DNA of 64,000 bases from Nitrospirota bacterium (GTDB taxonomy: Bacteria; Nitrospirota; UBA9217), in contig CAVUHW010000008.1 of the NCBI GenBank assembly GCA_963741205.1, forward strand, positions 1 through 64,000, written 5' to 3'. How positions within the stretch are numbered: position 1 is the stretch's first letter; every line of letters begins with the position of its first letter. The notes beneath the pieces are model-generated. The model did not search any database, had not been told where the DNA came from, and was given only the letters and a program-made list of their open reading frames with translations. Positions 1 to 64,000 of this stretch are shown here, in pieces. The position numbers and the translations under genes were made by a program.

Positions 1-83
1 TATATTAGCAGTGCAGTTAAGGTGCGCGAATCCGTCAAAAAATAAAGCGCAAATCCAGACAGATAACCGTTACGTTCCATATC

Positions 84-287
84 ATGGACCGCACGATCTC
101 CGCCGAAGGGTCGGTCGTATACAGCCATGCATCAGGCGTGGTGCCTCACAAGGAGATCGGCATAGGTCTTAAGTTCACCAGCATCGAGGCAGCGGACCAA
201 GAATTCATCGGGAAGTTTATTCGTGAAGAGGTCACCCGGGACATCGGAGCGGCGAATTTCCATGACACATCCGATCCCTGGCAGTAG
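84..287 (+). CDS. PilZ-domain protein, C-terminal part (probably 5'-incomplete)
   Basis: ORF has the PilZ beta-barrel tail pattern 'ISAEGSVVYS...GIGLKFTSI...DQEFIGKFI'; N-terminal RxxxR not visible. Confidence 0.55.
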   Translation: MDRTISAEGSVVYSHASGVVPHKEIGIGLKFTSIEAADQEFIGKFIREEVTRDIGAANFHDTSDPWQ

Positions 288-512
288 CTGGCCGGGGGGC
301 TACGATGCCCGTTTCATCGAAACTTCAGTAGAAAAAAACCCCCTGGTCAAGGGACTTTTTTATTCCCGCATTCACTCGCAGTGGCGCCGTCATGTCAGAA
401 AACCTAAGAGCGATTGGGAAAGGTCCCCGGACGCTAATCATGGAGTGCCTGGAGTTGTTACCACCGTCTACACCGGGTCGGCATTCTCAATGGAGGGTAG
501 GGTTGAAAGCAG

Positions 513-543
513 TTGACAAACATATACCCTTATATGATATAAT
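513..543 (+). promoter_or_regulatory. sigma-70 promoter of IS607 tnpA, probably giving a leaderless mRNA
   Basis: TTGACA 513-518 and extended -10 TGaTATAAT 535-543; ATG at 550 with no Shine-Dalgarno. Confidence 0.6.
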
Positions 544-549
544 ATACCC

Positions 550-1122
550 ATGAAGCTTAGCGAATGGGCACGTCAGCAGGGGTTGGCCTATAAGACGGTG
601 TGGCGGATGTGGAAGCTGGGACAGTTGCCGGTGCCGGTTGAGCAGCTGCCGACGGGAACGATTATTGTTCACCCTCCGGCATCGTCCGGCGAGGGCGGCA
701 CCGCACTCTATGCCCGGGTGTCTGGCGCCGATCAGAAGGCCGATTTGGACCGTCAGATAGCCAGGCTCAGCGAGTATGCGTCAAGCCGGCAACTGCGCGT
801 TGTCGAGGTGGTCAAAGAGGTTGGTTCCGGCCTGAACGGACATCGCCGCGCCATGCTTCGCATACTGAGAAACCCCGGTGTAAGCACCGTCATCGTAGAG
901 CATAGGGACAGGTTAATGAGGTTCGGCATCGAATACGTCGAGGCCGCGCTCGCCGCACAGGGTAGAAAACTCATGGTCATCGAACCTGATGAGATGAAGG
1001 ACGATATCGTGCGCGATCTCCACGAGGTTATTGTATCCCTATGTGCAAGACTATACGGCAAGCGCTCGGCAAAGAACCGGGCGAAACGCGCAGTTGAGGC
1101 CGCCACCGGAGTCAAAGAATGA
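550..1122 (+). CDS. tnpA: IS607-family transposase (MerR-like HTH + serine recombinase)
   Basis: N-terminal 'MKLSEWARQQGLAYKTVWRMWKLG' HTH; YARVS catalytic Ser; 'EVGSGLN', 'VEHRDRLMRFG'. Confidence 0.95.
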   Translation: MKLSEWARQQGLAYKTVWRMWKLGQLPVPVEQLPTGTIIVHPPASSGEGGTALYARVSGADQKADLDRQIARLSEYASSRQLRVVEVVKEVGSGLNGHRRAMLRILRNPGVSTVIVEHRDRLMRFGIEYVEAALAAQGRKLMVIEPDEMKDDIVRDLHEVIVSLCARLYGKRSAKNRAKRAVEAATGVKE

Positions 1123-2657
1123 GGGAGCATCGTACCTACCAGTGCCGCATCGCCACGGACAGCGGTACCGACGCTGCTCTTACGGCCTATGCAGCGCTTT
1201 ACAGCAAGGCTGAGAGAACGCTTTTTGCCAGGCTGCGGGCTGGCGGCAATCTCACCGACCTTAAACGGGAATTTATACCGAAGTTCGGGATAACCGCCAG
1301 GCAGTTCAATGCAATGTCAGCGGAGCTTAAGGGTAAGATCGCATCAATTAAGGAGCGAAGGACCGGACTAATTCAGGAGATGGAGAAAAGAATCGGGAAG
1401 GCGAAGAACGTGCTTGCCGAAATCACCGATCCCGCCAAGAGGCATCAGAAGAAGCGTCGTATCGCAAACCTGGTGACCCGGCTCGATCAACTCAAAGCCG
1501 ATAAAGAGGCAGACAATGTCCGCCTCTGCTTTGGGAGCAAAAAGCTGTTCAGAGCACAGTTCAGTCTTGAGGCGAATGAATACGTTTCCCGTGCCGACTG
1601 GAAGAAAGACTGGCAGCAGGCCCGGAGCAGTCAGTTCTTTGTAATCGGATCAAAGGACGAGACGGCAGGATGTCAGGGTTGTGTTTCCACTGCGCAGAAA
1701 AGCGGCAGTATTTCACTCAAGCTTCGGATGCCGAATGCTCTGGCGGGGGAGGGCAAATACCTGGATATTCCTGGGCTCCGTTTCAGCCACGGCCATAATG
1801 CTGTAGTTGCCGCCATTGGCAGAAGATTGTCCGATGATAGGTCCCAATGGCAGGCGATCAACTACCGCTTCGTGAAAGACGCCAAGGGATGGCGGGTGTT
1901 CGTCACGGCGTCTCTGCCTGAAATCCCCTGTGTCTCGCAAAAAGGCATCGGGGTGGTCGGCATCGACATAAACGCCGACCATCTGGCTGTTACCGAGACG
2001 GACAGATTCGGCAACCCGGCTGGGTATTTCACGATTCCCTGCGTTACATACGGTAAGACCTCGAAGCAGCGGCTTGCCGCAGTCGGTGATGCCGTAAAAC
2101 AAGTCGTTGAATTCGCGGTCTTGAAGCAAAAACCGCTTGTCATCGAGAAGCTGGATTTTGCCGAAAAGAAGGCGGCCCTTGAGAAGGAATCCCGTAAATA
2201 TGCCCGGATGCTGTCCTCGTTCGCGTATACCGGTATTCAGACAATCTTAAGGGCCAGGGCGTTCGATTCCGGGATAGAGGTTCATGAGGTCAATCCCGCG
2301 TACACGTCGGTAATCGGAAGATTCAAGTTCAGCGCCCGATACGGGATGTCTGTGCATCACAGCGCGGCGCTCGTAATCGGACGGAGGTTCATGGGACTTC
2401 GGGAGACGCTACCAAATCAGCTTCACGGCACCCTGCCGCTATCCGTGAGAAATCGCGGCAAGCATGTGTGGAGCAAGTGGGCGGCCGTCTCTAGAATCTC
2501 TCAAGCAGCGCTTGCAGCGCACGGACGGTCCCGTATTCGTCGGGATCCTCGCCGTCACCTGGACTCCCCACAAGGAGCCAAAGCACGGCTTGCGACCACA
2601 CCGTCTGTCGCCGGTGAAATCCCGGCGGGCGAATCGTTACCAACACTGTTCGGGTGA
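1119..2657 (+). CDS. tnpB: TnpB-family RNA-guided nuclease-like protein
   Basis: RuvC-I 'GIDIN', RuvC-II 'VIEKLDF', 'VNPAYTS', RuvC-III region 'HHSAALVIGRR'; downstream of IS607 tnpA. Confidence 0.9.
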   Translation: MREHRTYQCRIATDSGTDAALTAYAALYSKAERTLFARLRAGGNLTDLKREFIPKFGITARQFNAMSAELKGKIASIKERRTGLIQEMEKRIGKAKNVLAEITDPAKRHQKKRRIANLVTRLDQLKADKEADNVRLCFGSKKLFRAQFSLEANEYVSRADWKKDWQQARSSQFFVIGSKDETAGCQGCVSTAQKSGSISLKLRMPNALAGEGKYLDIPGLRFSHGHNAVVAAIGRRLSDDRSQWQAINYRFVKDAKGWRVFVTASLPEIPCVSQKGIGVVGIDINADHLAVTETDRFGNPAGYFTIPCVTYGKTSKQRLAAVGDAVKQVVEFAVLKQKPLVIEKLDFAEKKAALEKESRKYARMLSSFAYTGIQTILRARAFDSGIEVHEVNPAYTSVIGRFKFSARYGMSVHHSAALVIGRRFMGLRETLPNQLHGTLPLSVRNRGKHVWSKWAAVSRISQAALAAHGRSRIRRDPRRHLDSPQGAKARLATTPSVAGEIPAGESLPTLFG

Positions 2658-2720
2658 CGTTATGGACGCCAGGAATATTTGTCCATAGATTAAGGAACGG
2701 TATCTTTTAGGGAGTTCGTC
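2500..2720 (+). ncRNA. putative omegaRNA/reRNA of TnpB (scaffold overlapping tnpB 3' end plus flanking guide)
   Basis: Inferred from position at the right end; hairpin CGCCGG-TGAAATC-CCGGCG near 2609-2627; 5' boundary is a guess. Confidence 0.4.
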
Positions 2721-2769
2721 TTTTTGATCGAGCACGGAGGGCTGGTCCTTGAGACTGCTGAGCCGCTGT

Positions 2770-2976
2770 CTAATATCTCCATAGGTTTTTCAGGATCGAT
2801 TCCGCTACCTTGCGCGGATCGACGGTATAGGCGCCGCGATCGATGCTCTCTCTGATTTCCCGCACCTTGGCCTCCCGGATCTCGGGCAGCTTGTCTACGG
2901 CGGACATGATGTCCGCGATTTCCTTGCATCGGCCCGGGTCCCGGTTTTCGGGCGGTCTGTTGGAATTGATATGCAT
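2770..2976 (-). CDS. flgM: anti-sigma-28 factor FlgM (short)
   Basis: 'LPEIREAKVREIRESIDRGAYTVDPRKVAESIL' FlgM C-terminal motif; SD GGAGG; sigma-28 promoter upstream; next to fliA. Confidence 0.85.
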   Translation of the reverse strand: MHINSNRPPENRDPGRCKEIADIMSAVDKLPEIREAKVREIRESIDRGAYTVDPRKVAESILKNLWRY

Positions 2977-3011
2977 GGTTCCTCCCTTTCGAGGCTGGTT
3001 TTTCGGCTTTC

Positions 3012-3038
3012 TTATCGGCAATTGCCGGAAAGTCTTTA
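3012..3038 (-). promoter_or_regulatory. sigma-28 (FliA) promoter of flgM
   Basis: Minus strand reads TAAA-N15-GCCGATAA, the exact consensus. Confidence 0.9.
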
Positions 3039-3434
3039 ATCCCGAAAATGGAATTTGGAACCACTGATTCAGGCCAAAATCAAGGAATTACGTATGTCAG
3101 AACACACCTGTCATTTTTCACGGGCATTCACGCACCCCGTTTTCATGACCATGCATCCTCCCGAAAGTAAAATAGGGAGCAAGATACCGTATTTTGGTGG
3201 TGCCGAACAGAAGGTATTCCTAAAGGGGTGGGTGAGTGATCGTAGTGGCGTTATTAGCAAGGCTGGCACTTTGCCCGGAAAAATCTTTGTTACGGACAAC
3301 AAGCTGCGTTCTGTTGCTGTTACTTTGAGGAGCCTTTATTTATAATTATTCTTCCGTCATAAGCGGGACTATGTCTTTATGACGAACGACGAAAGACGCA
3401 GCCGAAATGGGCTCCGTAACCGTCGCCGCCCTTC

Positions 3435-4206
3435 TCACGCCCCCTGCCATAACTGATGGACCGGAGAGCCTATCTGCGCCTTGAGCCGTATGATAGCCTG
3501 ATTGTGGAGCTGGCACACCCGGCCTTCGGTCAGGCGCATAATCTTGCCGATCTCCTTCATGGTGAGTTCCTCCCAGTAATAGAGTGAGAGGATGAGCTTC
3601 TCTTTTTCCGGCAAGCGTCTCGATGACCTGGGCAAGGGCTTCCTTCTTGCTGTTTTCCTCCAGCAATTCGAGAGGGGTTTTCATGTCCCGGTCGGGGATG
3701 CACTCCATCACGTCCATGCCGCTCTCTTCATGCATCCGGTCCCGGAAGTCCTCGAAACTGTACACCACGGAATTATTTGCGCGCTGGACGGTCCTGTAAT
3801 ATTCATCAAGTGAGATGCCGAGTTTTTCCGCGATCTCTTCCTCGTTCGGCATGCGGCCGAGTTTCTGTTCGAGCTCGCTATTCGCTTTCTTGATCTGGCC
3901 TATTTTCGTCTTCAGCGACCGGGGAACCCAGTCTTGCGACCGCAGCTCGTCAAGCATGGCGCCCCTGATCCGGTACTCGACGAAGGTATTGATCTTGACT
4001 CTGCCCTCGGTATACCGCTGGAGCGCATCGAGCAGGCCCATGATGCCCACACTGATGAGATCGTGAACCGACGACTGGGGTGTGAGCCGGTGCGCCAGAC
4101 GGTACGCCGTGTACTTGATGAACGGAAGGGTCTCGTTAATGATCTTTTCCTTTTTCTGTTCCGATTTCTGTTCCGATAACTCGAGTTGACATTCCTGCAT
4201 GGCCAT
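3435..4206 (-). CDS. fliA: RNA polymerase sigma factor FliA/WhiG (one frameshift near 3610)
   Basis: 'DLISVGIMGLLDA', 'RIRGAMLDELRSQDWVPRS'; region 4 'LYYWEELTMKEIGKIMRLTEGRVCQLHNQAI' in second frame. Confidence 0.92.
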
Positions 4207-4454
4207 TTCACCCCTCGATCAGTTGAGAAACACCGAGTTTAATGCTCACGTAATATACAAATATTATGCCCTTATTATCTAGTTGAATATATGAAGTAAT
4301 AATTTGTAATGCCCTGTCATAGAAATGACTTATCTTCAGTGAGGGGGCAGAATAATGACGCATAATGGTAAACTGAGCAATATTAGAAATCCTAATCGCT
4401 TGGAATGACAAGATTTTTATTACATCCTCGCAGTTTGTTGTGAGTTCCCGAATT

Positions 4455-4540
4455 GTCATTGCGAGGAGCGCTTTCTCGGCGAAATAATCTCTTAATTGCA
4501 TGGATATTTCAAACACCGAGATTGCTTCGCTCGCAAAGAC
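4455..4540. repeat. palindromic REP/RPE-like element
   Basis: GTCATTGCGAG...AATCTC...GAGATTGCTTCG...CTCGCAAAGAC imperfect inverted repeat. Confidence 0.6.
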
Positions 4541-4644
4541 AGCAAAATGAACTTTTTCAGTGATCTGCAAGGGGAAAATTCTTTAACTTAGAGCGTCAAT
4601 CAGTTGACACAGTGACTATATCGTGTTATGTTTTTTTAAGCGAA

Positions 4645-6099
4645 ATGGGGAAAATTCTCATCATAGAAGACGATGAAACGGTCAGGGACGTTCTTCGTTC
4701 CTTTCTCAAAGAAAAAGGCTTTGAGACGACTCTTGCCCAGAATGGCCAGGCAGGCCTCGATATGGTGCGCGCGGAGAAGTTCGATCTCATCCTCACCGAC
4801 CTCGTCATGCCCGGCATCACCGGCATGGATGTTCTCAAGGAGATCGCGGCCGCCAAGATTATCGTCCCCGTCATCGTCATGACGGCCTTCGGCACGGTAC
4901 AAACCGCCGTGGAGGCCATGAGGCACGGCGCCTTCGACTACATCACCAAGCCCTTCAACCTCGATGAGCTCATGATCGTACTCGAAAAGGCCCTATCCGT
5001 CGCTAAGCTCCAGAAAGAAAACGTGATGCTCAAGAGGCAGCTCAAGAAGAAGTACGACTTCGAGGGCCTCATCGGCGATTCTCCCCGCATGCAGGCGGTC
5101 TATGAGATGATCGAGAAGATAGCCGACACGGACAGCACGGTGCTCATCACCGGAGAAAGCGGCACCGGCAAGGAGCTCATCGCGAAGACCATACATCACA
5201 ACAACAGTTCGCGGGCAGGCGGGCCCTTTGTACCGCTCAATTGCGCGGCCATCCCCAAGGACCTCCTCGAATCGGAGCTTTTCGGCCACGAGAAGGGCGC
5301 TTTCACGGGCGCCATTAACACCCGCCTGGGCAGGTTCGAGCTCGCCCAGCGCGGAACGCTCTTCCTGGACGAGGTGGGGGAACTCGATCCCTCCCTTCAA
5401 GGCAAACTCCTGCGGGTGCTCCAGGAGCGGGAGTTTGTGCGCGTGGGCGGCATGAAGACGATTAAGGCCGACGTCCGCATTCTGGCGGCGACGAGCAAGG
5501 ACCTGGAAAATGCGACGAAGCAAGGGACGTTCAGGGAGGACCTGTTCTACCGCCTAAACGTGATACCGCTCCACTTGCCACCCCTCCGTAGCCGGCAGGA
5601 GGACATCCCGCTGCTCACGGCGCACTTTGTCCATGAATTCTGCCAGAAGAAAAAGCGGGGGTCCATCTCGTTCTCCGCTGCAGCCATGGACTGCCTGCTC
5701 AGATACCGCTGGCCCGGAAATGTGCGGGAACTCGAGAACCTCATCGAGCGTCTGACGATCCTGACAAGCGGTCCCGCGGTGAATGTTTCCGATCTTCCGG
5801 AAAAACTTCACCAATTAACCTTCGGCGGTCTTGACCACGTGCAAGGCCGGGCAGAAGCGGCCCCATACGCAGGAGGGACCGCGCCGGCTCCCGCGTCCGG
5901 ACGCGCGAGCGGCATCGGATTGGGTGAAACGGGCGTCGACTTGAATGAGATGGTGAGCTCATTGGAGCGCGACCTCATTATGAAGGCCCTCGAAAAGTCG
6001 GGTGGCGTCAGGAGCAAGGCGGCCCGGCTTCTGAGCCTGAATCGTACTACGCTCCTGGAAAAGATGAAGAAGATGAAGATCGAAATGAAGAAGCAGTAA
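4645..6099 (+). CDS. sigma-54-dependent response regulator (REC-AAA+-Fis HTH; NtrC/FleR-like)
   Basis: REC domain, GESGTGKE, GAFTGA, FLDE, WPGNVREL, C-terminal HTH. Confidence 0.95.
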   Translation: MGKILIIEDDETVRDVLRSFLKEKGFETTLAQNGQAGLDMVRAEKFDLILTDLVMPGITGMDVLKEIAAAKIIVPVIVMTAFGTVQTAVEAMRHGAFDYITKPFNLDELMIVLEKALSVAKLQKENVMLKRQLKKKYDFEGLIGDSPRMQAVYEMIEKIADTDSTVLITGESGTGKELIAKTIHHNNSSRAGGPFVPLNCAAIPKDLLESELFGHEKGAFTGAINTRLGRFELAQRGTLFLDEVGELDPSLQGKLLRVLQEREFVRVGGMKTIKADVRILAATSKDLENATKQGTFREDLFYRLNVIPLHLPPLRSRQEDIPLLTAHFVHEFCQKKKRGSISFSAAAMDCLLRYRWPGNVRELENLIERLTILTSGPAVNVSDLPEKLHQLTFGGLDHVQGRAEAAPYAGGTAPAPASGRASGIGLGETGVDLNEMVSSLERDLIMKALEKSGGVRSKAARLLSLNRTTLLEKMKKMKIEMKKQ

Positions 6100-6256
6100 G
6101 TAATTTGCAGGTCCCGTATATTCCGTAGAAGACTTTCCACCGGTTGACATACGCCGAAAATCCCCAGCCAGAAACTGCCCTGATCGTGACCGGTATGCAT
6201 AGTCGCCGACTATTGACTGGGTCTGCCCTTCGGTAGTCGATTGCAATGGATTAATA

Positions 6257-6690
6257 CCTGAATCCTGCACTTCGTTGAAGGAGTAAAGATAAAACCATAC
6301 GGGTTACACTGATATAATGCGGTTATCTCGCGAACAACCCATTATGTCAGGAGGTAACCCATATGGTTAAACGACAGAAGAAGCATAGCGCGAAACAGTA
6401 CGTGAATCAAGGCCAAAATGAAGGCCGATCGGAACCCGCTAAAATCAACCCGAATACGCGCTACGAATATTGCAGCAAAAGGCTATCCCCCTTCGGCGGA
6501 CTTTTGGCTCTGGAGAAATTCATTGACGCGGTGAAGTTCCGGGAGCTCATTGAAGGCTTTTATCAGCCTCCCGGCCGCACACCGGATCAGGGACATACCA
6601 GTCGGTGTATGGAATTCTGGTTCTGCTTTTCATCGGATTCACGAGGTTGTGGCATATTCAGTACATACGGACAGATCCCTTGGTGTAAGC
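6257..6690 (+). mobile_element. IS1380-family element remnant (left end + transposase N-terminus)
   Basis: ORF 6363 'KINPNTRYEYCSKRLSPFGGLLALEKF' resembles IS1380-type transposase N-termini; CCTGAATCCTGCAC at 6257 resembles an IS1380 IR; no DDE region or right IR found. Confidence 0.65.
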
Positions 6691-6880
6691 TTGATACTGG
6701 GCAAGAGCTGCTTATGATCGCGGCAGCGGGAGCGAGTCATCAATGAACCGCAGCATGCCCGGGAGGATTTGACTCCGGATCCAGATCATCAAGGACCCGC
6801 GCTACGTTCCGGGAAGAGGCCTATCGAGCTCATCTTCAGGAGCTCGAAGGAGCTTTGCGAATTATCACAAGAACACCGTT

Positions 6881-6940
6881 CACGGGTTCAACCTTCCGGT
6901 TCAGCGTATCGCGTCAACTATCTACCGAAAGGCATCGTGA
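6881..6940 (+). pseudogene. cheR: C-terminal remnant of CheR methyltransferase
   Basis: Manual translation [19 protein letters not shown]; stop overlaps the cheD start (GTGA), matching the usual cheR-cheD-cheB order. Confidence 0.55.
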
Positions 6941-7439
6941 ACCAACACAAGTCTACGCTACCGGTTTTTTTCTGATGCCCGGAGAGATCTACTTTTCCGG
7001 AGAGCCGAGTGTGGTCGTGACGGTGCTCGGTTCCTGTCTGTCGGTGACCATGTTCTGCCGGCGGCGGGGATTGGGTGGGATCTGCCACAGCCTCCTCCCG
7101 CTGTGCGCCGGTCACGAGGACTGCCGCGGCGATTGTTTTGAAGGTCTCAAATACGTGGCTTGTTCCATCCGAAAGATGGTGAGCCTTTTCGACAGGAAGA
7201 AGGTCGGGCGGGACGAGATCGAGGTCAAATGCTTCGGCGGCGCCGACATGTTCACGAAGGCGCTCGAGCAGCCGGGGATCGTCTCGATTGACAGACAGAA
7301 CATCGCGGCGGCCGAACAGACTTTGACAAGCGTAGGGCTCCGGACTATGGTCATCGATGTCGGTGGCCCGCTGGGCAGGAAGATATTCTTTAACACCCAT
7401 ACCGGAGACGTGCTGTTGAAGCGTCTGTGCAGAGAGTAA
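6937..7439 (+). CDS. cheD: chemoreceptor glutamine deamidase CheD (indel in poly-T near 6970)
   Basis: 'PGE...TVLGSCLSV', 'GGICHSLLP', 'KCFGGADMF', '[12 protein letters not shown]'. Confidence 0.92.
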
Positions 7440-7507
7440 TAAGATCTCCAGCCAAGAAGGATCAAGCCCCGCGCCGGTTCACCGCGCAGGAAACGAGGTG
7501 CATGCCT

Positions 7508-8597
<1,090 letters not shown>

Positions 8598-8622
8598 CCG
8601 CTTCCCGCCTTGCAACTTCAAT

Positions 8623-8639
8623 TGTTACATTTCTGTTAA
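8623..8639 (-). promoter_or_regulatory. inverted Pho-box-like pair upstream of phoB
   Basis: Minus strand TTAACAgaaatGTAACA: two half-sites 11 bp apart. Confidence 0.5.
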
Positions 8640-8691
8640 ATCTTCCGGACAAGCTTGAATTTTATAGAAGATACGTGTTATAACTACGGCC

Positions 8692-9387
8692 ATGGACAAT
8701 AAAATATTAATTGTTGATGACGAGCCGGATATCGTCGACCTCGTATCCTACAATCTGAAGAAAGACGGTTTCCGGGTCACGACGGCTTCAGACGGTGAAG
8801 AGGCCCTCCACAAAATCAGGAAGGACAAGTTCGCACTTGTCGTTCTCGACCTCATGCTCCCCGGCATGCAGGGCGTGGAACTGTGCCGCATCATCAGGAA
8901 CGAACCCAGAACAGCCGGGACCCCTATCATCATGCTTACGGCAAAAGGGGAAGAGGTGGACAGGGTCATAGGACTGGAAAGCGGCGCCGACGATTACATG
9001 ACAAAACCGTTCAGCGCGAGAGAACTCATTGCGCGCATCAAGGCGGTATTGCGGAGGACCGGCGAAAAAGCGCCGGCGGAAAAGATCATCCGTATCGGCA
9101 ACCTGCTCATCAATACGGAAACCTACGGCGTCACCAAGGGCACCACCCCCCTGGAACTCAGCGCAACGGAATTTAAGCTGCTCTTGTATCTTGCAATGAG
9201 AAGGGGCAGGGTATTCAGCCGCGAACAGCTCGTGGACGCGGTCTGGAAGGGCGAGGCATTTATCGAACCCAGGACTGTCGATGTTCATATCCGGCGACTG
9301 CGGACCCAGATCGAGGATGATCCGGCGAATCCCCTGTATATAAGGACCCGAAGGGGAGTAGGGTACTACGTGGATGAAACCCTATGA
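8692..9387 (+). CDS. phoB: OmpR/PhoB-family response regulator
   Basis: REC + winged helix 'RTVDVHIRRLR'; coupled to PhoR-like kinase; pst operon nearby. Confidence 0.85.
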   Translation: MDNKILIVDDEPDIVDLVSYNLKKDGFRVTTASDGEEALHKIRKDKFALVVLDLMLPGMQGVELCRIIRNEPRTAGTPIIMLTAKGEEVDRVIGLESGADDYMTKPFSARELIARIKAVLRRTGEKAPAEKIIRIGNLLINTETYGVTKGTTPLELSATEFKLLLYLAMRRGRVFSREQLVDAVWKGEAFIEPRTVDVHIRRLRTQIEDDPANPLYIRTRRGVGYYVDETL

Positions 9388-11123
9388 AACGCCGCCTCTT
9401 CGGCAGAATATTCTTACTCTACGCCCTTATTATGCTTGCCGCGGTCATGTTCGTCGAACTGTACATTACCAACGCGGTAAGAAACAGCCATATCAATGAC
9501 CTGAGGGAACACCTCGTTGCGCAGGCGCAACTCGTCTCCAACGGCATCTCGTTCAAGCCCCAAACCTCTCTCGACAACCTCTGCAGGCAATTCAAGGAAC
9601 AGACCGGGCTGCGCGTGACGGTGATCACCCTCGACGGACGTGTCCTCGGAGATTCCGACAAGGAATCATCGCTCATGGAGAACCACCTCGGCCGTCCTGA
9701 AATCCAGCAGGCCCTCCTGAACGGTACGGGCATGTCCCTTCGCTACAGCGATACCCTGCACGATGATTTATTGTATGTCGCAAAAAAAATCACGCGCGGT
9801 GGTCTTCCCGCCGGTATTGTTCGCCTCAGTATGCAGCTCAAGGCGGTGGACGCCGCGATCAACTCCCTCAGATTAAAGATCATCGCGGTCGTCGTCGCGA
9901 TCCTCCTCGCGACAGGCTTGTTCTCGATCGGGCAGTTGGAGCGCATCAGGCGCCTGACGAAGCAGATCGGCGAATTTTCCCGGTCTCTTGCGGGCGGCGC
10001 GATCGGCCACAAGCTGTATCTGGGCCGGACCGGGGAGTTCGAAGAAATCGCCGAGAGCCTGAATACAATGTCCCTGGAGCTGAAGGGCGGCATCGCGGCG
10101 AACGAGGAGGAAAGAAAACGGCTGACGGTCATCCTCCACAGCATTCCCGACGTCCTCCTCATCCTTGATTCGACGGGCGTTGTACAGCTTGCCAGCGCCG
10201 CCTCAAAGCAATATTTCGGCGATGTCCCCTTAACCGGGAAACCTGTTTTTGAGGTCATCAGAAATCCCTTATTTCTGTCCCTCATGGATGAGGCCCGCAG
10301 GAACCTTACGCCCGGCGTCAGCGAGCTGAAGCTCGATTATCCGAAGGAAAAGTATTTTTCAGCACGGGTCTCACCGTTCTCTTACATGGAGAGTGAGCTG
10401 TCCGGATTCGTCGTCATCCTGCACGACATCACTCAGCTCAAAAAACTGGAGCAGACGCGCAAGGATTTCGTCGCCAACATCTCCCACGAAATCAAGACGC
10501 CGATCACGGCCATCAAAGGCTTTGCCGACACCCTTCTGGACGGCGCGCTGCATGACACGGAGCACGCCGAAAAATTTTTAAGGATCATCAAGTCGAACAG
10601 CGAGCGCATCAACAGCCTGGTGGACGATCTCATGACGATCTCCAAAATAGAGCTGGGCGTCGTCAGGATCGAGAAAGCTCCCGTGGATGTCGCGGACGTA
10701 TTCGAACAGGTAATGACCATGCTGAGGGCCAAGGCCGCTGAAAAGAACCTGTTCATGAAAACAGATCTTCCGGAGACGCCCATGAAAGTTGCCGCGGACA
10801 GGGATAAACTCATCCAGGTCCTGACGAACCTCGTGGACAATGCAATAAAGTTTACGGAAAAGGGAGGAGTCACGATCGCCGCAAGGACGGAAAATGGCAA
10901 AGCGATCTTATCCGTGGAAGATACGGGGATCGGGATACTGGAGAAACACCTGCCACGCCTCGGAGAGAGGTTTTACCGCGTGGATGCCGCCCGGTCCCGA
11001 AAGATGGGAGGGACCGGACTCGGCCTGGCCATCGTCAAGCACCTGGTAAAAGCACACAATTGGGAAATGCGGATTGAGAGCATGGCGGAAAAGGGGACGA
11101 AGGTCAGGATCCTCTGCACCTAG
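9384..11123 (+). CDS. phoR: PhoR-like sensor histidine kinase (TM-sensor-HAMP-PAS-HisKA-HATPase)
   Basis: 'RKDFVANISHEIKTP', 'ERFYRVDAARSRKMGGTGLGLAIVKH', 'MENHLGRPEI'. Confidence 0.88.
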   Translation: MKRRLFGRIFLLYALIMLAAVMFVELYITNAVRNSHINDLREHLVAQAQLVSNGISFKPQTSLDNLCRQFKEQTGLRVTVITLDGRVLGDSDKESSLMENHLGRPEIQQALLNGTGMSLRYSDTLHDDLLYVAKKITRGGLPAGIVRLSMQLKAVDAAINSLRLKIIAVVVAILLATGLFSIGQLERIRRLTKQIGEFSRSLAGGAIGHKLYLGRTGEFEEIAESLNTMSLELKGGIAANEEERKRLTVILHSIPDVLLILDSTGVVQLASAASKQYFGDVPLTGKPVFEVIRNPLFLSLMDEARRNLTPGVSELKLDYPKEKYFSARVSPFSYMESELSGFVVILHDITQLKKLEQTRKDFVANISHEIKTPITAIKGFADTLLDGALHDTEHAEKFLRIIKSNSERINSLVDDLMTISKIELGVVRIEKAPVDVADVFEQVMTMLRAKAAEKNLFMKTDLPETPMKVAADRDKLIQVLTNLVDNAIKFTEKGGVTIAARTENGKAILSVEDTGIGILEKHLPRLGERFYRVDAARSRKMGGTGLGLAIVKHLVKAHNWEMRIESMAEKGTKVRILCT

Positions 11124-11210
11124 ACGGCGGATGGAATAATCGGGATACGCGATGATGTTCGCTGGAATATCGAGGCGCTCGAAGCGGCCTCCAAAGGGTC
11201 GTGTATCATG

Positions 11211-12116
11211 TCAAAAAGGAATGAAAAAACTATGCGCTTTAATGAAATCTCTGAATGTGCCGACAGCTGTCGAAACAGCCCCTCTCTCGATTCCTATGAG
11301 ATAAAAGTGCCGCTTCATTTTTTTCCCCGGTATTCTTAGTAATTTCACCGTTCCCTCTTTGACCTCCGTAAACGCCGCCCATTTCGAAGCGAATGCGATG
11401 CCCAGCCCCGCCCGGACCATTTGAACGATTATATCGGGACTGCCGAGGACCATGCGGACTTTGATGTGTTTCTCATCGATTCCCGCGTCGCGAAAGTAGG
11501 CAGCAATCAGTTCTCGCATGCCGGACTCCCGGTCAGGAAGAATGAACGGTTCAGCGATCAGCTCCTCCAACGTGACATTCTTTTTTTTCGTCAAAGGATG
11601 GTTCTCGGAGGCGATGACGACGATTTCGTCCTCGGCAATCGAGTCTGCCGTGAAGGCCGGGTCCCCGACGGTACCCTCAATGATTCCAACATCGATCCTG
11701 CCGTCGCGCAAGTCTCGCACAACGGTTGCTGTTTCGCAAACCGAAAGATCGATTCTCATCCCGGGATGAGCCTTGGAAAACTCGTACATGACCTGGGGTA
11801 GAAAATGGACAGCCGGCGTTTTGCTTGCTCCCAGACGCAGGGTGTTCCTTGCGGTATGCGCGGCCATGCCGATGTCCTGCTCCATCCTCGTGTATTCTTC
11901 GAGGATCTTCTTTGCGTGTTCGTAGAAAAGCCTTCCTTCGGATGTGGGAAGCGCCGCCTTGCCCTTTCGATGTAGGAGCGTCACGCCCAATTCACCCTCC
12001 AGACTTTTAATGAGACGGCTCATGGCGGATTGGGTCATGTGCTTTGCCTGTGCGGCCCGGGAAAAGCTTTTGGTCTCGACAACGAGACAATATGATTTCA
12101 GCCTGTGGTCTTCCAT
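11211..12116 (-). CDS. LysR-family transcriptional regulator (CysL-like)
   Basis: 'SFSRAAQAKHMTQSAMSRLIKSLE' HTH plus substrate-binding domain. Confidence 0.93.
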   Translation of the reverse strand: MEDHRLKSYCLVVETKSFSRAAQAKHMTQSAMSRLIKSLEGELGVTLLHRKGKAALPTSEGRLFYEHAKKILEEYTRMEQDIGMAAHTARNTLRLGASKTPAVHFLPQVMYEFSKAHPGMRIDLSVCETATVVRDLRDGRIDVGIIEGTVGDPAFTADSIAEDEIVVIASENHPLTKKKNVTLEELIAEPFILPDRESGMRELIAAYFRDAGIDEKHIKVRMVLGSPDIIVQMVRAGLGIAFASKWAAFTEVKEGTVKLLRIPGKKMKRHFYLIGIERGAVSTAVGTFRDFIKAHSFFIPF

Positions 12117-12240
12117 CGCCCTCTCTACCTCACAGAGGCTTCATTGTAAAGACGCGGTCATGCTTTGTCAATGAATACCTTCCTTAATCACGAGCACGCC
12201 ATCGTCATTCAACTCTTCCCAAGAGAAAAACAACGCTTCT

Positions 12241-12306
12241 ATGAATATAATTCATGTCTGACATGAATTAAACGCATTTTACTTTCGCGGGCGACACCTC
12301 TACAAT
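12241..12306 (+). promoter_or_regulatory. LysR operator pair and -10 of the tupA cluster
   Basis: ATGAATATAATTCAT palindrome (T-N11-A) 12241-12255; degenerate copy ATGAATTAAACGCAT 12263-12277; TACAAT 12301-12306. Confidence 0.75.
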
Positions 12307-12336
12307 AAAGAAAAAGATGTCAAGGAGGCGGTTGTC

Positions 12337-13126
12337 ATGAAAATAAATCAGAAAATAAAGCTCGTCATAGCCTCGACTACCAGCACTCAGAACTCGGGTC
12401 TCTTCGATATTCTCATCCCGCCTATGAGAAAGTCGACACGCTACGGCGTAACCGTCGAGGTCATTGCCGTTGGAACCGGCAAGGCAATGCGGATTGCGAA
12501 AAAAGGACGAGGCGGACCTGCTCTTCGTCCATGACCCGTTCCGGGAGGAAAAGTTCGTCGCCGAGGGTTACGGCGTGAACCGAAGGCAGGTCATGCACAA
12601 TGATTTTGTCATTCTGGGGCCGAAAAGCGATCCGGCCCGCATCAGGGGCCACAAGAGCGCTATAGACGCCTTCGAGCTGATCGGAGAAAAAGGCGCGCCC
12701 TTCGTGTCGAGGGGCGATGATTCCGGAACGAACGCGAAGGAGCTGGATATCTGGGACGATGCGGGATTAAATCCCGAGGGGAAGGGCTGGTACTTCGAAA
12801 CCGGGGCCAAGATGGGAGACACGCTCCTTATGGCGGACAGGAAAAAGGCCTACACCCTCTCCGACCGGGGAACGTTCCTGAATTACGAGTCCCTGATTGC
12901 GCTGAAAATTCTTGTGGAAGGCGACATACTTCTCAAGAACCAGTACAGCGTTATTGCTGTAAGCCCGGCGAAATACCCCGCAGTGAGATACCGGGAAGCC
13001 ATGGATTTTATCGCCTTTGTCACTTCAGCCGAGGGACAGGGACTCATCGCCGGATATAAAAAGCGCGGCGTAAACTTGTTCACTCCGGATGCGGTCCCGG
13101 CTGCCTCACTGAAAAAGAAGGAATAA
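12337..13126 (+). CDS. tupA: TupA-like tungstate/oxyanion-binding protein 1 (no signal peptide; frameshifts near 12420 and 12500)
   Basis: STTSTQNSG, AVGTG, MHNDF, SRGDDSGT, DRGT, NQY motifs. Confidence 0.85.
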
Positions 13127-13143
13127 ATGAGAGGAGGTATCTC

Positions 13144-14019
13144 ATGCTCTTTATCAAAAGCTTCAAATCTGCGGTACTGTCTTGCCGTCAATCATTGTTT
13201 CGTTTCTAGTGGCGCAGCAACTCTGCGCCCGCGGCTCAAACGGCCACGGAGACCCCGAAGATACTGCTGGCCAGCACCATCGGCCCTATTGACGCAGGCA
13301 TCGTCGGGGCGCTGGAAGAGGCGTTCACAAAGAAAACAGGCATCGTCGTAGAACATCAGGGCGCGGGGACAGGGCAGGCGCTGAAAATGGCGGAAACCGG
13401 CAAGTTTGATCTTGTCCTGGTGCATGCGCGGGCTTTGGAGGAAAAGTTCGTGGCCGACGGTTTTGGAACGAAACGCTACGATCTCATGTACAACGATTTC
13501 GTCGTCCTTGGACCCGCTTCCGATCCTGCCGGGATCAGGGGAATGAAAGATGCGGCTGCTGCGTTGCGCAAGATCGCAGATGCAAAAGTCCTCTTCGTGA
13601 CGCGGGGCGATAAATCGGGCACCCACGTAAAGGAGCTGGAGGTTTGGAAAAAGGCGGGTATCGAACCGCAGGGGGCATGGTATGCCGTGTTTGAGCAGGG
13701 CGCAAAAGGGAACGCGCCCACCTTGGCCCATGCGAACGAAAAACAGGCCTATACGATCATGGACCGGGCCACCTACATCACCATGAAATCGAAGATCACC
13801 TTGCAGGTCCTGGTCGAACGGGACGATATTTTGCTGAATTTCATAACGCTTATACCGGTCAATCCCGCTAAGTTCCCGCACGTCCATCATAAGGAAGCCA
13901 TGCAGTTTGTGGAGTGGTTGCAGGGCAGAGATGCCCAGACTATTATCCGCGATTTTGGGAAGGACAAGTACGGGGAACCGCTTTTCTTCCCCAATTCACC
14001 GGAAGGGAAGAAGTTGTAA
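13144..14019 (+). CDS. TupA-like binding protein 2 (STIGP motif variant; 5' frameshifts)
   Basis: SD AGGAGG + ATG 13144; 'LLASTIGPIDAG...GAGTGQAL', MYNDF, TRGDKSGTH. Confidence 0.8.
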
Positions 14020-14043
14020 CCATTTTCGTTCCACGGAGGAAAC

Positions 14044-14859
14044 ATGAGAAAATTAATCGTACTGACCCTGGCATTGGTGTTTTTCGTCAGCACGGCCGCA
14101 GTTTCGGCGGAAACACGCATACGCATGGCCTCGACCACGAGCACGCAGAATTCCGGACTCTTCGACTATTTGCTGCCGATCTTCGAAAAGAAAACGGGAA
14201 TCAAGATTGATGTCGTTGCCGTGGGCACCGGCGCGGCCATCGAGATCGGGAAGCGCGGCGACGCCGACGTGGTTTTCGTGCACGCGAAGGAGCAGGAATT
14301 GAAGGCGGTTGAAGAAGGCTTTTTCGTGAACCGTCATGATGTGATGTACAATGACTTCCTGGTCATCGGCCCGACGAATGACCCGGCGAAGATCAAGGGC
14401 ATCAAATCCGCTCCCGATGCGTTCAAGAAAATCGCGGAATCGGGTGCCTCCTTCGTTTCGCGCGGGGACAAATCCGGCACCCACACCAAGGAACTTTCCC
14501 TCTGGAAGAAGACAGGCATAGATCCGACCGGGCAAAAATGGTATCTCGAGGTCGGCCAGGGAATGGAAAAGACCCAGCGCGTTGCCGACGAGAAACGGGC
14601 ATACACGCTCACGGACCGCGGCACCTGGCTGGCCACGAAAGACAAGGACAAACTCGACATGGCCGTGGTCCTTGAAGGCGACCCCTCCCTGTTCAACCAG
14701 TACGGGGTCATGGCCGTGAACCCGGAAAAGAACAAGACCGTGAAATACAAAGAAGCCATGGAGTTCGTGACCTGGATCATTTCCAAGGAAGGGCAGGATG
14801 CTATAGCAGGATTCAAGGACAAGAACGGCAACGCTTTATTCATACCGAATGCCAAATAG
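14044..14859 (+). CDS. tupA: TupA tungstate-binding protein 3 (intact, signal peptide)
   Basis: Signal peptide, STTSTQNSG, AVGTG, SRGDKSGTH, DRGT. Confidence 0.92.
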   Translation: MRKLIVLTLALVFFVSTAAVSAETRIRMASTTSTQNSGLFDYLLPIFEKKTGIKIDVVAVGTGAAIEIGKRGDADVVFVHAKEQELKAVEEGFFVNRHDVMYNDFLVIGPTNDPAKIKGIKSAPDAFKKIAESGASFVSRGDKSGTHTKELSLWKKTGIDPTGQKWYLEVGQGMEKTQRVADEKRAYTLTDRGTWLATKDKDKLDMAVVLEGDPSLFNQYGVMAVNPEKNKTVKYKEAMEFVTWIISKEGQDAIAGFKDKNGNALFIPNAK

Positions 14860-14875
14860 CGACCAGGACCGGCGA

Positions 14876-14957
14876 GGACCGGTGCGTCACGCGCGAGGCA
14901 ATACTCCCAGGATTCCTCCGCGCGCGCCGGTCCCTGTCCTGTTTCCCGCCCTTTTTA
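14876..14957 (+). terminator. GC-rich hairpin after the tupA cluster
   Basis: GGACCGG...CGCGCG / CGCGCG...CCGGTCC stem with downstream T-tract. Confidence 0.45.
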
Positions 14958-15016
14958 TGAACCCGCCTCTCATCGTCGACATCCGCTGAACAAACCCAAA
15001 CCCGCCACGACATATT

Positions 15017-15070
15017 TTCATCAACTTTTCATCAAACCGTCATACGGATGTAACAGCAGCGGAGTATAGT
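15017..15070 (+). promoter_or_regulatory. Pho-box array promoter 1 (GH1)
   Basis: TTCAT 15017, TTCAT 15028, GTCAT 15039, GTAAC 15050; -10 TATAGT 15065. Confidence 0.85.
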
Positions 15071-15191
15071 CCCTTCTGCGGCAATCTCCTGCCTGCCGCT
15101 TCGCGGACGAGATCCACGAGATCGGCTTAGTCAAAGCGGGCTACAACCTCTCCCGAGGGTATGAATTTCGCCCGCCTTTTTTATAAGAACC

Positions 15192-16436
15192 ATGAAAACA
15201 TTTCCCGATGATTTTTTCTGGGGCGTCGCAACATCGGCCTTTCAGATCGAGGGCGCTCCCAGCGCCGATTGGACGACCTGGGACCCGGTCTTAAGCGATA
15301 TTCCGCAGATCACGAACCACTATAACCTCTTCCGGGAGGACCTCAAACTCCTCAAGGACCTCGGGGTAAATTCCTACCGATTTTCCCTCGAATGGAGCAG
15401 GATCCAGCCGGGGCCGTATACCTGGGACGAAGATGCCATCGCGCACTACCAGGAGATCATCGATATCCTGCGAAGCTACAATATCGAGCCCATGGTCACG
15501 CTCCATCATTTCACTCATCCCCGGTGGTTTCCGGAGCGGTCCCCCTGGCACCGGACCGCATCCATCGAGAAGTTCCTCCGCTATACGGAGATGATGGCCG
15601 CGACGCTCAGGAATGTCCGCTACTGGATAACCTTCAACGAGCCCTACGTCATCCTGATCGGCGGCTACATGGACGGGTGTACGCCTCCGGGCATTAAAAG
15701 CGTACCCCTTGCTCTGGTCGCCCTCAAAAATATTTTCACCGCCCACGGCAAGGCATACGACATCATCCACCGCTACGTCCCCGACGCCCGGGTCAGTGTC
15801 GCACACAACATGTCCGTGTTTTCTCCGTGGAAAAAATGGAACCCGCTGGACCGGCTCCTGAAGAAGGCCGCAAACTTCTTCTATAATCACTCGATCATCA
15901 ATGCATTCCAGACAGGGATCTTCATCGTCAAGTTCCCCTTTTCGAGGCCCGTGGAGATTGAGGTCCCGATCAAGGACAAGCTCGACTTTTTCGGCGTGAA
16001 TTACTATACCCGCATCCATCTCCGGTTCAATCCCCTCAAAAAAATGGGAGTGGAACTCCGGTATTCGGACATCGACGGGCACGGCCTCACCAATATCGGC
16101 TGGGAAGTCCATCCGCGCGGCCTGGCAAAGGTCCTCAGGTACGCGTCGCGGCTTAATCTGCCCATGATCATCACCGAGAACGGGATCGCGACGCATGATA
16201 CCGAAAAAAAAGTCAAGTATATGAAGCAGCATGTGGATGTCGTCGAACGCTGCCTGAAGGACGGGCTCGATGTCCGGGGATATTTCTACTGGACCCTGAT
16301 CGACAACTACGAATGGCTCCTGGGCCTCGACGCCCGGTTCGGCCTGTACCGGGTCGATTTCAAAACCCTCAAACGCTCCCCCACGAGTGCCGCGACCTAT
16401 TACGCCTACCTGATCCAGAGCCGGGCGAAAATTTAA
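15192..16436 (+). CDS. glycoside hydrolase family 1 (beta-glucosidase)
   Basis: FFWGVATSAFQIEG, YRFSLEWSRI, TFNEP acid/base, ITENG nucleophile, DNYEW. Confidence 0.95.
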   Translation: MKTFPDDFFWGVATSAFQIEGAPSADWTTWDPVLSDIPQITNHYNLFREDLKLLKDLGVNSYRFSLEWSRIQPGPYTWDEDAIAHYQEIIDILRSYNIEPMVTLHHFTHPRWFPERSPWHRTASIEKFLRYTEMMAATLRNVRYWITFNEPYVILIGGYMDGCTPPGIKSVPLALVALKNIFTAHGKAYDIIHRYVPDARVSVAHNMSVFSPWKKWNPLDRLLKKAANFFYNHSIINAFQTGIFIVKFPFSRPVEIEVPIKDKLDFFGVNYYTRIHLRFNPLKKMGVELRYSDIDGHGLTNIGWEVHPRGLAKVLRYASRLNLPMIITENGIATHDTEKKVKYMKQHVDVVERCLKDGLDVRGYFYWTLIDNYEWLLGLDARFGLYRVDFKTLKRSPTSAATYYAYLIQSRAKI

Positions 16437-16486
16437 CGGAAACTTCATCTCTTCTTCATACTCCCGTAACACCTTACGTGTATCGT
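16433..16486 (+). promoter_or_regulatory. Pho-box array promoter 2 (pentapeptide protein)
   Basis: TTAAC 16433, TTCAT 16444, TTCAT 16455, GTAAC 16466; -10 TATCGT 16481. Confidence 0.85.
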
Positions 16487-16575
16487 CGGAATGGTTGAGA
16501 CGTAGTGCTGCTCCTGGCTGCAGATGCCATGCATGGTATGCGGCTAAAGATCCTTTATGAAAAGGAGACAGGAAA

Positions 16576-16929
16576 ATGAAGAGAAGGACTGCAGCACTGC
16601 TGGGGATAACCATCCTTTGTGTGTTTCTGACGGGCAGTGTCCGTGTATGGTTTCGAACAGGCTGATTTGGATAGATTAAGAGAACCAATCAATGTCCCCA
16701 ATGTGACCTGAGCGGGGCGGACCTGAATGGGGTGAACCTGGAGGGGCAGGACCTCGGAGGGGCGGATATGAGCAGGGCGAACCTGAGCGGGAAATGCGAA
16801 CCTGAGCGGGGCGAACCTTCGACTGAGCGGAGCGGACCTGAGCGGAGCGGATTTGAGCGGGGCGAACCTGAGCGGAGCGGATTTGACGGAGCGAACTTGA
16901 ACGGGGCGGACCTGAACAAAGCCCCATAG
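16576..16929 (+). CDS. secreted pentapeptide-repeat protein (several indels)
   Basis: Signal-like [18 protein letters not shown], then '[19 protein letters not shown]...[13 protein letters not shown]' encoded by 15-bp DNA repeats. Confidence 0.8.
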
Positions 16930-17027
16930 AAAAATCTCCTTTCTTTTTGTGAGCAACAACTGAAACAAGTATATTCGCTTCTTATCATGCTTTCAAATTT
17001 CTTTTTCATTACTTGCCTACATTTCTT

Positions 17028-17081
17028 TTCACAGAAATTTAATGCTAATTTAATATGCCTGTAACATTCATCGCGTATACT
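17028..17081 (+). promoter_or_regulatory. Pho-box array promoter 3 (Cys-rich protein, three-helix protein, arsC)
   Basis: TTCAC 17028, TTAAT 17039, TTAAT 17050, GTAAC 17061; -10 TATACT 17076. Confidence 0.85.
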
Positions 17082-17105
17082 TTCGTACAAAATCAGGAGG
17101 TGAAT

Positions 17106-17314
17106 ATGTCTAGTTCGTCGCTATTGCAGTTGCAGAAGCTCCATCGACGGCAGCACATATCTCAATGTGCCCCTACAGAAACGTAAACAGCAAATATTGC
17201 TCCGCGTCCGTCATGAAGTCTGCGATCAGCCAACGACAAGATGCCGCATATTGCTCCACGGAAAGCTTCGATTGCTGCCCGATGTTCCTTGGAAAGGTCT
17301 TACGAGGGAATTGA
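17106..17314 (+). CDS. small cysteine-rich protein (not in the ORF track; one indel near the start)
   Basis: SD AGGAGG, ATG 17106; from 17165 reads MCPYRNVNSKYCSASVMKSAISQRQDAAYCSTESFDCCPMFLGKVLRGN*. Confidence 0.6.
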
Positions 17315-17375
17315 ATCAACCCGCTTCCATGAGCGGCGGTGACAGCGGCTTCATTTAAACCCGGTTTAAGGAGAG

Positions 17376-17627
17376 ATGATCATGCAAAACCCAGTGATGA
17401 CAGACCCTTCGCGGCGCAGCTATGACAAGGACAATGACCAGCACGTTTTCGCTATCGACAGGCTCGTGCATGAGCTCGGGATTCCCGCTGAGGAAGTAAA
17501 CAGGTCCTATCGGGAAATTTTGGAGGAACTGAAAAAAGACGCCTCAGCAAGGGCCTTTCTTCCTATCTTAGTCAGCACGGGCGTTAAAGAACGTTTAGCA
17601 GAGCAGCGGCGCCCTGTCATGTTCTGA
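17376..17627 (+). CDS. three-helix-bundle small protein (DUF3562-like), copy 1
   Basis: '[42 protein letters not shown]'; paralogue at 23143. Confidence 0.75.
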
Positions 17628-17670
17628 GACGCTTTGGATACTCAACTACCCCGACAGCGGAGACACTGTC

Positions 17671-18102
17671 ATGTCGAAACAAAAAGTACTATTCGTATGC
17701 GTTCATAACAGCGCCAGGAGCCAGATGGCGGAGGCGTTTCTCAACCACCTGGCAGGAGATAGATTCGAGGCAATGAGCGCGGGCCTGGAACCAGGTCAAT
17801 TGAACCCTTACGCGGTCAAGGTCATGGAGGAAGTCGGCCTGGATATTTCCCACAACAGGATGAAAGACGTCTTTACCCTCTATAAAAAAGGAGAATTATT
17901 CAGCTACGTCATATGTGTCTGCGATGAGACAAACGCTGAACGTTGCCCGACTTTTCCCGGCATATCCAGGAGAATAAATTGGAGCTTCGATGACCCGTCG
18001 AAATTGACCGGCACTGACGAGGAAAAGCTCCAGGCTGCCAAAAAAATACGCGATCGGATTTACCAGAAGATCGTAGAGTGGCTGAAGACGGTCCAACCAT
18101 GA
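17671..18102 (+). CDS. arsC: arsenate reductase, thioredoxin-coupled (LMW-PTP fold)
   Basis: [13 protein letters not shown]-loop, 'VCD...ERCP', WSFDDP. Confidence 0.9.
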
Positions 18103-18149
18103 GCCGCACGAAGGTCACAAAATAAGACCATCGGATCACCCGCCAAAAT

Positions 18150-18203
18150 TTAACGTAAAATTCATTTCTTCTTCATTCTCCCGTAAAAGCCCTCCTGTAT
18201 CAT
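18150..18203 (+). promoter_or_regulatory. Pho-box array promoter 4 (hypothetical protein)
   Basis: TTAAC 18150, TTCAT 18161, TTCAT 18172, GTAAA 18183; -10 TATCAT 18198. Confidence 0.85.
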
Positions 18204-18286
18204 TGACGCCATAGACGCAAACACGTATCACGCCAGGTAGAACGCCGGCAGAGTATTTGGCGAATCAGAAGTTCAAGGAGGATCAC

Positions 18287-18562
18287 ATGAACCACATCAT
18301 CATCAAGATTGAAAGCGGAGTTGTCGCCGATGTCTTCTTCACCGATCCGGTTATGGTGACCATCGTTGATCATGATGTCATTGAAGGCGGAGAATCCTTC
18401 GAAGATCGCATGAAAAAAGCGGTTTTAACAATGACGCCCGAGCAGCGCGTCAGGCCTGAGGACATCGAGGAGGCGGTCAGGACGCTGGTGCTTGAATGCC
18501 GCCGCCCCTATGACATACGAAAGCCCGGCCGGATCAAGAACAACGTCGAAGCTGCGGCATGA
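18287..18562 (+). CDS. hypothetical protein
   Basis: SD AGGAGG, ATG 18287, own Pho-type promoter; no family recognised. Confidence 0.7.
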   Translation: MNHIIIKIESGVVADVFFTDPVMVTIVDHDVIEGGESFEDRMKKAVLTMTPEQRVRPEDIEEAVRTLVLECRRPYDIRKPGRIKNNVEAAA

Positions 18563-18585
18563 GAAGGGAGGGGGACATGAAAAAC

Positions 18586-18639
18586 TTAACATAAACTTCA
18601 CGTTTCCGTAATACGGGGGTAACAATCACCCTGTAGTAT
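18586..18639 (+). promoter_or_regulatory. Pho-box array promoter 5 (PHP + glycosyltransferase), probably leaderless
   Basis: TTAAC 18586, TTCAC 18597, GTAAT 18608, GTAAC 18619; -10 TAGTAT 18634; ATG at 18647 with no SD. Confidence 0.85.
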
Positions 18640-18646
18640 ATCGACA

Positions 18647-19339
18647 ATGCTTCTGTGTGATTTTCATATTCACACCACCTTTTCGGATGGTTCGCTGGAG
18701 ATGAGAGAGACCATTGATCTTTTCGGCCAGGCTGGTTTTGATGTTATTGCAGTCACCGATCACGTCGTGAACGGCGACAATGTGATGGGCAAGTTTGCGC
18801 GAAAGTTCAACCTGTCCATTCGGGGCGATAATTTCGATGAATATCTTTCAACAATCCGGGCGGAGGCGGAGCGAGCCTGGGAAAAATACGGCATGCTCGT
18901 GGTCCCGGGTGTGGAGATCAGCAAGAATTACCTCTCGAAAGACGAATCGGCCCACCTCCTTCTCCTGGACATCAAGGAATTCATCCCCGCCTGCATGAGC
19001 TACGAAGAGATTTTTCTCGAAGCAAAGCGCCAGGACACCCTGACCGTCGCCTGTCACCCTCACCATACCCCGGACATGGTAAACAAAGACACGCTCTTTC
19101 TCTGGAACAACCGCGACAAGTATGCGAAGTACATCGATGCCTGGGAGATCGCAAACCGGGACGACGTGTTCAACGTGATCAGCCTGAAAAAATACCCCTA
19201 TATCGCCAATAGCGATTTTCACAAGGCCCATCACCTGTACTCGTGGAAGACTCTGCTGAACTGTGAAAAGGACATCGATTCGGTCAAGAACTGTATCAAA
19301 CACAATAAAGGGGTTGCGATCACGCTTTTCAGGAATTGA
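18647..19339 (+). CDS. PHP-domain metal-dependent phosphoesterase
   Basis: DFHIHTTFSDG, VTDH, GVE, HPH, NSDFH motifs. Confidence 0.9.
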   Translation: MLLCDFHIHTTFSDGSLEMRETIDLFGQAGFDVIAVTDHVVNGDNVMGKFARKFNLSIRGDNFDEYLSTIRAEAERAWEKYGMLVVPGVEISKNYLSKDESAHLLLLDIKEFIPACMSYEEIFLEAKRQDTLTVACHPHHTPDMVNKDTLFLWNNRDKYAKYIDAWEIANRDDVFNVISLKKYPYIANSDFHKAHHLYSWKTLLNCEKDIDSVKNCIKHNKGVAITLFRN

Positions 19340-19345
19340 ATACAA

Positions 19346-19428
19346 CCCCTCACCCCAGCCCTCTCCCCGAAGGGGCGAGGGAGTTTTTTCATTCCTCTCC
19401 TCTCTGGGGAGAGGATTAAGGTGAGGGG
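19346..19428. repeat. REP-like palindrome pair (CCCTCACCC-type)
   Basis: CCCCTCACCCCAGCCCTCTCCCC...GGGGAGAGGATTAAGGTGAGGGG. Confidence 0.75.
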
Positions 19429-19445
19429 CAAAGAGGAGGAACCAC

Positions 19446-20672
19446 ATGACGATATTTACCGTATGTGCAGCGATCTCAATCGCGGGGATCATACTCTACC
19501 TTCTCCAGGTCGGGGCGACGTATTCGGTCATCAAAAGAAAGAAAGAGCCTGCCGGCCAGGTATCAAATTTCCCCCCGGTCTCGATCCTGAAACCCCTCAA
19601 GGGACTTGACGACAACCTCTTTGACAACCTCGCGAGTTTTTGCACCCAGGATTATCCGACATACGAAATTCTTTTTTGCCTCCAGGACTTCAACGATCCC
19701 GCGTACAAAGTGGCAAAAAAAGTTCAGGACAAATATCCCGGCCGGAACATATCACTTGTAATAGAAAAGTGTAGTGCCGGGCTCAATCCCAAAGTAAATA
19801 ACCTCATCCCCGCTTATCGAAAAGCCCGACATCCTTACGTACTCATAAGCGACAGCAACGTTTTAGTTAACGAAAATTACCTTCAGGAGATCATGCGGCA
19901 TACCGCCGACCCGTCAGTCGGCCTCGTAAGCAACCTCATCCGGGGAGTTGGCGGGCGCAGCATGGGCGCGCTCTTCGAAAACCTTCACTTGAATTCATTC
20001 ATCATCGGAAGCGTCAGCTTTCTCGACAGATTCCTGGGGATGCCCTGCGTCATTGGGAAATCCATGCTCATGAAAAAGGCAGATCTGGAGGCGCTCGGCG
20101 GCCTGAGAGCCTTCAAGGATATCCTGGCGGAAGATTTCATTATCGGCAGAGAGATGCAGGCAGCCGGCAAGAAAGTCGTGCTGTCGAATTACCTGGTCAA
20201 GAATGTCAACGAGTATTGGGGCGTCAAACGATTCCTGAATCGCCACACGAGATGGGGAAAGCTCAGATGGAAGATCGGCGGAGTAAAATACCTATCCGAA
20301 CTGCTTGCCAATCCGGTATTTATCGCAGCCCTTCCGGTCCTGTTCAAGGGGCCGTCTCGTGAATCTCTCTCGTTCGCGGCCCTCATCGCTCTCATAAAAG
20401 TCCTTGGTGATTCCGTGATTGGAAGGACGATCGAAGCATCGTCTGCCAAAATTGATACGCATGCACAATCCCCGCTTATTTATTTCCTGGCGCCGGTTAA
20501 AGATATTCTCATCGGAATTCTCTGGTTCGTGCCGCTCTTAAGTTCGACCGTTGTCTGGCGGGGAAACCGGTATGTTATCGGGAAAGACTCCCGTTTATCA
20601 CCCTGCCCTGAGACCGGATTCTGGTCTTGGGGCTGGCGGCTCACGGACAGTATCCGGGCAAGAATTGCTTAG
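19446..20672 (+). CDS. ceramide glucosyltransferase-like / HpnI-like glycosyltransferase (GT21/GT2)
   Basis: N-terminal TM, SILKPLKG, NPKVNNL, ISDSN, LAED, RHTRW, C-terminal TMs, VVWRG. Confidence 0.9.
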   Translation: MTIFTVCAAISIAGIILYLLQVGATYSVIKRKKEPAGQVSNFPPVSILKPLKGLDDNLFDNLASFCTQDYPTYEILFCLQDFNDPAYKVAKKVQDKYPGRNISLVIEKCSAGLNPKVNNLIPAYRKARHPYVLISDSNVLVNENYLQEIMRHTADPSVGLVSNLIRGVGGRSMGALFENLHLNSFIIGSVSFLDRFLGMPCVIGKSMLMKKADLEALGGLRAFKDILAEDFIIGREMQAAGKKVVLSNYLVKNVNEYWGVKRFLNRHTRWGKLRWKIGGVKYLSELLANPVFIAALPVLFKGPSRESLSFAALIALIKVLGDSVIGRTIEASSAKIDTHAQSPLIYFLAPVKDILIGILWFVPLLSSTVVWRGNRYVIGKDSRLSPCPETGFWSWGWRLTDSIRARIA

Positions 20673-20749
20673 GGTAGCCGCAAACTTTAGTTTGCGCGGT
20701 TCTTTGTTTTCAGCGCATTTCACCACGCAGGCTAAAGCCTGCGGCTACC
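20673..20749. repeat. GTAG-type REP doublet, copy 1
   Basis: GGTAGCCGCAAACTTTAGTTTGCG...CGCAGGCTAAAGCCTGCGGCTACC. Confidence 0.8.
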
Positions 20750-20839
20750 AAATATCCGCATGAACCGCGCGTATTCCGACATTTCGCGGAGGGCTGACAA
20801 TAAGCCGTTCGCGGACAAGGTACTATCAAGGAGGGCAAC

Positions 20840-21649
20840 ATGAAAGCAGCACGTGATTTAGCGCGTCCAGGGAAGTCCGTGAGACAACCGCTGGCCTATT
20901 CGCGCACCTCGCCAACCACGAAAACTCAGGAGTTGCCGCGTCCGGCATTCCAACACCCCTCCAGGATGCAATCTCCGGCCGCTGCCGAGCTGCGGGAAAT
21001 TGGTTTGGTGCTGCACCAAATTCTCGCCCTGGCGGACATGATGCGGGAGGCCTACGGGAACGGGGAAATGGTGAGTCTCCGGCATCGTCTTTCCCTCTTG
21101 ATGTTAAAAACAGCGATTCTTGAGTCTGCCCTTTCCACTATCACCGAGCCGTCAGCGCCGGAAGCAGCACCAGCGGATACAACCTGCGAGAGCTTCGATA
21201 TAGTTGCGCTCCTCCATGAGGCGTCCGAAGCCGCACGTTCGGCCCTCGGGGACAAGCCGGTCACCGTCATGGACGTTTCCTGCCCAAATCCCGTCATCAT
21301 CCATTCCGATCCGGCAAAGATAAAGCGGATCATGACGTGTCTTTTGAGCAATGCGGCAAAGTTTACCGCCCGGGGAAGGATCTCGCTGATCCTCGGCAGG
21401 GATGACGATAAAATCAGGATTACCATTGCCGACACCGGCAGGGGGATGGAGCCGGAAGAGATCCGCGCCGCGCTTAAGCCGGCCGGCCGCAAATACGACG
21501 GCGTAAGGAACGGACCGGCGGCAGCCGGCCAGGGATTCAGGATCGTCAAAGAACTTGTTAGCAAGCTCAACGGCAGTATTTCCATTGCAAGTAAACAAGG
21601 CGAGGGCACGATCGTCGAGGTCTCTTTGCCGCTTGAACCTTTGCAATGA
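20840..21649 (+). CDS. degenerate histidine-kinase-like ATPase protein
   Basis: HATPase N box 'LLSNAAKFT' and DTGRG; H box and G2 box degenerate. Confidence 0.75.
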   Translation: MKAARDLARPGKSVRQPLAYSRTSPTTKTQELPRPAFQHPSRMQSPAAAELREIGLVLHQILALADMMREAYGNGEMVSLRHRLSLLMLKTAILESALSTITEPSAPEAAPADTTCESFDIVALLHEASEAARSALGDKPVTVMDVSCPNPVIIHSDPAKIKRIMTCLLSNAAKFTARGRISLILGRDDDKIRITIADTGRGMEPEEIRAALKPAGRKYDGVRNGPAAAGQGFRIVKELVSKLNGSISIASKQGEGTIVEVSLPLEPLQ

Positions 21650-21682
21650 AATAGCACTTCTCCTAATGTCTTGATCTAATCA

Positions 21683-21754
21683 GGTAGCCGCAAACTTCAG
21701 TTTGCGCGTTTCGTTGGCGCGTTCTAGGCGCCCCGACAGGTCGGGGCGGCTACC
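21683..21754. repeat. GTAG-type REP doublet, copy 2
   Basis: GGTAGCCGCAAACTTCAGTTTGCG...CGCCCCGACAGGTCGGGGCGGCTACC. Confidence 0.8.
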
Positions 21755-21811
21755 AAAACGGGAAATCGACCAGAGATTCCCGTCCTGTTCTTTTTGAACG
21801 TCCCTCCGGTC

Positions 21812-21864
21812 GTAACCAATTTTAATGCTTCCGTCATTCTCCTGTAACAATAATCGGATAGAGT
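21812..21864 (+). promoter_or_regulatory. Pho-box array promoter 6 (hybrid kinase)
   Basis: GTAAC 21812, TTAAT 21822, GTCAT 21833, GTAAC 21844; -10 TAGAGT 21859. Confidence 0.8.
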
Positions 21865-21906
21865 ACAAGACGCTAATTTCACGACAAAGGTCAGGACACG
21901 AGCTTA

Positions 21907-22998
21907 ATGAAAAAACAGATTCTTATCGTTGAAGATGAATATGACTGCGCGGAACTCCTCCGTTACAACCTCCAGAAAGAAAACTACGAAACAGTAATCG
22001 CGCGCAGCGGGGAAGAGGCCATCAGCGCCGCGCAGCTCCATACGCCTGCCGTGGTCCTCCTGGATATCATGCTGCCGGAGCTGAACGGCTGGGAAGTGTG
22101 TCGCATCCTCCGGGAGAGCTCCAAGGGAAAGTCCCTGCCGATCATCATGCTTACGGCATTGTCGGACGAAGAGGCCCGCATCAAAGGCTTAAGCCTCGGG
22201 GCCGACGATTATCTGTCGAAACCCTATTCCCTGAAAGAACTGCTGCTGAAGGTGCGAAAACTCATCGATAAGGAGCAGACGATCAACCAGCTCAAGTCCC
22301 GCGAGCAGGAGCAGGACACGGCCCTGCGCTACATGGTCCATGAACTCAAAAATTCCCTGAGCACGATCGGCGGTTTTTCTTCCGTTGCCCTTCGAAAGGA
22401 CCATGCGAATAAATACCTGAAGACCATCAATATTGCCGCAGTCCACGCCGAAAGCCTGCTGAACGACGCATCGCTTCTCTCCCGTCTTGAAAAGGGGGGG
22501 GAGTGGCTGTCCCGGGAGAAGGTCGATATCAATGCGCTGGTCGAGGAAACAATCGATTTTTTCCATGATACGGCGAAACAATCCAATATTGAAATCATCG
22601 CGGTAAACAGCACGACGTCTGCGGTCCAGGGCAACAGCATAGCGGTGAGACAAGTGCTGATCAACCTCGTTTCAAACGCGGTGAAATATAATCGCGCCGG
22701 CGGAAAGGTCTGGGTATCGTTCGATGACAGGAACGGATGGGTGGATATTTCAATAACGGATGAAGGTCAAGGAATGCCGCCCGCCGAACTTGTCCGTATT
22801 TTCGAAAAGTTCTATCGCGCCGCCGGAAGCGAAAGGCAGAAGGGGGCGGGACTCGGGCTCTACATCGTAAAACAACTTACAGAAGCCATGGGCGGAAAGG
22901 TCATGGTCGCCAGCCAGCCCGGGACGGGCAGCACCTTCACGGTATCATTCCCAAAGACGGACGCTGTTGCGGCGTGCCCCGGTCAGGACGTGGCATGA
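21907..22998 (+). CDS. cytoplasmic hybrid REC-histidine kinase with PhoB-like receiver
   Basis: REC (LLDIMLP, GADDYLSKP), HELKNSL, NAVKY, DEGQG, GAGLGL. Confidence 0.92.
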   Translation: MKKQILIVEDEYDCAELLRYNLQKENYETVIARSGEEAISAAQLHTPAVVLLDIMLPELNGWEVCRILRESSKGKSLPIIMLTALSDEEARIKGLSLGADDYLSKPYSLKELLLKVRKLIDKEQTINQLKSREQEQDTALRYMVHELKNSLSTIGGFSSVALRKDHANKYLKTINIAAVHAESLLNDASLLSRLEKGGEWLSREKVDINALVEETIDFFHDTAKQSNIEIIAVNSTTSAVQGNSIAVRQVLINLVSNAVKYNRAGGKVWVSFDDRNGWVDISITDEGQGMPPAELVRIFEKFYRAAGSERQKGAGLGLYIVKQLTEAMGGKVMVASQPGTGSTFTVSFPKTDAVAACPGQDVA

Positions 22999-23063
22999 CA
23001 GGACCGCGGTATGATTTTTTGATGAACAATAATGGAAATAAGGAGGTGAAAGTCGAATAATAT

Positions 23064-23117
23064 TTAACAGAAACTTAATAAACTTGTAACAATTCTGTAA
23101 TAATTCTATGGTATAAC
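23064..23117 (+). promoter_or_regulatory. Pho-box array promoter 7 (three-helix protein, pst operon)
   Basis: TTAAC 23064, TTAAT 23075, GTAAC 23086, GTAAT 23097; -10 TATAAC 23112. Confidence 0.88.
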
Positions 23118-23142
23118 ATATCGTCCTTTTCAGGAGGAAACC

Positions 23143-23400
23143 ATGTCGAACGAGTTACGACAAGAATCGAGCAGGCAATCGTTTGACAACGACAGTGACC
23201 AGCATATTCGCGCTATAGACAAACTTGTCCGCGAGCTCGGGGTTCCCGCCGAAGAGGTCACCAGGTCCTACCGGGAGATTCTGGACGAACTCAGGAAAGA
23301 CGCCAGGGTGAAGGTGTTCCTGCCCGTGCTCGTAAGCCGCAGCGTCAGGGAACGCTTTGGGCAGAAGCGGGCCTCATCGTTGAACGGCCACCGCCAATAA
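23143..23400 (+). CDS. three-helix-bundle small protein (DUF3562-like), copy 2
   Basis: 'AIDKLVRELGVPAEEVTRSYREILDELRKDARVKVFLPVLVS'; clear paralogue of 17376-17627. Confidence 0.75.
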   Translation: MSNELRQESSRQSFDNDSDQHIRAIDKLVRELGVPAEEVTRSYREILDELRKDARVKVFLPVLVSRSVRERFGQKRASSLNGHRQ

Positions 23401-23555
23401 CGCGGCATCATGGGCCTCACAGGCGCTCAAACCATATGGGTCCCCATCGTTGAAGAGAAGCCCGACTTCGTGGACTTCGTTTCCTGTAATCTCAGGCATG
23501 AAGGGTTCAACATTTCAACATACCGTCAATATTTTTAAAAAGGAGGATACACATA

Positions 23556-24564
23556 GTGAAAAAAATCGCAGCACTTGCATTAACCGCAGTACTAGCCCTG
23601 GGGTCGGCGGCGTTCGCCGAGGAAATGTTGAATGGCGCGGGCGCCACGTTCCCCTATCCCGTATATTCCGCATGGGCGCAATGAATACAACAAGGTAACG
23701 GGCATGAAGCTGAATTACCAGTCCATCGGTTCAGGCGGCGGGATCAAACAGATAACGGAACGGACCGTCGACTTCGGCGCGTCGGACAAGCCGCTCAAGC
23801 CGGAAGAGCTCGCCAAGGACAACCTGCTCCAGTTCCCGGCGGTGATCGGTGGTGTGGTGCCGGTCGTAAATATTGCCGGCATCAAAGCAGGTCAGCTCAA
23901 GCTCGATTCGGAAGCAGTTTGCAAGATCTATATGGGCGAGATCAAAAACTGGAACGACCCGAAGCTCAAGGAACTGAACCCCGGGGTGAATCTTCCCACA
24001 AGCGAGATCACCGTGGTCCATCGCTCGGACGGGTCCGGCACGACTGCCATCTTTACGGACTATCTTTCCGATGTCTGCCCCGCCTGGAAGGAGAAAGTCG
24101 GAAGCGGCACTTCGGTGAGCTGGCCCGTCGGTATCGGCGGGAAAGGGAATGAGGGCGTGGCCAACTACGTTCAGCAGCAGGCGAACTCCATCGGGTACGT
24201 GGAATTTGCCTATGCCAAGCAGAACAACCTCACCCACACGATGCTCAAGAACCACGCCGGCACTTTCGTAGAGCCGAGCTTTGAAACCTTCGAGGACGCG
24301 GCCGCAACAGCCAGCTTCGACCCCAAGAAGGATTTCTATCTCTGGCTCAATGATGCTCCGGGCAAAAAATCATGGCCCATTGCCGGCGCCACGTTCATTC
24401 TCCTTGCCAAGGAGAAAAAAGACTCGAATATGAAGGTGGTCAAGTTCTACGACTGGGCGTTCAAGAACGGGGATGCCAAGGCGAAGGAGCTCATCTACGT
24501 GCCGCTTCCGAAGGCGCTCAAATCCAAAATAGAAGGCTACTGGAAGGCGAACGGCATCCAGTAA
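23556..24564 (+). CDS. pstS: phosphate ABC transporter substrate-binding protein (indel near 23680)
   Basis: GTG start after SD, signal peptide, GAGATFPYP, GSGGG, DFGASD, RSDGSGTT. Confidence 0.95.
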
Positions 24565-24661
24565 ACAGCTTGCAAAGCGGCTAAGCGTGTTATAATATAC
24601 GGGTCAGGTATAGAGATATCTATGATACCTGGCCCGTTTCAATTTCAGTCCTATCCGATAA

Positions 24662-25624
24662 TTGAGCAGAAAGGTCCGCTCATTGGCCATATCTCCCAGA
24701 AAAAATATCGCTGAAGTTTTCTTTTTTTCCCTTACCGCAATTGCGTCCCTGTCCGTCATCGTTTTCATCATCGGCATCATCGTCGTGCTTGTCAAGGAGT
24801 CCTCGCTTGCAATAGGGAAATTCGGGCTGTTCAATTTTCTTTTCTCGACGGCCTGGAACCCCGTGACGGGCATCTTCGGCGCGGCAACCACCATTTACGG
24901 CACCTTCGTTACGACCGCCCTCGCCCTGCTTTTCGCCATACCGACCGCCCTGGGCATCGCGGTCTTCGTTACTGAAATCGCTCCGAATTTTCTGAAAGGC
25001 CCCATCGGCGTGGCAATCGAGCTATTGGCCGCCATCCCGAGCATAATCTACGGCATGTGGGGACTGTTCACCCTCGCTCCCATCATGTCGAAATATATCG
25101 AACCGGCTCTCCAGGGAACAATCGGGAAACTGCCCCTGGTCGGCATCCTGTTCAAGGGCAATCCCATGGGTATCGACCTCCTGACAGCGAGCGTCATCCT
25201 CGCCATCATGATCATCCCCTTTACGGCGAGCATCGCCCGCGATTCCTTTAATCTGACCCCGGCCGTGGTCAAGGAATCGGCCTATGCCATTGGAGCGACG
25301 AAGTGGGAAGTGGTCAAGAACGTGGTGCTCCCCTATTCAAAACTGGGCGTGTTCGGGGGGGTTGCGCTTTCCCTGGGAAGGGCGCTGGGCGAGACCATGG
25401 CGGTCGCCTTCGTGCTCGGGAACAACCACAAGATCGCCACCTCGCTCCTCGACGCCGCGTCTACGATCACGGTGAGCCTCGCGAACGAATTTACGGAAGC
25501 GGACAGCGACCTGTATCTTTCTTCTCTCTTCTACCTGGCGCTGGTCCTGTTCGTGATGAGTTTCATCATCCTGGCGATAGCGAAGTATTTCCTTCTGAAG
25601 GCGGAGAGGAAATATTCGAGGTGA
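24662..25624 (+). CDS. pstC: phosphate ABC transporter permease
   Basis: ELLAAIPSIIYGMWG, GRALGETMAV. Confidence 0.95.
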   Translation: MSRKVRSLAISPRKNIAEVFFFSLTAIASLSVIVFIIGIIVVLVKESSLAIGKFGLFNFLFSTAWNPVTGIFGAATTIYGTFVTTALALLFAIPTALGIAVFVTEIAPNFLKGPIGVAIELLAAIPSIIYGMWGLFTLAPIMSKYIEPALQGTIGKLPLVGILFKGNPMGIDLLTASVILAIMIIPFTASIARDSFNLTPAVVKESAYAIGATKWEVVKNVVLPYSKLGVFGGVALSLGRALGETMAVAFVLGNNHKIATSLLDAASTITVSLANEFTEADSDLYLSSLFYLALVLFVMSFIILAIAKYFLLKAERKYSR

Positions 25625-25685
25625 GATTCAAAAAATATATTTACCGCAGAGGACGCGGAGAAAATCAAGATTATACAGAATTATT

Positions 25686-25758
25686 CGTCATCCTGGAAAG
25701 CAGGAATCCAGAGTCTTATTGAAAAGCCACTGGATTCCGGGTCAAGCCCGGAATGACG
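25686..25758. repeat. RPE/dRS3-like palindromic repeat (GTCAT...GGAATCCA type)
   Basis: GTCATCCTGGAAAGCAGGAATCCAG...CTGGATTCCGGGTCAAGCCCGGAATGAC. Confidence 0.75.
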
Positions 25759-25781
25759 GCGTAAGACGCCAATAACTTTCC

Positions 25782-26620
25782 ATGACCCACGAACAAAAAC
25801 GAAAAATCGAAAGCTTCATCGCGCTGAGCCTGAGCGGCTGTGCCGCCGCAGTCGGTCTTTTCTGGCTTGTCTACATCTTGTCCGACGTCCTCATCCACGG
25901 CCTGGGCGCACTGAATATCAGCCTCTTTTTCAACGACCCCGCGCCCGCCGGCGTTGAAGGCGGGGGCCTGAGGAACGCCTTCGTCGGGCAATTGATGATC
26001 ACCCTGGCCGCAACGTTGATCGGCGTGCCCGTGGGCGTTCTCGGGGGAACCTTCCTGGCCGAGTATGCACGGGGAAAAAAGATCGCGCGGACCATCAGCA
26101 TCATTTCCGACATCATGGTCAGCGTCCCGTCCATCGTCATCGGCGCCTTCGTCTACGCGCTTCTCGTCCGGCCGCTCCATCATTTCAGCGGCTGGGCCGG
26201 GGCGTTCGCGCTTTCGATCATCATGATCCCGGTGGTCCTCCGGACGACGGAGGACATGCTGTCCCTCGTGCCCTGGACGCTCCGGGAAGCGGCCTTTGCG
26301 CTCGGGGCGCCCCGTTACAAGGTGATCATCCAGATCGTGTACCGGGGGGCGGCCACGGGTATCCTGACCGGCGTTCTCCTGTCCATCGCCCGAGTGGCGG
26401 GCGAGACGGCGCCGCTCCTTTTCACGTCGTTCAACAACAATTTTTTCTCCACGGACATGAACAGGCCTATCGCGTCGCTGACGGTCACGATCTTTCAGTA
26501 CGCCATGGGGCCCTATAAAAGCTGGCATTCCCAGGCGTGGGGCGCCGCCCTCGTCATAACGCTTTTCATACTCATGCTCACCATCGCCGGGAGGCTCATC
26601 TTAAAGTGGAGGTATAAACG

Positions 26621-26624
<4 letters not shown>
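25782..26624 (+). CDS. pstA: phosphate ABC transporter permease
   Basis: [27 protein letters not shown]. Confidence 0.95.
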
Positions 26625-27387
<763 letters not shown>

Positions 27388-27424
27388 TCCGATTGCGGAA
27401 TGCGAAATAAAGTCTACTGTAACC

Positions 27425-27504
27425 TGTCATACCTGCGAAAGCAGGTATCCATTGGTTTCTATCAAATAAACTTCAAACTGGATTCCGCTTTCGCGGGAAT
27501 GACA
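27425..27504. repeat. RPE/dRS3-like palindromic repeat
   Basis: GTCATACCTGCGAAAGCAGGTATCCA...TGGATTCCGCTTTCGCGGGAATGAC. Confidence 0.78.
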
Positions 27505-27555
27505 AAATAGATTCGTCGGAGTATCGCAATCCGAAATTGACATAAGGAGATTCTC

Positions 27556-28245
27556 ATGACCCTACAGAAAGAAAGAGATATTGAGGCGCTCAAGGAACGG
27601 GTGCTCAAAATGGGGGGCTTTGTCGAAGATTCGATAAGGAAGTCCGTCACGGCCCTGGTCGAGCGGGACCGGAACCTGGCTATTGCGGTCATCGACGGCG
27701 ATGCCATTGTCAACAATTTCGACGTCGAGATCGAGGAAGAGTGCATCCGCTTTCTCGCCATCTGGCAACCGACGGGCAGCAATCTCCGTTTCATCACGAC
27801 CGCCATCAAGATCATCACCGATCTTGAACGGATGGGCGACCTGGCCGTCGACATATGCGAGCGCGCGATCGAGCTCAACGACGAGCCGCCGCTCAAGCCC
27901 TATATCGACATCCCGAGAATGGCAGAGGCGGCCCAGAAAATGCTCAAGGACAGCCTGGATGCATTCGTCGCCAGGGACTCTGATCTGGCCCTGAGCGTGT
28001 GCGCCGCGGACGATTATGTCGACAACCTGAACCATCAGATATTCAACGAACTGCTTGTCTATATGCTGAAGGACCCTAAGAACATCTCGCGAGCCGTGCG
28101 CCTCACCTACATTACGAAGTATCTGGAGCGCATCGCGGATCATGCCACCAACATCGCCGAAATGGTCGTGTATATGGTCAAAGGGAAGGTCATTCGTCAT
28201 ACGGCATGCGAGGCGCGGGGCGGGGAAGGCGGGACGTCGGGATGA
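27556..28245 (+). CDS. phoU: phosphate signalling complex protein PhoU
   Basis: Two PhoU repeats: DLERMGDLA and LERIADHATNIAE. Confidence 0.96.
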   Translation: MTLQKERDIEALKERVLKMGGFVEDSIRKSVTALVERDRNLAIAVIDGDAIVNNFDVEIEEECIRFLAIWQPTGSNLRFITTAIKIITDLERMGDLAVDICERAIELNDEPPLKPYIDIPRMAEAAQKMLKDSLDAFVARDSDLALSVCAADDYVDNLNHQIFNELLVYMLKDPKNISRAVRLTYITKYLERIADHATNIAEMVVYMVKGKVIRHTACEARGGEGGTSG

Positions 28246-28391
28246 GCTTTAATTGCCGCGAGGAAGAGCAGCCGAAAACGCTGTGTAAGGAAAATCGAAG
28301 CTAAAAGTCATGGAATCCCTGATTGTCTTTTGAATACTTCTATCATATGCTGGATATGAGGCTTGAATAAAGTTCGCGAGGTGCTGAATAC

Positions 28392-29491
28392 ATGCGCGAC
28401 CAGGGAAAGAATACGTTGCTCGTCGTCGATGACGACCCTTATGTTCTTGAATACGTTACAATACTATTGAAAGAGTTCGGCTATGCCGTCTACGGTTGTC
28501 GGAATGCCTGCGACGCCATGAACTTGCTAAAAGAGATCCCTATCGATGCGGTATTGACCGATATCAATATGCCGCAGGTCGGCGGCATCGAACTCCTGCG
28601 CGACATCCGCTCTTTTAATCAGCAGATTCCCGTGATCCTGATGACCGCTTTTGCGGAACTGGACGTCGCTGTCGACGCAATCAAGCAGGGCGCTTTTGAT
28701 TTAATTACAAAACCGTTTAAGCCCGATTATCTCTTGCACGCCGTGGAAAAGGCCTTACAATTCGTCAGGTTTACCCAGATGGAAAAAAAATATAAGGCCA
28801 TGCTTGAAGACATGGTTAAGAAGCGTACTCATGAGTTGGCTGACGCCCTGACGGCGGTGAGAAACATGAGCAGCGAACTCATCCGGCGTCTAACGAACGT
28901 GGCTGAATATCGCGACACGGACACGGGCGCTCACATCGGAAGGATCGGCCTGTACTCAAACAAAATTGCTGAAGCGCTGGACATGTCCGCCGATTTCGTT
29001 GAAACCATAACATTCGCAAGCCCCATGCACGACCTCGGCAACATCGGGATACCGGACAGCATTCTCCGGAAGCCCGGGGCCCTCACGCCGCGAAGAATTT
29101 GAAATCATGAAAAATCATACCTCGATCGGCGAAAAAATGCTTACCGGTTCTTCCTTTCCCGGCATTCAACTGGCCGCCTCCGTAGCGTTGAACCACCATG
29201 AACGATGGGACGGCAAGGGATACCCGAGCAGGACTCAAACACGATGAGATTCCGATTGAGGGCAGGATCGTCATGATCGCGGACAAGTACGATGCCCTTC
29301 GGTCCGAGCGGCCTTAAAAACCGGGATTTGACCATGCACAGGCATGCAAGATAATTACGGAGGGCAACGGAAGAACGATGTCTGAGCACTTTGATCCCAT
29401 GGTTTTACGGGCATTTAAAGAGATCGCTCCCACCTTTGATGAAATTTTCACGACTTTCCCGGATTCACATCCTCCCAAGATAATTTTTTAA
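28392..29491 (+). CDS. REC + HD-GYP c-di-GMP phosphodiesterase (RpfG-like; several indels)
   Basis: REC, '[11 protein letters not shown]', MHDLG, then [11 protein letters not shown] and HFDP in shifted frames. Confidence 0.88.
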
Positions 29492-30591
29492 ATGTTGTCT
29501 ACGGCTCTCTTGAGAGTGTCCGTCCCCGTGGGGAGTTCAATCGTAAAGACCGCCCCTCCGCCCTCGGCGTTCTCAAACCGGATAGAGCCGCCGTGCTCAG
29601 TGATGATTCCGTGGGAGATAGAGAGGCCCAGTCCCGTGCCGATGCCCACCGGTTTTGTGGTAAAGAAGGGGTCGAAGATCTTTGCCGAGATCCCCGGTGA
29701 GATCCCGGGTCCATTGTCGATCACCTGGATCCGGAAGCTCCGGCTCGCCCTGTCGGACCGCGTGACAAAACGAATCTTCCCGTCGGCGCGGCCCGCGTCG
29801 GCGATCGCCTGCTCCGCGTTCATGAGCAGGTTCAGGACGACCTGCTGTATCTGCTGCGCGTCCACAAAGACCGTCGCAGATGGGTCGTACTCCCGCTCGA
29901 TCCGAATGGAGTGCATCCTGAGCCAGTAGATCCGAAGATCGATGGCCCGGTCGATGAGGTCATTGATGGATTCCAGACTCCTCGCAGGCGTTCGCTGGCG
30001 CGAGAAGGTCAGGAGGTTGTCGACGATCTTCTTGCACCGCTCGGCGCTGACCAGAATCTTTTTGAGCTCGGTCTTGACGCCTTCATCGCCGACTTTCATG
30101 GAGAGCAGCTCGGTGTACGCGATGGTGCCGGTCAGCGGATTGTTGAGCTCGTGAGCCACTCCCGAAACCAGAAGCCCGATGGACGCGAGCTTCTCCGAAT
30201 GATAGAGCTGGTCCTTCAACCACTTTACCTCGGTGATGTCCTTCATCACGTGGATAGTGAGTGTGCGGTCTTCTTCCCGCAGCGGAAATATGCTGATCTG
30301 ATACATGTTATCGCCGATCTTTTTTTCGTAGGTGCTCGGCGTGCCGCTTGCCAGGACCTTCCCGAGCGCCTCGCCGTCGGCGGCGTCAAGCTTAAAGACC
30401 TCGGCGATTTTGTGTCCGACGATGTCCCGCGGGTGCATCCCGAGCGTCGACGCAAATGAGCTGTTCACCTTCACGAGCGTCAGCTCCGGGTCCAGGACGA
30501 AGAGGTAATCCGTGATGGCGTCGATGATCGACACCCAGTCCTTCTGGCTGCGCTTGACCTCTTCCGCGTTTTTGAGAATATTAGATTCCAT
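29488..30591 (-). CDS. PAS-domain NtrB-type histidine kinase (true start may be near 30649)
   Basis: PAS, SEKLASIG, AHELNNPL, DNGPG, FDPFFTTK, GTGLGL. Confidence 0.9.
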   Translation of the reverse strand: MESNILKNAEEVKRSQKDWVSIIDAITDYLFVLDPELTLVKVNSSFASTLGMHPRDIVGHKIAEVFKLDAADGEALGKVLASGTPSTYEKKIGDNMYQISIFPLREEDRTLTIHVMKDITEVKWLKDQLYHSEKLASIGLLVSGVAHELNNPLTGTIAYTELLSMKVGDEGVKTELKKILVSAERCKKIVDNLLTFSRQRTPARSLESINDLIDRAIDLRIYWLRMHSIRIEREYDPSATVFVDAQQIQQVVLNLLMNAEQAIADAGRADGKIRFVTRSDRASRSFRIQVIDNGPGISPGISAKIFDPFFTTKPVGIGTGLGLSISHGIITEHGGSIRFENAEGGGAVFTIELPTGTDTLKRAVDNI

Positions 30592-30697
30592 CTTTTTGGG
30601 AGACGAAAACGAGCTCCACCCTCCAGTTGCGCGCCCTGCAAACGTCCATGGTGATGAAGGATAAGCTCCCCTTCCTTCGGAAAAACTGCAGTGGTTT

Positions 30698-30726
30698 ATT
30701 ATATTACCCCCGATCATGGGATGCAA
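30698..30726 (-). promoter_or_regulatory. sigma-70 promoter for the PAS kinase
   Basis: Minus strand TTGCAT-N17-TATAAT. Confidence 0.6.
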
Positions 30727-30779
30727 GTTGATTTCCGCTGTTTCTTCGAGCGTGAGCTTGCCGGGCCACGAGCGGGTCG

Positions 30780-31382
30780 TCATCGACGATTAATATCGTG
30801 CCTTTTTGCATACCCGTTAACCAGCCTTTCCGTCAACAGCTCCGTCTCCCGGTCCGGGAGCACCTTCATGGTCTTCAGCTTCTCGATGCGTTTCAGCCAG
30901 CTCGTGGTCGCCTCCGGGTTGCCGCTCGCCGCGATGTTTTTGAGCAGTTCCCTATCGCGGTACGTTTCCCGCAAGCACTTACTCAGTTCCCTGTTGTCGG
31001 CGATGAGTCGCGCCCGCTGCCACGCTCGATCCGCGAGGATCGAGATCTCCTGGACCTTGAACGGCTTGGTCAGGTAATCGTAAGCGCCTTCTTTGATCGC
31101 CTCCAGCGTCGTGTCGAGGGTCCCGTGCGCCGTGAGAATGACGACCGCTATGTCGGGGTTGCTGCGGACCGAGTATTTGAGCACCTCAAGGCCGTCGGCG
31201 CCGGGCATCATGAGGTCGGTGAAGACGAGATGCATTTCTTCGATCCGGAGCCGGCGGACCGCCTCAAGGCCGTCGCTGACCGTCGTTACGGCATATCCTT
31301 CCCGGGCAAGGAGTGTCGAAATGACATCGCGCACGATGTCGTCGTCATCAGCAACGAGTATCTTGAAGCCTTTCTTGTCCAT
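30780..31382 (-). CDS. response regulator (REC + short helical tail)
   Basis: ILVADDD, TDLMMPG, TAHG, DYLTKPF. Confidence 0.9.
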   Translation of the reverse strand: MDKKGFKILVADDDDIVRDVISTLLAREGYAVTTVSDGLEAVRRLRIEEMHLVFTDLMMPGADGLEVLKYSVRSNPDIAVVILTAHGTLDTTLEAIKEGAYDYLTKPFKVQEISILADRAWQRARLIADNRELSKCLRETYRDRELLKNIAASGNPEATTSWLKRIEKLKTMKVLPDRETELLTERLVNGYAKRHDINRR

Positions 31383-31565
31383 GATCCATCAACCGCCCTT
31401 CATTATGTATTGCGAATCCGCTCCAGTACATACTCCTGCTCTGATAGCGCCGAATGGTCGGACCTTTGCCCAGTCTCATCGGACGATTCCCTGGGAACTT
31501 TAGGAGAAAAGGGCGTCGCAAAACAGACCGTGGTTCGGGGTAAAATTGCGCCATTCCAGAGCAGT

Positions 31566-31592
31566 TCAAGTTTTTTTCGGCTTTGCCGATAA
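31566..31592 (+). promoter_or_regulatory. orphan sigma-28 promoter
   Basis: TCAA-N15-GCCGATAA; first recognisable gene downstream is the FlhB-like ORF ~500 bp away. Confidence 0.7.
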
Positions 31593-31949
31593 GACGTGCA
31601 AAGGCGCAGAGATCAGGGCCAGCGTCTCTAAAATAGCCTAGCGCCAAATCCTGTCAATGACCAGGAACCGCCCACGCTCCCTCGTTCCGTCGCGGAACCT
31701 GCAGAGCCTTCTGAGTTCCGTGAGTCCTTTTTCTTCCACCGCCAAGGAGGGTTTTCATGCTTGTGATATAATAATGTGCTGGAGCGTGCAGACGAGACCG
31801 AAACAAGCCGCGATACTCCGCGTTTATCCGGTTTTATTCGGAGAATGCCATTATTTCGCTGTGATTTTTTTGCTTTCTGTGGCAAACTGCCGCTTTTAGG
31901 ATTAATGGTCTCAAAATAGTATCTACATAAATTCGAATACCAAAAAGTT

Positions 31950-32032
31950 CGTCATCCCCGAATGCCTCTATCGGGGATCCATTTTGACGTGAATAAAGTG
32001 GATTCCCGCTCAGAATCATTGCGGGAATGACA
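31950..32032. repeat. RPE/dRS3-like palindromic repeat
   Basis: GTCATCCCCGAATG...CGGGGATCCA...TGGATTCCCGC...GCGGGAATGAC. Confidence 0.75.
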
Positions 32033-32099
32033 ATTCATAATGCTGTTATTATTTTGAGACTGTAAATATTTGGCTGGACCGAAGGAAGTGAAAGGGTAT

Positions 32100-32363
32100 A
32101 TGAAGGACGATCAGAAAAAAGCCTCGACACTCAGGTATCGGCGCGGGAAGGACAGCGCGCCCACGGTCGTTGCCAAGGGCAGGGGCTTGGTGGCCAAGAA
32201 GATCATCTCCTTGGCCAGAAAAAACGGCGTCCCTATCCATGAGGACCGGAACCTGGTCGAAATCCTCTCCACGATCGGCCTCTACGAGGAGATCCCGACA
32301 GAGCTCTACAAGGCCGTCGCGGAGACCCTCGCTTATATCCACAAGATGAGCGGCAAACTGTGA
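32100..32363 (+). CDS. stand-alone FlhB C-terminal-domain protein (EscU/YscU/HrcU family)
   Basis: 'APTVVAKGRGLVAKKII..A..NGVPIHED..LV..L...EEIP.ELYKAVAE.LA'. Confidence 0.9.
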   Translation: MKDDQKKASTLRYRRGKDSAPTVVAKGRGLVAKKIISLARKNGVPIHEDRNLVEILSTIGLYEEIPTELYKAVAETLAYIHKMSGKL

Positions 32364-32375
32364 AAGGACGTGCGG

Positions 32376-34529
32376 TCAAATAGTGAGGGAGGTCCTCTGT
32401 TTTGCGTCGAGGATTCGCCGAACCACCGAGAGCAGGTACGGCGATTCAAACGGTTTCTTCAGAAACCCGTCGATTTCTCTTATCCCGTCCTTGTCAGCGA
32501 CATATTTCTCATGTCCCGACATGGCGATAATTTTTACTTCAGGCCTTATCTCTTTTATCTTCTTGATGAGCTCCTTGCCGTCCATCACCGGCATGGCCAT
32601 GTCCGTGATGACGAGCGCTATCTCCTGGGGTATTTTCTTGAAGATGTTGAGCGCCTCGGGGGAAACGCTTATGGCGAATGTCTTGTAGCCGTGACTGGTC
32701 AGGGCGTCCTGGATCGCGTCCAGCATCTCTTTCTCATCGTCGACAATAAGCAGCGTCTCGTCTCCGCCCAAGGAAGCGGATGCGTCTTTCGCCGGCGCGA
32801 GCGCGGCCGAGCGAGCGGGGAGGAATACCGTAAAGGTCGTCCCTTGACCGACCGTGCTCTGGACGGTGATATACCCATTATGCTCCTTGACCGTTCCATA
32901 CACCATGGACAAACCGAGCCCCGTGCCCTTTCCCCGCTCTTTCGTCGTGAAAAACGGCTCAAAAATCTTGTTCACGATATCATCGGGGATTCCCGTCCCG
33001 GTATCGGCGACCGTGAGCCGGACGTATTCTCCCGGCGCGATGTAGTTCGGGTAGTGCAGGCCCTCCTTGATATCGACGACAACCGTTTTGATAGTGATTT
33101 TTCCGCCCTTCGGCATGGCATCCCGCGCGTTGATGATGAGGTTCATGACGATCTGCTCGATATGGTTGGTATCACCCTGGATGTGCGGAATATGGCTGTC
33201 GAGCTCTACGTTTATTTCGATTTTTTTATCGATGACCCGCTCGAGGAGCTTGATCGTATCATACACCACATCGTTAAGATTGAGCGAGACGATCTCAAAC
33301 TTGCTCTTGCGCGCAAAGCCCAGCAGTTTTGAGATCATCCTTCCCGCCCTTCGCGAAGCGTCTTCGATCACGCCGAGGCTGTTTGTCGCCTTTACATCCA
33401 GTACAGAGGTCCTGCGAATGATCTCCGCGTGGCCGAGGATGGCAGTCAGAATGTTATTGAAATCATGGGCGATGCCGCCAGCGAGGACGCCGATGGAATC
33501 CATCTTCTGCGACTGGAACACGTGCTCCTGGAGTCTCTTTCTCTCCGTAATATCGCGGTAAAAGGATTGGATGAACGGTTCATCGCCGATGGTAATCGCT
33601 TTCGCGCTGATCTCGAGCTCGATGGGGGTGCCGTCCTTTTTATTATGTCTGATTTCGAACACGAGGGATTCGCCGCCTAAAATCTTGCGCATCCTCTCCG
33701 CCATTTTTTCTTTGTCACTGTCGCCTTCGAGCAGCTTTATATGCGCACCGACCAATGCATCCCTGCTGAAACCATGCATCTCGCATGCCTTCTCATTCGC
33801 GTTCACGATGACGCCGTTCCTGTCAAGGACGACGATGCCGTCTGTTGCGTTTTCAAAAAGCGACCGGTGCCACTGCTCGGACTTGTTCAGTTCTTTTGTT
33901 CGCTCTGAAACGAGATCTTCAAGTTGCAGAGAGTATTTTTCAAGTTGCTCTTTGTCTCTAGACAGGTCATATTCGAGGGAAAGTTTTTTAGTAAAAAGCT
34001 CATCATTATAATATCTCCATGAAATGGCGATGATCGCTGTTGCTATTAAAAAGACGTTACTGTTAATAAAGACAGGAACATTGGTAATATTATCAATAAT
34101 TAAGATGGGTAGCAGGTAAATTGAATATATTAAGGCACCCATGAATACAGTAAATTCAATGGAAAAAAGAGGAAGAAATCCGAGACAAAACATAAAAACA
34201 ATAATCATACCCACATAATAACTGGATTGATGGCCTCCAAAAGAAAGTATCATTAACTCGACCATAATTGATACAATAAGACCGGCAAAAACACTGGCAC
34301 TCAGTATAAGATAATGATTTGTCGTTAATCTATTTATAACAAATATGATTATGAACAAAAAAGCTGTTATTGATCTGTACATTAAGAATTTAGAGAAATT
34401 TTCAGGAGTGACAAAATAATCTAATACACTTAATGACATGATAACGACAGCTCCGGAAGCAATTGCGAACGAGCCCCAGTACTGGAGTAATTTGGTGGTT
34501 TCTTGTTCTATATACTGTTTTTTATTCAT
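32376..34529 (-). CDS. membrane hybrid sensor kinase (multi-TM input, PAS, HisKA, HATPase, REC)
   Basis: About six hydrophobic segments incl. 'GGHQSSYYVG'; PAS; AHDFNNIL; FEPFFTTK; GTGLGL; C-terminal REC. Confidence 0.93.
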   Translation of the reverse strand: MNKKQYIEQETTKLLQYWGSFAIASGAVVIMSLSVLDYFVTPENFSKFLMYRSITAFLFIIIFVINRLTTNHYLILSASVFAGLIVSIMVELMILSFGGHQSSYYVGMIIVFMFCLGFLPLFSIEFTVFMGALIYSIYLLPILIIDNITNVPVFINSNVFLIATAIIAISWRYYNDELFTKKLSLEYDLSRDKEQLEKYSLQLEDLVSERTKELNKSEQWHRSLFENATDGIVVLDRNGVIVNANEKACEMHGFSRDALVGAHIKLLEGDSDKEKMAERMRKILGGESLVFEIRHNKKDGTPIELEISAKAITIGDEPFIQSFYRDITERKRLQEHVFQSQKMDSIGVLAGGIAHDFNNILTAILGHAEIIRRTSVLDVKATNSLGVIEDASRRAGRMISKLLGFARKSKFEIVSLNLNDVVYDTIKLLERVIDKKIEINVELDSHIPHIQGDTNHIEQIVMNLIINARDAMPKGGKITIKTVVVDIKEGLHYPNYIAPGEYVRLTVADTGTGIPDDIVNKIFEPFFTTKERGKGTGLGLSMVYGTVKEHNGYITVQSTVGQGTTFTVFLPARSAALAPAKDASASLGGDETLLIVDDEKEMLDAIQDALTSHGYKTFAISVSPEALNIFKKIPQEIALVITDMAMPVMDGKELIKKIKEIRPEVKIIAMSGHEKYVADKDGIREIDGFLKKPFESPYLLSVVRRILDAKQRTSLTI

Positions 34530-34620
34530 AGTATGAATTATAGCACAATTGTCTTAAAAAACCCTATTCATATTGCTGCCTTCACGACAACTTCGGAGTG
34601 GGCAGCGGCAATCCGTTACT

Positions 34621-34767
34621 TTAAAAGGAAGTACAGTAGTTTACCGGCTTAGAATGTTGCTCGGCAAGAAGGATCTTCATCCCTGCCTTTGCAAGATAAC
34701 AACTGCATACCAGATCGATTACGCCAGCTATAATCACAGCATTATAATATTCCTTCATTTTTAACAT
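34621..34767 (-). pseudogene. N-terminal remnant of a phytoene-desaturase-like FAD oxidoreductase
   Basis: Manual translation MLKMKEYYNAVIIAGVIDLVCSCYLAKAGMKILLAEQHSKPVNYCTSF*: degenerate Rossmann GxGxxG...E...PGGY pattern. Confidence 0.7.
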
Positions 34768-35017
34768 TTACGATTTTTGATTCAATAAATTATTTACGAG
34801 CTCTACGGCCTCTTTCACAGTAGTAATTTTAGGGACATCCTCATCTCTCATTGAAACTTTAAATTTTTTTTCAATTGCAACGGTGATTTCAATCGCTTTA
34901 ATAGAGTCTACTTCCAAGATCCTCAAAAAAATTTTTTTCCGGAGTTATTTCATCTTCATCAAATCCCGATACATCGGATATTATTGCAATTATTGATTTT
35001 TCTACAGTATCCACCAT
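34768..35017 (-). CDS. acyl carrier protein (one indel; not in the ORF track)
   Basis: MVDTVEKSIIAIISDVSGFDEDEITPEKNFFEDL/EVDSIKAIEITVAIEKKFKVSMRDEDVPKITTVKEAVELV with DS phosphopantetheine site. Confidence 0.88.
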
Positions 35018-35036
35018 TGTTTACACTTTCATCTCC

Positions 35037-36256
35037 TTAGCCAGTATATTTTTTTAGAACCAGACAGGCATTATTGCCGCCAAACGCATACGAGTTATTT
35101 AATGCGATCGTGACTGCATGTTTTCTTGCATGATTGGGCACACAGTCAATATCACATTCAGGGTCAGGTGTTTCATAGTTGATAGTTGGAGGTATAATAT
35201 CATTTTTAATGGCAAGTGCGCAAGCGATTGCTTCGATTGCTGAAGCTGCGCCCATAGTGTGGCCGAGCATGGATTTAATGGAACTGCGGGAATCTTTTTA
35301 TAGTGAGTCCCAAAAATCTCTTTGATGGCAGCAGATTCGTTCCTATCATTCGTAAGCGTTCCTGTTCCGTGAGCACTTATATAATCTACATGCTCGACCG
35401 TAATCCCTGTCTCCTGAATTGCTTTTTTCATACATGCTGCGATACCTTCTGTGGAGGAAGTGGTCATGTGAAATGCATCACAACTAAGACCATACCCCAG
35501 AACCTCGGCGTAAATGTTACGCGTTTCTCTGTCAATGCACTTTCAAGAGGTTCAAGAACCACTATTCCTGCGCCTTCGGCCACCATCATCCCTTTTCTGT
35601 TTTTATCAAAAGGCTGGCACTTTTCAGGAGCACGGCAGAGAATTGATTAAACCCCGTGAAGGCAACCTTCGAAAGCGGATCTGCGCCGCCTGCCAGCACG
35701 ACATCTGCCCACCAAACCTGATTAAATCAAACCCATACCCTATTGCATAATTACCTGCTGCAGCAGGCAGTAGAAAACATCATATTGGACCGCAAATGCC
35801 AAATTCCTTGGCGATTGCAGGAGGGGTTGAGTGTGTCGGTACCTGGCATAATAAATCATTATGCTGAAATCGTCTCTTTCTTCGTGTACAATGATTTCAT
35901 TAACTTATTTCACAGGACTGCACTGATCCCATAGTCGTTCCAACACAGGTAGCCAACCTTCATGTTTGAAATTTCATCTTTTGATAGTTGGGCATCTCTA
36001 ATTGCAAGCTTTGAGCCGCAAGTGCCATCTGTGATGCTCGGCTAAGGGATTTAAGTTTATCCTCTCGGAATAAAGTGTTCAGCCTTGAAATTTTTAACCT
36101 CGTCCACCGTTATGAGTAAAATGATTTGTCGTATCAAAAGATGACACTGGGCTTATTCCTGATTTGCCTTTAAGAAGGCCATCCCAGAATTCTTCCTTAC
36201 CGATACCAATGGATGATATGATCCCAAGTCCTGTTATGACTACTCGTCTTATTCAT
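35037..36256 (-). CDS. beta-ketoacyl-ACP synthase (FabF-like KS; multiple indels)
   Basis: RVVITGLG start, TAC(A)AG active Cys, [21 protein letters not shown]. Confidence 0.9.
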
Positions 36257-36690
36257 CTCTTACACTAAATACAAGCTCTGCCTCTGCTATTTTTTTGTCG
36301 TCGACAAATGCCTCGCCCGACACATAGGCGCCGTTCGGCAGGGATTTGACATTTTCAACCTTTATCTTCAACTGGTCACCTGGTACCGCAGGGTGAAGAA
36401 ATCGCGCCTTGACCGATCCAAAATAATAAATCTGCTTTTTGTCTCCTTCTGTCTTTTTTTCTTACGTTGCAAAAAGGACGATGGCAGTCTGTGCCATTGC
36501 CTCGATTATGAAAGCACCGGGCATAACGGCCTTTTCAGGGAAATGGCCAAGGAAGACCATATCATTCCCTGAAATATTCTTCACTGCAACTGCGTGTTTC
36601 CCGGGTTCAATTTCCAAGACCCTGTCGATCATGATGAAGGGAAAACGCTGGGGAATGAGTCTTTTTTATTTCTTCGAAGTCAAGCTGCAT
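36249..36690 (-). CDS. fabZ: 3-hydroxyacyl-ACP dehydratase, FabZ-like (indels)
   Basis: [39 protein letters not shown]. Confidence 0.9.
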
Positions 36691-37934
36691 TCGTCACCTT
36701 TGTAGACGCCTACAACAACGGCTGTGTTCTGACCGTATGGGTCAGTTGAAGTTACGAGTACGTTCTTTACTGCTTTTTTGTCTCGCTTCATTCCGGGACA
36801 TAATCGAGATCGCACTCGGGGTCTCTTTCCTTATAGTTTACCGTGGGAGATATTAATCCATTCTGTAGTGCACCTACCCCAGCTGATAGGGAAAGAGCGC
36901 CGGAAGCTGAAAACGACTCGCCTACCATGGATTTTATCGAACTCACCGGGTACCGTGTAGGCATGCTTTCCGAAAATCTCTTTTATCACCTTTGTCTCCA
37001 TCCGGTCAAGACCGCTAGTCGAATTGGCACAGGCACAGATATAGTCTATGTCTTCCGGATTGAGAGAGGCGTCTTTTAATGCAAGGATAATGGCGTTCTT
37101 TAATCCTTGTCCTGCATGATTGAAGTGGTTTCCGGCAGAAGGATCAAAAGCATTGCCATATCCCAGAACCCTTGCAAGAATGGTGGCGCCTCTGTTTACA
37201 TGCATGATCCTCATCTTCAAGTACCAGCACTGCCGCGCCTTCAGAAAGCATTATTCCGTTCCTTCTTGCATCAAAGGGGCAGCAAATAGGCTCTGAGCTG
37301 TCCGTCCCCGATAAAAAACCAAGCTTATGAAAGCCCAAAAAAGTCTCCTCGCAAAGCTCTTCAACACCGCCTGCAAGTACAACATTCGCCCTGTTTAATC
37401 GTATGAAATCAGCAGCATAGGAGACGGCATCAAGGCTGGCGCAGAAGCCTGTGGATATGGTGGTATTGAACCCTTTGATCTTGATCGGATGGACACATGG
37501 CTTGCTGGAGAATTTATCACGGTGTTCGGAAAGTGCGAGGGATTGACAGAGCCGCGGACCTTCGATAAGGCCAGAGCGGTCAAATTGGGAGATGCTGTGG
37601 AGACTGCCGAAGGTCGTGCCGATAGAGACGCCTGTAGAATGGGCGTTTTCGTCGGTGATCTCGAGCCTGGCGTCATCAATGGCCAGTTTAGCGGCGGAGC
37701 ATATCAACCTTGTGCTTCTGTCGAGGTCCCGCAGCCCTTTCTTGCCGAGCAGAGAAAGAGGATCAAAGTCGACTATCTCGCCGGCGCGATGGACTTGAAA
37801 GGGCGTTGTATCGAAGAGGGATATTTCTCCAGAATCCCGTTTTCCCCTGGAATAGACCCGTCCCAGTAGTTATCCCTGCCGATACCGATGGGCGATAAGA
37901 CCCCTATGCCTGAGATTACGACCTTTCTCTGCAT
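36666..37934 (-). CDS. ketosynthase-like chain-length factor (likely non-catalytic KS; indels)
   Basis: KS fold (KVVISGIG, FPNTVINSPAS, PFDARRNG..LSEGAA) but STGFCAS, CANST and DPYGQN replace TAC, HGTGT and FGG. Confidence 0.8.
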
Positions 37935-37940
37935 CGTCGT

Positions 37941-38694
37941 TTAGATCCCCAATCCTCCGTCTATCTGTATTACTTGTCCCGTGATGTACTGCGATGCATC
38001 GCTCGCCAGGAATACGACAGCCTGCGCCACTTCATCCGCGGATGCCGAATCTTCCAAGCGGGATCATTTTCATGGCTTTTTCCCTGAAGGTGTCGCTGAA
38101 GGCCGCTGTCATATCAGTGTCCACAAAACCGGGAGCGACGGCATTGACTCTGATGTTATACGGCGCCACTTCTTTTGCCAGCGACTTGGTAAAGCCGATT
38201 ACTCCGGCCTTTGCCGCCGCGTAATTGACCTGGCCGGGGAGGGGATGGATGCCGCTGACCGACGAGATATTGACAATGATTCCGCTCTTTTGCTTGAGAA
38301 AGGTGATGATGCATGCGCGGGTTGTATTGAAAACGCCGGTGAGATCGGTATCTATTACGTCGGACCAATCCTCTTTGCTCATCATCATAAGGGACTTGTC
38401 CCGCGTTATGCCGGCGTTATTGACGAGGATATCGAGCCGTCCGAATTCCTTTTTTACCTCTTCAATGAGCGTCTTTGCGCCCTCAAAATCCCTCACATCC
38501 AGTTGAAAAGGTGTTGCCCTCCTGCCCATTCCCTGAACTTCTTTTGCCAGCGATTCCGCTGCAGAAGGGTTTCTCGTATACGTGAATGCGCAGTCAGCGC
38601 CTTCACGACACAGGGCAAGAACGATCGAGCGGCCTATGCCCCTCGTCCCACCCGTTACGATCGCCACCTTATTGAGAAATAAATTTTTCTCCAT
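37941..38694 (-). CDS. fabG: 3-oxoacyl-ACP reductase (indel near 38040)
   Basis: TGGTRGIG, NNAGITRD, YAAAK, APGF; YITGQVIQIDGG in shifted frame. Confidence 0.93.
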
Positions 38695-39004
38695 GCTTTA
38701 AGCGTTCAATTTAACATAGCCTTGAACAGTAATCAAGAGTAATCACGTCAGGGGATGGGAATTACACGATGGGATGAGCAAAATCTTGCAAGCTGCATCG
38801 TTGCGTAGTGAATCACTGGATGCATAAAAAGATCACTACAGCGGGTGCAGGATTAGCACAGATAGTTTGATCGCAGCATGACCATATACGTGCGCAGGGT
38901 CAATTATGCGTACTTCCGGATTACCGCCTTGAGTGGTCTGGCTGGCTCAGGGTTATGGGGTCGAATGAGGGCAGGGTGTCATTAGCAAAGTTCAGTGCAT
39001 TCTC

Positions 39005-40056
39005 TTAATGCTTCGTTGCAATATAAAAAATTATCGAACCCGATTTTACTCGGGTCATTGTAATGCGCTGCTGGGGATTTCAGCGCGACGGAACAATCTT
39101 TCAAAATCATCATCAGTACGCTGCAAGAAACCATCCCAGTCAGCGAACCAGTGATAAAGTTGCGACCGGTAACGGTTTGCATCCTTGAAAGCCGCTATGA
39201 GCTTTCCGCCAGGGTTAAGCAGCATATAGAGGGTACTGAGCAGTTTCACGAGGAAATCATCGGCCAAGTAATCGAAGTATCCAACACTGTAAATGATATC
39301 CTGCATGCCGAATGCAGACACGGCGGTCTCGTAGTCGAACATTCTGAGGGCATTATATTGAATGAATTCTGCACGGTCTGCCGAGAGGCCGGCATATGAT
39401 AAACGATTGAGAGCGAAATCAAGGGCGTCGGAGTCTAAATCGATGCATTTGAAGTGGGCCCCGGACTTTTCAATTTCTGGTACTATTTCATGCAGCTCAC
39501 GGCATGAGCCGCAGGCGATGTCGAGGACTTTCGGATATTGTCTGTTAATCAGCTCTGTTTTCAGCAGCTCAGCCAGTTTTCGCATTCTTTCTCGCACCCC
39601 TACCGCAAGGGTTGCAGAAAGCACATATTTATCGAGATAATATCCTATCCCCTCCGACATCGGCGTATTTCTGTACATGAATTCTATTGTTTTATAATCT
39701 CCCTGGTATCCTTGAGGCCAAGTCCGGACCCGATTTGCACCGTAGCTTTTGGATACAATAGGTTCCGTCTTATCACGAAAGGCCACCTGTGCCGCCTTGA
39801 TTGCAGCCTTGTCATTTACCAACTTCTCAAATTGCTCGCATACCTGGAGCATCGAGTCATTCAGGACCGTAAGCTCCTGAAAGATGCTCTCGGGATCTCC
39901 TTCCTTGCTTATGCACCTTCGTTCAATGTCCCTGAGCGTATCCATATAGTGATCGGTCGTCGCTTCAAGGTAGCTGATATACTTCTCGCTCTCCTCGCTG
40001 ACGAGCAACGCATTTTCATTGATTTCTTCGTTATCATAACCCCAAGAATTTTGCAT
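39005..40056 (-). CDS. class I SAM-dependent methyltransferase, PhcB-like (indel near 39060)
   Basis: VLDIACGS, IDLD, YSVGYFDYL, LNPGG; N-terminal 'WPQGYQGDY...Y.N...VRER' resembles the GYAGD motif I recall from PhcB-like enzymes. Confidence 0.8.
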
Positions 40057-40407
40057 GACCCACCCTCCTGGACATTTTGCGTATTGTCAAAAGCCGCGAC
40101 AGCGATCACAGGAAAATCTTGTAATATTCAACTTTTTCACGTCATAGATTATCGTATCTACAAAGTTCTGTCAATATTTTTATAAAAAAGGATGTACGAT
40201 CTAAGTTGTATATATGCAGTTTTTTGCACCTTGATTGGAATCTGGAAATGGTGGTTTTTAAGACGATTCTACGACCTGGTTATATAATACGAATACGAGA
40301 GAGGGAAGTAACAGTTGCGACAATTCGCATCCCCATTTCACAATGCGATGGGATCCTGCTAATGCAAAGTAGCGTTGTAGGAATCGTGTGGTTAAGAAAA
40401 AGTGACA

Positions 40408-40944
40408 TCATTTTCTCTTGTAAAGTCCGATCAACTCGTTTTGAGCAACAATGTGCCCCTTCATTGCTTTTTCAAGCGCAGCCTTTGTTGTGTTCGCGCC
40501 GGGAGTGAGAGTAGCGTCGAGCGCATAAAGTTTAAAGTAATATCGGTGAGTGCCGGATGGGGGGCAGGGGCCGCCATAGTTGCGGTTCCTGAAGTCATTA
40601 ATGCCCTGTTGGGCCCCTGAAGGAACGGAATTTTCCTTGATAGTAGTAACCATGGGATCAATGTTCCAGACCACCCAATGCACCCACGTTCCCGCCGGCG
40701 CGTCCGGATCGTCGACGATCAGGGCAAGCGACTTTGCGTTTGCCGGAACGTTTTCGATGGCAAGGGCGGGGTTTACGTCCGCTCCATCGCAGGTAAACTT
40801 GGCCGGAATGTGCTCATTGTGTTTAAAGTTTGGGCTTGATATCTTCATCGTACTCATTTCACTAGCCTCCGTTCGAATGGGATGAAATGCGAGGGTGATG
40901 AATACAAACAAAAATGCCGTACTCCTCGTTATCCGCACGCACAA
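40408..40944 (-). CDS. YbhB/YbcL family (PEBP/RKIP-like) protein
   Basis: DDPDAP, WVHWVVWNI, YGGPCPP, HRYYFKLYALD. Confidence 0.95.
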   Translation of the reverse strand: MCVRITRSTAFLFVFITLAFHPIRTEASEMSTMKISSPNFKHNEHIPAKFTCDGADVNPALAIENVPANAKSLALIVDDPDAPAGTWVHWVVWNIDPMVTTIKENSVPSGAQQGINDFRNRNYGGPCPPSGTHRYYFKLYALDATLTPGANTTKAALEKAMKGHIVAQNELIGLYKRK

Positions 40945-41203
40945 TCCTCCGCTCAGGTTTTTCTATTAAGAATGATACCACAACTTCACGGCGCATGAGG
41001 ACCGTTAACCGGCCGCGCTGAAAATGAGGAGGGGATCGCAGGAAAACAATAAAACGAGTATACTAAATGGTATCCCGGCGCGTTCAACCATGCTGTCGTC
41101 CGCCGTGTCTCATGGTTATGCCGTCCTGCGGCGCGGAAGAGGGGGTGAAAAAAAGACAGTCCCGCGGACATTAAATTTATCCGGTTGCGAAAGGAGAGCA
41201 TCG

Positions 41204-41611
41204 ATGAGAAAAGCAAATGGAGGGAGAAGCAAGAGTATCAGATGGTCTGTTGTTTTGGTCGCGACCGCCGGTCTGGTCCTGTGGGCTTCCGCCGATATCT
41301 TCGCACAGGGGCGCGGGCCGTGCGCTGAAGACGCGGCCAAATACTGCAAGGATGTTCAGCCTGGCGGAGGCCGCATGGCACAGTGCCTGAAAGAGCACGA
41401 GAACGAGCTGTCCGCCGCCTGCAAGGAGCACATCGCGCAGATGAAGCAGAAGGGAAAGGAGATCCATGAGGCCTGCCAGGACGATGCCTTGAAGCTCTGC
41501 AAGGATGTGAAGCCGGGCGGTGGTAGGATCCTCAAGTGTCTCAAGGAACATGAGAGCGAGCTTTCCCCCGCGTGCAAGGAAAAGCTGCCGAAGGGTAGAA
41601 AGGGACAGTAA
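41204..41611 (+). CDS. secreted cysteine-rich repeat protein (two C-x-x-D-x-x-x-x-C repeats)
   Basis: Signal peptide; CAEDAAKYCKDVQPGGGRMAQCLKEHENELSAACK repeated. Confidence 0.85.
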   Translation: MRKANGGRSKSIRWSVVLVATAGLVLWASADIFAQGRGPCAEDAAKYCKDVQPGGGRMAQCLKEHENELSAACKEHIAQMKQKGKEIHEACQDDALKLCKDVKPGGGRILKCLKEHESELSPACKEKLPKGRKGQ

Positions 41612-41701
41612 CGGCGCACTGTAGCCGGGCAGGGGAGATCGGTGTGATCATTGAGGGGCGGAGTGAATCAGGACCCAAGTGATTGAGATTGACAAAAGGC
41701 G

Positions 41702-41741
41702 TGCAAATGCAGGTCTGGATATCTCCGGGCCTGCATTTGTA
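41702..41741. terminator. hairpin between convergent genes
   Basis: TGCAAATGCAGGTCTGGA-TATC-TCCGGGCCTGCATTTGTA. Confidence 0.7.
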
Positions 41742-41752
41742 GACGGCCGCCG

Positions 41753-41962
41753 TTACGTTGATGTCTTTACCACATGCGCTGCCTTCGGGCCTTTGGGGCT
41801 ATCGACAACCTCGAACGTCACTTCGTCGCCCTCGGCCAAGGTCTTGTAGCCTTCACTCTCGATCTCGCTGTAGTGCACGAAGACATCTCCGCCGTCTTCC
41901 TTTGCAATGAACCCGAAGCCTTTGGACTCATTGAACCATTTGACTTTTCCTCTTGTTGCCAT
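41753..41962 (-). CDS. cspA: cold-shock protein
   Basis: [22 protein letters not shown]. Confidence 0.95.
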
Positions 41963-42245
41963 GCTACGCGCCTCCTTTCCGTGGAATTGAAGATTACGGA
42001 AATGCCGCAACAAAAAAGCCGCGAAGCTACAGAGTCTTCGCGGCCTTTCGTACTGCAAAAAACTTCCGAACTTCTAATAATATGTTCACACTCCGGCCCT
42101 ATGAAGTCAAGGGCTAATTGACGCTGTGCAGTGCCCCTCCGCAACAGATATCAATGCATGCGCTCCATGGCCTTCTGCTTCATCCTCCTCCTCTTGTCCC
42201 GGATCAAACGACAGTTGTTCGCACAAAACGGGCGGATTTGTTTCC

Positions 42246-42275
42246 TTGACAAGTGAACAAATGTTCACCTATAAT
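42246..42275 (+). promoter_or_regulatory. consensus sigma-70 promoter containing an SOS (GAAC-N4-GTTC) box
   Basis: TTGACA 42246-42251, palindrome GTGAAC-AAAT-GTTCAC 42253-42268, TATAAT 42270-42275. Confidence 0.9.
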
Positions 42276-42331
42276 ATGTTCATCCGGAAAGCGCGCCTAA
42301 AGGTCCGATCCGGCAAGAAAAGAGGCGTGCC

Positions 42332-42877
42332 ATGCAAACAAGTACCGTTCACCTGAATGTAGTTCATCGCCTTGAAGACCTTGTCTTGCCTGCTGCAGGA
42401 GGTAGCGGCACGGGGGCTGTCCCGATCGACGAGCCCCACGCATACCGGGTCCTCGGTCTCGTGGAGGCGGGGTTTCCGAGCCCGGCCGAGGAGGAGATGC
42501 GGGACACGCTGTCCCTCGATGAATTCCTCGTTTCGAACCCGGAAGCATCCTTCCTGCTCAAGGTCTCCGGAGATTCCATGACCGGCGCCGGCATACTCCC
42601 CGGTGATTTGGTCATCGTGGACCGCGGTCAGACCGCGAAAAGCGGCGACATCGTGATCGCCGAGGTGGACGGCGAGTGGACCATGAAGTTCCTGAAAAAG
42701 AGCGGCGATACGGTCTACCTCGTGCCAGCGAACCCGAAGTACAAACCGATACGACCGCAGCGCGAACTCAGGATCACCGGCGTGGTGACGGCGGTGGTGA
42801 GGAAGTACCGGCAGGGACAAGGGGCGGGGGGCAAGGGCCAGGGGAGCAGGGTCGCCGCGCAGACGGACGGCGAGTAA
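42332..42877 (+). CDS. umuD: UmuD/LexA-like S24 peptidase without DNA-binding domain
   Basis: AGFPSPA cleavage site, GDSM Ser, TMK Lys; no HTH. Confidence 0.8.
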   Translation: MQTSTVHLNVVHRLEDLVLPAAGGSGTGAVPIDEPHAYRVLGLVEAGFPSPAEEEMRDTLSLDEFLVSNPEASFLLKVSGDSMTGAGILPGDLVIVDRGQTAKSGDIVIAEVDGEWTMKFLKKSGDTVYLVPANPKYKPIRPQRELRITGVVTAVVRKYRQGQGAGGKGQGSRVAAQTDGE

Positions 42878-42937
42878 GAAGGAAGGTCTCTCGTGTCGCC
42901 GAAGACATGCCTTGCGCTAAAAAACGGGCCGTGCTAG

Positions 42938-42958
42938 ATGCTATCATAATGAAAGCAT
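42938..42958. promoter_or_regulatory. toxin-antitoxin operator palindrome
   Basis: ATGCTATCAT-A-ATGAAAGCAT; TGCTATCA half-site as known for FitAB. Confidence 0.7.
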
Positions 42959-42971
42959 GGGGAGGTCTTGT

Positions 42972-43202
42972 ATGCCCAACATTCTCATCCGTGACGTTTC
43001 CCAGAAGGCCGTCAATCAATTGAAAGCGCGGGCCAAACGGCACAACCGCTCGCTTCAGGCAGAGGTGAAGCGCCTCGTCGAGGAAACCGCGAAGACGACC
43101 GGGGAGGGCGCCCTTCTCCGCGCGCGAAAAATCCGCGCAAGCTTCGGCAAGACGACGTTTTCCGACAGCGCCGAACTGCTCCGCGAGGACCGAAACCGGT
43201 GA
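42972..43202 (+). CDS. FitA-like ribbon-helix-helix antitoxin
   Basis: MPNILIRDV...LKARAKRHNRSLQAEV...DSAELLREDR; overlaps the PIN toxin gene. Confidence 0.88.
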   Translation: MPNILIRDVSQKAVNQLKARAKRHNRSLQAEVKRLVEETAKTTGEGALLRARKIRASFGKTTFSDSAELLREDRNR

Positions 43203-43642
43203 CCCGTTTCGTTGTCGATGCCAGCGTGGCGATCAAATGGTATCTGCCGGAACCGCACAGCGCCGACGCCGACCGGCTGTTGGGCGGCGGTTTTCAACTT
43301 CTCGCCCCGGACCTGCTTGTCACCGAAGCGGGAAATATTCTCTGGAAGCGGGTCATGAGGTCGGAGCTGACCGTCCGAAAGGCGCAGGTCATCATGCGCG
43401 CCCTGGTAGCCCTGCCAATGACGCTGCACCCTGCAAGCGTTCTCGCGGAAAACGCAATGACCGTTGCCTGCGGCCTGAAGCGGTCCTTTTATGACAGCTT
43501 GTATCTGGCGCTCGCCCTGACAGCGGATTGCCGGCTGGTGACCGCCGACAGAAAGCTGTTCGATGCCGTACGAGACGCAGCGCCGGTCAGGAAGCACATT
43601 CTCTGGATAGAAGATGTGCCGGAAAAGAATGACCCTGATTGA
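43199..43642 (+). CDS. vapC: VapC PIN-domain toxin
   Basis: VVDASVAIKW, E.GN, YDSLYLALA, LVTAD. Confidence 0.92.
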   Translation: MTRFVVDASVAIKWYLPEPHSADADRLLGGGFQLLAPDLLVTEAGNILWKRVMRSELTVRKAQVIMRALVALPMTLHPASVLAENAMTVACGLKRSFYDSLYLALALTADCRLVTADRKLFDAVRDAAPVRKHILWIEDVPEKNDPD

Positions 43643-43847
43643 CGTAATTAGGTCAGTGCGATGCCAGAGAAATCCGGATCGGAATGGACACCACCTCCGC
43701 CGCGATACGCTGCGGACGCCCTTGTTCCCCTGCGAATCGAAGCCGCGGATATGCCGATGCGGTTCTACAGGTAGATGCATGCAAATATATGTTGATGCCG
43801 GCTCCTAACGGCTCAATAACTGGTTGGGGAAAAACATAAGGACCATC

Positions 43848-44378
43848 ATGCTGTTCAAAAAAGCCATCATATTTGGAATCAGAGTTGTCATATTTGCTGC
43901 GATAATCGCTGTGATAATCGCTGCTGCTATTCCTGTGCTTCGCAAGCACAGCCCAGGCTTCAACTGGATATTTTCACCCACGGATCTTTATAAGCCGCTA
44001 TCAGTGAGCACTATCGATCTTGGGAAGGAAGGCCAGAGCTATCAGATAAGCTTCGAGAATAAGTACCCTGGGTTGCACTGGTTTGCCATCCAGGTTGCAA
44101 ACCCGCGATCAACTACCACAGCCTATGAAGGCGATTTTGTTCTTCGGCTGGAAATACTGCATGATCATAAGCCAGTGCTCTCAAAGCTTATACACGGGCC
44201 AAGCGACCCATATGGGAGCCAGAAAAGCGGCTTTGCCGTCCTCTGGTATCGAGCACCACTTGACCTGCCGCTTCGAGAACCTCTTGAGGCGGAGATAACG
44301 GTTGTGAAGGCAGATCAGGCGTTTGTAGCGAAGCATGGCATGCCCGAGCTGGTCGTAAGAAAGCTTTCGGATGAGTAA
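43848..44378 (+). CDS. hypothetical membrane-anchored protein (cassette-like)
   Basis: N-terminal TM segment; lower GC; flanked by attC-like remnants. Confidence 0.7.
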   Translation: MLFKKAIIFGIRVVIFAAIIAVIIAAAIPVLRKHSPGFNWIFSPTDLYKPLSVSTIDLGKEGQSYQISFENKYPGLHWFAIQVANPRSTTTAYEGDFVLRLEILHDHKPVLSKLIHGPSDPYGSQKSGFAVLWYRAPLDLPLREPLEAEITVVKADQAFVAKHGMPELVVRKLSDE

Positions 44379-44469
44379 ATGAAAAGCTCGTAACGAGGCG
44401 CCTCAGCTAAAGACGAATAATGGCTTTTTCTACAGACTCGTTATACGTTCAAAACAGGATGAACAATCT

Positions 44470-45150
44470 ATGAAGATCAAAGCGATTATTTTCGGGGCTA
44501 CGGGCATGGTGGGGGAGGGCGTTCTCCACGTGGCACTCGGACATCGGGACGTAGAATCCGTTCTGGTCATCGGCAGAAAATCGTGCAATGTGAAACACCC
44601 CAAACTGAAGGAATTGATCCACAACGATTTCTACGACTATTCAGCCATTGAAAAGGAGCTTGCAGGCTATAACGCATGCTTCTTCTGTCTCGGCGTCTCT
44701 TCCGTGGGGATGAGTGAAAAAGCCTACACCCGCGTGACGTACGACCTGACGATGGAGGCTGCTAAAACCTTGTCAAGACTCAACCCTGATATGACCTTCT
44801 GCTATGTATCCGGTGCCGGGACCGACAGCACTGAGAAGGGCCGCATCATGTGGGCGCGCGTGAAGGGCAGGGTGGAAAATCGCCTGAAGGATTTTCCGTT
44901 CAAGTCCGTGTACCTGTTCAGGCCCGGATTTATCAAGCCCATCAAGGGCCTCAGGCATGCGCATACAATCTCCGAGGCGGTTGGAATGATGTATCCCCTC
45001 TTAAAAGTCATAAGCCCGAAGTATGTATGCACACTGGAAGATGTAGGCCTTGCAATGATACAGGCGGCCAAAGCAAGTCCTTCAAGACGGATCATCGAGA
45101 ACAAGGATATCGCCCTATTAGCCGGAACCGGCACAAGCAGCAAGACCTAA
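44470..45150 (+). CDS. NAD(P)-binding epimerase/oxidoreductase (TIP30/CC3-like)
   Basis: GATGMVG, CFFCLG, YVSGAG, WARVKG..E, FRPG. Confidence 0.9.
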   Translation: MKIKAIIFGATGMVGEGVLHVALGHRDVESVLVIGRKSCNVKHPKLKELIHNDFYDYSAIEKELAGYNACFFCLGVSSVGMSEKAYTRVTYDLTMEAAKTLSRLNPDMTFCYVSGAGTDSTEKGRIMWARVKGRVENRLKDFPFKSVYLFRPGFIKPIKGLRHAHTISEAVGMMYPLLKVISPKYVCTLEDVGLAMIQAAKASPSRRIIENKDIALLAGTGTSSKT

Positions 45151-45282
45151 CTGACAATACTCAGAGCACCCTTAATTGTACCTGGGTTCTGACAAACCGG
45201 ATATAACGGATGTACCTTCCTTCGAGAGGGTCGCTGAAAACCGCGTCCCTCAGGCGAAGCGTTATTACCAAGAGAGCTGATA

Positions 45283-45607
45283 ATGAAAAAGTGTCCTTTC
45301 TGCGCTGAAGATATTCAAGACGACGCTAAAAAGTGTAAACACTGCGGTGAATTTCTGGATGCCGCCCCCCCCACGTTTTGCAGAAAAAAAGATCCCATGG
45401 TATTTCCGAAAAACCTTTATTGTCATCGCAGTCTGCTCTGTGGGGCCTCTGGCGTTGCCCCTGATTTGGTGGCGTCCACAAACGACGCGGGGATGGAAGA
45501 TCGGACTCACCATAGGAATCCTTGTTCTCAGTTGGATGTTGTTCCAAACCACGATGGAATCCATTCGTACCATCAAGGAGTATTACACGTTCATTAAAGG
45601 ACTCTGA
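45283..45607 (+). CDS. zinc-ribbon membrane protein (indel near 45370)
   Basis: CPFCAEDIQDDAKKCKHCGE followed by two TM segments in the shifted frame. Confidence 0.8.
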
Positions 45608-45663
45608 AATTATCTCCAGTAGTCGGCCATTTGAAAATAACGGCAAATCACGAGGATTGAGAC

Positions 45664-46026
45664 ATGGGACTGGTACACAAAAGAGACATGAAAAAAGCGG
45701 TGCGGCACGGACAGGCGCAGGAGGAGCAGCCGGTGCGTTTGAGCAAAACGCAGAAGAAAAAAGCGGCGCTGTCCTTGCAGGACCTGGGTGAACGACTTGT
45801 GAAGTTGTCGAACGAGCAGCTCAAACAAAGCGATCTGCCCGAGGACGTCCTGGCTGCCGTGAAAGCGGCAAAGACCATTACAAAACACCATCCCCTTAGC
45901 CGGCAGATACAGTATATCGGCTCGTTGATGAGGAAATACGATCCTGCGCCTGTCAGGGAATTCCTCGACGCCTTGGGGCAGGGGAACCGCCGGCAGACGC
46001 GAAGGTTAAGCAAAACGAATAAATGA
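45664..46026 (+). CDS. yjgA: YjgA/DarP (DUF615) ribosome-associated protein, C-terminally short
   Basis: SKTQKKK...LQDLGERLVKL...RQIQYIGSLMR. Confidence 0.8.
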   Translation: MGLVHKRDMKKAVRHGQAQEEQPVRLSKTQKKKAALSLQDLGERLVKLSNEQLKQSDLPEDVLAAVKAAKTITKHHPLSRQIQYIGSLMRKYDPAPVREFLDALGQGNRRQTRRLSKTNK

Positions 46027-46175
46027 CGCAATGCGAATGGATTCCCGCTTTCGCGGTGAATGACAGAATCGGTCCCGGCAACGAGTGTATGAAGGCTATC
46101 AGAAGAGCGCTCAAACCGGAGCAATCCAGCGGGCGGCTGATATAGCATGGATCTCGTCATCAAAAAAGGATAGAC

Positions 46176-46421
46176 ATGAGCGACCAGCAACATAAAGATC
46201 CCCTTCACGGTGTCACGCTGGAAATGATGCTTACCCAGCTGGTGGAGCATCATGGATGGGAGAAAATGGGCCAGATCATCAATATAAGATGCTTTAATAA
46301 TGACCCGAGCATCAAGTCCAGCCTGCAGTTCCTGAGGAAAACCCCTTGGGCGAGAACAAAGGTCGAAGAGCTGTATCTGAAGTACAGAAGGAATGCTTTG
46401 AAAATGCCGAAACGCAGTTAA
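46176..46421 (+). CDS. VF530-family (DUF2132) DNA-binding protein
   Basis: DPLHGVTLE...GWE...CF...[22 protein letters not shown]. Confidence 0.9.
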
Positions 46422-46583
46422 GATGGTCCACTGGATATTACAGGGGCTGCATGAACGATTATGGTCGCCCGTCGGTTTTAAAGATGGTGGGCCATTTCAA
46501 CTCAGACATACCACTGGAGTATCAACAGCTTCCCTTGGTCCGACCCGGCATTGGAGTTCGGTGACGTCGAACGTTACACACGT

Positions 46584-47489
46584 ATGAAATTTACCAAATA
46601 TCATGCCCTCGGTAACGACTATCTGGTCCTCGATCCGAAAGATTACGACCAGCCTTGGGCGCTTACGGCCGAGCAGATCAAGACCATCTGCGACCGACAC
46701 TATGGCATCGGGTCGGACGGAATACTTTTCGGCCCGCTGCCGTCTACAAAGGCTTCCTTCTCTCTTCGAATATTCAATCCTGATGGAAGTGAGGCGGAAA
46801 AAAGCGGCAATGGCCTTCGTATTTTTTGCCGCTATCTATGGGACGGGAAATTGGTCGGCGACAGCCTTTTTTCCGTAGAAACGAAAGGCGGCGTCATTCA
46901 GGCGCAGATACTGGATAGCGGCAAACTTGTCCGGGTAGAAATGGGCATGGTGAGTTTTCGAAGCGAGGACATCCCGGTTGCCGGCCCATCGCGCGAGGTT
47001 TTGCGCGAACAAGTCACCGTAGGCGACAGAACCTTTCAGTTCTGCGGTGCGACCATCGGCAATCCGCATTGCGTTATTTTGCTTGATGAGGTATCACCGT
47101 CACTGGCAAAACAGTATGGCCCGCTTTTGGAAGTTCATCCCTTATTTCCCAATCGGACGAATGTGCAGTTCGTAAAGGTTCTGGACCGAAGGAATATCCG
47201 GATCGAGATATGGGAGCGAGGCGCGGGGTATACCCTGGCATCGGGCAGCAGCAGTTGCGCATCAGCCGCCATTGCATACAAACTGGGTTTCTGCGATTCA
47301 ACTATGACCGTACATATGCCCGGCGGCAAGATCGAGGTATCCATGGACGCCGCGTTTCGCATCGTGATGACCGGTCCGGTGACGCGGGTGGCGAAAGGGC
47401 ATTTGTCGGGTGAGATGTTCGAGAGTGTTGAAAACCAGCTAATCGATCAACCCGCCAAGCGGATTAGCTCATTGTTGGCTACAACGTAA
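46584..47489 (+). CDS. dapF: diaminopimelate epimerase-family protein
   Basis: KYHALGNDY, GSDG, NPDGSEAEKSGNG, GNPH, WERGAGYTLASGSS (Ser at both usual Cys positions). Confidence 0.88.
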   Translation: MKFTKYHALGNDYLVLDPKDYDQPWALTAEQIKTICDRHYGIGSDGILFGPLPSTKASFSLRIFNPDGSEAEKSGNGLRIFCRYLWDGKLVGDSLFSVETKGGVIQAQILDSGKLVRVEMGMVSFRSEDIPVAGPSREVLREQVTVGDRTFQFCGATIGNPHCVILLDEVSPSLAKQYGPLLEVHPLFPNRTNVQFVKVLDRRNIRIEIWERGAGYTLASGSSSCASAAIAYKLGFCDSTMTVHMPGGKIEVSMDAAFRIVMTGPVTRVAKGHLSGEMFESVENQLIDQPAKRISSLLATT

Positions 47490-47573
47490 GAACTCCAAAC
47501 AGTGGTCAAACAGTCTCCCTCAATGATATGGCGATGCCCGCTGACCTTTTTTATATTAATTCCGGAGGTATTC

Positions 47574-49233
47574 ATGTTTTCCTTGAACGCACACGATTAC
47601 GATCAGGCCCGAGCTCTCTTCAGGATCGAGGTGCCGGAGGAGTTCAACTTCGGGTTCGACGTGATCGACCGGCATGCCGCTGACCCGTCGAAACGGGCGC
47701 TGGTCTGGACCGACCCTGCGGGAAAGGAGGCCAGGGTATATACCTTCCGGGATATTTCCCGCCTCTCGAACCAGGCCGCGAACGCGCTCAAAGGCATCGG
47801 CGTCAAAAAGGGCGACCGCGTGTTCATCATGCTCGGCCGCGTCCCGGAATGGTACTTGCTGCTCGTGGCCTGCCATAAACTCGGTGCTGTCGTCGTGCCG
47901 GCGCCGGTCATCCTGCTTGCGTCCGACATCGAGTACCGGCTCATGAAAGGTAAAGCCAACATGTTGTCACGAACAGGGCGAACCATGCCAAGGTGGACGA
48001 GGCCGCGAGGAGCATCAGCGCTCCCTTTCTGCGAATAAGGCGCTGCTCGACGGAGATGCCGCGGGCTGGCACGACTTCGGAGCGAGCCATGGCCGCCGCG
48101 TCTCCCGCTCTGAGGGGCGACGTGGAGCCGAACCGGGCCTCTGATTCCTTCCTGATCTATTTCACCTCCGGAACCACCAGGTATCCCAAGATGGTCCATC
48201 ATCTCTGCTCCTATCCGCTGGGGCATCTCCGGACCGCCGGGTTGTGGCACGGGCTGACGGATAGAGACCTGATCTGGGTCGTGTCGGACACGGGCTGGGC
48301 CAAGTCGGCCTGGGGGCTCTATGGCCAATGGGCCATCGGCGCGGGATTCTTCGTTCATAATGCGGAAGGGCGGTTCAACGCCAAGCTGACCCTGGAACTG
48401 CTCACAACCAGGGGAGTGACCGCGTTCTGCGGACCGCCCACGGTCTACCGCATGCTGATCCTGGAAGATCTCGCAAAAGTACGATTACTCCGGGGTCAGG
48501 CATTTCACGTCCGCAGGCGAGCCGCTGAACCCCGAAGTGATCAGGGTCTGGCAGAAGGCAACGGGAAAGACGATCCACGAAGGCTACGGACAGACCGAAA
48601 GCTCGGTGCTGATCGCGAATTATCCCTTCATGAAGGTGAAGGCCGGGTCCATGGGCAAGCCCGTCCCGGACCTGACCATCGATATCCTGGACGAGAATTT
48701 CAAACCGGCATGCAGCCGGCGACGTCGGCTTCATCTGTGTCAAGGTGGACCCCGTGAAGCCCGTGGGCATCTTCGAAAGCTATCTTGAGGACCCTGACGA
48801 GAATGCGAAGGTCTTCCAGCAGGGCTGGTACAATACCGGCGACAAGGCAACGAAGGATGACGAAGGGTACTTCACCTTCGTGGGCCGGGGAGACGACATC
48901 ATCAAGGCCTCGGGCTACCGTATCGGGCCTTTCGAGGTCGAGAGCGTGATCCAGGAGCATCCGGCCGTGGCCGAGAATGCGGTGGTCGCCAGCCCCGATC
49001 CCGTCCGCGGCGAGATCATCAAGGCGTACATCGTGCTCGCGCCGGGCTTCAAGGCCTCAGACACCCTGGCGCACGAGATCCAGGAATTCGTAAAAGGCAG
49101 GACAGCGCCCTACAAGTATCCGCGGGAGATCGAGTTTATGACCGAACTGCCCAAGACCGTGAGCGGCAAGGTCAAACGCGCCGTGCTCCGGAGCCGCGAA
49201 GTGGAACGGAAGCTGGGGAAGCCAGGGTTGTAG
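47574..49233 (+). CDS. acyl-CoA synthetase (AMP-forming; several indels)
   Basis: FNFGFDVID, YFTSGTT, EGYGQTE, YNTGD, GRGDDIIK, PKTVSGK. Confidence 0.92.
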
Positions 49234-49290
49234 GCGGACTCGAAGGTTTTCGAAAACCGATCCTTCCCGCAGCTAAAGGGAGGAGCAAAC

Positions 49291-49689
49291 ATGAATAGCG
49301 ACGAACAAGAGATCCGTCAGCTCGTTGCCACCTGGATGGCGGCGACAAGGGCGGGTGACATCGAAACGGTCTTAGGCTTGATGGCGGATGATGTTGTTTT
49401 TCTGATGCCGGGCCATCCGCCGATGATCGGAAAGTCGGGTTTCGCCGGAGCGGCGAATGCCCAGCGGGCCCAGGGAGCGCCCCGGTTCGACGGCACCAGC
49501 GAGATCCAGGAGATCCGGGTGCTCGGAGAGTGGGCGTTCATGTGGACAAAACTGACGGTCGTGGTTACCCCGCCGGGGGGCGTTCCGTCAATGACGCGTG
49601 CAGGGCATACCCTTTCCATTCTCAAGAAGCAAGGCGGCAAGTGGCTGCTTGCGCGCGATGCGAATATGCTGTCGCCAATATCAACGTGA
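49291..49689 (+). CDS. SnoaL/NTF2-like protein (SgcJ/EcaC family)
   Basis: DEQEIRQLV..W......GD....L..DDVVFL...W.LARDAN. Confidence 0.85.
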   Translation: MNSDEQEIRQLVATWMAATRAGDIETVLGLMADDVVFLMPGHPPMIGKSGFAGAANAQRAQGAPRFDGTSEIQEIRVLGEWAFMWTKLTVVVTPPGGVPSMTRAGHTLSILKKQGGKWLLARDANMLSPIST

Positions 49690-49696
49690 AGCGAAC

Positions 49697-51013
49697 ATGG
49701 ACAATCAATTCATCCAACTTACTTCCTGGCCGCGCGCCATCCTGCATCTGGACGCCGACGCGTTTTTTGCCTCCTGCGAGCAGGCGATCCATCCGGAGCT
49801 CCGGGGCAGGCCGGTGATCACGGGCAAGGAGCGCGGGATCGTGGCCGCGGCCTCCTACGAGGCCAAGGCGCGGGGCGTCTCGCGCGGGGTGCGGCTCTCG
49901 GAGGTGAAGAAGATCTGTCCCGACGCGGTCATCCTGCCGTCGGACTACGAGACCTACAGCCTGTTCTCGGTCAGGATGTTCGAGATCCTCAGGCGCTTCT
50001 CTCCTGACGTGGAGGAGTATTCCATCGACGAGGCCTTCGTTGATCTTACCGGCCTAAGGCGGAGCTTTCACGGCCCCTATGCATTGATCGCGCGAAAAAG
50101 ATGCAGGAGACCATCCAGAAGGAGCTGGGGCTCTCCGTGTCTGTGGGCGTCTCCCTCTCGAAGGTCCTGGCCAAGATCGGGTCGAAGCACAAGAAGCCGC
50201 ACGGGATCACCATGATCCCGGGCCGCGAGATCCATCTCTATCTTGAAAAACTTCCCGTGGAGAAGGTCTGGGGCATCGGACCGAACACCGCGGCGTATCT
50301 GAACAAGTGCGGCATTACCACAGCGCTCCAGTTCGCGCGGAAGGACGAGGAGTTTGTCAGGACGCATCTGTCAAAACCGTATCAGGAGATCTGGCACGAG
50401 CTGAACGGCAGGAGCGTGTACCCCGTCACGACGGAGACGAAGAGCAGCTACCAGTCCATCAGCAAGGCAAAGACCTTCACGCCCGCCTCGACTGACGAGA
50501 CCTTTGTGTTCGCCCAGCTCGCGAAGAACCTGGAGAACGCCTGCATCAAGGCCCGGCGCTACAAGCTCGCCGCCTCACGGGTGGTCATCTTTCTCCGGAA
50601 GCAGGACTTTACGGGCAGCGGCGTGGAGCTGAAGCTCAGCCGCCCTACCGCCTATCCCGTAGAGCTCTTCGAACTGTTACGGGAGGGCTTCCAGCATCTG
50701 TATCGAGCCCAAAGCCCTCTACCGCCAGACCGGGGCGGTGCTTGCCGGGCTGATCGAGGAAAAAAACGTGCAGTACTCACTTTTCGATGATACGACGAAG
50801 ATCGAGAAGATGGCGAGGATTTACGAGAGCATCGACCGCATATCCCAAAAGTTCGGCAAGCACACGATCCAGCACGCGGCGAGCCTGCCCACGAAGCTCC
50901 AGGCGCAGCACGAAGGGGAGCGGGGAGACGTGCCTGTGAGACGGGCGATCCTTTTCAAGGGAGAGAACAAGCGGCAAAGGCTGCGTCTGCCGATGCTGCA
51001 TGTTAAGGTGTAG
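49697..51013 (+). CDS. dinB: Y-family DNA polymerase (DinB/UmuC-like; two indels)
   Basis: HLDADAFFASCE, AASYEAKARG, YSIDEAF, KPHG, WGIG; clamp-like motif QYSLF. Confidence 0.93.
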
Positions 51014-51581
51014 AGTTTGTTGCGGGGGCTGTTATGACGGCGAGGCAGAATGATAATAAAAAAGGCGTTTAGCTCGAACCCGTATCTTGGCTTTTCCGTT
51101 GAACCTCGGGAGAGATACAATAAAGATCAGTTTTACTTTTTCCCTCCGCTTTCGCAGACGTTAAAGTAATCCCTTCTCTTTTCCTGTATCTTCCTTCGGT
51201 CTTTAAGGCTTCAGCTTTCGAACTTCTACGATCCTGCGATCTGGGAGCAGCTGCGGATTTCTCCACTCTCTGCTTGCCGATCCGGATCATTTCCTTCCAA
51301 AGCTTACCGCCTTCAACGGAAATCAAAAATACTTGCGCGACTGCTGTTTCGGGTCCGCGCAACGCCTTTTTAACTTCACAATTATGATACCACTTCTTTT
51401 AAATTATGTCATCAGTCAAGATGAATATTTTTTCTTTATCTGCTCTTCTTCCTAAGATACGAAAAAAGCCTTACCTCCGAAGGCGGCGCAAAGAATGGGG
51501 TACAATAATATAGTATTGAAAGGCCATTGGAGACATGTTCAGGGGGGACAAATAAAGGGCATCGGTTCACGGTTGAAAGAT

Positions 51582-52142
51582 ATGAATAAACAGCAGGCAT
51601 TACAAAAAATTGCTTCAGAAATCAGTGCATGCCGTCTCTGTAAAAAAGGAGGCACGGGAATGGCGGTTCCCGGGGAAGGCAATCCCGATGCAGAGGTGGT
51701 GTTCGTGGGCGAGGCGCCGGGGAAGGAAGAGGCAAAGAGCGGCAGGCCTTTTATCGGCAGGTCGGGCAGATTTCTGCGCCAGGAGATCCGAGAGCTCGGG
51801 CTCAACGAGGATGAAGTCTTCATCACCAGCCCCGGACACTATCTTCCGCTTCGCGGCACCCCTTCAAAAGAAACACTCATTCACGGCAGGGAGCATCTTT
51901 TCAAGCAGCTTTCAATCATCAAGCCCAGGATCATCGTGCTCCTTGGGAATTCGGCGTGCATTGCAATGCTTGACCGTAAGATGGAAATAACCAGGACGCA
52001 CGGAACGGTCATTGAAAAAGAGGGGAGGAAATATTTCATTACGTTTCATCCCGCTTATGCGATGCGGTTTCCGGAAGGGAAGAAACAGTTCATTCGGGAC
52101 TTCGCTCTCTTGAAAAAGATTATACAGGCCGGTCAAACATGA
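51582..52142 (+). CDS. uracil-DNA glycosylase family 4
   Basis: CRLC, GEAPG.EE, GRPFIGRSG, TFHPAY. Confidence 0.93.
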   Translation: MNKQQALQKIASEISACRLCKKGGTGMAVPGEGNPDAEVVFVGEAPGKEEAKSGRPFIGRSGRFLRQEIRELGLNEDEVFITSPGHYLPLRGTPSKETLIHGREHLFKQLSIIKPRIIVLLGNSACIAMLDRKMEITRTHGTVIEKEGRKYFITFHPAYAMRFPEGKKQFIRDFALLKKIIQAGQT

Positions 52143-52218
52143 TCCGGCCGTGTCCTGTGCTTTTGCGCTCCGAAAGACTCAGCAAAACCGTGGCATGACG
52201 ACGATTTCCTCTCATCAT

Positions 52219-53068
52219 TCATGAACTGGGCGCTTTCAACGATCGATGCTCCATCACCTGGGGGATAAGAATAACGCCGGGTTTTACCTTATCCTTGTGT
52301 TCAAGCTTATGCAGGAAGGCTCGAATCCGTTTTGCATTGGTCCCTACGTCGCTCAAGCCCACGCGTGAAACAGAACGAACATCAACCCTGCTTCCTTGCG
52401 GCGCGGGAAGAATCCTGACAACGACATCATCTTTGAACCCGAACCAGAGAGTGGTTGCCGTGGCCTCGATGCGCCCTTCGCGCGCGTTCGCATCAACGAT
52501 CTGCCATCCCATGTCATTCGCCGCGCGAAGCGCCCTTTCAAAAGCCGCGGTCTGCGGGACCGGCAGCTACGAGCGGTGCAATGTCCGGATACGCCGCTCG
52601 CTGCTGCGCGGCAACAACAGGACCGCCGTATTCCGCGGGATTGACGGCGTCTTTCCTCAATTGCAGAATTGCCGCGAACCGCGGCGGGTCCGCCGGATCG
52701 GTCGTGATGTCGTGGATCCGCGGCAGCTGCTGCGCCGTGCGCAACCATGACCAGGGTATGCCGGCCGCCAAGAGACCGATCAGAATTCCGGCCGCGGCCA
52801 TGAAGAGAGCCGCACGTCGATACGCGTGCTTCACGGCGATGCCGCCGGCCAGGGAGAGTACCGCAGCGGCTAGCCCGGCAACAGCAGCCCACCGAAGAAT
52901 AGCAAAACCGGTCGTGAAATGCCACCACGCCCACCTGGTTCCGAAGCCTGCAAAGGCTTCGGCAATGCCTGCAAACACAGCCACCACAAGACCAACTGGC
53001 GCGAGGTATGCGGTGAATGCGCCCACTGGCATAAATGTATGCTTCAGAGTATCCTGATGAGTAGTCAT
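52219..53068 (-). CDS. DUF1499-family membrane protein (indels near 52540-52570)
   Basis: Three TMs, PRIHDITTD, AYPDI, IEAT..TLWFGFKDDVVVR, DVRSVSRVG.SDVG.NAKR. Confidence 0.88.
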
Positions 53069-53266
53069 GACAAATCTCCTTCGCCCGAAAACAAGCTCAA
53101 ATAAATCCTGTTTATATTCTAGCACGATCCTCGATTGTGGTTTACACAGAGCCGGCTGATCCTCAATTCGTATGCCCTTTGTATGAGAGATCGGTATGCT
53201 GTATAATAAGGAAGACGAAACGATCCAGTCCGGACGCAGTAAAGGCTGTAGAAAAGGAGAAATCGC

Positions 53267-54086
53267 GTGATTCCTTATCCTCACATAAATCCTGAAATCG
53301 TACGCATCGGCCCCGTTCGCCCTGCGATGGTACGGACTCATGTACGCGGCCGGGTTTGCAGCATCCTATGTGCTGGTCAGACGACAAATTAGTGAGCTGA
53401 ATCAAAGGACAGGGGGGAAGGGCCGTGAACAGAAAGGCGTCGTGTTCCCGGAAGCCTTTCTTGATTCTCTCTATACCTACCTGGTCCTCGGCCTCATCCT
53501 CGGCGCCAGGCTGGGATATGTGCTTTTTTACGATCTGGCGAGCTATGCGGGTAAACCTCTCGAGATATTCGCGGTCTGGCACGGCGGCATGTCCTTCCAC
53601 GGAGGCATGATCGGTACTCTCCTGGCGGGCTATCTGTGCTGCAGGAAATATCGTGTCGATTACTGGCTGGCCGCCGACCTCGTCGTCGTAACCGCTCCCA
53701 TCGGGCTCGGCCTGGGAAGGCTCGGGAACTTCATCAACGGAGAGCTCTACGGCAGGGTGACCGACGTGCCCTGGGCCATGGTGTTTCCCGGGGGAGGCCC
53801 GCTGCCGCGGCATCCGTCGCAACTCTATGAGTTCGGACTCGAGGGCGTGCTGCTGTTCACGATCCTCTGGATTGCCAAGGACAGACGACACGCGCCGGGG
53901 ATGATGACGGCCCTCATCCTCATGCTCTACGGCCTGTTCCGATTCCTGGTGGAGTTTTTCCGGGAACCTGATGCTCAGCTCGGTTTTATCGCAGGTCCTT
54001 TTACCATGGGGCAGGTCTTGAGCGCACTCACGGCGGCAGTCGGGATTGCCCTGTATTTCTTCCGGAAGAGAGCAGCCGCGGTCTGA
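53267..54086 (+). CDS. lgt: prolipoprotein diacylglyceryl transferase (indel near 53310)
   Basis: RWYGLMY, GARLGY, GGMSFHGG, GRLGNFINGELYGR, HPSQLYE. Confidence 0.96.
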
Positions 54087-54121
54087 GCTTTCCTTAATAT
54101 AAAACGAGGGAGGTCTGTGCA

Positions 54122-55253
54122 ATGAGCGAGGGTGGAGTCATTTCCTCGGAAGAGCTGAAAAAGAGGCTGGATGATAAGCAAGTGGACTTCCTGCTCGACC
54201 TCAGGAACGAGGACGAGTTCAAGTCCTGGCGTATCGAGGGGCGTGCGGATTTCGAGGCATTGAATATCCCCCAGGAAGAGTTCGTGGGTGAAGAGGAGCG
54301 TCATCTCGCCAAATTCCCGAAGGGAAAGGAAATCGTGACCGTTTGCGCCCATGGTGACTCGTCGAAGTATGCCGCAGAGCTGCTCCAGGGCCTTGGCATC
54401 AGCGCCGTCAGTCTCAAGGGCGGCATGGACGCCTGGAGCGGATTTTATGAGACGCACAAGATCGCCGATGACCCTACCATCTATCAGATCTATCGCGTGG
54501 CGCGAGGTTGCCTGGCCTATCTCGTAGTATCGCAAGGCGCCGCCGTCGTGATCGACGCGGCCCGCCATCTCGACCGCATCGAGAACCTCGCGGCCTCGCA
54601 GAACTTACGAATCGACAAAGTTTTCGACACCCACCTTCATGCAGACCACATCTCGGGAGGCCGGGAGCTTGCCGAAAAGTCAGGCGCTGCCTACTATCTG
54701 CATCCGGCTGACGCGCGATGGCGCACGATACCCCTATGTTCCCTTCGCGGACAATCAGATCTTCATTTTCGGAACGAACATCATCGAGGTAATCCATTCC
54801 CCCGGACATACACCCGGAAGCACGTCGTTCCTGCTGAACAACAGATATCTCTTCACCGGGGACACGATCATGAAAACCGGCATCGGGAGGCCGGACCTCG
54901 GGGGGAAGGCCGCCGAATGGGCTTCGCTTCTTTATGATACTCTCTTCAGGCGATTCAAGGGTCTTGACGACAGGGTCATCGTCCTGCCGAGTCATTCATC
55001 GTCAGTACGGGAGCAGGACGGCAGCGGCGTCATCATGACGACCATGGGCCGGGCGAGGAAGGAGCTGGACCTGTTTCAGATCCGGGATGAGGCAGCCTTC
55101 ATTCGATACATTCAGAAAAACCTGCTGGAGAACCCGGAGCGTTATCAGGACATTCGCAAGGCGAACCTCGGAATAGCGAGGTTCGATGAGGCCAGGCAAA
55201 AGGAACTGGAGATAGGCAAGAACGTCTGCGGGATGGCAACGAAGGGTGGATAG
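54122..55253 (+). CDS. rhodanese + metallo-beta-lactamase fold protein (persulfide dioxygenase-like; indel near 54720)
   Basis: Rhodanese VCAHG; THLHADHISG, PGHTPG, FTGD, GRPD. Confidence 0.9.
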
Positions 55254-55335
55254 TTTGGAGCATGGGGGCCTCAAGACCTGCGGGGATGACCGAGTCGGTC
55301 ATGTCGGGGAGGAATGAATACGATGGTTGTCCCGA

Positions 55336-56238
55336 TCATGAGCGATCTTTCGGAAAGGAAACGGCTGCGAGCGCGTTCATGGGGCCCACGGTCTTCAGCC
55401 GCTCAAGCTGATGTTCATTTCGCACGAAAAATGATCCGGCAAAGGCCAGAGAGTTGATTGAAATGTCTTCGAAAAATTCTTTGGACCTTGGCACGAGCAG
55501 CATCCAGTCCCGGGTCACCAGGAGACAATAGGGCAGGGATTGTCGTATGCGACCTGATAATTGCGGGGCCGTCATCCCGACGCTGGAAAGCATCGTACGG
55601 TAGAGCTCGAAGGTCATCCGAGCCGCCTTTGGCGGTGAGCCGGCTAAATCTCCGTCGAAGCGAATGAAAGAGTGGAGGAAGGGAAATCCGGGCGCCACAC
55701 TCACGCCGCTTTTTGGCGACTGCGAGATCATGGGCTCGACCGGGATTGCCGGACCATTCGGTGCGAGGGGAAGCGGGACAAGCTGGAGATGCTTGTGCTG
55801 CTGGCTCGCGCCGGCTTCGCGGCCGCCGTTGTAAAATCCGAGACTGTTGTATTCCGCCATGCACAGCCAGAGCGCCTCAAAGTCAGGGAGCGTCAGCAGC
55901 ATGTCCTGGTCTTCGAACTCGCGGGTAACGATCAGAAGGTGGTTCTCCACGACGTTGAATTTGTTTAAAAGCGCCAGGTGTGTCTCCGAAATATCCGCAA
56001 CCGTGAGGTCCTTTTCGGGCGGAAGGAAGGGATTTGCATTTTCCCCTTTCTTGGTTTCCGCCTCCTGTTTCTCCCGCGCCTCATCCTTGCGCTGCAGGTT
56101 GGCGAGCACTCTTACGAAGAACCGTACTCCCTGGTCTTCAATATAAGCATGGTCCGTGGGGATCGGCACGAGAGCGCCTGCGGAAAGCGCATGCTTCGTG
56201 GTCGCAACAACTCTTTCCCACAGAGATCCTTTTTCCAT
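55336..56238 (-). CDS. Ap4A phosphorylase II / ATP adenylyltransferase
   Basis: NPFLP, LLNKFNV, FYNGG..AGASQQHKHLQ, LVPRS, INSLAFAG. Confidence 0.92.
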   Translation of the reverse strand: MEKGSLWERVVATTKHALSAGALVPIPTDHAYIEDQGVRFFVRVLANLQRKDEAREKQEAETKKGENANPFLPPEKDLTVADISETHLALLNKFNVVENHLLIVTREFEDQDMLLTLPDFEALWLCMAEYNSLGFYNGGREAGASQQHKHLQLVPLPLAPNGPAIPVEPMISQSPKSGVSVAPGFPFLHSFIRFDGDLAGSPPKAARMTFELYRTMLSSVGMTAPQLSGRIRQSLPYCLLVTRDWMLLVPRSKEFFEDISINSLAFAGSFFVRNEHQLERLKTVGPMNALAAVSFPKDRS

Positions 56239-56339
56239 TTTGCCCTTTCCTTGAAATTACGGCAAGATTATAACATATCGAGCGGGTAAAATCCGAACGC
56301 GGCCAGTGTCGCGAACGCCGAAGGGCGACGCCTGCGTGG

Positions 56340-56570
56340 TCAGGCTGCTTGATGTTTCAGCCGGTAGGTGATCCTTCCCCGGGTGAGATCGTAGGGGGAG
56401 AGCTCAACGGTGACGCGGTCGCCCGGCAGGATCTTGATATAGTGTATCCGGAGCTTTCCGGACAGGTGGGCCAGCACCATGTGGCCTCCCTCCATCTCGA
56501 CACGGAACATCGCATTGGGGAGCGCTTCAACGACCTGTCCCTGCACTTCTATGACATCTTCCTTGGCCAT
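56340..56570 (-). CDS. infA: translation initiation factor IF-1
   Basis: [20 protein letters not shown]...[28 protein letters not shown]. Confidence 0.97.
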
Positions 56571-56728
56571 GCCGAAACCTCTTTATTCCCCCTGTCAGAC
56601 TCGGCGGAATAAGAGCGCTCTTGCGCTTATATCTAAATTATAGCTCAATTCAGCCGTATGATACGGATCATAGCGACGCGGCCCCTTTTCCCTTATACTG
56701 TCATTACAAAAAAACAAGGAGGTGCCCA

Positions 56729-57187
56729 ATGAGCACGAACCATACCGTTGATTGTCCATCCTGTTCCTCGATCAAGACCGCCCCATCCGCAAATGACAAG
56801 GATGTCCGGCTCACGCAATGGCCGATCCAAATCAAGCTGATCGGCACGGCCGCGCCCTTTCTCGAAGATGCCGATCTTCTCGTGGCGGCCGACTGCACGG
56901 CCTTCGCGACGCCGGGGTTCCACGAGAAGTTTCTGCCGGGCAGGAAGGTCCTGATCGGCTGCCCCAAGCTGGATGACGCCATGCAGTACCTGTCGAAGTT
57001 CACCGAAATTTTCGGTACTGTGCCCGTCAAGAGAGTGACCTGCTTGAGGATGGAAGTGCCCTGCTGTGGCGGGATGACGGCGGTCCTGAAAGAGGCGATC
57101 GTCCGCTCCGGGAGAAAAATACCCATGACGGAAACGATCGTGGGCGTGAAGGGCGACGTTCTTTCGGAAAAGAGTATTTTGGAATAA
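56729..57187 (+). CDS. Cys-rich iron-sulfur-binding-like protein
   Basis: QWPIQIKL, AADCTA, IGCPKLD, MEVPCCGG. Confidence 0.8.
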   Translation: MSTNHTVDCPSCSSIKTAPSANDKDVRLTQWPIQIKLIGTAAPFLEDADLLVAADCTAFATPGFHEKFLPGRKVLIGCPKLDDAMQYLSKFTEIFGTVPVKRVTCLRMEVPCCGGMTAVLKEAIVRSGRKIPMTETIVGVKGDVLSEKSILE

Positions 57188-57429
57188 GACAGAAAAGGGG
57201 AACGAGGTATGCTGGCTGTCAATCCTGCCAGAGATTGACGATGCAACCCTCCGTTCCCCGTTTTCTTCGCCGGACGATCACGTAGCAGCTCTTGTCGGAC
57301 TTCTTGGCGAGTTTTTTGAACCCTTCCACGACCACGGCCACCATTTTCGTGTACCGATCATGCGGCGCCCTCTTCGAGCACCTGATCAACCGTGTCGCAG
57401 TCCGGATTGACGACCCGGTGTGTGACTTT

Positions 57430-57594
57430 TCATTTCAACGTTAATAAATCTTCAGAACCGCCGCCCTCACCGAGGGACGCGAATATTTTTTCCCTTCGCT
57501 CATCCGCAAGTTTGGCCACAGTAAAGCAGGACATCAGGGTCACCGTGAAAAAACCGCCTGTTATAAATACCAATGCACCCACGATCAAACTCAT
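57430..57594 (-). CDS. small single-TM protein (54 aa; not in the ORF track)
   Basis: MSLIVGALVFITGGFFTVTLMSCFTVAKLADERREKIF...; purine-rich SD; sigma-54 motif upstream. Confidence 0.55.
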   Translation of the reverse strand: MSLIVGALVFITGGFFTVTLMSCFTVAKLADERREKIFASLGEGGGSEDLLTLK

Positions 57595-57647
57595 CACTGC
57601 ACCCCTTGTATTCGCGGATTGTTGTTGAACCTACCTGTTAATTATTA

Positions 57648-57663
57648 AGCAAAAAAGTTGCCA
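57648..57663 (-). promoter_or_regulatory. sigma-54 (-24/-12) promoter
   Basis: Minus strand TGGCAACTTTTTTGCT (GG-N10-GC) in an AT-rich intergenic region. Confidence 0.65.
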
Positions 57664-57884
57664 TCATGCATTTGCTTTATAGTTCAGTAAGTTGTCAAGC
57701 TGCGCATGCCTGAAACTGTCGAAATATGAACATTCTTTGTATGTGAATAAATAAATATTGATCGCAACATGTTGAAATATAGGGAAACTGCTTGCTGTTT
57801 TGTCGTAATTCCGACAGCGACAATAATATGTCGTCGATTGAGGGGTTGCAAAGCGGAGCTGGAAGACGTGCTTGCTTGGACCGA

Positions 57885-58865
57885 TCAGAAGTTTTCGATG
57901 ACTGCCGCAGCGAAGAGAGGAAACATGATCTCGTGGTGGCCGGTGAGCGCAAAACCCCTGCCGCCGCCCTGGGTGGGCCTGCGCACGACATTGGTGTTGG
58001 GCCGGTAGTGCTGGACAAAGTCCATGTTGACCGTGGTGAAGTGCCGAAGCGGCTGCCCAAGGTTCCGCGCGAGGGTCACTGCCTTGAGGAATATCTCGGG
58101 CAGGAGCACCGCGGAGCCGAGGTTGATGTACACGCCGCCCTCAAGGTCCGAGACGAGCGAACAAAAGGCCAGAAAATCCCGATGCGACGCCTCGCCGGTC
58201 GCTCTACCGTCGAAGGAAGGGTGCATGTGGATAATATCGGTCCCGATGGCGACATGGACCGTAACCGGCACGCCGAGCCGGTGCCCGGCCGCGAGCAGGC
58301 TGTTGCCCTTGTAGGGAAAGTCGCCTGAATGTATCATCCTGCCGACGGCGGCGCCGATGCCCTCGTCCGCTCCGGCTGAGCCGATCGCCTGATTCAGCAT
58401 GCTGCCGGTCTCTTCGGCCATGCCGAAGGCGCCGGACAGGATCTCCCGGTCGACGTCCTCCGACGTCCGCCCGACGAACGCAAGCTCGAAGTCGTGGATG
58501 ATCCCCGCGCCGTTGAGCGACAGGCTCGTGATGATCTTCCGCTCCATGAGGTCTATAATGACGGGGTTCAGGCCGACCTTGATGGAATGGGCGCCCATGC
58601 CGAGCATGACGGGCCGATCGTCCTTCCGGGCCTGGGTCACGGCGGCCACAACGTCCTTGAGGTGACGCGACGCGAGAATATTCGGGAGGGACGCGATGAA
58701 ATCCTGGAAGCTCCCGCCTTTCACATGGGGACGGGAAAAATCATCGATCCGGACCTTGCTTTCGCGGCCCTTGATCGAATATGTTTTTACGCGTGAGACG
58801 TCGATCTTTTTCACTTGTGTAGTTACCGGATTATTTGCTATGGCTGCCGAACAGTTCTTCGTCAA
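57885..58865 (-). CDS. conserved protein with deoxyhypusine-synthase-like fold, coupled to gmhA
   Basis: GAHSIKVGL, NGAGIIHDFE, FGMAEETG, TVHVAIGTDIIH, GSAVLLPE, GHHEIM. Confidence 0.7.
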   Translation of the reverse strand: MTKNCSAAIANNPVTTQVKKIDVSRVKTYSIKGRESKVRIDDFSRPHVKGGSFQDFIASLPNILASRHLKDVVAAVTQARKDDRPVMLGMGAHSIKVGLNPVIIDLMERKIITSLSLNGAGIIHDFELAFVGRTSEDVDREILSGAFGMAEETGSMLNQAIGSAGADEGIGAAVGRMIHSGDFPYKGNSLLAAGHRLGVPVTVHVAIGTDIIHMHPSFDGRATGEASHRDFLAFCSLVSDLEGGVYINLGSAVLLPEIFLKAVTLARNLGQPLRHFTTVNMDFVQHYRPNTNVVRRPTQGGGRGFALTGHHEIMFPLFAAAVIENF

Positions 58866-59412
58866 CCAGCTGGCAAATGGTATGTCCGAGGGTGATATGC
58901 GTTTCCTGGATCCTCGGCGTCATTTTGGTCGGCACGATGAACGTGAAATCCGCGAGGCCTGCCATTCTGCCGCCGGTGCCGCCGGTCAGGGCGATGGTCT
59001 TCATCCCGTTCTTTTTCGCGACCTCCAGGGCCTTGATGACATTGGGCGAATTGCCGCTGGTGCTGATGCCGATCACCACGTCTCCCTCGTGCCCCAGGGC
59101 GCTCAATTGCTTGGAAAAGACCTGCGAAAAGTCATAATCGTTGCTGATGCAGGTAAGAAGCGCCGCGTCGGAGTTCAGGGCGACAGCGGGAAGGGGGGGG
59201 CGCTCGATGAGGAAGCGGTTCATGAACTCTGCGGCGATGTGCGAGGCATCCATGGCGCTGCCCCCGTTGCCGAAGAGGATGACCTTTCTACCCTCACGAA
59301 AGGCCTGGGCGATCAACTGGACCACTTCCACGATTTTGTCCGCGTTTTCCCTGGCGAACTTGATCTTTATCTGGGCGCTTTCCTCGAATGCTTTTAGGAT
59401 TGTTTCTTTCAT
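58831..59412 (-). CDS. gmhA: D-sedoheptulose-7-phosphate isomerase
   Basis: FGNGGSA.DA.H.AAE, ND, ISTSGNS, RIQE.H. Confidence 0.95.
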   Translation of the reverse strand: MKETILKAFEESAQIKIKFARENADKIVEVVQLIAQAFREGRKVILFGNGGSAMDASHIAAEFMNRFLIERPPLPAVALNSDAALLTCISNDYDFSQVFSKQLSALGHEGDVVIGISTSGNSPNVIKALEVAKKNGMKTIALTGGTGGRMAGLADFTFIVPTKMTPRIQETHITLGHTICQLVDEELFGSHSK

Positions 59413-59520
59413 GCCGCGCTCCTGGATCGGATATGAACATTTGCGCGTTCATTATATGGCAAGGGAGGGAAAAGTCAAGGCGAAAAGGCCGTCGTGAAAC
59501 GAGAGCGCCGCGTATCCGGA

Positions 59521-60309
59521 TCAGGAGCGCAGAAAATCTGCAAGTCTGCCGAATTCCTCGACGGAGAGGGTCTCCGCCCTGCGGCCGAGATCGATGCCCG
59601 TTTTCTCGGGTGCCGCGTCAAACTTCTCCCGGGGCAGGTCAAGTTGTCTCAGGGCGTTTTTGAGTGTTTTTCTGCGCTGGGAAAAGGCCGCCTTCACGAC
59701 GCGCAGGAAGAAGCCCTGATCCTGCACGGGAATCGCGGGCCCGCCGCGGACGAGAAGCGAGACGACCGCGGAATCCACGTCCGGCCTCGGCGTGAACGCG
59801 CCGGCAGGGACCGTGAATTCGATCCGCGGCTCCGTGTATAGTTGGACAAGCACCGAGAGATAGCCGTACTCCTTTCCCCCGGGGGGTGATGCGATGCGGT
59901 CCGCGACTTCCTTCTGGAGCATGAGCGTGAGGCTCACAAACTTGTCGCGGTGCGCTATGAGTACCTGGAGTACGGCGGTGGAAATGTAATAGGGCAGGTT
60001 GGCCACGACCTTCCAAGTGCCGGGGAGTGATTCGTAGGGATAGGCAAGGGCGTCCGCCTGGACGACTTCTACGTTCCGGCTCCCGCCGAATTCCTCGCGC
60101 AGACGGGGAATGAGTCTCTCATCCAACTCGATGGCGAGCACGTTTCCCGCCGAGGCGGACAATGCGCGGGTGAGGTGGCCGAGTCCCGGTCCGATCTCGA
60201 GGACCTTATCGCCGGTCTCCAGCCGGGCCGCGCTGACGATCTTGTGAATGTAGTGAGGGTCCTTGAGAAAATTCTGACCCAGAGACTTCTTCGCTCGAAT
60301 TGGATCCAT
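59521..60309 (-). CDS. rsmA: 16S rRNA adenine dimethyltransferase
   Basis: KKSLGQNFL, EIGPGLG, ANLPYYI, QKEVA.R, QRRKTL.N. Confidence 0.97.
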   Translation of the reverse strand: MDPIRAKKSLGQNFLKDPHYIHKIVSAARLETGDKVLEIGPGLGHLTRALSASAGNVLAIELDERLIPRLREEFGGSRNVEVVQADALAYPYESLPGTWKVVANLPYYISTAVLQVLIAHRDKFVSLTLMLQKEVADRIASPPGGKEYGYLSVLVQLYTEPRIEFTVPAGAFTPRPDVDSAVVSLLVRGGPAIPVQDQGFFLRVVKAAFSQRRKTLKNALRQLDLPREKFDAAPEKTGIDLGRRAETLSVEEFGRLADFLRS

Positions 60310-60336
60310 GGGTTCGGGAATCCCGCGCGCCCGCCG

Positions 60337-60783
60337 TCAGCGAAAAGCGCCCTCTCCCGAAAAGTCGACGCTTCCGTCCTCCCGGTTTTTGAAATGGGCC
60401 ATCATCCTCGTAACGACCCCCTCCGGGTCCTGGAACGGTTCGTCAGGTTGTAACTGGCTCAGTCGCTGCCGAAGATATTGTTCTTCCGCCTGCATAAGGG
60501 AAACGAACTGGATGCCGCCCCGATACCGATCGCCGTTTTTTTTGCACCACACGAGAAACCCGCACTTCTGACCGTAGACATGCTCCATGAACCAGATGAT
60601 GCCCGGCGTGATCGGATGATCGACCTCAATTCCCAGGCCGATTACGCTGAGATCGACAATGGTGACATTATGCTCCGTCCATGCGAGATCTTGAAACGAA
60701 ATGACGCCCAGCCTGCAGTCGCGAGTCGGAGTGACAGGGTGCCGCATTACTCCTTGTCTTCGCGTATATCTTTTTTCGTTCAT
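60337..60783 (-). CDS. PilZ-domain protein
   Basis: EKRYTRR and DLSVIG motifs, 'LVWC...YRGGIQF'. Confidence 0.75.
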   Translation of the reverse strand: MNEKRYTRRQGVMRHPVTPTRDCRLGVISFQDLAWTEHNVTIVDLSVIGLGIEVDHPITPGIIWFMEHVYGQKCGFLVWCKKNGDRYRGGIQFVSLMQAEEQYLRQRLSQLQPDEPFQDPEGVVTRMMAHFKNREDGSVDFSGEGAFR

Positions 60784-60804
60784 GATTCGAGCCGCCGCTT
60801 ACGA

Positions 60805-61239
60805 TCACCCGCTCTTCTTGGTCGCGTACATGAAGTCGACATAGCCGGCAATTTGCGTCTTGCCTTCATCTGAAACCTGACGGATCTTTCTCACCAGCTG
60901 GATCTCATCCATGCTCAAGAGCTTCGCAAGGTAGTTGCACTGTTCTTCCGAAAGGGGATAAATGCGTTTCTCACGTTTCAATTTCGATTGCGAGGGGGCG
61001 AGAAACAGGCCCTGCATCTCGGGGGGGACTTTCTCACGGTGCGCCGTCATGATCAGGATGGACTTGTCCAAGCCCAGCTTGTTGGCGATCACGATGAGGG
61101 TTTTGTCTTTCGGAACGTGCCGCCTGTTGATGGTGACTCTCAGGAGTTCGGGGCTTATGCCGAGAAACTTCGCTGCATCCTTCAGATTGTGGAACCCCTT
61201 CTTTTCGAGCGCCTGATTGATTATTTCGGCTATATTCAT
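60805..61239 (-). CDS. putative HTH (XRE-like) transcriptional regulator
   Basis: 'LKDAAKFLGISPELLR...P.DKTL..IA..LGLD'. Confidence 0.7.
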   Translation of the reverse strand: MNIAEIINQALEKKGFHNLKDAAKFLGISPELLRVTINRRHVPKDKTLIVIANKLGLDKSILIMTAHREKVPPEMQGLFLAPSQSKLKREKRIYPLSEEQCNYLAKLLSMDEIQLVRKIRQVSDEGKTQIAGYVDFMYATKKSG

Positions 61240-61383
61240 GGCACTGTTGTCCTCATATTGTTTTATTCAACCCGCGGTCTCTGTCACTCACTCGATGATG
61301 CTGATTTCAGGAGCACATCCCTTCGTCCAACTATAGCATAAGAATAAAAAAACATACAAGCTTTTTCAGAGGTCCACCGCCCG

Positions 61384-62253
61384 TTAGACCCGCATTCTGG
61401 GGTCCAGCTTGTCGCGCAGAAAATCTCCCAGGATGTTGAAGCTTATCACCGTGACGCTGATGGCCAGGCCGGGGAAGACCACCATCCAGGGCGCGGAGTT
61501 GATATAGGCCCGGTTCAGGCTGATCATCGAGCCCCAGGTTGGCGTAGGCGGCTGAACGCCAAGGCCCAAAAAGGAAAGCGCGGCCTCAAGCAGGATGAAC
61601 CCGCCGATGCGCAAGCTCCCTGCCACCAGAATGAGCGGCAGGGCGTTCGGCAGGATGTGGCGGTACAGGATGCGGGCAGGAGAGGCGCCGAGGGCGCGCG
61701 AAGCCTCTATGTAGGTCTGCTCTTTCAGGGTAAGGGTGATGCCACGCACTAGGCGCGCAAAGCCGGCCCATCCGACTAAGGTGATCGCGAGCATGGCAGA
61801 GGCGAGGCCCGGCGGCATGACCGCGCTGATGCCGATGGCGAGCAACAGGCTCGGAAAGGCCAGGAAGATGTCGAAAAACTGCGTAAGGACGGCGTCCGTC
61901 CTGCCGCCGAAGTAGCCTGAGATCAAGCCGAAAAAAATGCCGATACAGAGCGACAGGGCCGAAGCGATGATGCCCACCGCCAGGGAGATGCGCGACCCGT
62001 AAACCACGCGGGCAAGGACGTCCCGTCCCTTGCTGTCCGTGCCGAGCGGGTGGGCCTTGCTCGGCGGCTGCTTCAAACTGTCCAGATCCATGGCGAGCGG
62101 GTCTAATTTGGTGAGGTTCACAAGGGCCGGTCCGAGAATAGCGACAAGCGCAAGCGCGGCAATCACGATCACGGAGATCAGGGCCGGGACGTTGCCCTTA
62201 AAGTCCTTGAGAGAAAAAAGGTTTGTCATCCTTTTCGAATCCTCAATTGCCAC
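61384..62253 (-). CDS. peptide/nickel ABC permease (DppC/OppC)
   Basis: HPLGTD..GRD, EASRALGA, RHILPN, LSFLGLG. Confidence 0.94.
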   Translation of the reverse strand: MAIEDSKRMTNLFSLKDFKGNVPALISVIVIAALALVAILGPALVNLTKLDPLAMDLDSLKQPPSKAHPLGTDSKGRDVLARVVYGSRISLAVGIIASALSLCIGIFFGLISGYFGGRTDAVLTQFFDIFLAFPSLLLAIGISAVMPPGLASAMLAITLVGWAGFARLVRGITLTLKEQTYIEASRALGASPARILYRHILPNALPLILVAGSLRIGGFILLEAALSFLGLGVQPPTPTWGSMISLNRAYINSAPWMVVFPGLAISVTVISFNILGDFLRDKLDPRMRV

Positions 62254-63178
62254 CCTTGGTCCTCACGCGAGGATCAAGGAATTGGTACGAGATGTCAACC
62301 AGCAGGTTCATGGCAACAAAGACGACGGCTCCGAAGAGCACGACCCCCATGATGATCGGGTAATCGCGCTTGATGATCCCGTCGAGGGCGTAGCGGCCGA
62401 GGCCGTCCCAGCCGAAGATGGTCTCGGTCAAGACCGCCCCGTTCAGATAGGAGCCGAGGTCAAGGCCTATGAGTGTGATCACGGGGATGAGCGAGTTCCT
62501 GAGGGCGTGTTTCATTACGACGGTGGTTTCCGTCAGGCCCTTGGCCCGCGCAGCGGCGATGTAGGGTTGCGAAAGGGTCTCCAGCATGGAGGAACGCGTC
62601 ACGCGCACGATGTAGGACAGGGAAAACGTTCCCAGCGTCACGGCGGGCAAAACCAGGTAGACGGCGCCGCCGTCGCCCATGCCCGAGGGCGGGAGCCAGC
62701 GCAGATGGAAGGCGAAGATGAGCATCAGCGCGAGCCCCAGCCAGAACACGGGGATGGAAATACCGCCGACGGAGACGAGCGTGATCAGCCGGTCCCATAC
62801 GGTCCCTTTTTTGACCGCGGAAAATACGCCCATTCCGATGCCGAAGACCGAGGCAAAGAGCATGGCTGCCACGGCAAGCCTGAGCGTGTTGGGGAATTTC
62901 TGAAGAAGATCGTCCGAGATCCTTCTGTTGGTATAGTAGGACCGGCCGAGTTCGCCCGAGGCGATGAGCTTCAGGTAGCCGATATACTGGAGCGGAAGGG
63001 GCCTGTTCTGGCCGAGTTCCGCACGGATGCGCGCGACGGTCTCCGGGGAGGCGCGCTCTCCCGCCATGCCCGCTGCCGGGTCGCCGGGCAGTGCCTGCAT
63101 GAGGACAAAGGTAATGAGTGTGATGCCCAGGAGGGTGGGGATGAACAGAAGGACCCTTTTAAGGATATAGAGCGCCAT
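62243..63178 (-). CDS. peptide/nickel ABC permease (DppB/OppB)
   Basis: LPGDPA, ARAKGL, KHALRN, ETIF.W.GLG, LDPR. Confidence 0.94.
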   Translation of the reverse strand: MALYILKRVLLFIPTLLGITLITFVLMQALPGDPAAGMAGERASPETVARIRAELGQNRPLPLQYIGYLKLIASGELGRSYYTNRRISDDLLQKFPNTLRLAVAAMLFASVFGIGMGVFSAVKKGTVWDRLITLVSVGGISIPVFWLGLALMLIFAFHLRWLPPSGMGDGGAVYLVLPAVTLGTFSLSYIVRVTRSSMLETLSQPYIAAARAKGLTETTVVMKHALRNSLIPVITLIGLDLGSYLNGAVLTETIFGWDGLGRYALDGIIKRDYPIIMGVVLFGAVVFVAMNLLVDISYQFLDPRVRTKGGN

Positions 63179-63259
63179 GTATCGTCGATCTTACACAATC
63201 CCCTGGGAAATCGCAACGGGAAAAAGTTTCCAGAGGCGCTCTTCACCATCCGGTCGTCA

Positions 63260-63922
63260 TTATTTCCGGGAAACCGGCACGTAATACTGGGTGCCCTGCT
63301 TCATGCCCAGGATCTGCTTCAAGAGATCGTCGAGGTCTTCGCGCCGGTGCACATAGTCGATGTCCGAGGTGTTGATGACGAGGAGCGGGGTGTCGCTGTA
63401 GCGGAAGAAGAAGTTGTTGTACGCCTCGTTGACCGCCGCGATGTACTCGCGGCTGACCTCTTTTTCGAAAGTCCGGCCCCGGCTTTTGATGCGGCGTAGC
63501 AGTGTGTCCGTGTCTGCCTGGAGAAAGATCACGAGGTCGGGCTTCACGATCTTGGGCTCCAGGACCCGGTAGACCTGCTCGTACAGCGGCAGCTCGTGCT
63601 CGTCGAGAGTGAGGTAGGCGAAGATCCGGTCCTTGTCGAAGAGATAGTCGCTGATTGTGACCCGCGTAAAAAGGTCTGGCTGGAGCATTTCCCGCTGCTG
63701 GCTGAAGCGGTTCAGAAGAAAGAACATCTGGGTCTGGAACCGGAAGCGCTGCGGGTCTTTGTAAAAATCGGTGAGGAAAGGGTTCTTTTCCGCCTGTTCA
63801 AGGACGAGGCGTGCGCCGAGTTCATCGGCCAGGAGGGAGGTGAGACTCGTTTTTCCGACACCGATGGGGCCTTCGGTGACAATGTATTTTGTATGAAGAT
63901 GGGGGCCTTTTTTTACGGTCAT
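63260..63922 (-). CDS. deoxynucleoside kinase
   Basis: EGPIGVGKTSL, NPFL.DFY, SDYLFDKDRIFA, RGR.FE. Confidence 0.93.
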   Translation of the reverse strand: MTVKKGPHLHTKYIVTEGPIGVGKTSLTSLLADELGARLVLEQAEKNPFLTDFYKDPQRFRFQTQMFFLLNRFSQQREMLQPDLFTRVTISDYLFDKDRIFAYLTLDEHELPLYEQVYRVLEPKIVKPDLVIFLQADTDTLLRRIKSRGRTFEKEVSREYIAAVNEAYNNFFFRYSDTPLLVINTSDIDYVHRREDLDDLLKQILGMKQGTQYYVPVSRK

Positions 63923-64000
63923 GATGACACACTTACGGCGCTTCTTTTCAACGCTTGATATGTTCGCGCGAATGTTTGCACAACTCTTTATGCCCATCCC

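Follow-up and report, generated by a model that had tools for sequence, protein, structure and literature searches.

A putative Phc-type signal synthase/receptor locus in a Thermodesulfovibrionia-type Nitrospirota genome

We analyzed a 64,000-nucleotide stretch of DNA (the window) from a Thermodesulfovibrionia-type Nitrospirota genome of wetland origin. Sequence comparison suggests that a minus-strand locus within it is probably, if with only modest confidence, a Phc-type signal synthase/receptor module. In the proposed mechanism, a dedicated type II system consisting of a catalytic ketosynthase (KS), a non-catalytic KS partner, a ketoreductase (KR), a dehydratase (DH) and its own acyl carrier protein (ACP), with no enoyl reductase (ER) in the locus, would build a hydroxy or unsaturated acyl chain. 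A PhcB-like methyltransferase (MT) would turn this chain into a hydrophobic methyl ester, which would partition into membranes and be read by the multi-TM input of a hybrid kinase (HK). Sensing of the ester by HK would then lead to a phosphorelay. All eight genes that an earlier note on this DNA had named were found on the minus strand between 32376 and 40056, and they are listed here with the gene directly upstream of MT.

40408..40944, minus strand: PEBP-family protein (phosphatidylethanolamine-binding protein fold; Pfam PBP, E 2e-43), directly upstream of MT
39005..40056, minus strand: MT, PhcB-like class I SAM methyltransferase (Pfam Methyltransf_12/20/25)
37941..38694, minus strand: FabG-type 3-oxoacyl-ACP reductase, KR (adh_short, E 7e-66; TIGR01830, E 3e-77)
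about 36693..37934, minus strand: first KS (KSa), KS-like without the Cys-His-His triad, chain-length-factor (CLF)-like partner (ketoacyl-synt domains)
36249..36690, minus strand: FabZ-type 3-hydroxyacyl-ACP dehydratase, DH (NF000582/TIGR01750)
35037..36256, minus strand: second KS (KSb), catalytic FabF-like ketosynthase (Cys-His-His present in relatives)
34768..35017, minus strand: ACP (ACP families; PP-binding in the related locus L002)
34557..34767, minus strand: remnant of a CrtI/amine-oxidase-family FAD enzyme, first ~70 codons (from comparison with L002)
32376..34529, minus strand: HK, hybrid sensor kinase, 717 aa, intact (MASE8-like multi-TM region, PAS, HisKA, HATPase and receiver, REC)

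The PEBP gene also lies upstream of MT in L002, L003, L006 and L024, with 68-72% identity. The G+C content at 34-36 kb is 0.39. This low value is common to L002; it is native to these genes and no sign of foreign DNA.

The methyltransferase and the kinase input domain

The open frame of MT as assembled spans 39055-40056 (333 aa); a 1-nt deletion at 39061 puts the final 17 codons out of frame, so that their residues are lost, and the stop codon of the native frame is at 39005-39007. An MT profile (A1) found one 464-aa ORF, PhcB, in a Ralstonia syzygii genome (E 8.5e-24). This ORF is directly upstream of a 442-aa kinase in which the HisKA histidine is residue 230, the residue given for the PhcS histidine in a passage of PMC11960443. 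MT and PhcB share 25% identity over 252 aa (BLASTP, E 3e-15) and align with 99.3% probability in hhalign (E 2.9e-20). They are reciprocal best hits, and MT is the sole match of PhcB in the window's genome. The earlier proposal that MT resembles PhcB is thus supported by profile comparison. Its suggestion that the motif PQGYQGDY is PhcB-like was nearly right: WPQGYQGDY of MT aligned with KPLGYAGDY of PhcB, and the exact octapeptide occurred in no Ralstonia record among 57 matches. Several close MT homologues also bear the KEGG name for PhcB (JGI naming).

By these sequence criteria MT is a homologous, if not necessarily orthologous, member of the PhcB family. The family comprises 5881 representative clusters in which PhcB is a distant member, and more than 1000 representatives outscore PhcB against the MT profile; at ~25% identity, common ancestry is therefore no proof of common chemistry. 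An AlphaFold model of the L002 orthologue of MT had a pLDDT of 93. A fold search returned only generic class I methyltransferases (TM 0.4-0.5), which gives no clue to the substrate. A type I PKS encoded on an Enterobacter plasmid has an MT-family domain at its C terminus. Among 27 long family representatives, chosen by length, the N-terminal domains were PilZ in 21 (one also with REC), cNMP-binding in 3 and REC alone in 1, with no Pfam domain in the other 2. The PKS fusion and the PilZ, cNMP and REC fusions suggest that members of the family work on chains bound to a carrier and that signals gate their activity.

The input domain of HK was likewise compared with PhcS, as the earlier note had proposed, and the two proved homologous. 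HK residues 23-206 matched the PhcS membrane domain at ~25% identity (BLASTP, E 3e-11 over 186 aa), and hhalign gave 97.4% probability (E 9.4e-12). The match was reciprocal, in that HK is the sole match of PhcS residues 1-210 in the window's genome. Judged from these alignments, HK carries a PhcS-type membrane input domain. The transmitter cores also match (30% identity, E 2e-24), although such a core match is generic. Against MASE8 (PF20968; Pfam gathering cut-off 26.2 bits), HK scored 24.5 bits and its L002 orthologue 28.0 bits, and the Ralstonia PhcS ORF had no MASE8 match at E <= 0.01. Within the window's taxonomic order 53 of 91 input-domain loci had no adjoining MT, so the domain is not reserved for kinases paired with an MT.

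Linkage across relatives and the synthase cassette

Linkage was determined in two overlapping samples of related genomes. The first contained 25 related loci, 21 of them assessable because 4 end too early to judge; the second contained 64 genomes of the window's order, with 53 MT loci. HK was downstream of MT on the same strand in 18 of the 21 loci, was absent from 2 and, in the Desulfobacterales locus L026, lay immediately upstream (1/21). In the order-wide sample HK was downstream on the same strand at 38 of the 53 MT loci, with a gap of 52-1195 nt in 14 adjacent pairs and a cassette-sized gap of 4.3-7.0 kb in 24. MT and HK therefore travel together across Nitrospirota, and likewise in one record from Desulfobacterales and another labelled Deltaproteobacteria. 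The cassette was intact in L002, L004, L006, L007, L015, L019 and L025 but absent from 5/21 assessable loci, with L017 and L021-L023 being cassette-free MT-HK pairs, and from 14/38 linked loci. In the related-locus sample, 5 loci lacked FabG and 4 lacked the flavoenzyme. Several genomes (G024, G028 and G038) have MT-HK pairs at two separate places, only one of which has a cassette-sized gap. The part that is conserved is MT with HK, and the fab cassette is an optional insert. The synteny check that the earlier note had proposed came out in favor, with HK co-conserved with the locus. No PhcR-like gene was found after HK, and the genes downstream of HK were not conserved among the loci compared.

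Ralstonia PhcB is thought to draw its acyl substrate from housekeeping fatty-acid synthesis, and the cassette-free MT-HK pairs might do the same. A broader and tentative proposal, possible in our view but doubtful, is that pairs of PhcB-family MTs and PhcS/MASE8-type kinases are widespread in anaerobic Nitrospirota and Desulfobacterota and constitute a class of cell-cell signalling by lipid methyl esters that has so far gone unrecognised. N-terminal PilZ, cNMP-binding or REC domains would place signal output under the control of c-di-GMP, cNMP or phosphorylation; a KS/CLF insert would provide a lineage with a private, possibly polyene, signal, and two MT-HK loci would provide two channels.

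The triad columns of intact relatives confirmed earlier calls that the first KS is non-catalytic and the second catalytic. The catalytic KS has the STACAAGN, HGTGT and GHTMG motifs in 4/4 aligned relatives, and these motifs are also readable in the window's fragments. In the non-catalytic KS, the triad columns hold Phe, Cys (or Gly) and Glu in 4/4 relatives, with a Cys one column after the Phe. Both proteins scored best as FabF (424 and 351 bits), and their scores were below every curated cut-off except for one subfamily model with the catalytic KS; the AmcF model, whose cut-off is 325 bits, gave 223 and 142 bits. ACP, FabG and FabZ are present, and no enoyl reductase (FabI/K/L/V) and no thioesterase or acyltransferase that could free the chain was found in the locus. 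The CrtI-family flavoenzyme present in many relatives could reduce or desaturate.

This gene content also bears on other functions. MT and the cassette might make a structural or protective membrane lipid or a polyene pigment, such as a methyl-esterified polyene, with HK acting as a feedback sensor of membrane or lipid state rather than as a quorum sensor. Type II systems that form polyenes consist of KS/CLF with KR and DH but no ER, and the KS/CLF-like, KR and DH genes of the locus conform to this pattern. The CrtI-family enzyme of many relatives points the same way, as does the seventh-ranked NCBIfam match of FabG, flexirubin reductase FlxB (215 bits, below the cut-off of 340), and the PilZ and cNMP fusions also fit second-messenger-controlled envelope modification. 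However, the 14 linked loci in which MT stands beside HK without a cassette imply that the pair works without a dedicated chain. Moreover, MT and HK are both homologous to a proven signal synthase/receptor pair, and the genomes with two MT-HK loci are more easily explained by separate signalling channels. We consider a membrane lipid or pigment unlikely.

We also considered the possibility that MT acts first rather than last, methylating the free carboxyl of malonyl-ACP or another dicarboxyl-ACP, as in BioC-like priming. The KS cassette would then elongate the primer, and the product would be a dicarboxylate monomethyl ester. MT does lie at the head of the cassette, the locus has no starter-unit enzyme, and MT has a weak NCBIfam match to TIGR02072 (E 0.0067). 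At 16.3 bits against a cut-off of 184.95 bits, this match rules out MT as a BioC member, and the match to PhcB is much stronger. Some MT-HK pairs have no cassette at all, and the C-terminal position of the domain in the Enterobacter PKS fits a late or terminal step. Priming by MT is thus very improbable, and methyl-ester signalling remains the reading that we favor.

Reading-frame damage in the cassette

Indels had been recognized earlier, although the damage proved heavier than implied. Relative to L002, the 4.2 kb from FabG through the flavoenzyme remnant contains 39 gap openings, 37 of which are not multiples of three. The flavoenzyme gene lacks about 1.18 kb, and what remains corresponds only to the initial ~230 nt of a CrtI-family gene encoding 473 aa. 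FabG to ACP contains 33 indel events (22 insertions and 11 deletions), including nine in the non-catalytic KS gene and 16 in the catalytic KS gene. FabG is frameshifted at 38042 and ACP at 34917, with the DSI serine motif of ACP readable in the shifted frame. The internal stop of FabZ results from an insertion/deletion pair 10 nt apart, and FabZ is 95% identical to its L002 counterpart at the amino-acid level once the frame is corrected. In the sequence as given, the cassette reading frames are broken, which is at odds with the earlier description of the system as self-contained.

Mismatches to L002 are still concentrated at third codon positions. The frame-corrected proteins are 82.5-95% identical to those of L002, with synonymous changes exceeding nonsynonymous changes, and none of the 106 nonsynonymous codon differences in KSa, FabZ, KSb and ACP is a substitution stop. 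Because the substitutions still look selected, the 33 small indels are likely to be local assembly or sequencing errors. In the remnant, there are 18 nonsynonymous and 10 synonymous changes plus one substitution stop, and loss of the flavoenzyme gene looks real.

The competing explanation is that the cassette is truly pseudogenised here and that the organism is on its way back to an MT-HK pair without a cassette, as seen in L017 and L021-L023. Such pairs occur in nature. ORF cover at 34-38 kb ranks among the lowest ~1% of the genome's 4-kb bins, MT and HK are open while the 33 indel events fall in the five genes between them, and the flavoenzyme gene is clearly degraded, with its 1.18-kb loss, multi-base deletions and excess of nonsynonymous over synonymous changes. 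The indel density of the cassette, 8.8 per kb, is roughly ten times that of the two other KS genes of the genome. Nevertheless, those two genes show a background of one frameshift each, and the genome is 84% 'complete' in only 50 contigs. First- and second-position changes are not in excess in the cassette, and KSa, FabZ, KSb and ACP are free of nonsense substitutions. Insertions are twice as frequent as deletions and fall mostly outside homopolymers, both of which are unusual for bacterial gene decay, and every checkable indel is absent from the contigs of relatives (three runs, two studies). Pseudogenisation is therefore the less likely explanation, although it retains some plausibility.

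Significance and comparison with known systems

To our knowledge, all descriptions of Phc signalling to date come from Betaproteobacteria. A full-text literature search found no paper linking PhcB to Nitrospirota and nothing on Thermodesulfovibrio quorum sensing with a methyltransferase. Our comparisons suggest that lipid methyl-ester signalling exists well outside Betaproteobacteria. If the module works as homology suggests, it would give uncultured sulfate-reducing wetland and groundwater Nitrospirota a means of chemical communication, none being known within the literature searched. Genes located between those for synthase and receptor would then determine the carbon chain of the signal, and this would make product prediction and heterologous reconstitution straightforward. 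In addition, a large, uncharacterised MT family in which PilZ fusions are frequent would acquire a function that can be tested, and input domains of the PhcS type could be recognised as a family of sensors for lipid esters.

[quoted passage not shown] The two share a homologous SAM methyltransferase, including its helical N-terminal part and a PxGYxGDY motif, a homologous multi-TM sensor input domain, and the gene order of MT followed by kinase. They differ in phylum, and identity is only ~25%. HK has an added PAS domain and a C-terminal receiver that PhcS does not have. The receiver thus sits in HK itself, and no PhcR-like gene follows. In most of the loci a KS/CLF-like/KR/DH/ACP cassette separates MT from HK. 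The Ralstonia enzyme has an N-terminal extension of ~150 aa without a Pfam match, which the window's MT does not have.

The cassette resembles highly reducing type II PKSs with KS/CLF heterodimers, of the aryl polyene, ishigamide and cispentacin AmcF/AmcG type, in having a discrete catalytic KS, a triad-less KS paralogue, KR, DH and ACP. It may also resemble them in working without an ER, as the locus encodes none, although the flavoenzyme of many relatives could reduce or desaturate. It differs from these systems in that both KS proteins score best as FabF, with AmcF below its cut-off. Classical CLFs have Gln at the Cys column, whereas the partner in our locus has Phe there and Cys one position later. 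Nor does the neighborhood of the locus contain genes for an aryl starter, an ammonia-lyase, LolA or MMPL. BioC is also a class I SAM methyltransferase that acts on a carboxyl in a type II FAS context, but MT scores far below its cut-off. Finally, CqsA/CqsS, LqsA/LqsS and RpfF/RpfC are autoinducer pairs of a synthase and a multi-TM kinase. As is proposed for our locus, the synthase of a small hydrophobic fatty-acid-derived signal is encoded beside a kinase whose membrane input is polytopic and which lacks a large periplasmic domain. Their synthases, a PLP aminotransferase or a crotonase, are unrelated to MT, and the likeness is one of logic.

Genes of the locus and homology of its ends to phcB and phcS

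The earlier note had named a run of eight minus-strand genes from the sequence alone, and domain searches found all eight at positions 32376-40056. The genome of the window (4.27 Mb in 50 contigs) is rated 84.5% complete, and the MAGs most closely related to it bear the labels Nitrospirota, Thermodesulfovibrionales or Thermodesulfovibrionia.

Genes of the locus, with window coordinates and domain matches
39055-40056, minus strand: SAM methyltransferase (Methyltransf_12/20/25)
37941-38694, minus strand: FabG (adh_short, E = 7e-66)
~36693-37934, minus strand: non-catalytic ketosynthase-like protein, KSa (ketoacyl-synt fragments)
36249-36690, minus strand: FabZ (NF000582/TIGR01750)
35037-36256, minus strand: catalytic ketosynthase, KSb (ketosynthase family matches)
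34768-35017, minus strand: ACP (carrier-protein family matches)
34557-34767, minus strand: remnant of a CrtI-family flavoenzyme gene (~70 codons)
32376-34529, minus strand: hybrid kinase (borderline MASE8 membrane region, PAS, HisKA, HATPase, REC)

In intact relatives the products are a methyltransferase of 350 aa, FabG of 255-258 aa, a KS-like protein of 411 aa, FabZ of 146 aa, a KS of 402-404 aa, an ACP of 82-88 aa, a flavoenzyme of 470-473 aa and a kinase of 719-724 aa. A PEBP-family gene (40408-40944) lies upstream of the methyltransferase gene in the window and in four close relatives. A terminator-like hairpin at 39037-39056 was rejected, as correction for a 1-nt deletion places it inside the methyltransferase gene, in the final 17 codons.

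Sequence and profile comparisons showed that both end genes are homologous to phcB and phcS. Close homologues of the methyltransferase numbered 765, and several among the best 120 of these carried the JGI name 'extracellular factor (EF) 3-hydroxypalmitic acid methyl ester biosynthesis protein', which we take to be the KEGG name for PhcB. Matches of the methyltransferase to NCBIfam models were weak (CpaM, 27 bits; UbiE, 20 bits; BioC, 16 bits). A published primer for the start of phcS had no match in the genome collection, and the Ralstonia reference was located via the rpoD primer printed in PMC11960443, which led to a Ralstonia syzygii record. In that genome, a methyltransferase profile of 21 sequences matched one 464-aa ORF in two stretches (E = 8.5e-24 and 5.7e-15), and a 442-aa HisKA/HATPase kinase directly follows it. 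Alignment placed the phospho-accepting histidine of this kinase at residue 230, the position given for PhcS in PMC11960443. From the adjacency and this agreement, we took the two ORFs as phcB and phcS.

The claim that the methyltransferase is PhcB-like held up in both pairwise and profile searches. It is 25% identical to the PhcB ORF over 252 aa (E = 3e-15), and hhalign aligned the two with 99.3% probability (E = 2.9e-20) over 248 columns extending to the C-terminus; when the PhcB ORF was searched in the window's genome, the methyltransferase was the sole match (E = 1e-11). The motif PQGYQGDY, which the earlier note had called PhcB-like, came close to the PhcB sequence: WPQGYQGDY aligned with KPLGYAGDY of PhcB. 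The 57 exact matches to the back-translated octapeptide in the genome collection were nearly all from Nitrospirota and included no Ralstonia record. Matches in Burkholderiales and Campylobacterota were due to chance and lay in a wax-ester-synthase-like ORF and an unrelated frame. Pfam PF12147 had no match in a six-frame search of the window's genome, although hmmscan of the methyltransferase protein did match it; the six-frame result was set aside. The PhcB name was absent from a cluster look-up of 10 long representatives of the family, a Protein Atlas search returned only unnamed Methyltransf_20/25 clusters from several phyla, and a sequence search of solved structures returned four weak matches to generic methyltransferases. 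An AlphaFold model of the methyltransferase of L002, an intact related locus used as our reference (pLDDT 93, pTM 0.88), has three long N-terminal helices followed by a Rossmann-type core; Foldseek matched it in the PDB only to generic class I methyltransferases (TM 0.4-0.5), a result uninformative on substrate.

The family is very large: a threshold of E <= 1e-3 gives 5881 representative clusters and one of E <= 1e-30 still gives 1004, which makes PhcB a distant member of it. Its members are often fused to second-messenger receivers and once to a PKS. Among 27 long representatives, chosen by length, 21 carry an N-terminal PilZ domain (one together with REC), three a cNMP-binding domain, one REC alone and two none. 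In a Desulfobacterales locus (L026:9383-10897) a cNMP-binding domain takes the place of PilZ. A type I PKS encoded on plasmids of Enterobacter ludwigii carries the methyltransferase domain at its C-terminal end (26.5% identity, with 95% of the query aligned). One such PKS (L110) lies at 5886-9023 of NZ_CP134637.1, an IncFII conjugative plasmid. The methyltransferases of six related loci (L012, L014, L015, L016, L019 and L022) bear an N-terminal extension of ~75-100 residues, recognized by Pfam as PilZ in L022.

Similar results were obtained for the input domain of the kinase, which proved to be PhcS-like. Its residues 23-206 correspond to residues 26-208 of PhcS in the Ralstonia reference (25% identity, E = 3e-11), and hhalign of a 16-sequence input-domain profile with PhcS residues 1-210 gave 97.4% probability (E = 9.4e-12), with the motifs LDY..P and SxYYAG in common. 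A search with PhcS residues 1-210 in the window's genome returned the input domain of this kinase as its single match (E = 6.7e-10). Pfam MASE8 was borderline for the window kinase (24.5 bits) and the L002 kinase (28.0 bits) and did not match PhcS. The same input domain occurs in the Desulfobacterales record, on a hybrid kinase directly upstream of the cNMP-methyltransferase fusion (hhalign probability 97.8%, E = 7.4e-13).

Conservation of the methyltransferase-kinase pair

We confirmed 25 related loci among 37 candidate stretches. As four of these (L003, L009, L011 and L020) end too soon past the methyltransferase gene, 21 were assessable for linkage. The kinase gene lies downstream on the same strand in 18 of the 21 and upstream in one (L026), while no kinase was found in the DNA examined of the other two (L014 and L018). 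The cassette is present in 16 of the 21, and the methyltransferase gene is directly beside the kinase gene in five (L017, L021, L022, L023 and L026).

Across 64 genomes of the window's order, the methyltransferase was found in 44 and the input domain in 51. All 14 genomes of the window's genus carry the methyltransferase, as do 23 of the 32 genomes of high quality. After fragments were merged and matches paired by contig, strand and distance, an input domain lay within 9 kb downstream in 38 of 53 methyltransferase loci, with a gap of 52-1195 nt in 14 and 4.3-7.0 kb in 24. At least five of the 15 unlinked loci are within 5 kb of the downstream contig end, and one is a methyltransferase domain that forms part of a 2521-aa open frame. 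G024, G028 and G038 have two methyltransferase-kinase loci each: in one the genes are directly adjacent, and in the other a gap the size of the cassette separates them. Of 91 input-domain loci in the 64 genomes, 53 are not beside a methyltransferase. The two samples are not disjoint, and their genomes are related by descent; the counts therefore characterize the clade and cannot be treated as independent trials.

These results show that linkage of methyltransferase and kinase is strong in Nitrospirota and reaches beyond them in two cases, a record labelled Deltaproteobacteria and a Desulfobacterales locus. The reading of the earlier note came through the computational tests proposed with it, subject to corrections: the conserved unit is the methyltransferase plus the kinase, and the KS/CLF-like cassette between them, which is under purifying selection, is optional.

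Two methyltransferase loci are also present in G003, where both adjoin a kinase, and in G020, where one is unlinked. The 2521-aa frame belongs to a genome of the window's genus (G028:C266:14324-15211). In the cassette-free locus labelled Deltaproteobacteria (L021), a REC-AraC response regulator gene is directly upstream of the methyltransferase gene (8340-9089, plus strand), adjoined by a gene for a lipid-binding START/polyketide-cyclase-fold protein (7768-8187, minus strand). In the window, the region downstream of the kinase gene (27556-31382) is rich in signalling genes; among these, only the PAS kinase has a counterpart, in a single related locus (L010, 63% identity).

Genes downstream of the hybrid kinase
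30780-31382, minus strand: REC protein with a ~90-aa tail of no assigned family
29488-30783, minus strand: PAS histidine kinase
28392-29102, plus strand: second REC protein
27556-28245, plus strand: PhoU

On the other side, ~16 kb (40900-56600) with nothing comparable in L002 separate the PEBP gene from the next L002-syntenic block, which resumes at window position 56656 onward (L002 position 8294 downward). This interval holds an S24 (LexA-like) peptidase gene (42332-42877), several ORFs without Pfam matches, and a 195-aa ORF (41024-41611, plus strand) matching the eukaryote-typical Pfam family Cys_rich_FGFR in two stretches (E = 4e-13) and CHCH weakly.

The cassette and its state in this assembly

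An alignment of four relatives showed that KSb keeps the Cys-His-His triad. KSa has Phe in place of the catalytic Cys, Cys (or Gly) and Glu in place of the two His residues, and a further Cys in the column that follows the Phe. FabF was the best model for both KS proteins, but neither (424 and 351 bits) reached its equivalog cut-off of 494 or the cut-off for cispentacin AmcF. FabZ cleared the cut-off of a FabZ model, and the flavoenzyme reached 150 bits on a CrtI-family model with a cut-off of 238. No enoyl reductase, thioesterase or acyltransferase was found within the locus. Further KS genes lie on contigs C30 and C31 of the genome, which makes the KS set of the cassette an extra one.

Compared with L002, whose methyltransferase is 88% identical, the stretch from FabG to the flavoenzyme remnant is 86.6% identical in DNA; its alignment spans 4225 columns and opens 39 gaps, of which 37 are non-multiples of three in length. 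Indel events numbered 3 in FabG, 9 in KSa, 3 in FabZ, 16 in KSb, 2 in ACP and 6 in the remnant; the methyltransferase gene has one gap and the kinase gene in-frame or compensated gaps only. ORF cover in the 4-kb bin at 34001 is 0.33, the 1% quantile and median of the genome's bins being 0.38 and 0.88. The cassette is unreadable as assembled, and the self-contained signal synthase/receptor pair that the earlier note had proposed therefore does not hold for the sequence in this assembly.

The frameshifts could reflect decay or assembly error. Mismatches to L002 are concentrated at third codon positions, as in the methyltransferase and kinase genes. With inserted bases dropped, the five cassette proteins are 82.5-95% identical to those of L002, synonymous changes exceed nonsynonymous changes in number, and no substitution stop occurs in KSa, FabZ, KSb or ACP. 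From FabG to ACP, insertions outnumber deletions (22 versus 11), and few lie in homopolymer runs as judged by eye. The other FabF-like genes of the genome (C30:53264-54407 and C31:55427-56657) have one frameshift each and are split over two frames, which indicates that the assembly has background indel errors; such errors may account for 84% completeness with only 50 contigs. Together, these features point to a recent or technical origin of the small indels. In three runs from two studies, contigs of ~90%-alike relatives had none of the window's indels at the sites that they cover, which marks these indels as private to this assembly without settling whether they are real; a search of sequencing runs for the stretch returned none with more than 6% of the sampled words. 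We conclude that the cassette frameshifts outside the flavoenzyme gene are probably artefacts.

The flavoenzyme gene presents a different case. About 1.18 kb of it (L002 15617-16792) has no counterpart in the window, and the indels of the remnant are all deletions (1, 1, 1, 3, 10 and 4 nt). Its codon changes are 18 nonsynonymous and 10 synonymous, and a substitution has created one stop. The gene is also missing in L005, L012, L013 and L016. We read its loss as real.

Non-multiple-of-three gap counts of the flanking blocks were rejected as a background error rate, since blastn places compensating gap pairs at 70-76% identity. Adjacent ORF pairs at 57.9-59.4 and 61.4-63.2 kb were likewise considered as split genes; each pair is laid out as two genes in L002 too, so they are no evidence of frameshifts. 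Stop codons within six-frame matches of the methyltransferase and/or input domain in three genomes of the order (G047:C12:128482-135795, G048:C5:470740-477933 and G050:C13:545783-553231) could mean that the system is decaying there or that these assemblies contain errors of the same type.

Comparison with the Phc system

We hypothesize that the methyltransferase-kinase module has a signal function. The methyltransferase would make a hydrophobic acyl methyl ester, on a chain supplied by the cassette where one is present, and the membrane domain of the kinase would sense this ester. Our literature searches found nothing on a Phc-like system in Nitrospirota. Within the Proteobacteria surveyed in one paper, the phc cluster is described as restricted to Betaproteobacteria, and the figure or supplementary tables of that paper could list more distant homologues. 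The window's locus differs from the Ralstonia Phc system in the low identity of its proteins to PhcB and PhcS and in a kinase architecture that is not that of PhcS. In addition, no PhcR-like gene lies beside the window kinase, and the downstream genes are not conserved among loci. These differences disfavour simple membership of the Phc system.
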